Source: an uncultured delta proteobacterium | Lineage (GTDB): Bacteria; Desulfobacterota; Desulfobulbia; Desulfobulbales; Desulfocapsaceae | NCBI GenBank assembly: GCA_963745265.1 | Contig: CAVUXQ010000034.1 | Location: 41,560 to 105,559, forward strand | DNA length: 64,000 nucleotides | Direction: 5' to 3' | Shown: piece after piece, positions 1 through 64,000 of the stretch | Layout of the letters: each line of letters opens with the position of its first letter | Position numbering within the stretch: position 1 is the first letter of the stretch | Notes under the pieces: model-generated | What the model was told of the DNA's origin: nothing | Seen by the model: only the letters and a program-made list of their open reading frames with translations | Databases searched by the model: none | Position numbers and translations under genes: made by a program

Positions 1-516
1 TGCCTTGCGCTCATCATCAGCGGTTGGTTCTATACCAGGCGCCACCGCATCGATTACTGGAAGGTCGCGGATATCTACGTGGCCACGGTACCCATCGGGC
101 TGGGGCTGGGCCGTATCGGTAATTTCATCAACGGCGAGCTGTTCGGCCGACCCACCACCATGCCCTGGGGCATGGTTTTCCCCGGCGGCGGCCCCTTGCC
201 TCGGCATCCTTCCCAGCTCTATGAAATGTTTTTGGAAGGTGTCGTGCTTTTTCTCATTCTCTGGAGTTGCAAAGGCAAACCCTGGCGGCGCAGGGCAGGC
301 TGGCCACATGGGTCACTGCTCGCCCTCTTTCTGATCTGCTATGGAATATTTCGGATAGCTGTGGAATGCTTCCGCCAACCAGACCCCCAGTTGGGGTATC
401 TGTTCGGCCTGCTCACTATGGGGCAGATCTTAAGTCTTTTTATGGTATCGGGGGGAGCAGTATTATGGCTGCTGCTATGGCGACGGCAACGGCAGGAGGA
501 TAACGTTACAACATGA
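1..516 (+). CDS. lgt: prolipoprotein diacylglyceryl transferase, 5' end cut by window edge
   Basis: Frame 1 is open from base 1. Translation ...GWFYTRRHRIDYWKVADIYVATVPIGLGLGRIGNFINGELFGRPTTMPWGMVFP...RHPSQLYE carries the Lgt GRxGNFxNxELxG and HPxQLYE signatures. Confidence 0.85.
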   Translation, partial: CLALIISGWFYTRRHRIDYWKVADIYVATVPIGLGLGRIGNFINGELFGRPTTMPWGMVFPGGGPLPRHPSQLYEMFLEGVVLFLILWSCKGKPWRRRAGWPHGSLLALFLICYGIFRIAVECFRQPDPQLGYLFGLLTMGQILSLFMVSGGAVLWLLLWRRQRQEDNVTT

Positions 517-665
517 TGGCGATAGTCCACCGGCCAAGAGAATACTATAAACCGCTGCTTGCAGCCCTTACTCGTTCAAACTTGGACCAAACGGACCCGG
601 AGGTCGATACGCGTTTATACGGGTATCGACCTGATTGAACGAACCGGCGACAGTACTCGACGGTT

Positions 666-938
666 CTATTGCACTTTCTCACAAAGCCGTTTTCCCGGCT
701 TGAACTTGACGACGTTGTGGGCAGGTATGGTAATGGCTTTGCCGGTTCTGGGGTGTCGCCCCTTTTGCTCGGCGCGCCCTACCACCCGAAAAGAACCAAA
801 ACCGACCAGCGTCACGCGCTCACCTCGTTCCATAGCATCGGTCATATTTCGCAACACCATTGTCAAGGCTTTTTCCGCCTGCACCTTGGTAATCCCGTGC
901 GACTCGGCAATGCTTGCTACCAATTCCCCTTTGTTCAT
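666..938 (-). CDS. hup: HU-type DNA-binding protein
   Basis: MNKGELVASIAESHGITKVQAEKAL...VTLVGFGSFRVVGRAEQKGRHPRTGKAITIPAHNVVKFKPGK is a classic HU/IHF fold sequence. I placed the start at the internal ATG (MNKGEL) of ORF 666..977. Confidence 0.85.
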   Translation of the reverse strand: MNKGELVASIAESHGITKVQAEKALTMVLRNMTDAMERGERVTLVGFGSFRVVGRAEQKGRHPRTGKAITIPAHNVVKFKPGKRLCEKVQ

Positions 939-1022
939 TTCCCAGCCTCCTTTACCTGCTGCCGCATTTGTAGCCATTCACCGCATAGGCCCCAGGCTAT
1001 GGCTCAACGTATTTGCTATTAA

Positions 1023-1195
1023 CGTTCACCAGTTACACAGGCTGCCATCAGCCTGATTGCGCCAACCTGGGGCACTGGTAAACGTTTACTGTCATTGCTT
1101 TGGCCAGTTTTTGGTTGACCCGGTGAACGGTTACGTTCGGGTAACATTTAGGTAAACCGGCGAACGGTTCCGGTTAACCTGGTGAACTATTACGC
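1023..1195. repeat. family-2 palindromic element (1023..1084) followed by a cluster of GGTGAACG-like direct repeats
   Basis: cgttcaccag...caggctgccatcagcctg...ccaacctggggcactggtaaacg forms a nested hairpin. It is followed by ggtgaacggtt, ggtaacattt, ggtaaaccgg, ggcgaacggtt and ggtgaactatt within about 110 bp. Confidence 0.6.
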
Positions 1196-1386
1196 GCAAA
1201 CGGCTGTAGTAATAATGAATTGATGGGAAAAAACAATTGTGGAATATACCTAATTTCCCGCTAGGTATATATGCCTAATCGCCTGCCATACGCTATCATT
1301 CTCGGCCTCATATCAGACTCTTACGACACATATAACACCAACGATCGTACTTCTATGCCCCCAAAAAAAATTGAAAAAAGCAACTG

Positions 1387-2046
1387 CTACGAGGTGATAA
1401 GCCCATTGCGAACCACAAAATTCACGAGATCCACACTGCTTTTCATTTTGAACTTTCTCAGCAGACTGGCGCGATGATGATCCACCGTACGGGGACTCAG
1501 TCCAAAATGATCGGCTATCTGCCGACTTGTGTGGCCATCCACCACCAGCTTCAAGATTTCCCTTTCTCTTCTGGTTAATTCCTGGAAGGTAAGATGCGTC
1601 TCCCGGCGATAGCTATTGAGTTCGTCATCTCCCAACCCCTCTGAAAATGCCGGGTAAATATATTTTTTTCCCTCCTTTACGGTAGTGATAGCTACAAGCA
1701 CTTCCTCTTCGGAATCGTCTTTGACCAAGTAGCCGTCTGCCCCGGCAGCCATGGCATGACAGAAGTACTCTTTGGTATTATACAAAGTGAGCATGAGAAC
1801 CTTTATCCAGGGATACCTGCTTTTGATCAACCCCACCGCTTCTATACCGCCGATTTTCGGCATACCGATATCGAGAATGATCAGATCAACGGTATTTTTT
1901 TCAAGAGCATCAAGGAGCTCTTCACCGTCGCTCACTTCGCCGATCACCTGTAGGGCATCATTCTGGGCGATGATCCTTTTGATACCATGGCGGATGAGAA
2001 CATGGTCATCTGCAAGTAAAATTTTGTATGGTGTCGTATCGCTCAT
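1387..2046 (-). CDS. response regulator, NarL/FixJ (LuxR-type HTH) family
   Basis: N-terminal receiver domain (ILLADDHVLIRHGI...DLIILDIGMP...) and C-terminal LuxR HTH (LTRREREILKLVVDGHTSRQIADHFGLSPRTVDHHRASLLRKF). No histidine kinase lies adjacent. Confidence 0.85.
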   Translation of the reverse strand: MSDTTPYKILLADDHVLIRHGIKRIIAQNDALQVIGEVSDGEELLDALEKNTVDLIILDIGMPKIGGIEAVGLIKSRYPWIKVLMLTLYNTKEYFCHAMAAGADGYLVKDDSEEEVLVAITTVKEGKKYIYPAFSEGLGDDELNSYRRETHLTFQELTRREREILKLVVDGHTSRQIADHFGLSPRTVDHHRASLLRKFKMKSSVDLVNFVVRNGLITS

Positions 2047-2341
2047 AAATGCAATTCCTTTGTCTTACCGCTTCAATACCTGTTTTCGTTTTGCCCTTCG
2101 CCCCCCCTGATCCGCAAACCGGCATGCATGCCTTATTTTCCTCATTGCTTTCGGGATCAGGAGTCACTACTTTTTTACACCGTATTTTTCCTCCAGGCAA
2201 AGGGGAACCGCACCGCCCCTCACAAAACCCTCTGGCTGTGCAATGGCCCTTTTCTTGTCAACTCCCTGATAGATTGTTATATTGGCGGCCATTGTCAGCA
2301 GCACAACCATCACTTTCAAAACAATCATGTGAGGACAGTCC

Positions 2342-3766
2342 ATGAAACGTACCGCTCTCTGTGTCATCGCCTGGCTAGCACTCACCGGAACGGCTCTGGC
2401 GGCCACCGGATCTGCCGAGACTCCGCAGGTTGCTAACCTCACATCATCGGTGTTGGGCATTTTTTCCATATTTCTCTTCATAGCCGCCTACACTCTTGTA
2501 ATTTTCGAAGAGCAACTGCACTTGCGCAAATCCAAACCTGTACTGCTGGCTGCCGGTATAATCTGGATATGCGTGGCGCTCACTTACGCCGGCCTGGGCG
2601 ACATCCATAGCGCCGAGGAAGCGATCCGTCATAACTTGCTCGAATACGCAGAACTTTTTCTCTTCCTGCTCTGCGCCATGACCTACATAAACAGCATGGA
2701 TGAGCGCAATGTCTTTCAAGCCTTGCGTTCCTGGCTGGTCAGTCGCGGATTTTCTCTGCGGACGGTCTTCTGGGTGACCGGTATTCTTTCCTTTTTCATC
2801 TCTCCGGTGGCAGACAATCTGACAACCGCTCTGCTCATGGGGGCCGTGGCAATGGCTGTAGGTGGCAGCAACAGGAAATTTGTTGTCCTGGCCTGCATAA
2901 ATATCGTCATCGCCGCCAACGCCGGCGGCGCCTTTTCCCCGTTCGGCGATATCACCACGCTTATGGTATGGCAAAAGGGTGTGGTGAGGTTTTCCGGATT
3001 TTTCGATATTTTTGTACCTTCCCTTGTCAATTGGCTGATTCCCGCATTTTTTATGAGTTTTGCCGTCAGCAACGCCACTCCCAAGGCTGCCAAGGAGAAA
3101 AAGAAAATGAAGCTGGGGGCCAAGCGCATAATGGTACTCTTTCTTCTCACCATCCTCACCGCAGTCTGCTTCCATAATTCTCTTCATCTGCCGCCCGCCG
3201 CCGGCATGATGCTGGGCCTTGGCTATCTTGGCTTCTTTTCGTATTATTTAAAGAAAAAGGAACACCGGCTCTACGATATCGATGATACCCCTCTCTCCCA
3301 TCAGGCCGATTACGCCAAACCGGCGCCGTTTGATCTTTTCAACAAGGTGGCCCGCGCCGAATGGGATACACTGCTGTTTTTTTACGGCGTCATTCTCTGT
3401 GTTGGCGGCCTTGCTCAATTTGGTTATCTTATAAGCATGTCCACATTTCTCTACCATGGTCTTGGGGCCACGGGAGCAAACGTGCTGGTTGGCATTCTCT
3501 CCTCGGTGGTGGACAATATTCCTGTTATGTTCGCAGTACTCACCATGAACCCGGAAATGTCACAGGGGCAATGGCTGCTGGTTACCCTCACCGCCGGTGT
3601 CGGCGGCAGTCTGCTCTCGATAGGATCTGCGGCCGGTGTCGCCTTGATGGGTGCCGCCCGCGGTATTTATACGTTCGCAGCCCATTTGAAGTGGCTGCCG
3701 GTCATCGCCCTTGGCTATGCCGCCTCGATACTCACACATCTCCTTCTTAACGCCGAATTGATGTGA
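2342..3766 (+). CDS. nhaD: NhaD-family Na+/H+ antiporter (ArsB/NhaD permease superfamily)
   Basis: 474-aa polytopic membrane protein with a signal-like N-terminus. FEEQLHLRKSKPVLLAAGIIW and ISPVADNLTTALLMG blocks are typical of NhaD. Confidence 0.75.
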   Translation: MKRTALCVIAWLALTGTALAATGSAETPQVANLTSSVLGIFSIFLFIAAYTLVIFEEQLHLRKSKPVLLAAGIIWICVALTYAGLGDIHSAEEAIRHNLLEYAELFLFLLCAMTYINSMDERNVFQALRSWLVSRGFSLRTVFWVTGILSFFISPVADNLTTALLMGAVAMAVGGSNRKFVVLACINIVIAANAGGAFSPFGDITTLMVWQKGVVRFSGFFDIFVPSLVNWLIPAFFMSFAVSNATPKAAKEKKKMKLGAKRIMVLFLLTILTAVCFHNSLHLPPAAGMMLGLGYLGFFSYYLKKKEHRLYDIDDTPLSHQADYAKPAPFDLFNKVARAEWDTLLFFYGVILCVGGLAQFGYLISMSTFLYHGLGATGANVLVGILSSVVDNIPVMFAVLTMNPEMSQGQWLLVTLTAGVGGSLLSIGSAAGVALMGAARGIYTFAAHLKWLPVIALGYAASILTHLLLNAELM

Positions 3767-3893
3767 TGGCCCTGGCAGATAGTCCTTTGACCGGCATATG
3801 CTTAAGCGTTTCTCCAGACTACGAAGAAGAAAGTAAAAATCTTCCTTTTCTGGACACAAGCGATACGGCAGCAATGATTTTCGGTACAATTGC

Positions 3894-5717
3894 ATGACAT
3901 TACAACATCTTCCAACCACCTGGGAGGAATGCAGGAAGCGGGGATTTGCAGAACTGGACATCCTTTTGGTGACAGGCGATGTCTATGTCGACCACCCCGC
4001 CTTTGGCGTGGCGCTGATCGGCAGGATCCTGGAGCAACATGGTTATCGGGTGGCCGTTCTGGCTCAACCGCGCTACGACTCCCCAAAGGATTTCCTCGCC
4101 TTTCCCGAACCGAGGCTTTTTTGCGGCATCACTGCCGGCAATCTTGATTCGATCGTGGCTAACTATTCCGGCAACAGTAAGGTTCGGGAGCATGATGCCT
4201 TCTCCCCCGGTGGACAGCCATGGAGAAGCGCCGAAAAAAGTAGAAGCAACCGATACCGACCAGACAGGGCCTGTTTGATCTATGCCAACCTGGCCCGCGC
4301 CGCTTATGCCAATTGCCCTATTGTACTCGGCGGCCTGGAAGCTTCCTTACGCCGGTTTGTCCATTATGATTATCAGCAGGATAAGCTGCGGGGATCTTTT
4401 CTCACCGATGCAAAAGCCGACCTACTGGTTTACGGGATGGGGGAGCGGCCTGTGCTGGACATTGCCCGGAGATGCGCCCAAGGCAAGCCGCTTCATGGCA
4501 TACCAGGCTGTTGCGAACGTTTAACGCAAAGTCAGCTACTGGAGAGGTATCCGGACTGTTTCACTCAAGGCAGGGACGCCTTTCTGATTCTGCCTTCCTT
4601 CAACGATATCCAAGAGGCCAGAGAGCATTTCCTGGACGCAGAACTGGCGGTGGACCGTCATGCTCGAGCCGCTTCAACGCAAGTCATCCTGCAGAAACAA
4701 CAGAGCCACTGGTTGGTGCAACAGCCCGCCCCCTCCCCTTTAAGGACCGAGGAGTTGGATGCCCTTTATAGCCTTCCCTTTACGCGACGCCCGCACCCGT
4801 CCACCCCGGATGTCCCTGCCTATAGAATGATCAGAAATTCCATCACCATAGTCCGTGGCTGCTCGGGCAACTGCTCGTTTTGCGCCATCACCCGCCACCA
4901 GGGCGCGGCTGTTTTGAGCAGGTCGGTCGCTTCGATCGTAGCGGAATGCACAACCCTGGCGGCCGAAGTAGACTTCGATGGAACCATCAGTGACCTTGGT
5001 GGCCCAACGGCCAATCTTTTCGGCACCTCTTGCGCTCTTGGCTCGTGCCGAAAGAGAGACTGCCTTTACCCTGAAGTCTGCCGCCACCTGCAAATTGATG
5101 AAACCGGCTTTATCAAGCTTCTTGATGCTGTTGGTTCGCTTGACAACGTCCGCCACGTCTTCGTCTCTTCCGGTCTGCGTATGGGACTTCTGCTGCGCAC
5201 CCCGTTGCTGCTCCGCAAACTGCTCGCCGACCATCTTCCCGGGGCGATGAAAATAGCACCGGAACACAGCTGCGACGACGTCCTCAAGCTGATGCACAAG
5301 GAGCCGCACCGGCTGCTGCAGGAATTTACCCGTCACTGTCGAGCATTGGCTGATACCATGGGTAAACGCATCAGGTTCGTTCCGTATGTGATCAGTGCCC
5401 ACCCCGGCAGCACCGAAGAGCACGCCAGCAAGTTGGCGCGCGACATGTCAAATCTTGACCTGACCGTGACCAAGTTTCAGGATTTCACGCCCACCCCCGG
5501 AACGCTCTCTACAGCCATGTATGTCGCCGGACGCGATCCGGCAACACGCAACACCATCAGCGTTGCCAAAAACGCTGGCGCACGGCTGCGACAGCGAAAA
5601 ATCATCGAGGAAAGATTCCCGCGCTCTCAAGAGGGGGGAAAAGCGAAGGCAATATACTCGGTGGAAAAAGAAGAGATAACACAGGGAATGGAAAGAGCAT
5701 ACCGCCAAGACTCTTAG
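3894..5717 (+). CDS. ygiQ: YgiQ-family radical SAM protein (UPF0313)
   Basis: N-terminus LDILLVTGDVYVDHPAFGVALIGRILEQHGYRVAVLAQP is characteristic of YgiQ. Radical-SAM cysteine motif CSGNCSFC is present. 607 aa. Confidence 0.85.
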   Translation: MTLQHLPTTWEECRKRGFAELDILLVTGDVYVDHPAFGVALIGRILEQHGYRVAVLAQPRYDSPKDFLAFPEPRLFCGITAGNLDSIVANYSGNSKVREHDAFSPGGQPWRSAEKSRSNRYRPDRACLIYANLARAAYANCPIVLGGLEASLRRFVHYDYQQDKLRGSFLTDAKADLLVYGMGERPVLDIARRCAQGKPLHGIPGCCERLTQSQLLERYPDCFTQGRDAFLILPSFNDIQEAREHFLDAELAVDRHARAASTQVILQKQQSHWLVQQPAPSPLRTEELDALYSLPFTRRPHPSTPDVPAYRMIRNSITIVRGCSGNCSFCAITRHQGAAVLSRSVASIVAECTTLAAEVDFDGTISDLGGPTANLFGTSCALGSCRKRDCLYPEVCRHLQIDETGFIKLLDAVGSLDNVRHVFVSSGLRMGLLLRTPLLLRKLLADHLPGAMKIAPEHSCDDVLKLMHKEPHRLLQEFTRHCRALADTMGKRIRFVPYVISAHPGSTEEHASKLARDMSNLDLTVTKFQDFTPTPGTLSTAMYVAGRDPATRNTISVAKNAGARLRQRKIIEERFPRSQEGGKAKAIYSVEKEEITQGMERAYRQDS

Positions 5718-5862
5718 CAAAGTGCCTGGCGGTTTGCATCATTTGTTTCTTAGATCAAGAACTCTTCAATAATCAAGCACAAACTACACAACTGGTATTG
5801 CCGATCATCACAATCGCGATCCGCTCTGAACGTTCATCGCCTGAAAAGTCCCTCACGAAAAA

Positions 5863-6821
5863 TTAGGATTTTTCAGTACGGGAACCGTAATACTGGTAGT
5901 AGTGACCATAGTGGTCAAACATTTGTTTTTTAAGAAAATTTTCAGGAAGCCCATTAAAAACCACACCTACTATTTTTTCCCTGCCTATGGCCTTCACCAT
6001 GGATTTTATCCGCTCTCGGTCTGATTACCGTAGCCGACAACCAGCACTACGGCATCAACTTTCTGGGCAAGAACGATGGATTCGGAGGCGGCCTGGAAAG
6101 GAGGGCTATCAAAGATGATCAACCTGTCGCCATATCTACCCGACAGTTCGTTAATCAACCTTCCCATTCGGGCCGAAGTCATCAGCTCCGCTGGGTTTTC
6201 CGGAGATTCACCACCTGGGAGCAATGAGAGTTTGTCAACCGAGGTCTTGCAAATAACATCTGACAATTCGCAGTCTTCCCGCAAATACTCAGACAGCCCC
6301 AGTTTATCAGTGGATGGTATTCCAAAGAGATCGGCAACATTGGGTCGGCGCAGATCGCAATCGACCAGCAGACAGAACTGATCAACCCCCCTGGCCAGAG
6401 CCACCGCAAGGTTGGTTGCCACGAAGCTTTTCCCTTCCGATTGGGCGCTGGAAGCAATCATGATGGTCTGCGGACGATCCCTGCCATCCTCCGGGAAAAG
6501 AATCCGAGAACGCAGCATTCGAAAGGCTTCGGCATCATACGATGAGCGGTTCGCCACCATGTCCACCCGTTCATCCCACCGCCCGTCCACTATCTGGGGT
6601 TGCTTATAAACAGGCTGCCTTTTGGATATCACTGTCTCAGTGTCCTGGGGCACCATCGACGAATTTTCATCGGCTGGAAGTTCATTTACAACAACCTGTT
6701 CCGCCTGCCTCTCCTTCAACACCTCCTCTTTCTGCTCGGCTCGAGTTACCGGTCGTTCCTCCGTGGTTTCCTCTCCGAGGCCTACTCCGGCTTTTTCAAG
6801 TGCATCCGATATATTACCCAT
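5863..6821 (-). pseudogene. CpsD/CapB (EpsG-like) chain-length-determinant tyrosine kinase, frameshifted near 6000-6025
   Basis: ORF 6006..6821 has a Walker A-like SAQSEGKSFVATNLA and DxD (LLVDCDLRRP) and ends ...VVGYGNQTESG*. The next frame continues RERIKSMVKAIGREKIVGVVFNGL...YYGSRTEKS* to a stop at 5863. Confidence 0.7.
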
Positions 6822-7022
6822 AATAACCCTACCACATGGTTAGTTTGCGCCTGCCCATTTAGAGCGATGTGTTCTGTAGCTGCAGAACGTTCACTAGATT
6901 AATTATAAACGGTAGCCGTTTTACTACTCAATACTACCCGCATTGCCCCCTCGTCACTGAATCAGTCAAGAATTCAAATGCGCTATCATATCTTTTTTTT
7001 CTTCGAAAATCAGGGAGATCTC

Positions 7023-8591
7023 TCATACTATTATTTTTCCAAGACTCCAGGCATACCAGAAGAAGAAAACCACCATCAGACTCGAAACTGCCGTAAGAAG
7101 AGTCAAGCCAGCGGTCCTGTATTTGTTTTTTCTCTTTTCCCCACCTGTGTAAAGATAGGTAACCGTGCAGACCACCGGCAAGCCCAAATCTGCCTCCACC
7201 TCGTCAGGATCACGGTATGATTTGTCTAAGAAGCTGATCAGAAGCAGAAAGCCGGCACCACACGCCAGAGCTCCAAACACGGAACCTCCTACAACCTTAT
7301 AAAAATTTGGTTTGACCGGCTTCTCCGGTAGCCTTGCCGGATCCTCGATGCGGAACTGACTGCCCTTCTGCATTCGTTCTAAATTGACCATCGACTGGGC
7401 TTGCAGGTTCTGGGCCACCAGTGCATCATAGTGTTTTTTCAACTCGCCATATTCTCGAGTCAATGAGGTCCATTCTGCTTCCACCACCGGTGTAGCTTCT
7501 ATCCATTTCTCGTATTGTTTAATGGTCTTACCGAGCTTTTCCTTCTCTTTCTGGATATCATTTACGCTCAAATCGATTTTTTTCAACTGGGCCTGATAAT
7601 CAAGAGTATCTTGGTCGGCCAAGTCAACACTTGGTGACGATTTCTTCTTTTTTATAGCCGATTCGTCCTTTTCGAGCTTGGCAATCATCTTCCTTGTTCT
7701 CTTGACCTCTGGGTGGTTTTCCGTATATCTTGTCAGGAGAGTAGCGAGATAGGCCTGCAGTCCCTGCAGTTGTTCCGGTATGCTGAGAACAGGCCCTTTC
7801 CTTCTTCCATGAGTATCTGATTCCTCCGATTTTACTAGTGTGGTCTGCGATTCCAATAGATTTTTGTGGGCAGCCAGTTGTTCCTGCACCATAACCCGGG
7901 TACGCTCAAGCTCAAGTATAGCATCCAGTTTTCCCTGGTACTGTTCCTGCAGCGAGGTAAGCCGTTTCATGTTGCCTTCACGCTGCTCCGGCATTTCTTC
8001 GAAATTTTTTAATTTAAAATCCCGCATCGCGGCTTCTTTCCTATCCATCGTCGCCTTCGCCAGCCGCAGTTCATCGCTAACATAATTAGAGGTTTCCGTT
8101 GCCCGTTGTTCACGGTATTTCATGTTCTCTTCGATGAATTTGGCGGCAAGAGCATTGGCGACTTTGGCGACCTTGTTAGGATTTGAGCCCTGATAGCTGA
8201 TGGTAAAGTTATCCCCTCGTTTCGACGGTTCAATGCGGATATTCTCGCGCATCAAGTCAATCACGTCTTCCATCGGCAATTGTTTTACCTTATCTTGATA
8301 GAGGTCAAAGCTCTTGATCATGATTTCCAAATTCGTCCTGGAAGTCACAATCTGGGCGAGCGAACTCACGATGTCCTGGATTTTTGCCTGCACGTGAGGA
8401 GACATTTTGTTGGGATTTATCTTCTGCTGTTGGTAACTCAGCAAGCTGTCCGCCTCATAGACTTTCGGTACTATTAAATAAACCATCAAACCTGCAGGCA
8501 GGCTGATCAACAGCAAGGTGATGAAAAGGAACTTCCAACGAATCAGCAGGTCTAAATACTTCTTGAGCAGAAGGCTCTGTTGTTTATCCAT
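7023..8591 (-). CDS. polysaccharide chain-length determinant (Wzz/GumC, PEP-CTERM EpsF-like)
   Basis: 522 aa. An N-terminal TM helix, a long coiled-coil periplasmic region and a C-terminal TM helix give Wzz topology. The N-terminus LLKKYLDLLIRWKFLFITLLLISLPAG...VYEADSLL resembles the PEP-CTERM locus subfamily. Confidence 0.8.
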   Translation of the reverse strand: MDKQQSLLLKKYLDLLIRWKFLFITLLLISLPAGLMVYLIVPKVYEADSLLSYQQQKINPNKMSPHVQAKIQDIVSSLAQIVTSRTNLEIMIKSFDLYQDKVKQLPMEDVIDLMRENIRIEPSKRGDNFTISYQGSNPNKVAKVANALAAKFIEENMKYREQRATETSNYVSDELRLAKATMDRKEAAMRDFKLKNFEEMPEQREGNMKRLTSLQEQYQGKLDAILELERTRVMVQEQLAAHKNLLESQTTLVKSEESDTHGRRKGPVLSIPEQLQGLQAYLATLLTRYTENHPEVKRTRKMIAKLEKDESAIKKKKSSPSVDLADQDTLDYQAQLKKIDLSVNDIQKEKEKLGKTIKQYEKWIEATPVVEAEWTSLTREYGELKKHYDALVAQNLQAQSMVNLERMQKGSQFRIEDPARLPEKPVKPNFYKVVGGSVFGALACGAGFLLLISFLDKSYRDPDEVEADLGLPVVCTVTYLYTGGEKRKNKYRTAGLTLLTAVSSLMVVFFFWYAWSLGKIIV

Positions 8592-8749
8592 GGATACAGC
8601 CTAATATCAAATAATTATTAGGTATAAGGAATTGCACCTATAGTCTTACAGGCAAAATTTCCACTCTTCTCCCGCACTTCAGTTGAGCATAGAGTATTTC
8701 TAGCAAACAATCAATGTTCAAAATAAGAAAAGAGTAGGACCTGAGCAAA

Positions 8750-8802
8750 CGTTCACCAGCACCCCCATCTCTGCGCGATCTGGGTGACGTACAGAGATAC
8801 GC
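8750..8802 (-). repeat. family-2 repeat, solo half-element
   Basis: cgttcaccagcacccccatctctgcgcgatctgggtgacgtacagagatacg aligns with the right arm (reverse complement) of the full copies at 17126 and 29437. Confidence 0.5.
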
Positions 8803-8919
8803 TAGGAGCTAAACATCCTTATTGTAGTCAACTGGAGCACAAGGAAATTCTTCCATCAGGAGTAAATAGAGCACCTCGGGCATGGCGCATTTTCCAACAA
8901 CGAGAGGAAATTTTATGCA

Positions 8920-9841
8920 TCACCTGAAATCCCCAGCCGTAAAGCTCATCACCTCAGAAATATCCGACTTTCCCATAGCGAGCATCAACAAGCGATCAAG
9001 ACCGAAAGCGATGCCGGCGGCGCTCTCAATGGCTGCGAGTTCATCCAGCAACTGTTCCGGCATGGCCTGCCGCCTCCCCTCTCGCTTCTCTATGGTCTGC
9101 AGTTCCTGCTGAAATCGGCGTCGTTGTTCGCAAGGATCGGTGAGCTCGCTAAAGCCGTTGGCAAGCTCCAAGCCGGAGATATAGAGTTCGAACCTTTCCG
9201 CGACCGCAGGTTCCCCCGGTTTGAGTCGGGCAAGAGAGGCTAGCTGAGCCGGGTACTCACAGAGGAAAAGAGGTCGTCCTCGTCCAAGCCGAGGCTCGAT
9301 ATGTTCAACAAGCATCTCCTCGAAGCTGTCCTCTGCCAGGGCCTGTGATAGCGATACGGGCGAGAACCTCTCGAAGGCCTCAGCCACCGTCAGCTTTTCT
9401 CCCCCCCTCCAATGCGACCTCGTGCAACAACGGAGAATGGCGGATGGGAGAATGCGCAGGAGCCATTTCCTTGAGACCGCTGGCGATAAAAAACAACAGG
9501 GCGTCGCAATCGCTCATCAACTGGTGATAGTCGGCACCCGTGCGGTACCACTCCAGCATGGTGAACTCCTCAAGATGCCTGCTGCCATGCTCACCTTTGC
9601 GAAAACAAGGACAGATCTGGAATATTTTGCTGCAGCCGGCAGCCAGCAGCCGTTTCATGCACAGCTCTGGGGACGTTTGCAGAAAATGATCCTCAGCGCG
9701 CAGAGGGGTAATGTTGCTCTCGGGAATCGTCACCGGAAGGCGAACCGGGGTATCCACTTCGAGAAAGCCCCGATCACTGAAAAATTGACGAACCAGACGA
9801 AAAAGGGCCGCACGGATGTGCAGCCCCGGCAGATCCAACAT
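8920..9841 (-). pseudogene. epmA: EF-P lysine beta-lysyl ligase EpmA (GenX/PoxA), frameshifted in a C7 run
   Basis: ORF 9380..9841 is the class-II aaRS-like N-terminal half (FLEVDTPV...QTSPELCMKRLLAAG...FRKGEHGSRHLEEFTMLEWY). ORF 8920..9387 is the C-terminal half (ERFELYISGLELANGFSEL...AGIAFGLDRLLML). The frame changes at ccccccc, 9401..9407. Confidence 0.8.
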
Positions 9842-9849
9842 AATGCTTC

Positions 9850-10413
9850 TTATTCTTTGACCCGGGTTACGTATTCTCCGGTCCGGGTATCGATCTGAAT
9901 CCGGTCGCCTTCCTCGACAAAAGGCGGCACCTGCAGTTGGTACCCCGTTTCCACGGTAACCGGTTTGGTGTCGGTTCCCGAGGTATCTCCCTTGACCCAG
10001 GGATCCGCTCTGGTGACCGTCATGTTGACAAAAATTGGCAGACTGACATCAATGGGTTTGCTCTCGAAGAAGAGGACGTCGATCTCCATGTTATCGATCA
10101 GAAAGCTGACATTGTCACCCAACTGCTCCGTAGTCAAGAAGAGCTGTTCGTAATTCTCCGTATCCATGAAATGATATTCATCTTCCTGGTTGTAGAGATA
10201 TTGCATCTTCCGTTCCTCGAGATCCGCTTTTTCAAATTTATCACCAGAACGATAGGTCTTGGCCAGTTGGTTGCCCGTGATCATGTTCCGCATCTTACAG
10301 CGGTACAACGCCTGCCCCTTACCGGGTTTGGAGAATTCAAACTCGGTGATAATATAAGGACTTCCATCAATCTGCAGTTTAAGACCCTTGCGCAGGTCCG
10401 AAGCACTCAACAT
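9850..10413 (-). CDS. efp: elongation factor P
   Basis: 187 aa. MLSASDLRKGLKLQIDGSPYIITEFEFSKPGKGQALYRCKMRNMITG. The KPGKGQA loop is the lysine type, which fits the adjacent epmA. Confidence 0.95.
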   Translation of the reverse strand: MLSASDLRKGLKLQIDGSPYIITEFEFSKPGKGQALYRCKMRNMITGNQLAKTYRSGDKFEKADLEERKMQYLYNQEDEYHFMDTENYEQLFLTTEQLGDNVSFLIDNMEIDVLFFESKPIDVSLPIFVNMTVTRADPWVKGDTSGTDTKPVTVETGYQLQVPPFVEEGDRIQIDTRTGEYVTRVKE

Positions 10414-10590
10414 AATGTTTCTCCATAGTATCGGCAGGGCCGATGATTAGTCATCCACAAGTTTGGCGGGACCTTATTGACCGGCAGCAACCGTACAAGT
10501 AAAACTCTGCCCCGGCAAAGCGCACTGACGATGGCATCGGTTTCCGGTGGAAAGGGATTTCAATCGCCCAGATCAATACGTCCAAGCCAT

Positions 10591-10737
10591 CCAGGAGTAT
10601 GACGGATTGGAGGCATTTTTCTCAGATCGAGGCGTTTCTCGAAACCTACGCGCAGCCATTTGTATGATATTGCAAGCATTCCTTTTCGAACGCGACAAAG
10701 ATATGGGAAAAAAGGACACAATCCGACAGGCTCCAGG
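10591..10737 (+). repeat. decayed copy of the 149-bp MITE-like element (family 1)
   Basis: ccaggagtatgacggattggaggcatttttctcagatcgaggc...gatatgggaaaaaaggacacaatccgacaggctccagg aligns end to end with the consensus but with many substitutions. Confidence 0.5.
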
Positions 10738-10819
10738 AAGTGGGGTTTCTTCCGTCGAAGCAGACAATATACCTGCTCACCGCGCTCTTTGGCAACTGTT
10801 ATGCCGTGTTTTTGCCATC

Positions 10820-10872
10820 CGTTCACCAGCGGGCCATCCTTGGCGTGATCAGGCTGTCGCGCAAGAGATAGG
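10820..10872 (-). repeat. family-2 repeat, solo half-element
   Basis: cgttcaccagcgggccatccttggcgtgatcaggctgtcgcgcaagagatagg aligns with the other half copies. Confidence 0.45.
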
Positions 10873-10879
10873 CTACAAT

Positions 10880-11053
10880 TCAACAATCCGGAGAGCCTGC
10901 AGGGGCCTGTGAACCATTTGCAATGTACGGGTTTGACGAGTGTTCAGAACTCTGGCAACCGCCAAAACATTTTGCGCGCGCAGCACGGTATGGCCAGTCC
11001 ACGCACCGCCTGCACAACCGATGAATTGAATGCCAAAGGCACTCTTGTGACAT
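10880..11053 (-). CDS. candidate 57-aa cysteine-rich small protein (not in ORF track)
   Basis: A canonical AAGGAGG (11059..11065) lies 5 nt upstream of the ATG at 11053. Translation: MSQECLWHSIHRLCRRCVDWPYRAARAKCFGGCQSSEHSSNPYIANGSQAPAGSPDC*. I recognise no family. Confidence 0.35.
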   Translation of the reverse strand: MSQECLWHSIHRLCRRCVDWPYRAARAKCFGGCQSSEHSSNPYIANGSQAPAGSPDC

Positions 11054-11171
11054 TTTTTCCTCCTTTTTTCAAGTTTTCCCATGCATCCATCTTGGTCTGG
11101 AGTTACTATCTGCACTATTTGCACCTTGTACCCGGCCTTTTTCGACCGGGTCCCCACTGGAGAAGAAATAA

Positions 11172-11669
11172 ATGACCAGAGTTGGTATACTCTCAGACAC
11201 ACATCTCACCACGTGCAGCGATTCTTTCCGGCGATCGGTAGCCGAAGCCTTTTCCGACTGCGACACCATCATCCACGCCGGCGACCTGACCGACCTCTCG
11301 GTACTGGAAGCGTTCGAGGGGAAACGCGTTCATGCAGTGAGCGGCAACATGTGCGACCATCTGGCCAGTCAGGCTCTGCCCTCCTCCCGCACCGTAACGC
11401 TGCACGGTTTCGCTATCGGCATCTCCCACGGCGCCGGACCGCGGCACAACATTGAGGAACGGTTAATCGAACTGTTCCCAGAAGCGGACTGCATAATTTT
11501 CGGACACACGCATATCCCGGTCTGCCGTTATATCGGCAAAACGCTCTTCTTCAATCCCGGCAGTTTTCAAGGAACCGGTCGATACGGAGCACCGGGAACC
11601 TATGGAATACTGGAAATAGACTCACGCGGTTTACATCCTTCACTTCATGAACTGCGAAGAAACATATGA
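11172..11669 (+). CDS. YfcE/MJ0936-family metallophosphoesterase
   Basis: ILSDTHL...IIHAGDL...VSGNMD-like...IIFGHTHIP metallophosphoesterase motifs. 165 aa. Confidence 0.8.
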   Translation: MTRVGILSDTHLTTCSDSFRRSVAEAFSDCDTIIHAGDLTDLSVLEAFEGKRVHAVSGNMCDHLASQALPSSRTVTLHGFAIGISHGAGPRHNIEERLIELFPEADCIIFGHTHIPVCRYIGKTLFFNPGSFQGTGRYGAPGTYGILEIDSRGLHPSLHELRRNI

Positions 11670-12175
11670 AAACGTTGTGGAGCCCATGGCGCCTGGTACA
11701 CGTTCTCGGCCAGGCCCCCAGAAAACCCGGTTGTCTGTTCGAGCCGAGCGCTACGCTTGAGAGCAGCAAAGAAGATTTGCTTCTCTATCGCGACGCCACC
11801 ACCGTGGTACTTCTCAACCGCTTCCCATATGCCAACGGCCACCTGCTGGTCGCGCCACGCCGTCATGCTGCATGCATCACTGAACTCGACAGAGCGGAAA
11901 ACCACGCCCTGGCGGACATGGTACAAGCATCGGCTACGATCTTAAGACGCGTGCTACAACCCGACGGGTTGAACATCGGGCTCAATATCGGTGCTGCCGC
12001 AGGTGCCGGTATCGCCGATCACCTGCACTATCACCTGGTGCCTCGTTGGACCGACGACCATAACTTTATGACCGTGCTGGCCGAAGTCAGAACGATTCCC
12101 GAACACATCGAGACCACGTTCGAGAAGCTTCTCCCTGAATTCAAAAAACTCCGCACACAACCCAAGCAATCATGA
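11666..12175 (+). CDS. HIT-family protein (Ap4A phosphorylase/GalT-like branch)
   Basis: [19 protein letters not shown] and the histidine triad [10 protein letters not shown]. The start overlaps the yfcE stop (ATGA). Confidence 0.8.
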
Positions 12176-14839
12176 CCGCAAGTCCGAAACTCACTCCCAT
12201 GCTGCGGCAATACCTGGAAATCAAGGAGCAGCACCAGGATGCGATTCTCTTCTACCGCATGGGCGATTTTTATGAGATGTTCTTCGACGATGCAGAAACC
12301 GCATCGAAGATCCTCGGTATCACGCTTACCTCCCGAAACAACAAAAGCGACGCCGAACAAAGTGCCGATGTGCGGCGTGCCGTACCACGCTGTTCAGAAC
12401 TATCTCGCCAAGTTAGTCCGGGCCGGCCGAAAAGTTGCCATATGCGAACAGGTTGAAAATCCCGCTGAAGCCAAAGGAATCGTCAAACGCGAGGTGACCC
12501 GGGTGGTTTCCCCGGGAGTGGTCACCGACGAGGGACTGCTCGATGAGAAGAGTAACAATTACGTCTGCGCCATCATCGCCAAAGATCAGAGTTCCCAGAC
12601 CCTCTACGGCATCGCTTTTCTCGATGCCAGCACCGGTGAATACCTGGTTGGAGAATACGTGGACGATACCGCGCGCGGCGGAGTCGTCCTCGACCAACTC
12701 AGCAGACTCACCCCATCCGAACTTCTCATTTCCGATGGGCAGCGCGACAGTCTCGAGGGCCTGATACGTGACGCACAAGTGCTGCTCCCCGAACTCTGCA
12801 TCACCGAGCGAAGCGAATCGCTGTTTCATCTGCCGACCCTAAAGGAAAAGCTGCTTGAGCACTTCGGAGTGGCCACTCTCGACGGCTTCGGTTGCGGCGG
12901 TTATTCCCACGGCATCGGTGCCGCCGGCATACTGCTCGACTATATTCTGGAAACTCAGAAATCCGACCTGGATCACATTCGCCGCTTGACCCCCATCGAC
13001 CTGGAATCAGTGCTTCAGATCGATGACTCCTCCCGGCGCAATTTAGAGCTGACCCAGACCATTATCGGCGGTAAACGCGAAGGTTCCCTGCTCTCTGTAC
13101 TCGACCGGACCTGCACCCCCATGGGCGCTCGAATGCTTCGCCACGACCTACTCTTCCCGCTCCGAGATACCACCAGGATCAATGCCCGACTTGATGCAGT
13201 AGCTTTCCTGCACCAGAACAGTGGCGTTCGCCGCAGGCTCCGTGAAGCGCTGGACGCCGTCTATGATCTGGAGCGGCTGACCAGCCGTATGATTCTCGGC
13301 TCCGGCAATGGACGCGACATGCTGGCCATGAAGCATTCCCTCGCGCAGCTCCCCTCCATCCAGCAGCTCCTCGAACAATGCGACACTGCCAGACTCCAGG
13401 CGATCGCTCACGACTTCGACCCGCTCACCGATCTCCATCAACTCCTCGAGTGCGCCATCCATCCCGAACCGCCGATAACCCTTAGAGACGGCAATCTGAT
13501 CAAGGAGGGATACAATGAGGAACTCGACGAACTCATCGCCATCCAGCGGGACGGGAAGAAAACAATCCTCGCCATGGAAGCAGCCGAACGAGACGCCACC
13601 GGTATCGCCAAGCTCAAAGTCGGATTCAACAAGGTTTTCGGCTACTATTTCGAGGCAAGCAAGGCGCACGCTGCGAAGATACCGAGCCACTTTATCCGCA
13701 AGCAGACCCTGGTTAACGCTGAACGCTTCATCACTCCGCAACTCAAGGAATTCGAGAGCAAGGTTCTGGGAGCCCAGGATAGGAAACTCGAACTCGAATA
13801 CGAGTTGTTCGTGGCTGTCCGTAGCCAACTCGCCGCCGCCAGCAGCCGCTTGCTCGAGACGGCCCGGCATCTCGCCGCAGTGGACATCTCTTGCGCCCTG
13901 GCCGAAGGAGCGCAGCACTACAATTACTCCCGACCCCGGATTTCAGACGCAGAGGAAATCACCATCCGTGAGGGACGCCACCCCGTAATCGAGCGGTCAC
14001 TGCCGGCGGGTAAATTCGTTCCCAACGATATCAGCCTTGATCAGAAAGACCGGCAGGTACTGATTATCACCGGTCCGAACATGGCCGGCAAATCAACCGT
14101 CCTGCGTCAAACCGCTCTCATCGTCCTTATGGCTCAGATGGGCAGTTTTGTTCCAGCCGCCGAAGCCGATATAGGCCTCGTCGACAAAATCTTCACTCGA
14201 GTCGGCGCGATGGACGATCTCAGACGGGGGCAGTCAACCTTTATGGTCGAAATGAGCGAAACCGCCAACATCCTCAATAACGCCACGCCGAAGAGCCTGG
14301 TTATTCTCGATGAAATCGGGCGCGGCACCTCCACCTACGACGGACTTTCCATTGCCTGGGCTGTCGCCGAAGATCTGGCCGGCAAAGAGAATCGGGGGGT
14401 CAAAACGCTTTTTGCCACCCATTACCACGAACTGACCGATTTGGCGCGGACACTCGATCGGGTACAAAATTACTCCATTGCGGTTCGCGAATGGAATAAA
14501 TCTATTATTTTCCTGCACAAGCTCGTGGAAGGCGGCGCCAATCGAAGTTACGGCATCCAGGTGGCCGGTCTTGCCGGGGTTCCTCCCCATGTGGTCCGCA
14601 GAGCAGAAGAGATCCTCAAGAATATTGAGCAGGGAGAGTTCGACCAGAGCGGTCAGCCAGCGATCGCCCGCTCTGCCACTAGAAAAAAAGGCAAACGGCG
14701 CAGCCACCCGGATCAGCTCTCGCTGTTCCCACCGATTCAAGACCAGGTGCGTACTTTTCTCGCCGATATTGACGCCGACAATTTAACACCACGGCAAGCT
14801 CTCGAGGTTGTTTACACGTTAAAGGAGTTGCTTCGCTGA
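12172..14839 (+). pseudogene. mutS: DNA mismatch repair protein MutS, one frameshift near 12352-12360
   Basis: ORF 12172..12456 starts [42 protein letters not shown]...[14 protein letters not shown] 12239..14839 continues in the next frame from [31 protein letters not shown] to the Walker [10 protein letters not shown] and the C-terminus. Confidence 0.9.
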
Positions 14840-15100
14840 GTTTTTTGTAGCTACCCGCTTTTTGCAGGTTTTATATCATGGCAACTATTCTGAAAGCGCA
14901 ATTTAAACTAGAGCTTCATTTCCCGCCCGATTTCCTTTTATTTTGCCATACCTCCCGCATTTTAGTATATTCGATGGTAATTAGTCCGAAGTGCGGGCTG
15001 CAACAGCCATAATGACGCCGGGACGAACAAATGCGCTGGTCTTTTCGTTTCGCCCCCGCATCATATCGTCCACCACAGGAAACGGTCTGTAGAACACCAG

Positions 15101-16957
15101 ATGCATCGAACCGCCGCTTTCACACTGTTTTTCACCCTTGCCTTCTTTTTGACGGCAGTTGTGCCATCGCCAGCGTCGCGGACAACGATGCGTATCGATG
15201 CTCCGGATTCCCCTCAAAGTCTAAGCCGAAGGTACCATCAGGCAAAAGTCTTTTTCAGTCAGCTCGAAACCGACAACAAGCTCGGCTCTGTAGAGGAAAA
15301 TTGGCAAAAAGGCGCCCAGAACTTTCGTGAGCTTTATGACGCGGAGCCTCAATCCGACCTGGCGCCCTCTTGTCTGTATATGCTCGGCCGTCTCTATCGC
15401 GCCGCTTATAAGCATTTTTCCACCGCGAAAGACCTCGACCAATCTATTACAGCATATCTCACAACACAACGTCTGTTTCCCGAATCCCGCCTTGCCGACG
15501 ACTCCTATTATGCTATCGGCCTTATCTATCTCAAGGACAAAAACGATCCAAAAACCGCTGCCACCTACCTCTCCAAGGTAGTTGAGGACTATCCAACGGG
15601 CGACATGCACCCCTTGGCGGCAGATCTTCTCAAGCAACTTTCCCGGGATCACGACATTGCCTTACCCAAGGTAATGATCGGCAATCCCAGTCTGAGTAAC
15701 CTCAACTATGTTTTACCTGTCAAATACTGGTCCTCCGATGATTATACCCGAGTGGTGGTTATGGCCTCCGGGCCGGTAAAATACAGGGCCCAGCTTCTTG
15801 AAGAAACAAAAGATCAACCACGACGCCTCTATATTGACTTCAATGACAGTTATATCGAACCAAAGTACCGGGCACCGGTACCCATTGAAGACGGCCTGCT
15901 GAAACAAATCCGGACCGGCCAATTCACCAAGGATACGGTTCGCGTAGTCCTCGACATCCAGAGCATCGACAACTACAAAATATACAGCCTGCCCGATCCT
16001 TTTCGGGTGGTCATCGACGTGCGCGGCGAATCGATGCCGGACCACCAGCTTGCCGACCGCGGTAAACCTTCACCTGTTAATCCCGCAGCCCCTCTCTCCA
16101 TCGCCACCGCTACTTCCTCACCTGTCGTGTTGCGCGATCAGAAAAAATTCTCCTCCAGATACAGGGTAATCAGTCCGGTTAAGAGAAAAGCATTGACATC
16201 CTCTGCTTTCCATGAGCCTGTACTTTCACTAGCCCAACAGCTCGGCCTCGGAGTAAAAACGATCGTTCTCGATCCAGGACATGGAGGCAAAGATCCGGGT
16301 GCCATCGCCAATGGCATAAAAGAAAAGGATATCGTTCTCGAACTGGCGAAAGAACTCAAGCCTGTCCTGGAGAACGAACTTGGCTGCAAGGTTATTCTGA
16401 CTCGATCCGATGATCGCTTCATTTCCCTTGAAGAACGCACGGCAATAGCTAACACGCACCACGCCGACCTTTTCATTTCCCTGCATGTCAATGCCCACCC
16501 TTCCCCTAGCGTGCACGGACTTGAGACCTATTACCTCAACCTCACCACCAACGCTGAAGCCATGCGGGTCGCTGCCCGCGAAAATGCCACTTCCACGCAT
16601 CAGATGAGCGATCTCCAGGATATCCTCTCCGATCTTCTCAAGAATTCCAAGATCAATGAATCCTCACGCCTAGCCAGTCGAGTGCACCATTCCATTCTGA
16701 AAGGACTGCGGAGCGGTGGGCTTGGACCGGTTCGAAATCTTGGGGTCAAGCAGGCCCCATTTTACGTTCTTATTGGTGCGCAGATGCCTGCCATTCTTGT
16801 CGAAGTTGCTTTTATCACCAACAAAAATGATGCGCAACACCTTCAATCTCCCCAATATATTTCGACTCTTGCCGATGACATCGCTCTGGGTGTTCATTCT
16901 TACGTAAGCACAAATACTGCCAGCTTGAACCTTCCCGATCCGAAAGCCAACGACTGA
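15101..16957 (+). CDS. N-acetylmuramoyl-L-alanine amidase with N-terminal TPR-like and AMIN domains (AmiC-like)
   Basis: Signal-peptide-like N-terminus. AMIN-like block VKYWSSDDYTRVVVMASGP...VRVVLDI...FRVVIDV. Amidase_3 block IVLDPGHGGKDPGA...ADLFISLHVNA...GLETYYL. Confidence 0.8.
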   Translation: MHRTAAFTLFFTLAFFLTAVVPSPASRTTMRIDAPDSPQSLSRRYHQAKVFFSQLETDNKLGSVEENWQKGAQNFRELYDAEPQSDLAPSCLYMLGRLYRAAYKHFSTAKDLDQSITAYLTTQRLFPESRLADDSYYAIGLIYLKDKNDPKTAATYLSKVVEDYPTGDMHPLAADLLKQLSRDHDIALPKVMIGNPSLSNLNYVLPVKYWSSDDYTRVVVMASGPVKYRAQLLEETKDQPRRLYIDFNDSYIEPKYRAPVPIEDGLLKQIRTGQFTKDTVRVVLDIQSIDNYKIYSLPDPFRVVIDVRGESMPDHQLADRGKPSPVNPAAPLSIATATSSPVVLRDQKKFSSRYRVISPVKRKALTSSAFHEPVLSLAQQLGLGVKTIVLDPGHGGKDPGAIANGIKEKDIVLELAKELKPVLENELGCKVILTRSDDRFISLEERTAIANTHHADLFISLHVNAHPSPSVHGLETYYLNLTTNAEAMRVAARENATSTHQMSDLQDILSDLLKNSKINESSRLASRVHHSILKGLRSGGLGPVRNLGVKQAPFYVLIGAQMPAILVEVAFITNKNDAQHLQSPQYISTLADDIALGVHSYVSTNTASLNLPDPKAND

Positions 16958-17125
16958 ACACCTCTCGATACGACTCCCCCTCAACATTAATCTTTAACGC
17001 GTATTTCAGGATCCCTCCCAAAAAAACAGGGTCCTGTTCAGCGGGCAAGCCCATAGTTGCCCAAACCAATACGTTTTAAGCGTTCCCAGGGTAACCAAAC
17101 TCCGGCATAGCTAATGAACTGTAAT

Positions 17126-17249
17126 CGTTCTCCAGTGCCCCATGCCCCAGGTTGGCACAGGTCAACAACGACTCGGAGTAGTCTGGCGGGCCATAACGCC
17201 TATCTCTGCATGCCAGACTGATCGCGCCCAAATGGGGTGCGGGTGGACG
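17126..17249. repeat. family-2 palindromic element, full copy
   Basis: cgttctccagtgccccatgccccaggttgg...cccaaatggggtgcgggtggacg. The arms are mutually complementary and the interior aligns with the copy at 29437. Confidence 0.6.
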
Positions 17250-17318
17250 TTCACCACTTTTTTGCCAACCCATCATCGAATCATCGCTTTTTTTCTAATC
17301 AACAATCGTGGTATTTGG

Positions 17319-17354
17319 AAAAAAAAGGGGCCGTCCACAATTGCGGACGGCCCC
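17319..17354 (-). terminator. Rho-independent terminator after atpC
   Basis: Perfect 10-bp stem ggggccgtcc/ggacggcccc with an 8-nt loop. It is followed on the minus strand by T8 (A8 at 17319..17326) and lies 55 nt downstream of the atpC stop. Confidence 0.75.
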
Positions 17355-17408
17355 TCATCATACGCTCTTTTTTACTGCATCTGCTGGCAGATTACAGCTT
17401 AGCTTTTT

Positions 17409-17818
17409 TCAACGCTTCGCTGTCTTCAACCTCGCAAGCGCACGCTGAAGTGCAGCTTCTGCACGCGCTCTATTTACATTGTCTTCATGTGCGGAAACTT
17501 GGGCAAGGCGTTTTTCCGCCCGTTCTTTAGCCCTCATGGCCCTATCAACATCTATTTCCTCACCAAATTCGGCACTCTCAACAAGAAATGTGATCTTATT
17601 ATTGGAGACCTCACAGAAACCTCCACTTACCATAAGGCTTTTCTCTGGCTGATCCTTCTCGTAGGTAATGTGCCAATCTTGATAGTCGACAGAAAAGGCG
17701 CATGATTGGCAAGCACACCAAAATCGCCACCGTATCCGGGAGCGTTGACGATATCCACATCGTCATCGACAAGCGCGCCCGTCGGAGTGACAACTTCCAG
17801 TCTAATCTGTTGTGCCAT
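17409..17818 (-). pseudogene. atpC: F1 ATP synthase epsilon subunit, frameshifted
   Basis: ORF 17627..17818 ([44 protein letters not shown]) plus ORF 17409..17633 (...[30 protein letters not shown]) make a full epsilon. There is one frame change near 17630-17660. Confidence 0.85.
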
Positions 17819-17823
17819 CGGAT

Positions 17824-19266
<1,443 letters not shown>

Positions 19267-19316
19267 AGGGCCTTACCCCTCCTCAAAAGTCTTAGATTTT
19301 CCGTATAGTTCAAATA

Positions 19317-20197
19317 TTATTTAAGGGCTTCTGCACCGCCAACGATATCCATGAGTTCCGCTGTAATGGCGGCCTGGCGAGCCTTGTTGTATACGATGGT
19401 CAGATGATCGACAATATCCTTACATGCGTTGGTCGCATTATCCATGGCTGTCATCCTGGCGGCATGTTCACTTGCGCCGACCTCCAGCATGGCATGATAG
19501 ATCATGACGTTGAGATACAGTGGCTGGAGCACATCCATGATTTCTTCCGTGGAAGGCTCATAGATATATTCACCGGAGATCTTTTGTCGCCGCCGTCTCT
19601 TCACCGGCTTCGATGGGCTGAACCGGCAGAAATCTTGGTAACGGCCGGTCTCTGCTACAGCCACCGATTGAAATTCGCCGTAGATGACTTCAACCTTGTC
19701 CGCGTTGCCGCTCAAGAAAGTTTTCCGAGACGTCAGTGGCAATCTCCCGGGCGTTAAACATCTGGAAACGTGCCCATGATGTCGGTAAATTGCTTTCGAA
19801 CTTTCCCGGTTTTCGCAAGTAGCTGAAAGCCTTTTTTGCCGACACAGACAAGACTGACCGTTTTGCCTTCGGCCTCGTATTCAGCCATTTTCTTCTCGGC
19901 GAGCTTAATGATATTGGCATTAAAAGAGCCGCAGAGTCCGCGATCGGATGTGACGACGACCATACTCGACATTTTTCACTCGCGAGCTTCCATGAGAGGG
20001 AAACTATCCGGTGTTGGCTCCACTCGGACAGATTGGACATTGCCTCATTGAACTTGGAGGTATAGGGCCGAAAGTCCTCCATCTTTCTCCTGGGCACCGC
20101 GCAACCTTGCCGAGGCGACCATGTTCATGGCTTTGGTGATCTGGGATGTCTTCTTGACACCCTCGATCTTAGTTTGTACGTCTTTTAAACTGGGCAT
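19317..20197 (-). pseudogene. atpG: F1 ATP synthase gamma subunit, at least 6 frameshifts
   Basis: [38 protein letters not shown] (from the ATG at 20197), then [71 protein letters not shown] and the tail YEPSTEEIMDVL...MTAMDNATNA...ITAELMDIVGGAEALK are spread over all three frames. Confidence 0.85.
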
Positions 20198-20217
20198 AGC
20201 TCGGTACCTATCTTTGA

Positions 20218-21746
<1,529 letters not shown>

Positions 21747-22297
21747 CTATTCTCTCCCCTTAATGGAATCTTTTAAACCTGCAAGTTGTGTCTTGATACT
21801 GCCGTCCAATACCAGATCTCCTACCTTGGCAATGATGCCGCCAATGATGGATGGATCGACGCTGGTGGTCAGCTCGACCTTGCTTGCCTGTTAATTTTTC
21901 AAGTGTTGTCTGAACTTTGGCCTGCAGTTCATCACTCAGCTCAACTGCTGAAATGACACTGCCATGGCTGATGTTTTTCTCGTCATCGACCATGGCTCTG
22001 GAATTCTTCTGCAATTTCCGGCAGAATCTCAGCCCGTTTTCTTTTGAACCAGCAGATTCAGGAAATTGCTCATGACCTTATCGACGTTCGATCGAATCGA
22101 CAATTCCGACCATTACCTTTTCCCGGACGTCCAGCGGGTAGAGAGGGTTGGTCAGGGCATCTACCACTTCCGGAGTAGATATCATAGAGTTGCGCCACAG
22201 CCTTGAAGCGCCTCGTTATACGCTTCATATGGCCCTTTTCTTTGCCAACCGCAAATAGAGCCTTGGCGTATCGTCGTGCTAGGATTGTCTGTTTCAC
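21747..22297 (-). pseudogene. atpH: F1 ATP synthase delta subunit, at least 4 frameshifts
   Basis: MKQTILARRYAKALFAVGKEKG (start 22297), VVDALTNPLYPLDVREKVMVGIVDSIE, DKVMSNFLNLLVQKK, SVISAVELSDELQAKVQTTLEKLTGKQ and [43 protein letters not shown] (stop 21747, abutting the atpA ATG) lie in different frames. Confidence 0.8.
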
Positions 22298-22983
22298 TGT
22301 ACGGCCCCTACTTTAGCTAAATAATCTTCGACAATCTTCACCTGGTCATCAGCAGTGAGATTTTTCACGATCAACTCTTCAGCCATGGCAGCGGCCTGAT
22401 CTGCGATATCATTCTTTAAGGTGCGTCTGGCTTCCATGATTTCATTCTGGATGGTCATTTCGGCCTGACGCTGGATATCGGCAGCAGCCTGTTCAGCTTT
22501 CTCGATAATTTTGGCTTTTTCCATTTCAGCCTGAGCTACTGCGCGCTCGACCACTTTGTCGATCTCCCGCTCGACACCTGCAAGCTTGGTCTCGAAATCC
22601 TTATAGGATTGTTCCGCTTTGACTTTGCGAGCTTCAAGCCCTTCGATTTCATCTTTGATTCGCTGGCGGCGGTCACCCAGTCCCACACCTATTGGTTTGA
22701 TAACATATTTCACCAAGATGAACAGGAGAACCGCGAAGTTGAGTACCCGCCAGAACAGATTCCATAATTGGCTGGTAGTTACTCCTTCTTCTTCGACCGC
22801 TTCACCTTCATGCGTGGCTTCGCCATGCTTCTCTGCCGCTACCGCTTGAGTCGCATGTTCAACCTCCACGCCCTGACTCACCTGTTCAGGAGATGATGCC
22901 CAGACAGTCGGTGCAGATGTGGTAAACCAAAGCGCCACCATTACCAGGAGGGTTAGCCTGGCTACTAATTTCACTCCTCTCAT
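22294..22983 (-). CDS. atpF: Fo ATP synthase b subunit with about 70-aa N-terminal extension
   Basis: Intact 229-aa ORF. The TM helix WNLFWRVLNFAVLLFILVKYVIKPI is followed by the typical charged coiled coil. The ATG lies 2 nt after the b' stop. Confidence 0.85.
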   Translation of the reverse strand: MRGVKLVARLTLLVMVALWFTTSAPTVWASSPEQVSQGVEVEHATQAVAAEKHGEATHEGEAVEEEGVTTSQLWNLFWRVLNFAVLLFILVKYVIKPIGVGLGDRRQRIKDEIEGLEARKVKAEQSYKDFETKLAGVEREIDKVVERAVAQAEMEKAKIIEKAEQAAADIQRQAEMTIQNEIMEARRTLKNDIADQAAAMAEELIVKNLTADDQVKIVEDYLAKVGAVQ

Positions 22984-22985
22984 CG

Positions 22986-23411
22986 TTAGAGACTCCTCCC
23001 CAGAATTTTACCAGCCATATCAGCCGCGAAGAGGTCCAAATTGGCCTTGAGGCTATCCCTGGCACTCGCGATTTGCGTGCTGATCTCAGCCAGCTGCTTT
23101 GATTTTGCCGCTTCTGCCTCCGCCTTGATCTCGGCAAGCTTGGCATCCCCCGCTGCCTGCGCGTCGGCCCGGGCAGAATCCAGAGCGGCTTTCGCTTTAC
23201 CGGACGCCTTGGCCATCTTAGCATCGACTTCTTCCTGCCTGAGCTGGGCGTTTTTCTCAAACTTCGAGATATCCCCCTGCATCCCCTGCAGTCTTTCAGA
23301 TCTCTCCCGCATGATTTTCTTTACCGGCTTGTAAAGAACCCCATTGAGGAGAAACATGAGTACAAACATGTTGATGATCTGAATCACCAAAGTAATGTCA
23401 ATAGTAACCAT
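22986..23411 (-). CDS. Fo ATP synthase b' subunit
   Basis: Intact 141 aa. N-terminal TM helix ITLVIQIINMFVLMFLLNGVLYKPV followed by an Ala/Lys/Glu-rich helix. It is the first gene of the atpF'FHAGDC block. Confidence 0.8.
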   Translation of the reverse strand: MVTIDITLVIQIINMFVLMFLLNGVLYKPVKKIMRERSERLQGMQGDISKFEKNAQLRQEEVDAKMAKASGKAKAALDSARADAQAAGDAKLAEIKAEAEAAKSKQLAEISTQIASARDSLKANLDLFAADMAGKILGRSL

Positions 23412-23557
23412 GTCAGTAAGCTCCCCTTAAACTTAAAATAAGTAAAAAAACTAACATTCATAAAAATGAATGATGACCGCAATCTGGAGGCAGACGATAT
23501 CAACAAATGAGAATCGCTCTGAAAACACAATGAACGACCATTCACAACAGCAAAAAA

Positions 23558-23586
23558 TTCTTACTGTAAATATGGTTCTCTGTCAA
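23558..23586 (-). promoter_or_regulatory. candidate sigma70-type promoter of the atpF' operon
   Basis: The minus strand reads TTGACA (23581..23586), a 17-nt spacer, then TAAGAA(T) (23558..23563), about 150 nt upstream of the atpF' start. This is a sequence match only. Confidence 0.3.
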
Positions 23587-23665
23587 CCACTTTATAATAT
23601 TTCGATTGCCAGGTTTTCGGCAGGAACAAAAAAGAGTTAGCAGTCGTGGGAGCTTCAGTGAGGAA

Positions 23666-23689
23666 GCGGGTTTCCATCTGGAAACCCGC
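23666..23689 (-). terminator. stem-loop downstream of alaS (weak terminator candidate)
   Basis: Perfect 10-bp stem gcgggtttcc/ggaaacccgc with a 4-nt loop, 17 nt after the alaS stop. The downstream tract is only moderately T-rich. Confidence 0.35.
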
Positions 23690-23705
23690 CGGGCGTCACA
23701 ATTTT

Positions 23706-26354
23706 TCAACCATGCAACAGTGAGGCAACCGTTTCTGAAACCTTCCTGATCGCCTCCGACAATTTATCGACCTGAGGTCCGCCGGCCTGAGCCATATCCG
23801 GGCGGCCGCCGCCTTTCCCACCCACCATCTTCGCTACCTCACTGATAAGCGCGCCGGCTTGAATTTTGTCAGTCAAGTCCTTGGTAACAATGGCCAGCAG
23901 TGCCACCTTGCCCTTGATCTGACCGCCAAGCACCGCCACGCCGGACCCAGGTTATCCCTCACTTTGTCGCCAACCTCGCGCAGAGTTTTGGGGCTGTCCA
24001 GTGGAATCTCCGCTGCCAACACTTTGACACCATCCACCTCGATAGTGTTGTTCAAAATCGTATCAAGATCGGAAGTCGCCAACCTGGCGGACAGATCCGC
24101 CACCTGTTTTTCCAATCGCTTCTGGGCCGCAAGCAACGTTTCGACTTTTTCGACAAGTTCCTCGTCACGAACATTCAACAGTTCACCCAGTTTTCTCACG
24201 CGCCGGTTCATCCTCTGGACATGGGCAAAGGCCGCGCTGCCAGCTATGGCTTCGATTCGGCGAACACCGGCAGCAATGCCGCTTTCGGTAATGATCTTGA
24301 AGAGGCCGATTTCGCCGGTGGCCCCTGCATGAGTGCCGCCGCACAGTTCCTTGCTGAAGCTCCCCATGGAGACTACACGCACCTTGTCTGCGTATTTCTC
24401 TCCAAACAGTGCGGTCGCTCCCCCCTGAATCGCTTCCTCACGAGCGAGAATATCGGTGGCGATGGGGAGATCGCGCCGCACCTGTTCATTGACCAGATTT
24501 TCAACCTCTTCGATCTCCTCAGGGGTCATCGGCGTGAAATGGGTGAAATCAAAACGCAACCGGTCCGGCCCCACGAGAGAACCTGATTGTTTGACATGGT
24601 CTCCCAGCACCTGGATCAGAGCCGCCTGCAACAGGTGCGTAGCAGAATGATTGGCGGCGGTGTTGCTTCGCCCTGCAACGTCCACCAGCAGATCCACCTG
24701 CTGGCCGACCTGCAGCACCCCTTCGCTTTACCTCGATATCACTGAAGACCAGGTTTTCTCCCTCTTTGAGCGTGGAAACTACTTCAGCCTGGCCTCCCTG
24801 CCACTCGACCATTCCACGATCCCCGAGCTGGCCGCCTGCCTCGGCGTAAAAAGGGCTCCTGGCAACGAACAACCTGCCTTGTTCGCCGGCTCCCAACTTC
24901 TCGACCGACCTTCCTTGTGCATCGATCAGGCCCTCCACCACGGCCTGCTCAGCCAAGGTGTCATAGCCGGTGAACTCCGTACGTTTGCCCTGATCCGCCA
25001 ACTGTTTCACGCCCTCATCCCTTAAGCGGACCCCCTCACCCTTGCGTGAAGCCTTGGACTTGGAACGCTGCTCCTGCATGGCACTGATAAATCCTGCTTC
25101 ATCGAAATCGACGCCCTTTTCCAGAGCAATGTCGCGAACGATATCAAAAGGGAAACCGAAGGTGTCGTAGAGCTTGAATATGAAGCGGCCGTCGATCTCC
25201 TTTCCACCAGAGGAGCGCAATTCGGCTATTTTCTCGTCGAGCAGCTGCAAGCCAAATTCAAGGGTTTCGCGAAATCTCTCTTCCTCGTTATTGACCACCT
25301 TCACCAGAAGTGTCCTGGCGTCGACCAAATGCGGATAGGCACCAGCCATTTCATCGACCACCGCTCCGGTCGCCTCCTCCATGAAGGGCTTTTCCAGCCC
25401 CAAATTCTTGCCGTATCGCACCGCTCGACGCATAATTCTGCGCAACACGTATCCGGGACCCTCATTGGAGGGCAGCACGCCGTCCGCCACCAGGAAAGCG
25501 GTGGCCCGGGCGTGATCCGCGATCACTCGCATGGCCACATTGTCGCTCTTCTTCGCACCATAGGTTTTGCCGGAGAGCGCCTCCAATCGATGGATAATCG
25601 GTCGGAACAAGTCTGAATCGAAGTTGTTGACCTTGCCCTGCAAAACAGCCGCCACCCGCTCGAGCCCCATGCCGGTATCGATACTGGGCTTGGGCAGAGG
25701 GGTCATTTTGCCGTCGGCGCTCCGGTTGAACTGCATGAACACCAGATTCCACAACTCTAAGAAGCGATCGCAGTCGCAGCCCAACGCGCAATCCGGCCGG
25801 CCGCATCCCGCCGCCTCGCCCTGATCGATATGGATCTCGGAACATGGTCCGCAGGGGCCGGTGTCTCCCATTGCCCAGAAGTTGTCCTTTTCGCCCATGC
25901 GCACGATGCGTCCCTTTGGCAGATCCTCGATCTTCTCCCACAAGCCGTAGGCTTCGTCATCATCCTCGTAGATGGAAACCCAGAGCTTTTCCGGGGGCAG
26001 CCCGAGTTCTACGGTGAGAAACTCCCATGCGTATTGAATCGCATCTTTCTTGAAATAGTCGCCGAATGAAAAATTTCCCAGCATTTCAAAAAAGGTATGG
26101 TGCCTGGCCGTATAGCCTACATTCTCAAGATCGTTGTGTTTGCCGCCGGCTCGAACACAACGTTGGCTGGTGACGGCCCGCACATAGTCCCGTTTCTCTT
26201 CGCCCATAAATACCCTTTTGAACTGCACCATGCCGGCGTTGGTAAAGAGCAGGGTCGGATCGTCTTTGGGGACCAGCGAGGAACTTTCCACCAGCGTGTG
26301 TTCCTTGGCTTGAAAATAGTTCAGGAATTTGGTTCGAATTTCGTTGCCATTCAT
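23706..26354 (-). pseudogene. alaS: alanine--tRNA ligase, two frameshifts (about 24718-24730 and about 23945-23950)
   Basis: Three consecutive ORFs. 24549..26354 gives MNGNEIRTKFLNYFQAKEHTLV...FTNAGMVQFK. 23873..24718 gives ...NHSATHLLQAALIQVLGDHVKQSGS.... 23706..23939 gives the C-terminal DHHA1-like ...[16 protein letters not shown]. Confidence 0.9.
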
Positions 26355-26367
26355 AAGATTTCGTTTT

Positions 26368-26949
26368 TTAGATATTAAATTCGCTCTGTTGGATAATGAG
26401 CGGGAGGATTTTTTTAAATTTTTCGGTACCGGCTCGACCCAGCAACTCGTAAATCAGCATCTCGGCCGGGCCGACCGCGGCACCGACGTTCGCCAGCCGG
26501 GTCAGGCCAGCTTCGTGGTGTTCCTGTCGTCGACTCGAGACGCCGTCCGAGACGATCCAGGGCCGCAGACCCAGCGCCATGGCCCCTATGGCCGTCTGAT
26601 AGATACAGATATGGGTCTCTACTCCCATGAGTATCACGGAATTCACCTCGCGAGGCATCTGCTCCACCAACTGCCTGGTCTCTTGGTTGGCGAAACCATT
26701 GAATTCCACCTTGTCGGGTCGAGGTATCTCTGCAACCAGCTCTTCGAGTTCCGGGACATAAAGGCCGAGCCCCTTCCTGTACTGGGTGTTGGCCACTACG
26801 CGAATCCCAAGAATATCGGCGCATCGCAAGACCAGTTTTATGTTGGCAATGACCTGTTCTCTCGCCTGCACTTGGCGCATCAGACTTTCCTGAACATCAA
26901 TTAGGTGCAGATAACAGGTCTCTGGAGTCAACAACTGTTTCATTTCCAT
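26368..26949 (-). CDS. isochorismatase-family cysteine hydrolase
   Basis: HLIDVQESLM... and VILMGVETHICIYQTAI (catalytic Cys context). The start is set at the ATG with GGAGAGG 7 nt upstream. The stop is 13 nt before the alaS start. Confidence 0.75.
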   Translation of the reverse strand: MEMKQLLTPETCYLHLIDVQESLMRQVQAREQVIANIKLVLRCADILGIRVVANTQYRKGLGLYVPELEELVAEIPRPDKVEFNGFANQETRQLVEQMPREVNSVILMGVETHICIYQTAIGAMALGLRPWIVSDGVSSRRQEHHEAGLTRLANVGAAVGPAEMLIYELLGRAGTEKFKKILPLIIQQSEFNI

Positions 26950-27799
26950 ATCGAATCCTCTCCAATAGTGCAGCACGCAAGCTACGGACCTGGTCTTATA
27001 TACCCCCTTTCCCCGTCACAGCGAAGTACAGCTCAACGCCCATATTCGCCCTGCACAACAATGCAGTTGCGCACTCGATCACACAGTAGCGCCGGCCACG
27101 CGCCTGCCGGCCGCCCCGCTCGACGGGAACACCCTCTTATGGCAGAAGACGCTATAGCTCAATGTTTACCTACCATATGGTAGATCCGGCAATCCGCAAC
27201 CTAATTAACTCTTTTCTCCCGCATGATTCAAGCATATCCTCCCCATTCCGGAAAAAACACCGTGCATAGCGAAGGAGAATTGCGACAAAATTCTTCTAAA
27301 TTCGTTTACTGCGGTTTGCTTTTCCCAGCCTTTCACGGATACGCACCCCCAATTTCCCCCGAAGCAACTCTATTTTATTCTGCATTATCGGTTATATATA
27401 CACCATTCAATGTGAACTAAGACCTCAATGTAGGAAAAGATTATTCCACCCCGGCAGAACTCCTGGAGCGCTGGCAGAAAATCCTTTACAAAGAGAATAT
27501 AACAATTACATTAAAAACTAAAAGATGGAACTGCGACATATCAGTTTTGCTCGAATCGCGCACGTATCGCCAACTCAATCGAGTTGGACGCCGTTTGTTT
27601 GATTTGATACTCAAGGGCTGGTATGCCCTGAATAAGGTAGAAGAGGCGGGATGGGTGTTTCTCGCACACCGGCATGACGGTGCGGTATCCGGTAGAGATC
27701 ATCAGTCAACGGGTTTGCAATGGAGATCAACCAAGCCGCGCTGCAATCTTGGAATTTGTTTCATGCCAAGCACGACGGAGGGTAAGAGGCAAGCATCAG

Positions 27800-27948
27800 C
27801 TAGGAGTCTGTCGGATTATGCCCTTTTTCCCCATATCTTCGTTAAACTCGAAAAAATTATCCTCAGAATATTCAGTATATGCCTCCGGTAATTTTTTCGA
27901 ATTTGCCTCGATCTGAGCAAAAATGCCTATAATCCGACAGGCTCCTAG
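27800..27948 (-). repeat. 149-bp MITE-like element, family 1, copy A (inverted orientation)
   Basis: ctaggagtctgtcggattat...ataatccgacaggctcctag. Full-length reverse-complement match to the copies at 54219 and 63392. Confidence 0.8.
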
Positions 27949-28109
27949 AGACTCGGAAAAGCCGGATCGACGCTTTGGCAAGCCCTTACAGCTCGCCGGT
28001 CTGGCCGACACTTGCCACCTCGGTGAAGGGTTGCCTCGAACTCAAGAAAGGTCGGGCAACCACTTCGAGAATTTTTTAAACCCGTTAAGATTCAGACCAA
28101 GGAACACGA

Positions 28110-28400
28110 ATGAATGACGAGCAGATCGATGCGATGTCGAAAATCTTGAAGTCCATGTCCCACCCGATCCGTTTGAAGATCCTCTGCCTTCTGCAAGACA
28201 AGGAACTCTCGGTTGGCGATATCCGAGATCAGGTCGAAACAACCAATGCCAATGTATCGCAACACCTGAACATACTCCGCAGCCAAGGCATTGTAGATTA
28301 CCGCAAGGACGCGAATTATATATACAATCGAATCACCGACAAACGCATAATCGAGCTTATCCAGACCATGCACAAGCTCTTTTGCCCCAAACTCGACTGA
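28110..28400 (+). CDS. ArsR/SmtB-family transcriptional regulator
   Basis: ILKSMSHPIRLKILCLLQDKELSVGDIRDQVETTNANVSQHLNILRSQGIVDYRKD is the canonical ArsR wHTH. AAGGA lies 6 nt upstream of the ATG. Confidence 0.85.
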   Translation: MNDEQIDAMSKILKSMSHPIRLKILCLLQDKELSVGDIRDQVETTNANVSQHLNILRSQGIVDYRKDANYIYNRITDKRIIELIQTMHKLFCPKLD

Positions 28401-28443
28401 AGATCCCGGATTCTTCCCCGTTTTCTTGCACTGGAGACAAAAC

Positions 28444-28689
28444 ATGATTGTCACTGATTGGATTCACGCCATAGCCGGCAGCTTCATTCTTGTCAGTCTT
28501 GCCTTAGGCGTTGAAGCAAGTCCGATTTTCGTCAGCAGATATTGGCTGCTGTTCACCGCCTTCGTCGGTCTGAACCTCTTGCAGTTCGGGTTTTCAAAAT
28601 TCTGCCCTCTGGGGCTTATTCTGAAAAAGCTCGGCGTTCCTGAGAATCGAAATACGACCCACAGCAAACTCAGTTCGTCTAAGCCTTGA
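28444..28689 (+). CDS. DUF2892 (YgaP-like) small membrane protein
   Basis: Two TM helices and a conserved FSKFCPLG-type motif (LLQFGFSKFCPLGLILKKLG). This family commonly pairs with ArsR regulators. GGAGA lies 6 nt upstream of the ATG at 28444. Confidence 0.7.
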   Translation: MIVTDWIHAIAGSFILVSLALGVEASPIFVSRYWLLFTAFVGLNLLQFGFSKFCPLGLILKKLGVPENRNTTHSKLSSSKP

Positions 28690-28939
28690 CCCGATTGTCA
28701 GCAGCCTGCTGCTGTTCAGCCTCGAGCATTTTCACATTGCACGATGCTTGCCAGCAACAGGTGGTGTGGGTGCACGTCTCACGACGCTGGTAGCACGGTT
28801 TGTTCCCCTCCATTTCCTGGATCGAGGAAATCAACTCGGCCAGTTTTATCCCTTTGTACTGGGGGATCCCCAACCGAAGTGCTTTTTTACGAGCCAGAGA
28901 GAAGAGTTTCGGACCTTTGTGGTAGATTTTTGCTGCCAT
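28679..28939 (-). CDS. small protein with Rho_N/SAP-like helix-extension-helix motif and Cys-rich tail
   Basis: MAAKIYHKGPKLFSLARKKALRLGIPQYKGIKLAELISSIQEMEG followed by CYQRRETCTHTTCCWQASC. GAGGTG lies 6 nt upstream of the ATG at 28939. The family is uncertain. Confidence 0.5.
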   Translation of the reverse strand: MAAKIYHKGPKLFSLARKKALRLGIPQYKGIKLAELISSIQEMEGNKPCYQRRETCTHTTCCWQASCNVKMLEAEQQQAADNRVKA

Positions 28940-29436
28940 GGTATACACCTCACAAAAAATGGAAGAGAACAGGGATCTTCGTTCGAAGAACCCTAATCCT
29001 CAATGACTAAGCCTTATTGGACGCACCTGGAGAAAGATCGGCGAGACAATCGCCTAACAATAGAAACTTGTGGTTCAATTATAAATACATATTGCGGAAT
29101 ATGTCCACAATAAACAGTAAATTTTGCCATTTTCCTCCTAACGTACTGGAAAAACCGGCTCCCTCCCGCCAGGATCAGGCCAATTCATCTGCCCATCAAC
29201 CTGACATCCTGATAGCGCTCAGGATCGCTCCACTTGAGAAGATCGCCGTTAAAAGAGGAATTTGCGCTGAAATACATCCGTGAGACAGGCGAAACCATTC
29301 ACCAGGTTACCAATACTGGAGCAATCGCCAAGTCGAATAGACCCCGACCAAAACAATGATACCTGGAGGTTCGCCCCAAATTCGGCAATCTCGATGCGCC
29401 CAAGGCGCCGGCAGCCAGCCTGAAGAATTGAGTAAT

Positions 29437-29534
29437 CGTTCACCAGTGCCCCAGGTTGGAGTAAGCTGGCTGACAGGCTATAGCCTATATCTGCACGCCA
29501 GCCAGCTCGTGCCAAGATGGGGTGCTGGTGAACG
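29437..29534. repeat. family-2 palindromic element, full copy
   Basis: cgttcaccagtgccccaggttgg...agctggctg...aggctatagcct...cagccagct...ccaagatggggtgctggtgaacg. The hairpins are nested. Confidence 0.7.
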
Positions 29535-29600
29535 TTTGCAGAATTTATTACCCAGAGAGCGACTTGTAGAGGGGAGGAAAAACCAGCACTTAGATAGTTC

Positions 29601-29733
29601 CCATCCGAAAACTGCTATTTGGCCCGATATCTTCGTTATTCGCAAATTTTCATCCTCGGAATATCACCTATATGCCTGCGGTAAAAATTTGTGAATGCCT
29701 CGATCTCGAACCAAATCCCTAGTTTTCGGATGG
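29601..29733 (-). repeat. family-1 variant: same core, different terminal inverted repeats
   Basis: The core atatcttcgtta..tcctcggaatat..tatatgcctgcggtaa..gaatgcctcgatct aligns with copy A. The ends are ccatccgaaaactgctatttgg / ccaaatccctagttttcggatgg instead of ctaggagcctgtcggattat. Confidence 0.6.
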
Positions 29734-29736
29734 AAA

Positions 29737-32700
29737 CTATATAGGCAGGATATGATACTCTTCGCGGATGGGATGGGTACCCCGCAAGACCACGCCGTTA
29801 CGGCCGTCGATAGACACCGCGTCGCCGAACTGGATGCGGCACCCCCCGATTTCACAATACTGAGCCGTTTCATACACCTTCAATTGCTTGACCCCCACCA
29901 CGCAGGTCTTCTCAAGTCGCACGGCCACCACCGATGCATGCGAGGTCTGCCCACCGCGTGAGGTGAGCAGGGCATCGGCCATATTGATCACCTTGATATC
30001 CTCCGGCACGGTATCCTGACGGATGAGAATGAGAGGGGACGCCGGGTCTTTGACCCGGAGTTCGCGGATATGCTCCTCGGTAAACACCGCCCGACCGGAA
30101 AAAGCCGAACCGGACACCCCCACGCCCTGCCCAAGATAGGAGGCTTCCAGGACCTCGGTCTCGACGAAGACATCCAAGTGCTCTTTCTTCTTGATAGTGA
30201 TCATGTCCCGGGTCTGCAACAGATAAAGCTGGTCCGGTTCCGGCCCCTCGAAGGTGAATTCGATCTCCTGTGGGTTCCAGCGCTTGACATAGACCAGATC
30301 CCGAGAAATCTCCAAAAGTTCGTTATAGATAGCAGGAAACCGCCGCTCCAGGGTCTCGTCCACGTCGCGGCCATCCAGTTGGGCCTGTTCCACCGAGATG
30401 GCGCAACTGGTCACCAGGCCCGAGACGATGTCCTCCCCCTGGTCCCCGTAGGCGTAATCTCCCCACAGGGCCACCCGCTGCACCTTACGGTAGGGATGGG
30501 CGGTAAAAACAACCCCGGAGCCCGCGGTATCGCTGAGGTTCCCAAAAACCATGGCCTGGACGATGACCGCCGTTCCCCAGGAATCGGAGACATCCATTAT
30601 CCGGCGATAATCCGTGGCCTTCTGAGTGCCCCAGGAATCGAGAACGAGTTCCACAGCGTTGACCAACTGCAGCCAGGGGTCTTCCGGAATTCCAAGACCT
30701 CGCTGTCGAACCAGCTTCTGGTAGGACAGCGCCAGGTCCTTCATCTGGGCCGCGGAGAACTGCCGTTTTAAAGCAACCCCGTGCCTGGCTTTGGCCTCGT
30801 CCATCAACTCTTGAAAATCCTCGCGCTCCACCCCCGATATCATGGCCCAGGACTGAAGAAAACGGCGATAGTTGTCCCATGCCACATATTCGTTCCCTCC
30901 CCTGGCCACGTATTCGGCTATGATGTCCTTATTGAAGCCTACGTTATGAACGGTGGCCATCATGCCCGGCATGGAGATCGCTCCACCGCTGCGCACCGAC
31001 AAAAGCAGCGGCCGGTCCGGCGAGCCATAGATCCGTCCGGTCAATGCTTCGATCTCGGTGAGCGATTCGCGGATACGCTGCATGAATTCTCCGCGTGCCT
31101 GGGAATAGCCGAACACCACGTCACGGCAACGAAAGATCTCGGTGGTAATGACAAAAGCCGGCGGCACCGGGATATTCTCGGCCATCAAGGTGGCCAGGTT
31201 GAAGCCTTTGTTGCCCAGGTGGATCAGGTTATGGGTGAAGGGATTGGGCTTATGCAAAAGCGAGATGGCCTTGTCCTGATTGTAGGTCATGAGTAGATCG
31301 AGGTTACGCTTGTCGAGTTTGTCTTTTTGGCTTTCCAGGATCTGAATGATGCGCAGGATAAAATTGTCGAGGTGCTGCAGTCCGAAGGTCGACGAGATGA
31401 GTTCGCGTAAAAATGCTTCCGACAACCGCTGCACGGAGGTGCTCACATCGCCCTCCTCATAGAGGCTCTTATACTTGGGCAGGAGATTCTCCCGACCGAT
31501 CCGAGGAATGAGCATCGACAGATTGTTCTGGTGGATATTGGTGTAACTGGCGTAGATGACATCCTTCACCCCTTCCGAGAGGCCACGGAATATATCGAGG
31601 TACTGCGTATAGGAAAAACGCCTGACTTTCAGGGAACTGGTCAGCAGGGAGAGATAGGTGTCGAGCCGCCTCGAGGTGATGCCGTCGATTCGCAGCGCCT
31701 GCATAAACAGGCGCAGGCAGCGCACGATGTTCCAGAAGGTGGATTGGGTGATAAAGGTCAGGTTGACCGTCTCCGGGAGTTTCTCCAGATAGATATTGGC
31801 CAGGTTCTCCAGGCGGAAGGTCAGGCTCAGCGCGTCGAATTTCCGCTCTTTGTACCGCCCATAAACGGAAGGGATATCAACGGCGATGTGTCGCTTGTAG
31901 TAGATGTCCTCCCTGGCCTCGAACTTCTCTTTGGAGAGAATGGTGGACTTGAGTTCCTCGAGCGCCGTCAGGATCACCTCGAGGCACTGTTCGGTATCCT
32001 CGATAACCAACGCCTCAAGCACCTTTTCCATCTCCGGGAAACCGTCGTGTACCGCCTGCTGCAGTTCGGTACGAATTTCCTGGAACCCGAGTTGGTACTT
32101 TTTGTAGAGCAGCTGATACATCTTTACCAACAGCTCGAAGCGACGAACCTCGTGCTGCTCGACATCGCCCTGCGAACCGAGAAAATCGGAGAGTTTTTCC
32201 TGCCTCAAGCTCAACAGATCATCCACTTCCGATATACCCAGCTGCCGCCATGCCCGGTCGCAGAGGACCTGCTGGCTGTCGACAAAGGGGCCGGTGCAGG
32301 CCACCTGGCTGTAGACCTCTTCGGGCAGGAACGGCTCCAGCACTTGTTTTTCCCGGGTTTTCCAGAACTGGAATATCGCCTTGATGAAATCGACGATGAG
32401 GTTGCTGCTTTCCACATGCCCCTGCTTTCTCAGAAAATGAATAAGCAGATCCTTACGGCGGTGAATCTCGTCAAGCTCGGTCGAAACGTCTCGCAGTTCA
32501 CCTTCAGAACCGATTTCGTTGTAAAAAACCGGCATCAGCTTGGTGAACTGTTTGGCCAGGTTGTAGATCGGTTCGATCGGGTGGTTGAGCAACTCGGTAA
32601 TGTCCCGCTGAAACAGGTCGGTATCCTTGATGCAGGTGCCGGACAGTTTGAGATGAATGATGAGCGCGGAGAACAGGGTCGAACACCATTTGGGTTCGCG

Positions 32701-34020
32701 CATGATCAGATGCAGCCACACCCTGATATTGCTCAGGTGTGCCGGATTGACCAGCGGCTGCCAGTTTTCATCCACACCGGCAACGTTGGCATGCTGGAAT
32801 CCAAAGCGCACCACCCCCCAGAGAAAGGCCTCCACCATACGGCTGTTGCCGCGGTCAAAAACCTCCCCTCCCAGCACCTGAATGCACTGCAGGGAAGTAT
32901 GCGGGAATTTGCGCACGTTGGCCTTAAGGAGCTGGAAGGTGGTCAGCAGAAAGTCCTCGATCTCCTCGAACGACTGCTGCCGTACGAGTATCACCAAACT
33001 GCGGTTGATCTCTCGCAGGGTCTCCTCGTGGATCAGGTACAGCCCCCTGGTGTCCATGATCTTAAAGAGAAAAAGCAGCTTTTGATTCTCAAGAAACTGA
33101 TGAAGCTGCGTCCCCTCTTCATCCGTAACCGCCCACTCATCTTCGGCTTTCACAAATACATTTGGAACTTCGCGGTAATATCTGACAATATCCACATGCC
33201 CCGGCATTTCCAGCATCAACCCGAGGGCCGAGATCGGGTCGACGGCCAGATCAATGGATTCGAGTACCCGGATATGCTCGCGCATGGCAGCATGAGAGAT
33301 CTCGCCGAAGAGCGAAGCGCAATCCTCATCCTTTTCAAGAATCCGGCAATGTTCCTTGAACCAGGGCAGCGGATCGTCCTCTTGCAGCCAGTACTGGTAG
33401 TTTTTTCTAAATACGGTGCGCAGCAACGAGGCCAGAGGCAGATAGTCAAACACGACCTCCCCCTGCTCTTTAATTTCAACCAGCCGTGTTGCTATTTTTT
33501 TTACGGAATGCTGGCCGTGCACGATATAGATTATGATCTCCTCGTCTTCCCTGTCCAGCCGCTCGATCTGGTGAAACATCTCATTGAGCGGGGCCTCGAA
33601 ACGACCGAGGTCCTTCCGGTTGAACAGGGTGATCATCTTATCTATCCAGGCCAGCTTTGCCCCCACCACCTGGTTGAGCAGCGTCGGATTACGACGGCAG
33701 TCTTCAAGGGCCTCGAAAAAGAGGCGCGAAAACAACCGAAAGGCATCCGGGCCTTTCTCGTGGACCCGGTAATGCCCGCTGTTTTTGAGGACGAAACTGC
33801 GAAGCTGCGGGAGGATGATCCGCCAGTTGCGAAACGGATGGCATATTTCGTAGAGCAGCTTTTCAAGCGACGAGTGCAACCCCTTGTATTTCTCTACGAT
33901 TTCAAGAAGCAGCAGCAGTTCGGGATCTATCTCGACCTTGCCCGCCGTCTCCAGCAAGTTCGCTCTGAGGGCATCCGATTCGATAACATCGGTGTCATTT
34001 TCATTTTTCATAAACAGCAT
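29737..34020 (-). CDS. large PPDK-like dikinase-family protein: about 870-aa unknown helical N-terminal region + PPDK_N ATP-grasp + phosphohistidine swivel domain, no TIM barrel
   Basis: The C-terminal third reads NIPVPPAFVITTEIF...PLLLSVRSGGAISMPGMMATVHNVG...YRRFLQSW...WGTAVIVQAMVFGN...GSGVVFT...GDQGEDIVSGL...EIEFTFE...LYLLQTRDM, then LLTSRGGQTSHASVVAVRLEKTCVVGV. The start is uncertain (ATG 34020 or 34011; the maximal ORF runs to 34122). Confidence 0.8.
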   Translation of the reverse strand: MLFMKNENDTDVIESDALRANLLETAGKVEIDPELLLLLEIVEKYKGLHSSLEKLLYEICHPFRNWRIILPQLRSFVLKNSGHYRVHEKGPDAFRLFSRLFFEALEDCRRNPTLLNQVVGAKLAWIDKMITLFNRKDLGRFEAPLNEMFHQIERLDREDEEIIIYIVHGQHSVKKIATRLVEIKEQGEVVFDYLPLASLLRTVFRKNYQYWLQEDDPLPWFKEHCRILEKDEDCASLFGEISHAAMREHIRVLESIDLAVDPISALGLMLEMPGHVDIVRYYREVPNVFVKAEDEWAVTDEEGTQLHQFLENQKLLFLFKIMDTRGLYLIHEETLREINRSLVILVRQQSFEEIEDFLLTTFQLLKANVRKFPHTSLQCIQVLGGEVFDRGNSRMVEAFLWGVVRFGFQHANVAGVDENWQPLVNPAHLSNIRVWLHLIMREPKWCSTLFSALIIHLKLSGTCIKDTDLFQRDITELLNHPIEPIYNLAKQFTKLMPVFYNEIGSEGELRDVSTELDEIHRRKDLLIHFLRKQGHVESSNLIVDFIKAIFQFWKTREKQVLEPFLPEEVYSQVACTGPFVDSQQVLCDRAWRQLGISEVDDLLSLRQEKLSDFLGSQGDVEQHEVRRFELLVKMYQLLYKKYQLGFQEIRTELQQAVHDGFPEMEKVLEALVIEDTEQCLEVILTALEELKSTILSKEKFEAREDIYYKRHIAVDIPSVYGRYKERKFDALSLTFRLENLANIYLEKLPETVNLTFITQSTFWNIVRCLRLFMQALRIDGITSRRLDTYLSLLTSSLKVRRFSYTQYLDIFRGLSEGVKDVIYASYTNIHQNNLSMLIPRIGRENLLPKYKSLYEEGDVSTSVQRLSEAFLRELISSTFGLQHLDNFILRIIQILESQKDKLDKRNLDLLMTYNQDKAISLLHKPNPFTHNLIHLGNKGFNLATLMAENIPVPPAFVITTEIFRCRDVVFGYSQARGEFMQRIRESLTEIEALTGRIYGSPDRPLLLSVRSGGAISMPGMMATVHNVGFNKDIIAEYVARGGNEYVAWDNYRRFLQSWAMISGVEREDFQELMDEAKARHGVALKRQFSAAQMKDLALSYQKLVRQRGLGIPEDPWLQLVNAVELVLDSWGTQKATDYRRIMDVSDSWGTAVIVQAMVFGNLSDTAGSGVVFTAHPYRKVQRVALWGDYAYGDQGEDIVSGLVTSCAISVEQAQLDGRDVDETLERRFPAIYNELLEISRDLVYVKRWNPQEIEFTFEGPEPDQLYLLQTRDMITIKKKEHLDVFVETEVLEASYLGQGVGVSGSAFSGRAVFTEEHIRELRVKDPASPLILIRQDTVPEDIKVINMADALLTSRGGQTSHASVVAVRLEKTCVVGVKQLKVYETAQYCEIGGCRIQFGDAVSIDGRNGVVLRGTHPIREEYHILPI

Positions 34021-34188
34021 TCGGTGGTGGTTTATTGCCGCCTCGGGCGCGTATCCGATGCGAGGCCGGATCTCCCTCTGCCCTTTATTTGACCAGCAAC
34101 ATCTGCGCCGTCGCCATTGCATGCGCCAACGTCAGGATCAACCGCTGGCTTACGGCAAAAGGCTCAATCCGACAGGGTCCCAGGAGTT

Positions 34189-35193
34189 CTAAAGCGCTTT
34201 GTTGGCATCCATGTGCAATATAAGATCGAGCATCCTGTTGGAATACCCCCATTCGTTATCATACCAACTCATCACCTTGACCGTTTTGCCGATCACCTTT
34301 GTTGACTGGCCGTCGACCACTGAAGAGTGATTATCTCCCTTGAAATCGATGGAAACGAGCGGGAGGTCGGTGTAGCCGAGATAGCGGTTTGTCGCCTCCC
34401 GCAATGCCTGGTTGACTTCAGCCACCGTGGTCTCCCGCTCCACCTCCATCACTGCATCGACCAGGGAAACCGTGGGAGTCGGCACCCTTACCGCCAGGCC
34501 GTCGAATTTCCCTTTCAGCTCCGGGATAACCAGGGATACCGCGGCGGCAGCGCCGGTCTTGGTGGGAATCATGGAGAGGGCGGCGGCACGGGCCCGGCGC
34601 GGATCGGAATGCGGAAAGTCGAGCAGTCGCTGATCGCCGGTGTAGGCATGAACAGTGGTCATCAATCCGCGCTCGATACCGAAGTTATCGAGAATCACCT
34701 TGGTAAAGGGCGCCAAGCAGTTGGTGGTGCAGGAAGCGTTGGAGACAATATGGTGCCGAGTGGCGTCATATTCATCCTCGTTGACCCCCATCACGAACGT
34801 CTTGACATTGCCCTTGGCGGGCGCTGAAATGACGACCTTGTTGGCGCCGGCATCGATATGGGCCTGCGCGGACTCGGCGTCGCGAAAAATCCCTGTACTC
34901 TCTGCGACATAATCGACACCGAGTTCACCCCAGGGGATATCGGCAGGATGGCGATGGCTGGAGACGACGACGCGACAACCGTCGACCAAGATCCCATCAT
35001 CGTCGCTTGTCACCTGCTTTTCATAGGTGCCCATGACGGAATCGTATTGCAGGAGGTGGGCAAGAGTCGCATTGTCGGTCAGATCGTTGATGGCAACGAC
35101 CTCGATGTCTGCAAAGGCTGGATCCTTGCTGAGCGCCCTGAACATGTTCCTGCCAATGCGTCCGAATCCGTTAATCCCAATTCGTATAGTCAT
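34189..35193 (-). CDS. gap: type I glyceraldehyde-3-phosphate dehydrogenase
   Basis: MTIRIGINGFGRIGRNMFR...SNASCTTNCLAP...WYDNEWGYSNR. 334 aa. Confidence 0.95.
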   Translation of the reverse strand: MTIRIGINGFGRIGRNMFRALSKDPAFADIEVVAINDLTDNATLAHLLQYDSVMGTYEKQVTSDDDGILVDGCRVVVSSHRHPADIPWGELGVDYVAESTGIFRDAESAQAHIDAGANKVVISAPAKGNVKTFVMGVNEDEYDATRHHIVSNASCTTNCLAPFTKVILDNFGIERGLMTTVHAYTGDQRLLDFPHSDPRRARAAALSMIPTKTGAAAAVSLVIPELKGKFDGLAVRVPTPTVSLVDAVMEVERETTVAEVNQALREATNRYLGYTDLPLVSIDFKGDNHSSVVDGQSTKVIGKTVKVMSWYDNEWGYSNRMLDLILHMDANKAL

Positions 35194-35297
35194 CTGTAAT
35201 CTCCTTTTGCGAAGTTATCCTCCAACTATGCACGTCAGCTTGATCGTGCCCAAATGGGGTTCCTATAAACACTTGTGTCTTGTCGACGGCTTGGTTT

Positions 35298-36917
35298 CTA
35301 AGCCGGTGATCTCTGCTCTCGTGCCCTGCCGTACAGGTCGAGATACTCCTTAATCACCACCTTCCAGGTATGGTGCCTGCTGATCGTCTTCACCCCCTGG
35401 CGCTGCACTCGCCGCATGGTTTCCGGCCGCTGGAACAATTCCACGGCTCGTTCCAGGGTTGCCTTCAGCGCCGATGCCGAGCCGCCGCTATAGGCGAGGC
35501 CGGTTACGCCGTCTTTTACCTTGACCAGCCCCCCCACCTGATGCACTACCGGAATATTGCCAAAGAGCTGGGCAATATAATCCGTCAGTCCGCAGGGCTC
35601 GAATCGCGAGGGGATGACAAAAAAATCGCCAGCCGCATACACCAGGTTGGCCAGCTCGGGGCTGTACCCGCGCAGGAAACAGAGTCGGCCGCTCAAACCG
35701 CTTTTTTCGGTCAATGAAATAACACTCGCCTCCTGGATTTCCCCGCCGCTGCCAAGAATCACCGCCTGACCGACGCTGCCATCGGCAAACAGATCGCCTA
35801 TGGCTTCGAGGAAAATATCGACGCCCTTCTGCTCGCTTAACCGGCCGATGAAGGTGAAGAGCGGTTCATCCGCATTTTCCCCCAATCTCCCGTACTGTCG
35901 GACCGGGATGAGCTCGACACCGGCCGAAAGCACTCGCAGCAGGTGCACCTTGCACTCGCGTTTTCCGTCCAACCTCTTGCTGCCCGAGTCCGGGGCGTAG
36001 CTTGCCGGCAGACCCATTCGAACGCTGTTTCTCGGGTTGAACTGGTCGGGATCTATGCCATTGGTAATACCTTCCAGGACGACACCGCGCTCCAGAAGGG
36101 TATGACCAAGCCAATCGGTTCGGAGATCTTCGCTCGTTTTCTGTAATTCCCGGGCGTAGTTGGCGCTGACGGTATTCATTACCGCATTTGAACCGGCGGA
36201 GAGCAGCGGATCGAATTTGCCGTCCAGCCGGTGATCGACGATGTGCTGCCAGGACAGCCCCGTTATCGCCCGGGCAAAGGGGAGATCCGCCACCTCCTGG
36301 TGATAGCCGACTCCGGCGTTGTGGATGGTGACCAGGCAACCGGTATCACGAAAATAGCTGCGCCAGCCCTCCCGTTCGTGGGCCAGCGCCGGCACCAGAG
36401 CGGTATGCCCGTCATGACAGTGGATAACATCCGGCCTCTCTCCGAGGATGACCATGAGTTCCAGGCTGCTCTTCTGCAGCAGGACATTCATGGCGAAATA
36501 GTCGTAATGCCCCATACCGGGCTTTTTCCAACTCTCCGCTCCCGTTTCCTCCTCGGTATAGGTATAAACACTGTTTTTTTCCCGGAAACGATCGGCATCT
36601 ATGAGATAGAGCGTCACGTTGGCCATACGCCCCACCCATACCCGGCACAATTCCCGCCGCTCCTCCCGGCCGTAATCCATATCAATCGGGAATTCGAGCG
36701 GGCGGTTGGGCGACGAAGGATCGAACAATGGTGCAAAACCATGTTGTTCCGGCTGGATAAATCCATAACGAGGCAGAACGACAGCCACTCGCCGTTGCGA
36801 ATCGGCCGCCAACGTCACGGCAAGCTGGCTGACCATGTCCTTAACCCCGCCGGCCCCTGCGAGGTCTCCATATTCGCGGCTGAGCATCCAGATATTGTGT
36901 ATCGGCCCCTGTTTCAT
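35298..36917 (-). CDS. glgA: glycogen/starch synthase-like glycosyltransferase (GT5 family)
   Basis: IWMLSREYGDLAGAGGVKDMVSQLA (the KxGGL-like motif region), HCHDGHTALVP and the C-terminal GT-B block FVIPSRFEPCGLTDYIAQLFG. The start is set at the internal ATG MKQGPIH, 12 nt after the aroC stop. Confidence 0.8.
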   Translation of the reverse strand: MKQGPIHNIWMLSREYGDLAGAGGVKDMVSQLAVTLAADSQRRVAVVLPRYGFIQPEQHGFAPLFDPSSPNRPLEFPIDMDYGREERRELCRVWVGRMANVTLYLIDADRFREKNSVYTYTEEETGAESWKKPGMGHYDYFAMNVLLQKSSLELMVILGERPDVIHCHDGHTALVPALAHEREGWRSYFRDTGCLVTIHNAGVGYHQEVADLPFARAITGLSWQHIVDHRLDGKFDPLLSAGSNAVMNTVSANYARELQKTSEDLRTDWLGHTLLERGVVLEGITNGIDPDQFNPRNSVRMGLPASYAPDSGSKRLDGKRECKVHLLRVLSAGVELIPVRQYGRLGENADEPLFTFIGRLSEQKGVDIFLEAIGDLFADGSVGQAVILGSGGEIQEASVISLTEKSGLSGRLCFLRGYSPELANLVYAAGDFFVIPSRFEPCGLTDYIAQLFGNIPVVHQVGGLVKVKDGVTGLAYSGGSASALKATLERAVELFQRPETMRRVQRQGVKTISRHHTWKVVIKEYLDLYGRAREQRSPA

Positions 36918-36928
36918 GGTCGCTACCC

Positions 36929-38000
36929 TTACGGTGAAATGGCCCGCTGACGCAGCAGCTGGTCGACCAGGGTCAGGCGAACCATCGCCTCGCAAACCGG
37001 AATCACCCTGGGGATGGCGGAAATGTCGTGTCGACCGCCGATCTTGATGGTAACGGCCTCACCGGAGGTATTGACGGTCTGTTGCTCGCGGCCTATAGAG
37101 GGAATCGGTTTGACCGCAACCCGCATCACCAGCTCCTGGCCGCTGGAAATCCCGGCGAGCGTCCCACCGGCATTGTTGCCGGCAAACCCGTCCGGAGTGA
37201 TGGGATCGTTGCTTTCCGAGCCGAGCATCTCGGCCACTGCAAATCCGGCGCCGAACTCAACACCCTTCACCGCCCCGATGGAGAGCAGGCCGCGGGCCAA
37301 TTCCGCCTCCAGCTTATCAAACACCGGTTCCCCCAAGCCAGCCGGACAGTTGGCCCGGATCTCAACGACACCGCCCAGGGTATCTCCCTGAGCACGCACC
37401 TCGCGCACCCGCTCTTCCATACGCAGAGCCGCTTCCCTGTCCGGGCAGTAGTACGGATTATCGGCAAGCGCCTGCATATCCCTCTCTTTCGCTCTAATTC
37501 CACCCAGGGCGATGGTATAGGCACGGACCGTGATCCCCTCCCGTTCCAGCACCTGGGCAGCGATTGCCCCCGGCCGCCACCCTGGCCGCCGTCTCGCGGG
37601 CAGAGGCCCGACCTCCACCGCGATGGTCGCGCAGACCATACTTGGCATGATAGGTGATATCCCCATGACCTGGACGATAGATATCCCGCAGGTGGTCGTA
37701 GGATTTGGAGTGAGCGTCCTTGTTGAAAATAGCCAGCGAGATAGGGGTCCCCGTGGTTATGGGCGCACTCTCGCCCTCTGGAGTGAATATGCCGGAGAGA
37801 ATCTCCACCCGGTCGGGCTCCTTACGGGGACTGGAGGCCCCGCCCTGGCCAGGGCGACGCCGGTTCATCTCCTGCTCTAGACGAGCCGAATCGAGCGTGA
37901 CCCCGGCGGGGCAACCGTCAATCACCGCTCCGATCGCGGTCCCGTGGGATTCCCCCCAGGTTGTCACCCGAAATGTCGTGCCATAGGTATTTCCCGCCAT
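36929..38000 (-). pseudogene. aroC: chorismate synthase, frameshifted in a C5 run (37567..37571)
   Basis: ORF 37494..38000 gives [20 protein letters not shown]...[39 protein letters not shown] 36929..37666 continues [17 protein letters not shown]...GGRHDISAIPRVIPVCEAMV. Confidence 0.9.
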
Positions 38001-38542
38001 TATTGTTCACCCTTGCTTTCTCGCCCGGTAAAGGCGTCGACAATCTGACTCACCGTTTCTTCCACCGAAAGGCGGCCGGTATCAATATGGATATGCGCAT
38101 ATTCCCTGTACAACGGCAACCGTTCACCGAGGACTCCTTCCATCTCGGCAACGACCGCCTTCCCTGTGAGCGAGGGACGAGAGGCATCGCCATTGTCGAC
38201 CCTGCTCAACCGCCTGCGCAAAACGCCTGGCTCCACTTCAAGATAGACGACCAGGGCCCGATCGCGAATCCACTGCCAGGCCCGGCGGTGGAGTACGGCA
38301 CCGCCCCCGGTCGCCACAACCCGCCGACGTCCGCCGGCTGCCTCTTCGAGCGCCTTTTCCTCGAGCCGACGGAACTCCCGCCAGCCGCCCCGCTCGACGA
38401 TCTCGCGGACCGTCTTCTGATGTGCATCGCAAATCAACTGGTCGGTATCGATGAACTCAAAACCGAGACATTCTGCAAGCTTGCTGCCGACCGTCGTCTT
38501 TCCCGCTGCCCGAAAACCGATAAGAAAAATCAATTCATCCAT
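38000..38542 (-). CDS. aroK: shikimate kinase
   Basis: [37 protein letters not shown] (P-loop plus shikimate-kinase N-terminus). The stop TAA overlaps the aroC ATG (TAATG). The start is the internal ATG of ORF 38000..38698. Confidence 0.85.
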
Positions 38543-39226
38543 GATAGGTCTGTATTCACCTGGCGCGATCCGAAAAGATGGGAATACCCTCCTCGCCCCA
38601 ATATGCAACAACGATAAGAACATCCAGCCGGCGTTCCCATGGTCTTTTACCGTTTGATCGCCAAATTCGATCCGGCACAAGCCACGGCTCGGGCTCACGC
38701 GAGAGAGATCGCATCCCCTCTGAGAAAGGGATACGCTGGCACTTCAAATGGGCCGGAAAATGCAGGGAAAAAGAGGCAAGAGAGTCTGCGTCACGTTCTT
38801 CTTTGCGACCTGCATTCAAATTGCACCGACAACAAGTCACAACTGATCCGCTTCACCGATATCTCAACGACTCCTCGCATTCGGAACAACGAAGAGTCAA
38901 GGGAATGCTGCCGTTCCTGGATGGGTATCTCTTTTATATGTATCTGTATACTATTCTCTTCATCCCGGTTGTCAAGCTGAGATACCAGATATCCCCTCAA
39001 TATCAAACCGAATACAATTATGTATTTCCCCCCTTTTCTCCCCGGGAAAACCGCGGCATACCGACGTCAATCGCCCCGTAGATTATCCTGGGCTGTTTGC
39101 GTGACCATGATAACCACATACCCAGTATCAAATATAGGACGGCATTGACTTTTCGAAAATAGGCCGATCCGAGAAAAAAATGGCTCTATTCCACTCCCTT
39201 TCCCCAATACCAGCGAGCTCCCGTCA

Positions 39227-39255
39227 TTGACTGGGCACCAAAAAAATCCTATAAT
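39227..39255 (+). promoter_or_regulatory. near-consensus sigma70 promoter upstream of yjbQ
   Basis: TTGACT (39227..39232), exactly 17 nt, then TATAAT (39250..39255), 47 nt upstream of the ATG at 39303. Confidence 0.45.
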
Positions 39256-39302
39256 GGTCAAACAGATAGAACGTTCATCAGTCAATCCACACTGGAGCCG
39301 CA

Positions 39303-39713
39303 ATGACAGCAGGTACATTTTCGCTCACAACTCGAGCCCATATGGAAATGATCGATATCACCGAGACGGTGCAATCCGTTCTTGAGAACCACCATATGCA
39401 GTCCGGCTTCTGCTATCTCTATAATCCCCATACCACCGCAGGTCTTACCATCAACGAAGGAGCCGATCCAGACGTACGGACAGACATTATCAACGCCCTA
39501 AGGCGGATCGTTCCCGCTGATATGCCCTATAAGCACCGGGAAGGGAACTCCCCCTCTCACGTCATGGCATCGCTTATGGGTTGTTCACTCACTCTCGCCA
39601 TAAGCGGCGGCCGCCCGGTGCTCGGCACCTGGCAACGCATATTTTTCTGTGAATTCGATGGCCCGCGCACCAGAAAGGTGCAATGGCACCTTGACACCAC
39701 GCTCCACCCTTAG
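39303..39713 (+). CDS. yjbQ: YjbQ/UPF0047 family (secondary thiamine-phosphate synthase enzyme)
   Basis: HTTAGLTINEGADPDVRTDI...EGNSPSHVMASLMGCSLTL...GTWQRIFFCEFDGPRTR are hallmark YjbQ blocks. Confidence 0.85.
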   Translation: MTAGTFSLTTRAHMEMIDITETVQSVLENHHMQSGFCYLYNPHTTAGLTINEGADPDVRTDIINALRRIVPADMPYKHREGNSPSHVMASLMGCSLTLAISGGRPVLGTWQRIFFCEFDGPRTRKVQWHLDTTLHP

Positions 39714-39730
39714 CCCCACCCAGGATTACC

Positions 39731-39994
39731 ATGAAACAACAGTTATCGGATATGATCTGTTTCGGCCTGAGCCATGAGCTGGATATACAGTCCTTTTCCT
39801 CCTATCTGCAGCTCGCCGGCCGTCCCGCCTTCGCCAAGGTCCTGGCCTCGCGCCTTTCCAGCGAAGAAATTGAAGAGTTCGTCACCAGTTTTACAAAGCT
39901 CCTCAGACGACATATCAGCGAAGACGAGTACCACGCTCTTTTCCTCGCCGAGCAAGGCGACACACAATCACCATCCCGAGAGGAGAAGGCGTGA
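39731..39994 (+). CDS. hypothetical 87-aa protein, translationally coupled to the UbiD-family gene
   Basis: The ORF ends in GTGA, overlapping the GTG start of the next gene. I recognise no family. Confidence 0.45.
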   Translation: MKQQLSDMICFGLSHELDIQSFSSYLQLAGRPAFAKVLASRLSSEEIEEFVTSFTKLLRRHISEDEYHALFLAEQGDTQSPSREEKA

Positions 39995-41766
39995 CAACCA
40001 AACTCTACGATTTGCGCAGTTATCTCGACCTGCTCAGAAAAAAGGGGGAGCTGCTGGTAATTGACAAGGAGGTCGATCCCCATCTGGAGATTGCCGAGAT
40101 CCACCGACGCGTCATCAGCCGCGGCGGTCCCGCGCTGCTTTTCGCCAAAGTCTCGGGTTCCGCCTTCCCGGTGGTTACCAACCTTTTCGGGACCAGCGCC
40201 AGACTTGAGCTCGCTTTCGGCGACAAACCCACCCAGTTCGTCCGTGACGTCGTTCGCCTCGCGGAAACCGTGATGCCTCTCTCCGCGGGCAAACTCTGGG
40301 CCCAACGCCACCTCTTCTTCGACAGCCTGAAAATCGGCCTGAAACGCTCGTCCAAAGGACCTTTACTCGAGAATTGCCAATGTCCGGCCCGGCTCACCAG
40401 CCTGCCCATGCTCACCTCCTGGCACAGCGACGGCGGGCCCTTCGTCACCCTGCCGCTGGTCTATACCGAGCACCCCGAAGGTCGGGGTCACAACCTGGGC
40501 ATGTACCGGATCCAACGCTACGACGATACCACCACCGGCATCCACTGGCAGATTCACAAAGGGGGTGGCTATCACTATTTCGAGGCGGAAAAGAAAAACC
40601 AGCCGTTGCCGCTCACCCTCTTTATCGGTGGTCCTCCGGCGCTGATGCTCTCAGCCATCGCGCCCTTGCCCGAAGACATCCCGGAACTCGTCCTCACCTC
40701 ACTGCTTATGGGCGGCAAGCTGAAGATGGTCAAAGACCCCCGGGGCGGCCACGATCTGGTCGCCCACGCGGAGTTTGCCATCAAGGGCGAGGTCCCGCCC
40801 CATATTCGCAGGCCTGAGGGCCCGTTCGGCGACCATTACGGTTACAATTCACTTGCCCACGACTACCCGGTCTTCCAGGTTAGCCATCTCTATCATCGCG
40901 ACCGGGCCATCTATCCGGCCACCGTGGTCGGCAGACCCAAACAAGAAGACTTTTACATCGGCGATTACCTCCAGGAGCTGCTCTCGCCACTCTTCCCCCT
41001 GGTGATGAAAGGGGTCAAACAGCTGAAGACCTTTGGTGAAACCGGCTTTCACTGCCTCGCCGCCGCCCGGGTGGCAGACAGGTACCCTCGGGAAGCTTTC
41101 GCCTGCGGTCTGCGCATCCTCGGAGAGGGTCAACTCTCGCTCACCAAGTTTCTGATCGTCACCGACGGTGATCTTGATATCTGCGACTTCGCCGCTCTCT
41201 GGCCGCACGTGCTGGAGCGGGTCAAATGGGACCGGGACCTCTTTGTATTCGCCAATGTCTCCCAGGACACGCTCGACTACACTGGTCCATCGGTCAATAA
41301 GGGCTCGAAAGCCATGCTGATGGGGCTTGGCCGTGACAAGATCAGGGAACTGCCAAGGGAATTTCACGGCTCCCTGCCTCCCGACTGCACGCGCCCCACG
41401 GTGTTTCTTCCCGGCACCCTGGTGGTGCAAGGCGTATCCTATAAAGAAAACCCTGATCTCGGCGGGCAGCTGGCCACCTGGGAGGGACTTGGCGACTGGC
41501 CATTCGTTCTGCTTGTCGACAGTACCGAGGCGGCCACTTGTTCCATGCAGGAGTTTCTCTGGACATTTTTCACTCGCTTCGAACCGGCAAACGACCTCTA
41601 TGGCGCCGCCACGTCGGTCCAGCGATTCCACGTAGGGCTGCGGCAGCCAATCGTGGTCGATTGCCGCATGAAACCCTGGTACACCGAAGTTCTGGAAGTG
41701 GATCAGGCCACCCGTAACCTGGTCGATGCCAAGATCGACCGTATCATCCCCGCCGGATTCCGATGA
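39991..41766 (+). CDS. UbiD-family decarboxylase (menaquinone-biosynthesis-type, long form)
   Basis: LRSYLDLLRKKGELLVIDKEVDPHLEIAEIHRRV...GPALLFAKV...NLFGT...TLPLVYTEHPE...NLGMYRIQ...IHWQIHKGG is the typical UbiD N-terminal and core pattern. 591 aa. Confidence 0.85.
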   Translation: MTTKLYDLRSYLDLLRKKGELLVIDKEVDPHLEIAEIHRRVISRGGPALLFAKVSGSAFPVVTNLFGTSARLELAFGDKPTQFVRDVVRLAETVMPLSAGKLWAQRHLFFDSLKIGLKRSSKGPLLENCQCPARLTSLPMLTSWHSDGGPFVTLPLVYTEHPEGRGHNLGMYRIQRYDDTTTGIHWQIHKGGGYHYFEAEKKNQPLPLTLFIGGPPALMLSAIAPLPEDIPELVLTSLLMGGKLKMVKDPRGGHDLVAHAEFAIKGEVPPHIRRPEGPFGDHYGYNSLAHDYPVFQVSHLYHRDRAIYPATVVGRPKQEDFYIGDYLQELLSPLFPLVMKGVKQLKTFGETGFHCLAAARVADRYPREAFACGLRILGEGQLSLTKFLIVTDGDLDICDFAALWPHVLERVKWDRDLFVFANVSQDTLDYTGPSVNKGSKAMLMGLGRDKIRELPREFHGSLPPDCTRPTVFLPGTLVVQGVSYKENPDLGGQLATWEGLGDWPFVLLVDSTEAATCSMQEFLWTFFTRFEPANDLYGAATSVQRFHVGLRQPIVVDCRMKPWYTEVLEVDQATRNLVDAKIDRIIPAGFR

Positions 41767-42479
41767 GCGAGCCGATACGACTCCAGAAATTCCTCGCCAA
41801 CTGCGGCCTTGCCTCCCGACGCAAGGCCGAGGAGATGATCCTGGCCGGCCGCATCAGGGTGGACGGTCAAATTGTCACCACCCTGGGCGTAAAAGTCGAT
41901 GCCGGTCGCCAGAAGGTGGAATGCGACGGCAAACAGGTCGCGCCAGAAGCCAAGCTCTACTATGTGCTGCTCAACAAGCCCAGAGGATATGTGACCACCC
42001 TCTCCGACCCCCAGGGACGCCCGGTGGTCGCCTCGCTCGTAAAAGACATTCCGGTACGTTTGTTTCCGGTAGGCCGTCTGGATTTGGATACCGAAGGCGC
42101 CCTTATCCTTACAAACGACGGAAGCCTCGCCCAGAAAATTCAGCATCCCAGTCACGAAACCAATAAAACGTACGAAGCGCTGATCGCCGGACACCCCGGT
42201 CAATACAAGTTACGGCAGCTGCAACAGGGTATCCCCCTGGAAAATAAGCAAACCGCTCCGGCCCAGATTACCGTCCTCAAGCGCTTCCAACACCAAAGCC
42301 TGGTGCGCATAACTATCCACGAAGGAAGAAAGCGCCAGGTAAGAAAAATGTTTGAGTTTATAGGTAATCCTGTCATTCAGCTGAAAAGGATCGCCTACGG
42401 CAAGCTCTATTTGAAAAATTTGCCGCCCGGGCAGTATAAAATACTTAACCATGGGGATTTAAAAAAAATTTTTTTATAG
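41763..42479 (+). CDS. RsuA/RluB-family pseudouridine synthase (S4 domain + catalytic domain)
   Basis: IRLQKFLANCGLASRRKAEEMILAGRIRVDG (S4) and VGRLDLDTEGALILTNDG (catalytic Asp motif). The ATGA start overlaps the UbiD stop. Confidence 0.85.
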   Translation: MSEPIRLQKFLANCGLASRRKAEEMILAGRIRVDGQIVTTLGVKVDAGRQKVECDGKQVAPEAKLYYVLLNKPRGYVTTLSDPQGRPVVASLVKDIPVRLFPVGRLDLDTEGALILTNDGSLAQKIQHPSHETNKTYEALIAGHPGQYKLRQLQQGIPLENKQTAPAQITVLKRFQHQSLVRITIHEGRKRQVRKMFEFIGNPVIQLKRIAYGKLYLKNLPPGQYKILNHGDLKKIFL

Positions 42480-42531
42480 AAATTCCTTTACAAACACAAA
42501 AATAACTGATTAAATCTAAACAGTTAGGGGT

Positions 42532-42552
42532 AAAAAAGGGCCGCTGCGGCCC
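42532..42552 (-). terminator. Rho-independent terminator (minus strand)
   Basis: Stem gggccg/cggccc with a 3-nt loop, followed on the minus strand by T6 (A6 at 42532..42537). No annotated minus-strand gene ends here. Confidence 0.55.
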
Positions 42553-42778
42553 TGACGTCCACATAACCTCATGTTTTCATACAACATCTTTCTTATTCAC
42601 AGAAAAAGACCGTAATACTTGAACTTATGAACACCAAACGGCCAGAGTCTCCGCTCTGAGCCTCGCGGTACCCCAAAGCGACGCCGAGGAGGCCGTTGGT
42701 CGTGAGTGAGATGTTTTTCCTGTCGGAATGCCGGCTCTTTTCAACCAGAGCGTTGAGCGGATGCATTCCTTGATCAAT

Positions 42779-42808
42779 AAAAAAGCCGGAGAAACGCAGG
42801 CGCTTCTC
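42779..42808 (-). terminator. second terminator-like hairpin (minus strand)
   Basis: The minus strand reads GAGAAGCGC-CUGC-GUUUCUC: 8 bp including one G-U, closing a 4-nt loop (CCUG). It is followed by CGG and U6. Confidence 0.4.
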
Positions 42809-43041
42809 TGATACTCCGTAGCTACCGCTCACGCGGACCTGGTCAAAGTGGGGCGAGCACGAAAAGGGGCCTCATTCAAATCCGATAACCCAGCCTGAGC
42901 AAATAGTGGAGGAGCAGGGAAACGTACGGCTTTTCATATTCCTCTTAACATGTTCAACCCAGATATTCTGAAAAGAGCATGTATTTCGCGCGAATCCCCA
43001 CCGGCGGGGTCACAATCAGACTTCCTGAACAGGAGTATAGT

Positions 43042-43326
43042 ATGAACAAATCAGAACTCATTGAGGCATTGGCGCAAGATATCAATATTCCTCATCGTGA
43101 GGCGGCCGCAATCACAAACACGGTGATTGAGACCATGACGGAGGCGCTGGCAAGGGGAGAGAGTATCGAAATCCGGGGTTTCGGCAGCTTTGTGATAAAA
43201 AAATACGATGCGTATGAAGGCAGAAACCCGAAGACAGGCAAGAAGATCCTGGTAAAGCCAAAAAAGTTGCCCTTTTTCAAAGTCGGCAAGGACCTTCGCG
43301 AGAAGGTGAACAACCATAGGAGATAG
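43042..43326 (+). CDS. ihfB: integration host factor beta-like DNA-binding protein
   Basis: MNKSELIEALAQDINIPHREAAAITNTVIETMTEALARGESIEIRGFGSFVIKKYDAYEGRNPKTGKKILVKPKKLPFFKVGKDLREKVN. AGGAG lies 6 nt upstream of the ATG. Confidence 0.7.
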   Translation: MNKSELIEALAQDINIPHREAAAITNTVIETMTEALARGESIEIRGFGSFVIKKYDAYEGRNPKTGKKILVKPKKLPFFKVGKDLREKVNNHRR

Positions 43327-43517
43327 CCTCGCCACACTGCCAATCAGTGTGGGGGCACGCTCTCCAGAAAGATGCTTTTCTGCATACAGCGCTGTCGACC
43401 GAGCATGCCGCTGTATGCAGAAGACCTCTGGAGTTCTTTCCACAGAGTGAGTTCCCCTTCTCGCAGCAATAACCCCATCCTGCAACAAAAGTCGCACTGC
43501 ACCCTCGCATCCGGGCT

Positions 43518-44882
43518 CTATACGATACCACCGATAAGGTCATACACCTGCGATTCGGTGATTCGCACAGTAACGAACTGCCCTGCCGTGGCAATACCGT
43601 CGTTGATGTAAACGCACCCGTCCACATCAGGCGCCTGAAACCTCGTCCTGCCCTCGAGCAGGAGGTCGGTTTCGCGACTCACCCCTTCCACCAACACCTG
43701 CTCCTCTCTGCCCACATATTTCTGCTGAATCTGACTCGAAATGCCAGCCTGGAGTTCAAGAATTCTCTCACGCCGCGCCATCTTTTCTTGCTCCGAACAC
43801 TGGTCGGGATAACGTTCGGAAGGACTTCCTTCCTCGTTGGCATAGGGGAAAACTCCAACGTGATCCAGCCGTGCTTCGGTTAGAAACTGTTGTACTTGGT
43901 CAATATCCTCTTCGAGCTCTCCGGGAAAACCGACGAGCAGAGTTGTACGCAAGGCCACCTCGGGCAGGTACCCGCGGACCGTGTTTATGAGCCTGTGCAT
44001 GTCGTCGTACCCATAGCGACGATTCATGGACTTGAGCACTCGGCTGCTCACATGCTGGAGAGGAATATCGAGATAGGGTACAATTCGCTTGTTGGCCGCC
44101 ATGAGTTCAAGCAGCCGCTCGTCTATGCCGGTGGGATAGAGGTAGAGTAGACGAATCCAAGGGATGGCAGTCTCGGCAAGCAGGCGGGAAAGCAACGACA
44201 CCAGATCCGTATCCCGCCCCAGATCCGTTCCATAGGCTGTGATATCCTGCCCGATGACGGAAAGCTCACGCACACCCATGCCTTCGAGCCGGATCGCCTC
44301 TCGAACCAGATCATCCGTGCTTCTGCTGCGTAGACCACCCCGAATGGAAGGGATCATACAATAGGAACACCGGTTGTCACACCCCTCGGTTATCTTGAAC
44401 CAGGCACGAAATGATGGCGTAGTAAGCGTTCGCGGGGTGCTGCTATCCATGAGGAATCTTGGGGGGAGCTGGACCTCGGGCTGCTTTTTGTTTGCGAAAA
44501 GGGCTGCAACCCGCTGCGCCATGGTATGGCATCCTTCGGTCCCCACAAACAAGTCAACCTCAGGCAGTTCTGCAAGCAGCGAGTCGCCATATCGCTGAAC
44601 CAGACATCCTGCCACCACCAATTTGCACTCCGGCCGCGCCTCTTTATATTGGGCAAGTTCGAGTATCTCCTCGATGGCCTCTTCCACTGCCGGCTGCACG
44701 AAGCCGCAGGTATTGAGCAGCAGCACATCGGCCTCCTGTGGATCTTCGGTAAATTTCCACCCCGCACCGCTTAAATTTCCGATGATCACTTCGGAGTCGA
44801 CCTGATTCTTGGCACAGCCAAGGCTCACCAGGTGGAAAGTATGAGACCGTATTTCATCTAAATTCTGCATTTTCTTCACCAA
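43518..44882 (-). CDS. rimO: ribosomal protein S12 methylthiotransferase RimO
   Basis: MTTase N-terminal domain (FHLVSLGCAKNQVDSE...LLNTCGF), radical SAM motif (CDNRCSYC) and C-terminal TRAM (QFVTVRITESQVYDLIG). Confidence 0.85.
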   Translation of the reverse strand: MVKKMQNLDEIRSHTFHLVSLGCAKNQVDSEVIIGNLSGAGWKFTEDPQEADVLLLNTCGFVQPAVEEAIEEILELAQYKEARPECKLVVAGCLVQRYGDSLLAELPEVDLFVGTEGCHTMAQRVAALFANKKQPEVQLPPRFLMDSSTPRTLTTPSFRAWFKITEGCDNRCSYCMIPSIRGGLRSRSTDDLVREAIRLEGMGVRELSVIGQDITAYGTDLGRDTDLVSLLSRLLAETAIPWIRLLYLYPTGIDERLLELMAANKRIVPYLDIPLQHVSSRVLKSMNRRYGYDDMHRLINTVRGYLPEVALRTTLLVGFPGELEEDIDQVQQFLTEARLDHVGVFPYANEEGSPSERYPDQCSEQEKMARRERILELQAGISSQIQQKYVGREEQVLVEGVSRETDLLLEGRTRFQAPDVDGCVYINDGIATAGQFVTVRITESQVYDLIGGIV

Positions 44883-44912
44883 AAGCGAGGTAAGCTGTCA
44901 CCACACCCCATG

Positions 44913-45638
44913 TTATGCGCCGAACCGACCTGCCACCAGCAACTCCGCCAAGTGACGGCTCTGCCGCCTGAATGTATCGGAGGTGAATCCCGGCCGCCAT
45001 CGCTCTCTATAGAGTTCATCCGAAACCAGAAATACAGCCGCGAACTCGATCTGCCGTAAACTGCACACGGCGCACAATGCAGCATACTCCATATCGACCG
45101 CACGCACTCCTGAGCTTTTTGCCAGCATGGCGAGATGCCTCCTGTCTTCACGGTACACCGCATCTGTCGACCATATATTGGCATTCTGCCATCGATACGG
45201 TGTACTTTCGAGTATACTCGCCAGCTCCGTAAGAAGGTGCGGCGATGGCATCGGTGACTTCTCGCAGACATAGTACCCGCTCGTACCTTCACCACTCACC
45301 GGAGTTGCGCCGAGCACTACATCGCCAATCTGCAATTCGGGATCGACTGCGCCACACCAGCCAAACAGCACCACATACCTCGCTCCCAGGGCGATAAGCT
45401 TCTCCATCGTCATCGCCGCCATCGGGGCGCCGATTGCCGGGCCTGCTACAAAACTGTTGCCGTCCGGAGCCACCGTAAGCTGCGAGTTATAAAGGAATTG
45501 GCTCCTGCCGCCGGCACTTTGCTGTAAACTATGGCCGTGCCGTGCCTCAGCGGGCGTTACCAATAGCACTCCCGAAGCAGGGAGTGCCGGCTCGCGCCGT
45601 CCCCTTTTCGGGTGAATAACAATATGTTCATCCCCCAC
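44913..45638 (-). CDS. PNP_UDP_1-family nucleoside phosphorylase/hydrolase
   Basis: GAPMAAMTMEKLIALGARYVVLFGWCGAVDPELQIGDVV and ...AVDMEYAAL blocks. GTG start. The substrate cannot be told from sequence. Confidence 0.6.
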   Translation of the reverse strand: MGDEHIVIHPKRGRREPALPASGVLLVTPAEARHGHSLQQSAGGRSQFLYNSQLTVAPDGNSFVAGPAIGAPMAAMTMEKLIALGARYVVLFGWCGAVDPELQIGDVVLGATPVSGEGTSGYYVCEKSPMPSPHLLTELASILESTPYRWQNANIWSTDAVYREDRRHLAMLAKSSGVRAVDMEYAALCAVCSLRQIEFAAVFLVSDELYRERWRPGFTSDTFRRQSRHLAELLVAGRFGA

Positions 45639-45683
45639 CGATTCGCCTCCCTGTCAATCGCTCAGATTACCATATATCGCAGC

Positions 45684-45721
45684 AGTTCACCAGCACCCCA
45701 CTAGCCGTTCACCAGGTCAAC
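45684..45721. repeat. family-2 repeat fragments
   Basis: agttcaccagcacccca and cgttcaccaggtcaac lie back to back, downstream of the nucleoside phosphorylase start region. Confidence 0.4.
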
Positions 45722-45736
45722 CTGTTCAACGACAAT

Positions 45737-45769
45737 AAAAAAAGGGGCCGCGGACGAATCCGCGGCCCC
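45737..45769 (-). terminator. Rho-independent terminator after atpE
   Basis: Perfect 11-bp stem ggggccgcgga/tccgcggcccc with loop cgaa, followed on the minus strand by T7. It lies 42 nt after the atpE stop. Confidence 0.8.
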
Positions 45770-45810
45770 TATTCAAGCGTTTTCAGCTATGGTCGAAACG
45801 ATCGTTTCTC

Positions 45811-46080
45811 TCAGCCGATGCCCAGCAGTTTGCCAAATGGGTTGGCATAGAGCAGGATCAGGGAGACAACCAGACCGTAGATGGCAATCGACTCGGCGAG
45901 AGCCATACCAAGAATCATGAAAACCATCAGTTTCGGCTGCACTTCAGGATTGCGGGCCAAACCCAGACAGGCACCCTCACCAACGGAACCGATACCGATA
46001 CCAGCACCCAGTCCAGCCAGACCGATAGAAAGAGCGGCACCAATACAAACCAGCGCTAACTGCATGTTGTGTCCATCCAT
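45811..46080 (-). CDS. atpE: Fo ATP synthase c subunit
   Basis: 89-aa hairpin with GLAGLGAGIGIG...ARNPE...ALAESIAIYGLVV. Confidence 0.95.
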   Translation of the reverse strand: MDGHNMQLALVCIGAALSIGLAGLGAGIGIGSVGEGACLGLARNPEVQPKLMVFMILGMALAESIAIYGLVVSLILLYANPFGKLLGIG

Positions 46081-46206
46081 GTTTTCTTCTCCTTAAAGAT
46101 GATGTTAAGTTGTTGGCCTTCTTCTTTTATACTGCAATCTGCAAAGGGCTTTTAGCTCACAGCCCTGTATGTGTATGTCGTGCTTTCAACTCGCTTGGTG
46201 CGCTTA

Positions 46207-46926
46207 TCAATGCGCGTGCTCTTCTGCCTGAGCAATGTAAATGACGGACAGAAGGACGAAAACCATGGCCTGAACCAGAGCGACCAGTACGCCGAGGACC
46301 ATGATCGGCAGCGGTGCGAAAAACGCCCCGGCCAGCATGAAGAGAATCGCCAGCAAGGTCTCCTTGGCCATGATGTTGCCGAAAAGTCGAACGGAGAGAG
46401 AAACGATACGGGCAATGTTACTGATAAGCTCGATAGGCAGCATCAGCGGCACCAGCCATTTCATCGGCCCCATGAAGTGTTTATAATAGCGCACACCATG
46501 CGTCCGGATACCGACTATGTGGTGGGTAACCCAGACGATGAGGGTGCAGGCAAGCGTAGTGTTGAGGCTTGCGGTGGGAGACATGAAACCCGGGAGCAAC
46601 CCCATCAGGTTGGAAACCGCGATGTAGAGAGAAAATGTGGCGAGCATCGGGAAAAACTTGTCTGCCGCTTCCCTACCCATGTTCTCGACAAAAAAATCGT
46701 CCAGCATGCCGATCAACGCTTCCCAGAAATTTTGCCCCCCGCCCGGCACCATCTCAAGATTCCCCAGGGTCAACTTGGGAACGATGAACAGGAAGGCCAT
46801 GACCAGCCACGTGTAGGTCATATACGGCTCGCACAATTTAGCCAGAAACGTATGCCCGACATAATCGTGCGGGACTGGCAGACCCAACTTTTGAAGGATG
46901 AACGAAATAAATAAGATCGGTTCCAT
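46207..46926 (-). CDS. atpB: Fo ATP synthase a subunit
   Basis: 239-aa polytopic protein with LSVRLFGNIMAKE (essential Arg helix) and LVQAMVFVLLSVIY. Confidence 0.95.
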   Translation of the reverse strand: MEPILFISFILQKLGLPVPHDYVGHTFLAKLCEPYMTYTWLVMAFLFIVPKLTLGNLEMVPGGGQNFWEALIGMLDDFFVENMGREAADKFFPMLATFSLYIAVSNLMGLLPGFMSPTASLNTTLACTLIVWVTHHIVGIRTHGVRYYKHFMGPMKWLVPLMLPIELISNIARIVSLSVRLFGNIMAKETLLAILFMLAGAFFAPLPIMVLGVLVALVQAMVFVLLSVIYIAQAEEHAH

Positions 46927-46934
46927 AACTTCTT

Positions 46935-47360
46935 TTACCTCCTCCCACTGAAGTAATAGTGCCTAACCGCATTCAACGCCGTGAATGTGATCGTGAACAC
47001 TATCGTTGACAACCCCAAAACTAAGCCCAAGGCGTTGACCGTCCCGCTCTTGATCAAGAGCAGGAGGACAACACCAATAATTGCAATACGTATCCAGAAT
47101 TTCAGCAGGTAGCCGCCCTTGTTGAACGTTCTTCCACCTGCCGTGTTCCCGTCCTCGGTCCCCGGCGCAGTCATCGTATCGACGAGACGCCTGACATCGC
47201 GGTATGAGGCCCAAAAGCTCCCCATCGAAACCAACCCGCCGGCAAAAATCGACCAGGCAACGTTGCTGGAGAAAAGAAACCACCCGGCGGCAGTCAGCAC
47301 CACCAGATAGAGCCCGCCGGCCACTTGCATTTTCTGCAAGGAGATAAAATCATCAACCAC
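46935..47360 (-). CDS. atpI: ATP synthase protein I-like membrane protein
   Basis: 141-aa protein with 4 TM helices, immediately upstream of atpB. The call rests on position and topology. Confidence 0.55.
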   Translation of the reverse strand: MVDDFISLQKMQVAGGLYLVVLTAAGWFLFSSNVAWSIFAGGLVSMGSFWASYRDVRRLVDTMTAPGTEDGNTAGGRTFNKGGYLLKFWIRIAIIGVVLLLLIKSGTVNALGLVLGLSTIVFTITFTALNAVRHYYFSGRR

Positions 47361-47634
47361 TGTTTCCCCTGCCGTCCGGCTTTTCGTCTCCGTCTTCTTT
47401 CGTGTCGTCGTTACCCTTGCTCTTCCAAAGGATTTCCAGCAGGTTCTTGAAACCCGCCACTATGCCGAAGGCCAGGCCGATAAAGGTAAACCACGGAGCG
47501 GTGCGACCGTGAAAGATTTTCTGGTCCACAAAAATACCGCCCCCAAGACCGATGAAGATGGCAGCCACGAGGGTGATCCCTACATGGCCGTAGTGGGCCA
47601 TCAGCTGGACCATCTCCTTTCTGAATTCCGACAT
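47353..47634 (-). CDS. AtpZ/AtpI-family small membrane protein
   Basis: 93-aa protein with two TM helices (GHVGITLVAAIFIGLGGGIFVD...WFTFIGLAFGIVAGF). It is the first gene of the atpZIBE block. Confidence 0.6.
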   Translation of the reverse strand: MSEFRKEMVQLMAHYGHVGITLVAAIFIGLGGGIFVDQKIFHGRTAPWFTFIGLAFGIVAGFKNLLEILWKSKGNDDTKEDGDEKPDGRGNSG

Positions 47635-47723
47635 CTCGACTCCTCCTTGCTACCGAGAGGACAAATCGGTCACAATATAAGTGGGTTTGGTAGCATGCCT
47701 CTATGCCAAAGTCAACGAATTTT

Positions 47724-49015
47724 TCACTTTTCCAGCAACTTTTTGAATGACCATTCAGTCAGCGCCAGCGTCTTCTCGAGATCTTTTCCGCTATGGGCCG
47801 CAGAAATAAAAGCCACTTCGAACTGAGACGGTGCGAGGTTCACCCCTTTCGACAGCATTTGCCTGTAATGACAAGCATAATGATCGGTGTTCGATGTCAT
47901 CGCCGAATGAAAATCGACAACTTCACTGTTGGTGAAAAAGCAGGTCATCATTGAACCCACACGATTGAGGCTGACCGCTACCCCTGTTCGCCGGGCAATC
48001 TCTTCGAGTTGCTGGGCATAACCGGCTGCTTTGGCCTCCAGAAGGCTGTAGAAATCACTTTGCCTCAGCTGTTTCAAGGTGGCAATGCCGGCGGCCATGG
48101 CCAGCGGATTCCCCGATAACGTCCCCGCCTGATACACCGGGCCATCCGGGGCTATGCAATCCATGATTTCCGCCTTGCCGCCATATGCCCCGACCGGCAA
48201 CCCACCGCCGATTATTTTGCCGAGACAGGTGAGATCGGGAAGAACACCGAAATATTCCTGAGCCCCACCGTAGGCTAGCCGAAACCCCGTGATCACCTCA
48301 TCGAAGATGAGGACAATACCGAGTTCGGCGGTAAGTTCCCGGAGCTTGGCCAGAAACCCTGGCGCCGGCGGTACGCACCCCATATTGCCGGCCACGGGTT
48401 CAATAATCACGCAGGCGATGTCCAGATTTTCATCCCGCAAGGTTTTCTCGAGAATCACCGGATCGTTGTAGGGAATGGACACGGTATTTTTGACAATATC
48501 TTCCGGAACCCCGGGACTGCCGGGGATACCAAGGGTCAGCACTCCCGAGCCTGCCTTGACCAGAAAGGAATCGGCGTGTCCATGGTAGCAACCGTTGAAT
48601 TTACCACCACCTTTTTCCCCGTGTAGCCCCGCGCCAGCCTGACCGCACTCATGGTCGCTTCGGTACCCGAATTGACGAACCTGACCTTTTCCAGCGAGGG
48701 CAGCGCTTCCACCACCATCTCGGCCAACTCTATTTCTTTCGGCGAGGATGCGCCAAAACTCGTCCCGAGGGCGGCAGCCTCAGTGACAGCGCGTAAAATC
48801 AAGGGGTTGGCATGACCAAGAATCATCGGCCCCCACGATCCGATGAAGTCAATATATTCGTTGCCATCGACATCATAAACCATGGCGCCGCGGGCCCGTT
48901 CGATAAAAATCGGGTCGCAACCCACCGATCTGCAGGCGCGCACCGGACTGTTGACCCCGCCTGGAATGACGTTTCGTGCTTTTTCAAAGAGACGTTTCGA
49001 CGTAGCAGTATTCAT
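47724..49015 (-). pseudogene. hemL: glutamate-1-semialdehyde 2,1-aminomutase, one frameshift near 48595-48610
   Basis: ORF 48536..49129 contains [27 protein letters not shown]...[19 protein letters not shown]. The next frame reads [33 protein letters not shown]... through to the end (ORF 47724..48542). Confidence 0.9.
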
Positions 49016-49302
49016 GGATTTCCTCTTCGGGAGAATGTGCTGCGAATTCATAGACAGGCGCGGAGTATAGCATGAGGCTGTTTTTGTTGTCAAACTCCGT
49101 TCGCCTTGATTTTTATCGTATTCATGCAAAGATTACAAAACTGCATCAGAGAGGCAACGGAGCTCGCCGCGGCAGGGACAACATTTTGCTTGTCTCCTCC
49201 TGGAGCAGCAGGTAAACTGTGCGGGAAACTTATATTTTCCTGCAATTCATCAGTACGGCGACCTCCGACACTTTACAAACATCATTTTCAAAGGAGCAGA
49301 TA

Positions 49303-49629
49303 ATGGCAAACGATAAAGTCCAACAGGTAAATGATGCCGATTTCGATACACTTATCAGTTCAGAGCAGCCGACACTGGTGGATTTCTGGGCCCCATGGTG
49401 CGGCCCCTGCAAGGCAATCGGCCCGGTCGTTGAAGACCTGGCAGAAGAATACACTGGAAAAGTCACTGTTGCCAAGATGAACGTGGACGACAATCCGGTA
49501 ACCCCCGGCAAATTCGGTATCCGTGCAATTCCCACCTTGATTTTGTTCAAAAAAGGCGAAGTCGTCGACCAGATTACCGGAGCAGTCGGCAAGGCGCAAT
49601 TGGTGGATCTGATCAATAAGGGCCTCTAA
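49303..49629 (+). CDS. trxA: thioredoxin
   Basis: VDFWAPWCGPCKAIGP active site. AAGGAG lies 6 nt upstream of the ATG at 49303. Confidence 0.95.
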   Translation: MANDKVQQVNDADFDTLISSEQPTLVDFWAPWCGPCKAIGPVVEDLAEEYTGKVTVAKMNVDDNPVTPGKFGIRAIPTLILFKKGEVVDQITGAVGKAQLVDLINKGL

Positions 49630-49732
49630 AGCTGCGAAAGTCTATCGCGCTGCCTTCGACCCATCGGCTTCGATGCGCAAAGCCAGAACAGAAGGCGGCG
49701 CTTTCTCTTTTTTAACCCTCTTGAGGGAAGCC

Positions 49733-50686
49733 ATGCGAAAAGACCACTACGAACTCGTCATTCTCGGAGGGGGACCGGCTGGTCTGTCGGCCGGACTCTA
49801 CGCGGCCAGAGCGCGACTTGACCATGCGCTCATCGAGCTGGGAGCCCCAGGGGGACAGGTTCTGTCCACGGACTGGGTCGACAACTATCCCGGATTTCCT
49901 GAAGGTATTTCTGGTTTCGACTTGGCCGAGAGGATGACCAAACATGCCAAGCGCTTCGAGGTCAATATCGAAAATGCCGAGGTGGTGCGGATGGACCTCA
50001 GCGATGAGGACAACAAAACGCTGCATCTCGCCGATGGTCAAACCGTGCATTGCGATACCCTCATTATCTGCACTGGTGCCCGGCCGAACACACTCAACGT
50101 CCCGGGCGAAGCAGCGCTACGCGGCAAAGGTGTCTCGTACTGCGGAACCTGCGACGCCCCCTTTTACCGAAATATGCGGGTGGCGGTCGTCGGGGGTGGA
50201 GACACCGCGGTCGAGGAGGCCGATTACCTGACCAGATTCGCCAGCAAGGTGACCATTATTCACCGTCGCGATCAACTCAGAGCCACAAAAATTATTCAAG
50301 AGATCGCCTTTGCCAATGACAAGATCGATTTCATCTGGAATAGCAAAGTAACCGCCATCGAGGGCGAAAACAGCGTCCAGCGGCTGCAATTAGTCGACAA
50401 TGACGGCGATACCTCGACCCTGGAGGTCGACGGCATCTTCGTTCTCATCGGCATCACCCCCAACAACAGTTGCCTGCCGCTCGATCTCCTCAAAGCAGAC
50501 CGGTGGGGCTTTATCCCAGGCGATACCGAATGCCGGACATCGGTGCCCGGAGTCATGGTCGCCGGTGATATACGCAGCAAAAACGTTCGCCAGGTAGTCA
50601 ACGCCGCCGGGGAAGGCGCCGTATCGGTCCTGGCGGCCGAAACCTATCTCAATCTTCTCAAGGAAAGCAAGAAGGTAACCGAATGA
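49733..50686 (+). CDS. trxB: thioredoxin-disulfide reductase
   Basis: ILGGGPAGLSAGLYAAR (FAD), CGTCDAPF (redox CxxC) and VVGGGDTAVEEA (NADPH). Confidence 0.95.
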   Translation: MRKDHYELVILGGGPAGLSAGLYAARARLDHALIELGAPGGQVLSTDWVDNYPGFPEGISGFDLAERMTKHAKRFEVNIENAEVVRMDLSDEDNKTLHLADGQTVHCDTLIICTGARPNTLNVPGEAALRGKGVSYCGTCDAPFYRNMRVAVVGGGDTAVEEADYLTRFASKVTIIHRRDQLRATKIIQEIAFANDKIDFIWNSKVTAIEGENSVQRLQLVDNDGDTSTLEVDGIFVLIGITPNNSCLPLDLLKADRWGFIPGDTECRTSVPGVMVAGDIRSKNVRQVVNAAGEGAVSVLAAETYLNLLKESKKVTE

Positions 50687-51444
50687 AAATCCGCCCTGAA
50701 GACCGCAAGCGATTCCGGACCCACCTGCTGGCCTGGGGCATGGTGCTCCTGCTGCTGTTTACCGGGGGCTGCAGCGGCAAGTTACCAAAGATGCTGGATT
50801 TTTCCAGCGACAAAGGTCCGGATGCCCTGCAGGCGGAAGCCCATAGTCTCGCCACCAAAGGCATGGACGATTACAATGTCGGCAGGTATTTCTCCGCCCT
50901 CAAATATTTCGAGCAGATTCTCGACCAATACCCGTTCAGCTCGGAAGCGACACTGGCGGAACTCAAAGCGGCTGACTGCAATTATTACCAGGGTCACTAT
51001 CAAGAAGCGCTCACCCTCTATAAAAAATTCGAAGAGCGACATCCGACCAACGAGGCCATTGCCTACGTCATGTTTCAGAAGGGAATGGCGGAATATAAGC
51101 GAATCGATCGCATAGACAGGGATACCAGCGGCGCGGTTGAAGCGATCAAATATTTCAATCAACTCCTGCGCGCCTACCCCGACTCCGCCTATACCGAAGA
51201 AGCAAAGCTACGGATCAAAGACGCCCGAGGGTTTCTGGCCAATCATGAATATTTCGTCGCCGATTTTTATGTTCGTACCGAAAAATACCAAGAGGCTGAA
51301 ACGCGACTGAAATACCTTCTGGCCATGTATCCGGATTCCGCCATCGCTCCCAAGGCACAAAAACTGCTCAGCAGCATCGAAGCCGGCAATCCCCCGAAAT
51401 CCACCATTTTCTCGTGGTTTCCCTGGAAGGGTTCCAAACTCTGA
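50683..51444 (+). CDS. bamD: outer membrane protein assembly factor BamD (TPR lipoprotein)
   Basis: Lipobox-like LLFTGGCSG, then TPR repeats with the BamD-typical YPDSAYTEEAKLRI and YLLAMYPDS. The ATGA start overlaps the trxB stop. Confidence 0.8.
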   Translation: MKIRPEDRKRFRTHLLAWGMVLLLLFTGGCSGKLPKMLDFSSDKGPDALQAEAHSLATKGMDDYNVGRYFSALKYFEQILDQYPFSSEATLAELKAADCNYYQGHYQEALTLYKKFEERHPTNEAIAYVMFQKGMAEYKRIDRIDRDTSGAVEAIKYFNQLLRAYPDSAYTEEAKLRIKDARGFLANHEYFVADFYVRTEKYQEAETRLKYLLAMYPDSAIAPKAQKLLSSIEAGNPPKSTIFSWFPWKGSKL

Positions 51445-51530
51445 GCACCTTCCAGTCAAGGGATCAACTCCAGTTGTCCACGCGCCCTGTCGTTTTCTTT
51501 CGCCGGGCGCAAATTCTCACCTTACTCTCC

Positions 51531-51679
51531 CTAGGAGGCTATCGGATTATAGGCATTTTTTCTCAGATCGAGGCGAAGTCGAAAAAATTACCGGAGGCAT
51601 ATACTCAATATTCCGAGGATAATTTTTCCGAGTTTAACGAAGATATGGGGGAAAAGGGCATAATCCGACAGGCTCCTAG
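51531..51679 (+). repeat. 149-bp MITE-like element, family 1, copy B
   Basis: ctaggaggctatcggattat...ataatccgacaggctcctag. Full length with a handful of substitutions. It lies between the convergent bamD and NIL-ferredoxin genes. Confidence 0.8.
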
Positions 51680-51746
51680 GCGGAGGAGCATGGGTTCATC
51701 CACTATGCTCCCCTTCGATGCATCCTGAAACAGCTCGAAGAGCGTT

Positions 51747-52193
51747 TCAGACCGTCGCCTCTTCGGGTAGAACCCACTCGCTGTCTATGGCGACCTCCAT
51801 GGCGCGCACCGGGCAAATAGGCACGCAGAGGTTGCAGCCGGTACATTTTTCCGCATCGAAAACCACCGTCATTTCCGGTCGATGAATATGCAGTGCTCCG
51901 ACCGGACAGACCCCTGTACAGGCTCCGCACTGAAAGCACCGTTCGTCGTCTCTGCGGATGCGGGAAGCCAGCCTTTCAGTCTGCACGCCCAGCCCTTTGA
52001 GGTATTCAAGGCCCGCCTCCACCTGGGTGCGCGTGCCCCCCTTGAGCTCAAGGATCATCACCCCTTCGCGCTGCAGCAGGATATCCGCCTTGAGGATGTT
52101 GAATTCGATATCGTACTCTTTGACCAGCTGATAAATAAATGGCCGGTCGCTCGTGTCTTTGGGAAAACGTAAAATGTAAATCTGGGTGTACAC
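51747..52193 (-). CDS. NIL-domain protein fused to a 2x[4Fe-4S] ferredoxin
   Basis: The N-terminus IYILRFPKDTSDRPFIYQLVKEYDIEFNILKADILLQREGVMILEL is NIL-like. CFQCGACTGVCP and CTGCNLCVPICP are cluster motifs. Confidence 0.75.
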   Translation of the reverse strand: MYTQIYILRFPKDTSDRPFIYQLVKEYDIEFNILKADILLQREGVMILELKGGTRTQVEAGLEYLKGLGVQTERLASRIRRDDERCFQCGACTGVCPVGALHIHRPEMTVVFDAEKCTGCNLCVPICPVRAMEVAIDSEWVLPEEATV

Positions 52194-52421
52194 GCGCTGT
52201 TCCTCTCTGGTGATCAGTGATATCGCATTGGAGCAATGACAACACTACCGACATAAGCCAGCGCCCTCTCTATGAGGCGGCACGACAAGCGGCTTTCGGT
52301 AGTACCTCTTGAGGTAAATACTCCGATCCGTCGCTTGTTGCAAGATGGAGTTCGCAAGAAACGATGGAAGCTCCCCGCCTGCAGCCAAACGAGATCGAGA
52401 ATTCTCGATTCCGCGCTGCGA

Positions 52422-52997
52422 TCACTCTCCTGCCAGAAAATGATCGATGCGGGTAGTCAGATCTGATAAAGAAGCATCGGTGTCGAGAACGAGCAACTGG
52501 TCCTCCGTCAATTCAAGCGGCTGCTCGAAACTGTCCTTTTGATGGAGGTAAATCTCCCAGCGACCATCGGAAACAGCCCCCGGGCTGGCCTCCCGCTCGG
52601 CCAACCGTCGACGAGTTACCTCCGCCGAACAGCGGCAGAGCACGAATACGAGCCGGCATTCTCCAGCCAACTCCTCCTGCGCCCTCCGTCGCTGCTGCCG
52701 GTCCTGATACGAACCGTCGAGCACCACGCAGTCCGCCTGCTGGTTCTGGAAAGCGCTTTTTGTTCGCTGCAGCATGGTGGCATAGGTCCGCCGGGTGAGT
52801 TCTGCTGAATAGATTCCCTCTCCAACGGGTTGGGGGCAGCGCTGGGTGGGATCGAGACCCGCCAGCTGTTTGCGCACCACATCGGTATTGTAGTAGCGGC
52901 AGCCACGGCCTTTCGCCCAGGCCTGCGCCAGAAAGCTCTTTCCGGAAGCCGTGCAACCGAAAAACACGATCACTAACCGGGCTTTCTCTTGCATCAT
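52422..52997 (-). CDS. P-loop kinase (AAA_33/zeta-toxin-like ATP-binding protein)
   Basis: Walker A FFGCTASGKSFLA, 191 aa. It overlaps the upstream APH-like gene by 4 nt. Confidence 0.7.
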   Translation of the reverse strand: MMQEKARLVIVFFGCTASGKSFLAQAWAKGRGCRYYNTDVVRKQLAGLDPTQRCPQPVGEGIYSAELTRRTYATMLQRTKSAFQNQQADCVVLDGSYQDRQQRRRAQEELAGECRLVFVLCRCSAEVTRRRLAEREASPGAVSDGRWEIYLHQKDSFEQPLELTEDQLLVLDTDASLSDLTTRIDHFLAGE

Positions 52998-54052
52998 CTC
53001 CTCGCAGTCGCCTTGTTCTGATGTACATTTGCATGCCTGGGATGCGTGTAGCTCTCAGCCAGCAAAAAGTAGTGGCGGGCGTTCTCTCGTGAGCGCCGCG
53101 CGGTTTCGCCGTCCACGCCGGAATCCTCCGCAGTCAACAGGCAGATCTTTCCCCGCACATATGCGCGATAGCACTTATAAAAATCGAGGACCTCACTCAA
53201 CTCGTCGTCACCGGAAGCCGCAACAAAACAATCGACAAAGAAATCGCTCAAATCGAAGAGGTTATGGAAATCCAGATCCATAGCGAGAAAACTCACGTCG
53301 GCTGCGATATCGGTACATCGCAAACTCTCGCTGAACTCGATACAATCGAAAATAAGGACGCGATCGGACAGACAGATATTACCCGAATGCAGATCGCCGT
53401 GACATTCCCGTACCCACCCCTTCTCCACCCTGCGCTCAAAGAGTGACTTCCGCCCCAGTACCGACGCCGCGTAGGTTTTGATTCGCAGGAATTGTGGTTC
53501 AGAAAGCGATTCTGTCCCAACAAATCGCTCGGTCTGGTTGAAGTTGGCGCAAACCGTCTGCCTGATCGCCTCGATCCCGCCATGTTTTACAATCCGCTCT
53601 CCGTGCGCCGCATGCCGGTAGAACGGCACCAGAGTATCGACAATGGCGCCAAGGTGCGCTTGGCTCAACTCCCCTCTTTGAATCACCCGCTCCATCATCC
53701 GCTCCTCGGGCATCCGCGCCATTTTCACACCGTATTCCACTACTTCACCGGAACCACCCAGCAGGCTGAAACCTTCGACAGTTGTTCTCAGCTGGACCGT
53801 ATCGAGGTAGATCTCTGGACAGAGCCTGCGATTGAGCCGCAGCTCCTCCTCACAATAGAATTTGCGCTTTGGAAGGGTCGAGAAATCGAGAAAACCGAAG
53901 TCGACCGGCTTTTTCCACTTATAGACGAAATCGCCGGCGAGAATGATGAACGAAATATGGGTCTGCACCAACTGTACCCGATCCACCGGGTGCGGATAAC
54001 TGGTGGGCGAAAGCAGAAAGTGAACATACTCCGGCAGAGTTCGCTTCGACAT
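52994..54052 (-). CDS. aminoglycoside-phosphotransferase-like (APH/ePK-fold) kinase
   Basis: HGDLHSGNICL (catalytic loop) and IFDCIEF (DxD-like), 352 aa. This module is usually seen fused to the following P-loop domain. Confidence 0.7.
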   Translation of the reverse strand: MSKRTLPEYVHFLLSPTSYPHPVDRVQLVQTHISFIILAGDFVYKWKKPVDFGFLDFSTLPKRKFYCEEELRLNRRLCPEIYLDTVQLRTTVEGFSLLGGSGEVVEYGVKMARMPEERMMERVIQRGELSQAHLGAIVDTLVPFYRHAAHGERIVKHGGIEAIRQTVCANFNQTERFVGTESLSEPQFLRIKTYAASVLGRKSLFERRVEKGWVRECHGDLHSGNICLSDRVLIFDCIEFSESLRCTDIAADVSFLAMDLDFHNLFDLSDFFVDCFVAASGDDELSEVLDFYKCYRAYVRGKICLLTAEDSGVDGETARRSRENARHYFLLAESYTHPRHANVHQNKATARR

Positions 54053-54218
54053 CGACGAAGGTCTCCATGGTGAGCGCTTGGTAGTAGAGCGCCGCTGTCA
54101 TGCGCCCGATACCCCAATAGTATGTTGTGATTGCTCCTTCCATGGTATCAGAAGCAAAAGAGCCAGTAAACCGTCTCAACCGCTTTACCTTCTTGAGCGT
54201 TCGTGCTATTTTTCTTGC

Positions 54219-54367
54219 CTAGGAGCCTGTCGGATTATAGGCATTTTTGCTCAGATCGAGGCAAACTCGAAAAAATTACCGGAGGCATATACTGAATATT
54301 CCGAGGATAATTTTTTCGAGTTTAACGAAGATATGGGGAAAAAGGGCATAATCCGACAGGCTCCTAG
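54219..54367 (+). repeat. 149-bp MITE-like element, family 1, copy C (reference copy)
   Basis: Perfect 20-bp terminal inverted repeats ctaggagcctgtcggattat / ataatccgacaggctcctag and an internal perfect inverted repeat aaactcgaaaaaatta / taattttttcgagttt. Confidence 0.85.
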
Positions 54368-54431
54368 GGATCGTAGAGCCGAAAGTTGCCTCACACCCGC
54401 CACTCGTTTTTCCACTTTTTCGTAAAATTCC

Positions 54432-55187
54432 ATGGACAAATCGACCTTATTGCGCCTGCTCACCGAGCTGAGTGAAGGCAAATGCACGGTTTCGGATGCG
54501 GCTCAAAAGCTTGAGCATTTCCCCTCGGAGATCCTGGAGCATGCCCGAATCGACCACCATCGCATGCTCCGCACCGGAATACCGGAGGTAATTTACGGCG
54601 CGGCGAAGACCGCGGAGCAGATCATCACCATCGCACGTTCTCTGCTCGACCAACCGGTGCCGGTGCTGGCGACCCGGGTCTGCGCCGACAAAGCGGAACA
54701 GGTTATAGCGGCATTGCCGCAACTCACATATGCCCCCCTTGCCCGCATGCTCACCTTCCGAGCTGCGTCGATCGAATCTGGCAAACGCCGAGGTAAGGTC
54801 CTGGTGATCTGCGCCGGCACTTCCGATATCGGGGTGGCTGAAGAAGCGGCCTTGACAGCGGAATGTTTCGGCAATCCGGTGTGTCGTCTCTATGATGCCG
54901 GAGTGGCGGGTTTACACCGATTGCTCAGTCAACAGCAACTCCTGAACGAAGCCGCAGTGCTTATCGTCGTGGCCGGCATGGAAGGCGCCTTGCCCAGCGT
55001 GGTCGCCGGGCTGGTCGCCTCTCCGGTCGTCGCAGTTCCTACATCCATTGGTTACGGCGCCAGCTTTGGAGGCATCGCCGCCCTGCTCGGCATGCTCAAC
55101 AGCTGCGCCCCGGGAGTGGGGGTGGTCAACATCGATAACGGATTTGGCGCCGCCTGCCTGGCCGACGCCATAAACCGAGAGCAATAA
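54432..55187 (+). CDS. larB: nickel-pincer cofactor biosynthesis protein LarB (PurE-like)
   Basis: ARIDHHRMLRTGIPEVIYGAAKT...VLVICAGTSDIGVAEEA...VVAGMEGALPSVVAGL...VAVPTSIGYGA. Confidence 0.85.
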   Translation: MDKSTLLRLLTELSEGKCTVSDAAQKLEHFPSEILEHARIDHHRMLRTGIPEVIYGAAKTAEQIITIARSLLDQPVPVLATRVCADKAEQVIAALPQLTYAPLARMLTFRAASIESGKRRGKVLVICAGTSDIGVAEEAALTAECFGNPVCRLYDAGVAGLHRLLSQQQLLNEAAVLIVVAGMEGALPSVVAGLVASPVVAVPTSIGYGASFGGIAALLGMLNSCAPGVGVVNIDNGFGAACLADAINREQ

Positions 55188-55446
55188 CCCGTGAGTCACG
55201 GGTCGGTCATCAGCACCGGGATCCAGAGAAAAAAGGCAGGTAAATTTTAGCGCATACCGGATTTATTCGCTTCTGGAGCTTGCAAGAATCAGTCATTCCG
55301 TTATAATCGCAAGGTTCGTTATCAGCGGAATCAATCCAGAGGCTCGGCCCCTGCATTTCTCCAACCGGCTGCGCGGCATGCCGCCCGGATTTCCCTGCCG
55401 TCGCAGAGAGAGACATATCCTTTTCACCACATCTTCAAGGCCTTCC

Positions 55447-58015
55447 ATGAATACTTCACTCAAGCTCAAACTGGGACTGCTCCTCTTTTTGGTTGTGATG
55501 TCCGTCGTGACAATCATGCCATCTTTTTATTCCGGCATGCCGCACTGGTGGAAAAAATATCTGGCACCAAGCGGTCTCCGGCTCGGCCTCGATCTGCAGG
55601 GCGGCATGCACCTGGTGCTCAAGGTCAATCTCCAAAAGGCTGAACAGAACACTCTGGCATTCGCGGCAAATGATCTCAAGGAAACCCTGGCGGAGAAATC
55701 CATCAGTGCCGTACGCACCCCCTCGGCCAACAAAGAGGAGGTCGTCTTCACCCTTCCCAACACCAACGCGCTTGATCAGGTCAAGAATGTACTTAGTTCC
55801 GACTTCCCCGATCTCGCCAGCAAAGTTGAAAATACTAAGGGCAGCTTTCCTCGTATTATTCTTACGCTGGCCAAGGAGAGGAAAGATTATATCAAGAACC
55901 ACGCTGTCGACCAGTCGCTGGAGATCATCCGGAATCGTATCGACCAATTCGGTGTGGCCGAGCCGGTCATCATCCGCCAGGGTACGGATGAGATCGTAGT
56001 CGAGCTGCCCGGCGTCAAAGATCCGAAACGGGCCATAAAACTCATTGGCGATACCGCTCAGCTGGAATTCAAGCTGGTCGCCGACGCACCCGATGTCAAT
56101 CTGCCGGCGCTTATCGCGCAGGCCGAACAGTCCAAGCAGTGGAATCCCAAGGAAAGCACCGCCAAGCTCAATCGCGCGCTGCAGAACACCCTTCCCGACA
56201 ATACCAGCATCTATTTCGAAACGGACAAAGATCCCAAGACCGGTCGCACCACCACCACGCCGCTTCTGCTGGAAAACAAAGTACTCATGACCGGCGAGAT
56301 GGTAAAAGACGCCAATGTGCGGATCGGCGGCACCTTTAACGAACCCTATGTCAGCCTCGATCTCACTAACCGCGGCGGCACGGTTTTCGCCAATATCACC
56401 TCAAAGAACGTGGGTAAGCGGCTGGCTATCGTTCTCGACGGCAAGGTCCGTTCCGCCCCAGTCATCACGGGAGCGCATTCTCGGCGGCCGAGCCCAGATT
56501 TCCGGCAATTTCAGCCATGCCGAAGCCGCCGACCTGGCTATCGTCCTGCGGGTGGGCGCTCTGCCGGCACCTGTCGACATCATTCAGAAGATGACGGTTG
56601 GCGCCAGCCTCGGGCAGGACTCCATCAACAAGGGACTGAGTTCGGGTGTTTTCGGGGCGATCATGGTGCTCTGCTTCATGTTTATTTATTACCGACTCTC
56701 CGGCACCATCGCCAATATCGCCATGGCGCTCAACATCCTCTTTTTGTTCGCCGGGTTGGCGGTTTTGAGCGCTACCCTGACACTACCAGGCATCGCAGGT
56801 ATCATCCTTTCCATAGGTATGGCGGTCGACGCCAATGTGCTGATATTCGAGCGTATGCGCGAAGAGTACGAAGTTGGGAAAACGGTTCGTTCCTGCATCG
56901 ATACCGGCTTCGGCAAGGCCTTCTGGAGTATCTTCGATTCCCAGGTGACCACCCTGATCACCGCCATTGCCCTGTTCATGTTCGGCACCGGCCCGATCAA
57001 GGGATTTGCCATCACGCTCTCGCTGGGCATCATTTTTAACCTCTATACCGCCCTCTCCGGTTCCCGGTTGATGTTCGACACAATCAATGCCAGCTCCCAT
57101 CCCATGAAGAAGCTGCGCTTTCTGCGTTTTACCAAGAAGCCGAACATCGATTACATGCGGTTGAAGAAATTCACCTTTACCGGCTCGGCTGTCATGCTGC
57201 TCATCGGCCTGTTCGCCATTATCCAGATCGGACGCGGCACCGCTAACCTCGGTGTGGACTTCGCAGGCGGCGTGCTACTCCAATACAAGGCCGACCAGTC
57301 GTTTACCATGAGTCAGGTACGCAAGGCCTTCAGCCACCATGATCTCAAAGACATCAACCTGCAGCAGGTCGAAAACGAGAATCGGTTAATCGTCAAGATC
57401 AAGAAATCCGAGAAAGTTGTTGGCAGCCTCAGCGATCAAATCACCCAAATTCTCACTACCGACCTCCCCGGAAAGCACTTTGCCCTGGAGAGTCAGTCGG
57501 AAATTGGCGCCTCGGTGAGCAGTGCCTTACGCGACAAGGCCGTTTTAGCCATTATCATCTCCATGGCCGGGGTCATTCTCTATCTGGCGGTGCGCTTCAA
57601 CTTCATCTTCGGCCTGGCGGCTGCGGCCGCGGTCTTCCACGATGTCATAGTGGTCCTCGGTCTCTGCTATCTCTTTCATATCGAGATCACCCTGCTGATT
57701 GTCACCGCTCTGCTCACCCTGGCCGGGTACTCGCTTAACGACACGGTCGTCATTTTCGATCGAATCAGGGAGAACATGCACAAGACGGAGAATAAATCCC
57801 TCGACTCGCTTATCAATCTCAGTGTCAACCAGGTGCTGAGCCGAACGATCATCACCGCGCTCACCGTTGTTCTGGTACTCCTCGCCCTCTTTTTGATGGG
57901 TGGTACGGTTATCCATGGTTTCTCCTTTGCGCTGCTCACTGGAACCATTGTTGGCACCTACTCGTCTATTTTCATTGCCAGTCCGCTGCTCACCCTGCGC
58001 AAACAGTCTCTATGA
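55447..58015 (+). pseudogene. secDF: fused protein-export membrane protein SecDF, one frameshift near 56462-56475
   Basis: ORF 55378..57039 gives the SecD N-terminus (MNTSLKLKLGLLLFLVVMSV...LGLDLQGGMHLVL...) up to [20 protein letters not shown] 56315..58015 continues [16 protein letters not shown]... through the SecD TM bundle and, with no stop, into SecF ([12 protein letters not shown]...[12 protein letters not shown]). Confidence 0.9.
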
Positions 58016-58761
58016 AAAAAACCATGAGCACCATGAAACAGCCCATGTTGCCGGAAACGGTCGTCCGGCTAGCGCCGGACGAACCGTTTCGTTTTTCCTG
58101 CCACCCAGGTGTCGCGTGCTTTACCGAGTGCTGTCGGATGCTCGAATTGCCGCTCTCCCCGTACGACGTGTTGCGGCTGCGACGGGGAACGGGGCTTACC
58201 TCGTCGCAACTCCATGAGAGATATATTATCGAGGAGTACGAAGAGGGCGATCTCTTCCCGAGATACTATCTGACCATGATCGATGACGGCAGAGCTAGTT
58301 GCGCCTTTATCGGTAAAAACGGCTGCCAGGTCTATGACCATCGCCCCGGTGCCTGCAGGGCCTATCCACTTGGCCGGGCTGCGGCCTCGGACCTGCTGGG
58401 AAGGATCAGGGAACATTTCGTGCTGGTGAGGGAGGAACACTGCCGTGGGTTTGCCGAATCACCTGAGCAGGACGCTGCTACCTACATGAAGGAACAGGGG
58501 CTGGTAGAGTATAACACCTTCAACGATGCCCTGGCGACCCTGCTTCACCACCCCTCCATTGGCCAGGGACGATTCACTCCTACTCATGAGCAGCGGCGCC
58601 TCTTTACGCTCGTGCTCTATGATATCGACCTGTTCCGGGCGCAACTCGAGCACGGCGCTCTTGACATCCCGGGGTGTGCGGCAAATATATATTCAGACGA
58701 CGAGAAGCTGCTGCTCTTTGGAATTGACTGGCTAAAGAGGACATTTTTCCACGGCGGCTGA
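58012..58761 (+). CDS. YkgJ/UPF0153-type cysteine-cluster protein
   Basis: [13 protein letters not shown]-terminal cluster and [16 protein letters not shown]. The ATGA start overlaps the secDF stop. Confidence 0.55.
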
Positions 58762-58786
58762 GTAGCGCTGTCAGGTATCCACTATT

Positions 58787-59410
58787 ATGCTCAAGACTGT
58801 AATTTTCGACTGCGACGGCGTGATGTTCGACTCCCGCAACGCCAATCGGCAATACTACAACTTTCTCCTCACCAGTTTCGGCTATCCGGTGATGAACGAA
58901 GAGGAACTCGACTACGTGCATATGCACAATGTCCACGAGTCGGTTCTCCATATCTTCAGAAAGCACCCCGAACAGGATATCGAAGCGGTACACGAATTGC
59001 GAAAAAAGCAAAGCTACCTGCCTTTTCTGCACTATATGGAGATGGAACCCGATCTGCTTCCCTTTCTCGAAATCGCTCGACAGCGCTACAACCTGGCCAT
59101 TGCCACCAACCGTACCGATACCATGGGGCCGCTGCTTCGGGAGTTTCGTCTCGAGCGTTTCTTTGCCAAGGTGATGACCGCCGCTAATTCAAAGCACCCG
59201 AAACCGGCGCCGGACCCTCTGCTGGAAATCGTCAGCCATTTTTCCTGCAGTGTGGACGAAGCGATCTATATTGGTGACTCACCGGTGGATCAGCAAACCG
59301 CCTCCGGGTGCGGCATGCGACTCATCGCCTTTAAAAACCAAGGGCTCGAAGCGGATTTTCATGTGAACAGCTTTACGGAAATACTCAGCCTGCCACCCTT
59401 CACTTTTTAG
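58787..59410 (+). CDS. HAD-superfamily hydrolase (phosphoglycolate phosphatase-like)
   Basis: VIFDCDGVMFDS (motif I), ATNR (motif II) and YIGDSPVDQQ (motif IV). Confidence 0.8.
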   Translation: MLKTVIFDCDGVMFDSRNANRQYYNFLLTSFGYPVMNEEELDYVHMHNVHESVLHIFRKHPEQDIEAVHELRKKQSYLPFLHYMEMEPDLLPFLEIARQRYNLAIATNRTDTMGPLLREFRLERFFAKVMTAANSKHPKPAPDPLLEIVSHFSCSVDEAIYIGDSPVDQQTASGCGMRLIAFKNQGLEADFHVNSFTEILSLPPFTF

Positions 59411-59443
59411 GTGTTGGCCCTAAAATTTCTCGGCGCATCCCTT

Positions 59444-60616
59444 CTATACCGAACCCGATTCGTCCACTCGTTTCACGCCTTCCATCAGAAGCGCCATAAA
59501 ATCGCCTATCTCCGCCGCTTTCATCTCCTGCGGCGACAGCCCGGTGGTAAAACGGTACAGTCCGTGTTTTTCGGCAAGCATGGCGAAGATGGCAGCTTCG
59601 TTTTGCCTCGACCCATACTGGGCATTGATAATACACCCTTCGCGAAAAGAAACCCTGGCTTCGCCATGGGAGAGCTGCATTTTCAAGACACCCGTTTTCT
59701 GGTGCATGTGGAAGACCTGAAACAGCTCCGCCGGCACCACCTGATCAAGCCTGCCGCTCATGCACGAATCAAAATCCCGGGCTCTGGCAATATTGATCTG
59801 CTGCAACCGCTCGGCCAGCAGCTTGGCCATGAATAACTGTACCGAAGTGGCGCTGTCGACCAGTTGACCGAAGTCCTCCGAATTTATCGCCAGCACCAGA
59901 GAATCCTTTCTGGCCCGGACCGTTGCCACAGCGTCCCCGATACCGAGATAGCTCATTTCTCCAAATATTTCCCCCGCCCCCAGGGTGGCGATCATCTGAT
60001 CGCTTATTTCGATCACAAACTCTCCTTCCATGATCAGGTAGAGATTTGGATTCGGTTCCCCCTGCCGCACGACCACGGAGCCGGAGCTTACCGACAGTTC
60101 TTCGAAATTTTGCAGAATTTCCGCTATTCGCTGACTTGGCAGAGCCCGCAGAAATGCACAGTCCATGACCCGACCATGGATCTCCTGCATCGCGGCCTGC
60201 ATCCGGGCTGCCACCTTTTCGGAATCTTCTCCCGGCTTTGCGGCCTCTTCGGAAATCTGCCGGAATTTAATTAGGCCGGTGCACCCGCTGCAGCCAAACA
60301 GTTGATTCGGAACCTTTTCCCCCTCTTTGCTCCGTTGTTTGAGCATAACAAAGAGCAGTTGGGTCATATCCCGTACGAGAATGAGACAGACTTCCTTGCC
60401 CTCAGGACAACTGAACGTTTTCTCCGTCAGCGTCATCTGGTCGCCCTTGGCATAGAGCGGGCAGTTTATCTCCTCGGCGATCTCGAAAAGAGCCTTGAAA
60501 GTTTTCATAGCAATCAACAGCAGTTCATCCGTGAAAGGTAAGGATTCTTCTCGCCCTCGCCAAAGGGCGGCTACGTTGTAACACAATACGGAGCGTTCCC
60601 TGCACTCCGGCGGCAC
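59444..60616 (-). CDS. cyclic-nucleotide-binding domain protein with C-terminal DUF4388 (PATAN-like) domain
   Basis: cNMP-binding block FLRALPSQRIAEILQNFEELSVSSGSVVVRQGEPNPNLYLIMEGEF...GEIFGEMSYLG. The C-terminal PAELFQVFHMHQKTGVLKMQLSHGEARVSFREGCIINAQYG is typical of DUF4388. The start is uncertain (GTG 60616 or ATG 60508). Confidence 0.6.
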   Translation of the reverse strand: MPPECRERSVLCYNVAALWRGREESLPFTDELLLIAMKTFKALFEIAEEINCPLYAKGDQMTLTEKTFSCPEGKEVCLILVRDMTQLLFVMLKQRSKEGEKVPNQLFGCSGCTGLIKFRQISEEAAKPGEDSEKVAARMQAAMQEIHGRVMDCAFLRALPSQRIAEILQNFEELSVSSGSVVVRQGEPNPNLYLIMEGEFVIEISDQMIATLGAGEIFGEMSYLGIGDAVATVRARKDSLVLAINSEDFGQLVDSATSVQLFMAKLLAERLQQINIARARDFDSCMSGRLDQVVPAELFQVFHMHQKTGVLKMQLSHGEARVSFREGCIINAQYGSRQNEAAIFAMLAEKHGLYRFTTGLSPQEMKAAEIGDFMALLMEGVKRVDESGSV

Positions 60617-60881
60617 GCTCTGAGAAATTTAGGGTGCCGGCGAACGTTTACCCCAATACCCCATATCGGTCAAATAAAAGAATAAGCATCAGTCCACCGG
60701 CGATGAACCTGAGGAACTGGAGTCCCAGCACCATTATCTGCGAACGGGCAAACAACCATACTCCATAGTATACTTATCATAAAGCAAGATTGCCGGCATA
60801 CAGTTTTGTCTTGGAGTCCACATTGGAAATTGCTATATTGGTTTTGGTTTCCACTCTTGCAATCTGGCTCCTTATGAGATT

Positions 60882-63382
60882 ATGAATCTTCAGACTCACG
60901 AGTTGGGGGATATATTCGCTGAAATTCAAACTGAATTTTCAGATGATCCTGTCATTCGGGTAGAACCTGTCGCAGGCGATCCTCCCAACCAATACGACAT
61001 AACCTACGAGCTCTCCTGCACCAGCCGGGACGAGCGTGGCAATATCGCTGTTACTTCTCCACACAGTGTAACGATATCGATCCCTTTTGGTTTTCCACAC
61101 TTCCCTCCGAGTTGCAAGCCCAAAAGCGCAATCTTCCATCCCGATTTCGATCCGGCAGCAATCTGTCTGGGCAGCTTCTGGGATAGTGATCGCAACTTAC
61201 CGGAATTGATCCGCTATATTGGCAGAATGATTTCAGGTGAGATCTATTCTCGGGATCACGCATTCAACGAGGAAGCCGCCCTCTGGTTTGCTCAGCACAC
61301 CGACGAGTTACCATTCTCCTCATATGACGGATTGTCAACAGCACGCTCAACCGGCGCTTCGCTTGACGGGCATCTCGCTGAAGGCGCCAAAGAAAATGAA
61401 CTGGGAACACTTGAGGATCGTGATTTCGTCGATGATTTGGATTATGACCACCAACCTGCCACGCCGCCACCTCTCTTCGCGACCCCCGAGCCGGTTGACA
61501 CCGAATCGCAGGAACCACCTGAAATACCAATTGAGAAATTGCTTCTTCTCGCTGAAGAGAGAAAATTTCAGGCCTTAGCCGAGGAACTTGCATCATTTCC
61601 CCAGAACGTCGAATTCGCTCAAAAGCAAATCCTCACCGAACAGGCATCTTCAGCGCTTCGAGCCGCCCACCAAAGATACGACGAAGCTCAAGACCTCGAA
61701 GACGAGGGCAACACCCAGCTAGCACTGCATGCTTATCTTGAGGTCGAAACCCTGGTCGCCGACTACCCCCGCATCAAAGGGGACATCAGCAGAGTGGAAC
61801 AGGCGGTCGACCTCCTCAGCGAGTTCTCAACGCCATCGAGCGGCGCACAGCCGGAAAACGACACCCCTGCTACTCGCCCCAAGAAGCCGCTCGCCGCAAA
61901 AAAAGCCAGGGAGGCGCGCCCTAAAAAAACAGCCGGTAGCACGATCCACCGACGCCCCTTACGTTTCGCCTGGGTCGCCATGGGAGGCGCGGCTCTCTGC
62001 TTGATTGCCTTATTTGCTGTTGTTTACCTCGTGCCCAATTCCCGAATGAACGAGGCCCGACAACTCTATTCCGACTGTACATCGCATCTGGCACGACAGG
62101 AGTTTGAAGCGGCCGATCGCACGTGCCGCGCCTCACTGGCAAAAGCCCAAAGCATCTACCTCGGTCACGATACCGAACTCGCTCGCCTGACCGCCAATAT
62201 AGAAGAAATCTTACAATCAAAGCAACTCAGGCAGGGGGTGCTCGGCAACGTGCTCTTCGAGGGGAAATATATTCCCAAAGAGTTGCTTGCCGGCCGCCAG
62301 GCGGTTGCAAAAGACATCTCCAAGGCAGACAGTTTCGCCGACGCAGCATCGTGGAAAGAGGCGGAGAATTGGTATCGGAAGGCGCTCAACCGTGGCCGGG
62401 GAACGGCCGAACTCACGGACGCCGAACTGGCAAAGATCAATCATAAGATTGCTTATGCTCAGTTTCAATTGCAACTCTCACTGGCAGAGCAACGCATGGG
62501 GCTAGGGCAGTGGCAGCAGGCTATAGATATACTGGAAAATCTGCAGACTCAGCTTGACGTGCTTGCGCCCGACCACCGCAAAGAATATCAGCAAAAGCTT
62601 GAAACCCTCTTGGCCAAGAGTCGCTTTTCCAAACTCAAACAGCAGGCAAACACCCTCTTTTCCAAATCCGACTGGAAGGGAGCATTTTCTCTATTTCAAA
62701 AAGCGGTAGAAGCAGGACGGGACCTCTCTGCAACAGAATCACAGGAGGTCAATAACTTACAGGAAGATATCGCCAAGGCTGAGCTCTATTCCACTATCAA
62801 TTCCGGCAACAGCGCTTTTGCAGCCGGTGCGTGGGATGACGCCATACACAACTATAGAAAAGCGCAGCATATACTAAAAATAAAGCGGATCAGCTCCATC
62901 TTCCAGCACCCGAAAAGAGCAAGCGCAAGATCGATCGCATTATTCTGCAATCGAAAATTATCCGGGATAGGCAGCTGTCGGACCATCATAAAGCATCCGG
63001 GGACACAGATGGAGCCCTTAAGTATCTCGATGGCATTCTGGCTGAGATTCACGCCAGCGATTTCAACGACGATCCGGAATTTAAGCAGGTAGTACACGAA
63101 ACAAAGAGGGCGCAACAGGATCTGAAGACAGCGTTGTTTTTGGAGCACCGAAAACAGTATCTGCTAAAAAACTATAAGGACTTGTTTTTTAAAAATTATC
63201 CTGCGGCCAATAAAGGCAGTCTGGCGGCTCCCGTAGCAACGTTTGAGAAAAAACTCGACGACCGCTACCTGTTCAAGCTGCAATGCACCCAATCAGGATT
63301 AGGCAGGCCACTTACGCTGATCATGTACTACTCGTACAACCCAAATACCAAGGCGTGGAATCTGCAGAATGTTGAAAATTGA
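60882..63382 (+). pseudogene. UBC/E2-like domain + single TM helix + TPR-like repeat protein, frameshifted in an A5 run (62876..62880)
   Basis: The N-terminal 140 aa align block for block with E2 cores (ISIPFGFPHFPPSCKPKSAIFHPDFDPAAICLGSFW...LPELIRYIGRMISGE). TM helix FAWVAMGGAALCLIALFAVVYLV. The C-terminal repeats follow W..A...Y.KA. The alternative frame from about 62858 continues ADQLHLPAPEKSKRKIDRIILQ... into ORF 63134..63382. Confidence 0.7.
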
Positions 63383-63391
63383 TATCCTGCG

Positions 63392-63540
63392 CTAGGAGCC
63401 TGTCGGATTATAGGCATTTTTGCTCAGATCGAGGCAAACTCGAAAAAATTACCGGAGGCATATACTGAATATTCCGAGGATAATTTTTTCGATTTTAACG
63501 AAGATATGGGAAAAAAGGGCATAATCCGACAGGCTCCTAG
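63392..63540 (+). repeat. 149-bp MITE-like element, family 1, copy D
   Basis: It differs from copy C at 2 positions by my alignment. It lies between the convergent E2-like gene and kpsF. Confidence 0.85.
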
Positions 63541-63561
63541 TCACGTCCGCCTCTTTGCTTA

Positions 63562-64000
63562 TTACACCAGAAAACGAAATTCCCCTTTACCAAGCAGGTC
63601 GTGAAGATGAAGAATCCCTGTCAGGCGTTGATCCGAATCGACAATGGGGAGCACGGTGATTTCGTGGCGCTGCATGACGCTTAAGGCATCTGCAGCGAGG
63701 GCATCCTTTCCTATACAGACCGGATTCTCGGTCATGACAGCCGCTATCGGGGTATCGGCGACCGCCACGGAGTCCACAATCAATCTCCTGATATCGCCAT
63801 CGGTCACGATTCCCTTGAGCCGGCCATCAGTTCCCGTCACCAGGACCGCACCCAGATTTTTCTCGTTCAAGATCCGGATAGCCGCCGAAGCACATTGATC
63901 CACCTCGATGACGGGAATCTGTTCACCGGTGAGCATGACTTGCTCCACCTTGATCTTGAGTCGCTGACCCAGACTGCCTCCGGGATGGTTATGGCGAAAA
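63562..64000 (-). CDS. kpsF: KpsF/GutQ-type arabinose-5-phosphate isomerase, C-terminal CBS pair only (5' part beyond window)
   Basis: The frame is open to the window edge: FRHNHPGGSLGQRLKIKVEQVMLTGEQIPVI...VLVTGTDGRLKGIVTDGDIRR...ITVLPIVDSDQRLTGILHLHDLL. Confidence 0.8.
   Translation of the reverse strand, partial: FRHNHPGGSLGQRLKIKVEQVMLTGEQIPVIEVDQCASAAIRILNEKNLGAVLVTGTDGRLKGIVTDGDIRRLIVDSVAVADTPIAAVMTENPVCIGKDALAADALSVMQRHEITVLPIVDSDQRLTGILHLHDLLGKGEFRFLV

Follow-up and report, generated by a model that had tools for sequence, protein, structure and literature searches.

The window, by which we mean the whole 64-kb stretch of DNA analysed here, carries a gene (the E2-TPR gene) whose product combines an N-terminal ubiquitin-conjugating (UBC/E2) fold, a transmembrane (TM) helix and TPR-like repeats. 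The gene lies divergently from a neighbour encoding cNMP-binding and DUF4388/PatA_N (PATAN) domains, and is interrupted by a probable one-base deletion in a run of adenines. The main elements of the locus are as follows:

59444..60508, minus strand: gene with cNMP_binding and DUF4388/PatA_N (PATAN) domains, the divergent neighbour and a conserved partner candidate
60509..60881, no strand assigned: shared divergent intergenic region, bounded by the gene ends, the presumed promoter region
60882..63382, plus strand: complete gene of the UBC–TM–TPR-like protein, 833 aa when repaired and 736 aa as assembled (ORF 60882..63092)
62876..62880, plus strand: A5 run with one base missing, the likely frameshift site judged by tblastn and HMM score

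A sequence-only reading of the window had named the divergent cNMP-binding/DUF4388 gene and kpsF as the neighbours, and domain and locus analysis established both. Indeed the order secDF–CxxCxxCC–HAD–<PATAN gene–E2-TPR>–<kpsF … dsrD is found in almost all loci, so that the neighbourhood itself is conserved. At least 139 species-representative genomes contain a relative. The best 80 relatives have the synteny in common and, apart from a few MAGs with generic titles, those with names are Desulfobulbales or of Desulfobacterota type, and the proteins flanking the gene in the window are 60-75% identical to those of the Desulfopila and Desulfosediminicola loci. The E2-TPR gene is thus a single-copy, syntenic, order-wide core gene of the Desulfobulbales. 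It had earlier been called an orphan, which remains apt in the sense that cis partners are missing; it is not, however, the oddity of one genome. A 544-aa ‘short' relative (L089) lies in an unrelated neighbourhood.

As assembled, the tail of the open reading frame beyond approximately position 62876 is out of frame, and reading resumes in another frame that ends at a stop at 63380-63382. A look-up of the 736-aa product as assembled gave no record. The sequence-only reading had suggested that one A added to the A5 run would restore a protein of about 833 aa, and this repair is well supported: insertion of one A at 62876-62880 yields an 833-aa protein, raises the family HMM score from 791.7 to 1014.7 bits and gives a product that is covered over 99-100% by the alignments of its relatives. 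The best HMM score was obtained with a 1-nt insertion at 62876-62881, while tblastn places the frame switch between 62876 and 62918 and shows that the frame after the shift is open for 165 codons, without stops, at 41-52% identity to relatives. Splits also affect no fewer than six housekeeping genes of the window (atpD, atpG, alaS, hemL, epmA and secDF), and over 300 relatives of the E2-TPR protein are intact; the break is therefore probably an indel introduced by assembly or sequencing, and the gene probably whole in the organism. Programmed frameshifting at the A-run was ruled out, as the relatives are all in one frame and many unrelated genes of the window are broken. It could be argued from the frameshift in the assembled sequence, and from the rare residues His126 and Ser98 that the window copy has at two conserved sites, that the gene is a real, recent pseudogene in which a biological frameshift truncates and garbles the product beyond residue ~665; this is highly improbable, however, as the break sits in a homopolymer, the like splits in the six housekeeping genes point to indel errors of the assembly, and the downstream frame is both open and similar to relatives.

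The N-terminal domain is a true eukaryote-type UBC fold, of the UQ_con type and not of the Prok-E2 families. Pfam UQ_con (PF00179) matched the window sequence alone at E = 0.0025 and 17.9 bits, against a curated cut-off of 27, and matched 36 of 36 aligned relatives (best 2.7e-8), none of which was matched by the Prok-E2 families of Pfam; an NCBIfam scan of the whole protein returned noise only. When the family profile was compared with the PDB, 226 chains were matched at E ≤ 1, and the 60 listed were all E2s, the best being UBE2C, aligned over profile positions 42-134 at E = 1.8e-5 and in register at the HP(N/D) motif and the cysteine. The AlphaFold2 model of the domain (pLDDT 91, pTM 0.86) gave 368 Foldseek matches in the PDB at E ≤ 1e-3, and again the 50 listed were all E2s, with TM-scores of 0.6-0.7. 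The modelled domain thus has the alpha/beta fold of UBC proteins, in which an N-terminal helix, an antiparallel sheet of four strands and C-terminal helices follow one another. Profile and structure searches thus both return the eukaryote-like UBC/E2 core that had been proposed from the sequence.

The protein is built, in order, from the UBC/E2 domain, an acidic linker, a small helical domain, a basic linker, the TM helix, TPR-like repeats of ~370 aa and a beta domain:

60882..61316, plus strand: UBC/E2-fold domain, N-terminal, aa 1-145, predicted to be cytoplasmic (Pfam, PDB profile, AlphaFold2/Foldseek)
61329..61511, plus strand: acidic disordered linker, approximately aa 150-210 (pLDDT below 50 over aa 153-178 and 183-210; sequence)
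61524..61826, plus strand: helical domain, aa 215-315, predicted to be cytoplasmic and carrying the conserved signature ExxG…DYP…R (model, alignment)
61830..61964, plus strand: basic Lys/Arg/Pro-rich disordered linker ending in HRRPLR (model, sequence)
61965..62033, plus strand: single TM helix FAWVAMGGAALCLIALFAVVYLV, aa 362-384 (model, sequence)
62094..63196, plus strand: alpha-helical TPR-like repeats, aa 405-772, predicted to be periplasmic (Pfam, model, Foldseek)
63221..63367, plus strand: beta domain of four strands at the C-terminus, aa 781-829, containing a conserved Cys802 and the motif RPLxLxMxY, read in the post-frameshift frame

The sum of lysine and arginine residues per 25-residue flank of the TM helix, averaged over 74 relatives, is 5.8 upstream and 2.6 downstream, which indicates that the N-terminus is cytoplasmic. 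The protein is therefore predicted to be membrane-tethered with its E2 domain facing the cytoplasm, as the sequence-only reading had also supposed from the HRRPLR ahead of one predicted TM helix. Within the repeat region the AlphaFold2 model consists of stacked helical hairpins (aa 405-772) with a period of ~53 residues, and a tryptophan recurs at about the same spacing (W491, W544, W598 and W651). The classical TPR unit is a helix-turn-helix of 34 residues in tandem copies. With Pfam TPR_1 and TPR_2 the protein reaches 18.5-18.6 bits, the cut-offs being 27-27.8, and a Foldseek search with the full-length model returned TPR matches to E ~1e-4 with low TM-scores; besides E2s this search found generic TPR/solenoid matches only, offering no clue to the periplasmic or beta domains. 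Helical repeats thus follow the TM helix, as reported earlier; TPR-like in the model, they span ~370 aa rather than 450 and are followed by the beta domain. Cys399 and Cys415, between the TM helix and the repeat region and just N-terminal of the repeats, are invariant. The helical domain (aa 215-315) and the C-terminal beta domain (aa 781-829) had both been overlooked in the sequence-only reading.

The residues of the active-site region were located in alignments of relatives and by comparison with UBE2C:

61113..61115, plus strand: Cys78 in a PPSCKP motif, aligned with the Val of PTVKF in UBE2C
61137..61145, plus strand: HPD, aa 86-88, the equivalent of the E2 HPN motif
61164..61166, plus strand: Cys95, at the E2 catalytic-cysteine position, aligned with the catalytic Cys of UBE2C

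The motif IPFGFPHFPPSCKP was confirmed in the window protein, together with HPD and Cys95. The Asn of the HPN motif is required by E2s for isopeptide formation; in the window protein the motif reads HPD. All 256 sequences have His86 and Pro87; at position 88, 233 of them have Asp and 19 have Asn, the latter being an operon-linked clade. Trp100 and Asn129 of the E2 core are kept. Among 120 close relatives His61, His73 and His86 do not vary, and in the wider set His61 is present in 247/256 and His73 in 223/256 sequences. The window protein itself has unusual substitutions at two sites: His126, where 116 of 120 relatives have Asn, and Ser98, where 104 of 120 have Asp.

At position 95 the close relatives have Cys in 111 cases, Ser in seven and Arg in two, and Ser or Arg has arisen more than once inside this clade. 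Cys78, which the sequence-only reading had overlooked, is present in all 120. Both synonymous codons are common at each cysteine across loci (TGC 42/TGT 40 for Cys95; TGC 57/TGT 28 for Cys78), which shows that Cys95 and Cys78 are clearly kept by purifying selection in the window's clade, the Desulfocapsaceae, where the two residues therefore have some role. In the Desulfobulbaceae, a group of the Arg form that includes Desulfobulbus, Desulfogranum and Desulfolithobacter, position 95 is Arg in 111 of 112 same-locus orthologues and position 78 is Val or Ala; the Val78/Arg95 protein P0204, for example, sits in the same secDF…PatA_N…kpsF…dsrD locus. Taken as a pair, positions 78 and 95 are Cys/Cys in 184 sequences and Val/Arg or Ala/Arg in 147, mixed states being rare. 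The HPD…Cys pair on which the sequence-only reading relied is thus conserved in its first part, but its cysteine is replaced by Ser or Arg in 9 of the 120 close relatives and by Arg in nearly all Desulfobulbaceae. That reading had left open whether this is an E2-like enzyme or a pseudo-enzyme. Taken over the entire family, the variation at position 95 favours a pseudo-enzyme or repurposed module, although Cys95 is under purifying selection in the clade to which the window belongs.

No ORF of the window matched the Pfam families of ThiF, ubiquitin, YukD, ThiS or JAB, and tblastn with operon YukD, ThiF, JAB and RING proteins found no match anywhere in the window's 64 kb, nor in the ±10 kb around 83 related loci. 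The statement that E1, ubiquitin-like (Ubl) and JAB partners are not adjacent therefore stands, and extends to the related loci. PADLOC gave no match for the E2-TPR protein. A defence reading of the locus was rejected, as the matches of the neighbour to Pycsar/TIR effector models come from its cNMP-binding domain only.

The nearest canonical relatives of the domain, with HPN and the catalytic Cys (clade c), are large E2s encoded in YukD–ThiF–(JAB)–RING operons (loci L084 and L088), laid out as YukD–ThiF–JAB–VWA/FHA–RING–RING–E2–E2 and YukD–ThiF–FHA–RING–E2. They are 39-44% identical to the window domain over ~140-150 aa (profile E 1e-31 to 1e-34), and score 39 bits against UQ_con, above the Pfam cut-off; with one operon-type E2 the alignment runs over 323 aa and so reaches into the region of the helical domain (aa 215-315). 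Burroughs, Iyer and Aravind reportedly described operons containing prokaryotic RING fingers in 2011, a paper cited in PMC10557695. Close relatives of the operon E1 that are named belong to the Planctomycetota, Hydrogenedentes and Sumerlaeota, mostly Planctomycetota and allies, and among the best 120 relatives of the operon-type E1 none bears a Desulfobulbales name. As these HPN…Cys relatives occur elsewhere with a full Ubl/E1/JAB/RING set, the operon-type E2s are a plausible origin for the UBC domain of the Desulfobulbales.

The loss of the catalytic cysteine in sister species and the absence of ubiquitin machinery nearby argue for a probable reuse of the domain beyond ubiquitin-like tagging. 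On balance we lean towards a reading in which the UBC domain would be an exapted, non-conjugating module on a transmembrane scaffold, the whole being a core inner-membrane protein of the Desulfobulbales. In the Desulfobulbales the domain sits on a chassis of its own, made of linker, helical domain, TM helix, periplasmic TPR-like repeats and beta domain, within a syntenic block of housekeeping genes; HPN has become HPD, and the Desulfobulbaceae orthologues have Arg in place of the catalytic Cys. The conserved job of the protein would be other than thioester relay. Instead the UBC domain would probably be a UEV-like binding platform, whose active-site/L4 face (IPFGFPHFPPSCKP…HPDFD) would be the docking surface for a partner in the cytoplasm, linking that partner to the ligand, whatever it is, of the periplasmic repeats. 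Among candidates for this partner the divergently encoded PATAN/cNMP-binding protein stands first, the PatA_N gene being kept divergently upstream in both clades even without its cNMP domain. It should be emphasized, however, that the PATAN gene is missing beside the E2 gene in ~8 loci with enough flank (for example L010, L058, L063 and L077), and vertical inheritance, rather than a functional tie to the PATAN gene, may account for the synteny across the order. The unusual residues of the window protein at conserved sites (His126 and Ser98) also count against a non-conjugating scaffold, as does the selection for Cys78 and Cys95, which leaves room for thioester chemistry with a trans-encoded E1/Ubl. 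More speculatively, the cysteine pair might add a thiol-dependent step, redox or covalent, to the scaffold in the Desulfocapsaceae.

The cysteines could also be read as those of an active, free-standing membrane E2, in which Cys95 would take a Ubl from an E1 encoded elsewhere and inner-membrane targets would be modified. The E1 and Ubl may be a YukD/ThiF-type pair encoded at an unlinked site, or else MoeB/ThiF and MoaD/ThiS from housekeeping pathways, perhaps with gating by the periplasmic repeats. This is consistent with the retained fold, His-Pro, canonically placed Cys, Trp100 and Asn129, with the purifying selection on Cys95 in the window's clade, and with the status of the nearest canonical relatives as genuine operon E2s accompanied by E1, Ubl, JAB and RING. 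An active E2 nevertheless seems unlikely: E1, Ubl, JAB and RING are missing from the window and the flanks of the 83 loci, the best operon-type E1 relatives include no named Desulfobulbales, the Asn to which a role in isopeptide formation is ascribed is Asp in most of the family, and same-locus orthologues carry Arg for Cys, with Ser or Arg recurrent within the clade.

We consider it distinctly unlikely that the Cys-form of the Desulfocapsaceae is a working membrane E2 or thiol-relay enzyme of core physiology rather than defence, which would be served by a MoeB/ThiF-type E1 acting in trans or in housekeeping, with a beta-grasp carrier, and controlled by the periplasmic repeats. If so, sulfate-reducing bacteria would possess a chromosomal, vertically inherited ubiquitin-like conjugation step, and the Arg form of the Desulfobulbaceae would be its natural pseudo-enzyme derivative.

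A role as a thiol sensor or switch, in which Cys78 and Cys95 with His61 and His73 would form a redox disulfide or metal site that reports the cytoplasmic redox or metal state, and which would have been replaced by Val/Ala plus Arg in the Desulfobulbaceae, is very unlikely. The paired variation of positions 78 and 95, the purifying selection on both cysteines and the constancy of His61, His73 and His86 would all fit such a site, for which anaerobic sulfur-cycling hosts are a plausible context. The histidines are, however, conserved in the Cys-less clade too, and thus are not present solely for a cysteine site, and the co-variation is confounded by phylogeny because it represents essentially a single clade split.

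The non-conjugating scaffold, which we favour, can be set against the systems that it most resembles. With classical eukaryotic and archaeal E2s (UBE2C, UbcH5 and Ubc9) the window protein has in common the fold, FP..YP..PP, His-Pro, a Cys ~9 residues on, the Trp and an Asn in the last helices; it differs in HPD for HPN, the extra invariant Cys78, the unconserved Cys of its orthologues, ~690 residues with a TM helix and periplasmic repeats C-terminal to the UBC domain, and the lack of E1, Ubl or E3 partners nearby. The E2s of YukD–ThiF–(JAB)–Prok-RING operons are its closest domain relatives and likewise have the domain at the N-terminus of a long protein with a helical region next, and TM segments in some members. 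They retain HPN…Cys, however, and adjoin Ubl, E1, JAB and RING genes, whereas the window protein is without such partners and its C-terminal half is different. In UEVs and other pseudo-E2s (Mms2/Uev1a, the TSG101 UEV domain and AKTIP) the UBC fold is a binding module without a catalytic Cys, the UEVs being soluble eukaryotic ubiquitin-binding proteins. This Cys-less state is found only in the Desulfobulbaceae Arg orthologues, as the window protein has Cys95, and no sequence relationship specific to UEVs was found for it.

Ubc6, UBE2J1 and UBE2J2 are tail-anchored E2s that have almost no luminal domain and work with E1 and ubiquitin. Their cytosol-facing UBC domain and single TM anchor recall the window protein, which, in contrast, has ~450 aa beyond the membrane and no evident conjugation machinery; UBE2J2 is discussed in PMC11649903. 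CBASS Cap2, Bil and Bub have divergent Prok-E2-type domains encoded in mobile, sporadic operons with E1, Ubl and JAB (PMC10097602, PMC10557695 and PMC11601596). They too contain a bacterial E2-like domain, but that of the window protein is of the UQ_con type and its gene is chromosomal, syntenic and order-wide, with no PADLOC match. The earlier view that no described system fits this architecture holds.

To our knowledge, bacterial E2-like domains have been seen almost only in sporadic mobile operons that also encode E1, Ubl and peptidase, and most such operons have a link to phage defence. In the present case a UBC domain of eukaryotic type is fixed in the core genome of an entire order, the sulfate reducers and their relatives, and is inherited vertically. 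The two sister families provide a natural experiment, with a selected Cys pair in one and a near-invariant Arg (111/112) at the same site in the other, in which the role of the UBC fold after loss of E2 function, and the rise of pseudo-E2s, can be tested; the transition from E2 to pseudo-E2 is otherwise known mainly from eukaryotic UEV proteins. We found no literature on this family in the Desulfobulbales, Desulfotalea or cable bacteria, the Aravind-group papers of 2008 (J Struct Biol) and 2011 (Mol Biosyst), the likeliest to mention such proteins, being outside the scope of the search, and a broader search for bacterial transmembrane/TPR E2 or UBC proteins returned eukaryotic papers only. In public databases members already bear automatic names, either ‘UBC core domain-containing protein' or ‘ubiquitin-conjugating enzyme E2', the latter label being a problem because Cys-less members currently carry it.

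The sequence-only reading had proposed that the protein encoded by the E2-TPR gene (60882-63382, +) begins with a eukaryote-like E2 core, and we show here that its N-terminal domain has the UBC fold. The window sequence alone matched UQ_con at E=0.0025 (17.9 bits; cut-off 27), and a phmmer search of the PDB with it returned nearly all E2s (best UBC9, 0.005), two mitochondrial ribosomal protein chains being the non-E2s among the 60 matches listed. An alignment of 36 N-terminal domains, all 36 of which matched UQ_con (best 2.7e-8) and none a Prok-E2 family, was the basis of a profile and an AlphaFold2 model. The profile recovered 226 PDB chains at E<=1, E2s accounting for 60/60 of those listed; its best match was UBE2C (1.8e-5, profile positions 42-134), in which HPN lies opposite HPD and the catalytic Cys opposite Cys95 (numbering of the frame-repaired protein). 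The model (pLDDT 91, pTM 0.86) has the order of secondary structure expected for an E2, and Foldseek found 368 PDB matches to it at E<=1e-3, all 50 of those listed being E2s.

The expectation that homologues conserve the HPD…C pair held only in part. His86 and Pro87 were present in 256/256 of a broader set of sequences and position 88 was Asp in 233 and Asn in 19, but Cys95 was found in only 184, with Arg in 41 and Ser in 12. Among the 120 closest relatives His61, His73, Cys78, His86, Pro87, Asp88, Asp90, Trp100 and Trp135 were invariant, and position 95 was Cys in 111, Ser in seven and Arg in two. Searched exhaustively with the profile, 1.84 billion representative proteins yielded 1234 matches at E<=1e-3 (152 at E<=1e-30), and three clades were apparent among the UBC-domain matches. 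Clade (a), that of the window (Desulfocapsaceae), reads IPFGFPHFPPSCKP…FHPDFDPAAICLGDFW; clade (b), from Desulfobulbaceae, reads LPFGYPHFPPTVKP…FHPDIDPDAIRIADYW and has Cys at neither site; clade (c), comprising operon-linked E2s, has the canonical HPN…Cys (…CKMLTPIFHPNFDPSAICIGDHW). Over 89 clade (a) loci both synonymous Cys codons were common (TGC 42 and TGT 40 at position 95; TGC 57 and TGT 28 at position 78), and thus Cys78 and Cys95 are under purifying selection.

It should be emphasized that clade (b) is the orthologue of the clade (a) gene. Its member P0204 (Val78/Arg95) lies in the locus secDF–CxxCxxCC–HD–HAD–x–<PatA_N–UQ_con/TPR>…<kpsF…dsrD, the SecDF of which shares ~70% identity with its clade (a) counterparts. 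The Cys position is Arg in 111/112 of the closest relatives of P0204, among them proteins of Desulfobulbus, Desulfogranum and Desulfolithobacter; several of these relatives carry the name ‘ubiquitin-conjugating enzyme E2'. The Cys is therefore dispensable in these same-locus orthologues, and the order-wide function probably needs no thioester. Four proteins to which NCBI gives that name (P0322, P0337, P0345 and P0282, from Desulfogranum, Desulfobulbus and Thermodesulfobacteriota) carry Arg where the catalytic Cys would be and lack Cys at position 78; for Arg-bearing records the name is probably a misannotation.

The E2s of clade (c) are encoded in operons, YukD–ThiF–JAB–x–VWA/FHA–ProkRING/RDD–ProkRING–UQ_con(932 aa)–UQ_con(816 aa) for P0243 and YukD–ThiF–FHA–ProkRING–UQ_con–trypsin for P0245. 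Identity between their UBC domains and those of the E2-TPR family is 39-44%, one alignment spanning 323 residues and reaching into the helical domain. Named relatives of the operon E1 belong to Planctomycetota, Hydrogenedentes and Sumerlaeota, and no Desulfobulbales name occurs among the top 120. Since eukaryotes and archaea likewise have HPN…Cys, clade (c) most likely represents the ancestral condition, from which clades (a) and (b) would be derived. On uncultured-sample contigs, L084 (248-12451) and L088 (349-7418) are complete eukaryote-like conjugation operons, with a shorter version that includes a trypsin-like protease. The longer form comprises a YukD-type Ubl, a ThiF E1, JAB, VWA/FHA, a pair of Prok-RING proteins and, in tandem, large UQ_con E2s of 932 and 816 aa, of which the 816-aa one has TM segments at its C-terminus.

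No such partner was in view in the initial reading, and this absence near the gene extends family-wide. No window ORF matched ThiF, ubiquitin, YukD, ThiS, MoaD or JAB; when the clade (c) operon proteins (YukD, ThiF, JAB and RING) served as tblastn queries, neither the window nor any of 83 family loci ±10 kb gave a match, and the E2-TPR protein matched none of the PADLOC models. This orphan is a core gene of Desulfobulbales. The repaired protein as query returned 342 relatives, the best 120 of which are 816-899 aa long (a range excluding the window's own 736-aa ORF, present among them), with 99-100% query coverage and 31-46% identity. Those with names come from Desulfopila, Desulfomarina, Desulfofustis, Desulforhopalus and Desulfoprunum, and public records already label some of them ‘UBC core domain-containing protein' or ‘ubiquitin-conjugating enzyme E2'. 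With one genome scanned per species, a relative was found in at least 139 genomes, a lower bound because the patterns were drawn from the window's clade. The 80 loci kept share the same synteny and, where named, carry Desulfobulbales or Desulfobacterota-type names, a few MAG titles being generic. The order is near-invariant: secDF, CxxCxxCC protein, HAD hydrolase, <cNMP_binding + PatA_N (DUF4388), E2-TPR, <kpsF, with metK, ahcY and dsrD/AB farther along; the PatA_N gene is absent from its usual position in about eight loci. In the window this divergent PATAN gene (59444-60508, -) encodes a ~125-aa conserved N-terminal region lacking a Pfam match, then cNMP_binding, then DUF4388/PatA_N; the Desulfobulbaceae version is 205 aa and lacks the cNMP domain.

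An AlphaFold2 model of the whole protein from 74 sequences (pLDDT 85.6), with coordinates checked, gave the following anatomy.

Predicted anatomy of the repaired E2-TPR protein (AlphaFold2 model)
aa 1-145, UBC domain
about aa 150-210, acidic disordered linker
aa 215-315, helical domain
aa 317-361, basic disordered linker with HRRPLR at its end
aa 362-384, TM helix
aa 405-772, helical hairpin repeats with a Trp every ~53 residues
aa 781-829, four-strand beta domain

A single hydrophobic segment was found in 67/74 relatives, and the 25-residue flanks of the helix average 5.8 K+R before it versus 2.6 after. The prediction is thus a cytoplasmic UBC end, as first suggested, and a periplasmic location for the repeats. 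The invariant residues Cys399, Cys415 and Cys802 all lie on the predicted periplasmic side.

We propose that the UBC domain, mounted on a transmembrane scaffold, probably serves for docking in the manner of a UEV. Surface conservation is strongest over the L4 and HPD loops, which on an ordinary E2 make up its E3- and active-site side; this surface is kept even in the Arg clade, which argues that the site is in use, though not for thioester chemistry. The PATAN protein would be the best candidate for the docked partner because its gene is kept adjacent in both clades, including where the cNMP domain is missing. In cyanobacteria, binding of PATAN domains to the motor of type IV pili has been reported (bioRxiv 10.1101/2021.06.11.447907). 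In the window's clade, selection on Cys78 and Cys95 allows for a role that depends on thiols; an actual Ubl thioester there is unlikely. The bacterial E2 literature concerns operon-encoded systems (PMC1779556, PMC10557695, PMC11601596, PMC10097602), and our literature search found no paper on this family. The protein is not new in kind, as the domain family is known and its members are already auto-annotated. The novelty lies in the combination of its architecture, its place in the core genome across the order, its separation from E1 and Ubl, and a natural Cys-to-Arg sister clade. The family merits experiment by specialists; new chemistry is not yet evident.

As assembled, the E2-TPR ORF (60882..63092, +) encodes 736 aa and is nonsense from about 62876, while another frame is clean for 165 codons, ending at TGA 63380-63382. 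The suggestion that one A added to an A5 run (62876-62880) restores an 833-aa protein was borne out. The family HMM, whose alignment includes the repaired window sequence, scored the assembled ORF at 791.7 bits versus 1014.7 for every +1-nt repair at 62876-62881, the top score among all repair positions tried. With two orthologues as queries, tblastn placed the frame switch between 62876 and 62918, the post-shift part being 41-52% identical to them. The frameshift, however, is probably not real. Indeed at least six housekeeping genes in the window are split between overlapping ORFs of differing frames.

Split housekeeping genes in the window
8920-9841, epmA: tRNA-synt_2 positions 22-146 and 189-305 in separate ORFs
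17982-19266, atpD: nucleotide-binding domain in 17982-18974, beta-barrel domain in 18778-19266
19317-20097, atpG: single ORF holds only profile positions 157-285
23873-26354, alaS: catalytic core and SAD domain in separate ORFs
47724-49129, hemL: Aminotran_3 positions 10-113 and 181-357 in separate ORFs
55378-58015, secDF: frame switch at ~56444-56466, gene 68-73% identical to relatives

As no organism can lose ATP synthase beta, AlaRS and SecDF, the economical explanation is that the assembly is indel-prone, which it probably is, and every apparent pseudogene in the window is therefore to be viewed with suspicion.

Elsewhere in the window, a 1461-aa protein (29737-34122, -) has a PPDK_N/PEP-utilizers match confined to its C-terminal ~450 aa, the ~1000-aa N-terminal part having no Pfam match at E<=1e-4. 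A 149-bp palindromic, MITE- or REP-like intergenic repeat occurs in four full copies (27800-27948, 51531-51679, 54219-54367 and 63392-63540; mean column identity 87%), with a partial match at 10718-10737. It has terminal inverted repeats (CTAGGAGCCTGTCGGATTAT), expected by chance 0 times, and an inner palindrome nested within. The E2-TPR gene and kpsF converge, and the copy at 63392-63540 sits between their stop codons; this copy folds at -69 kcal/mol (z = -7.7).
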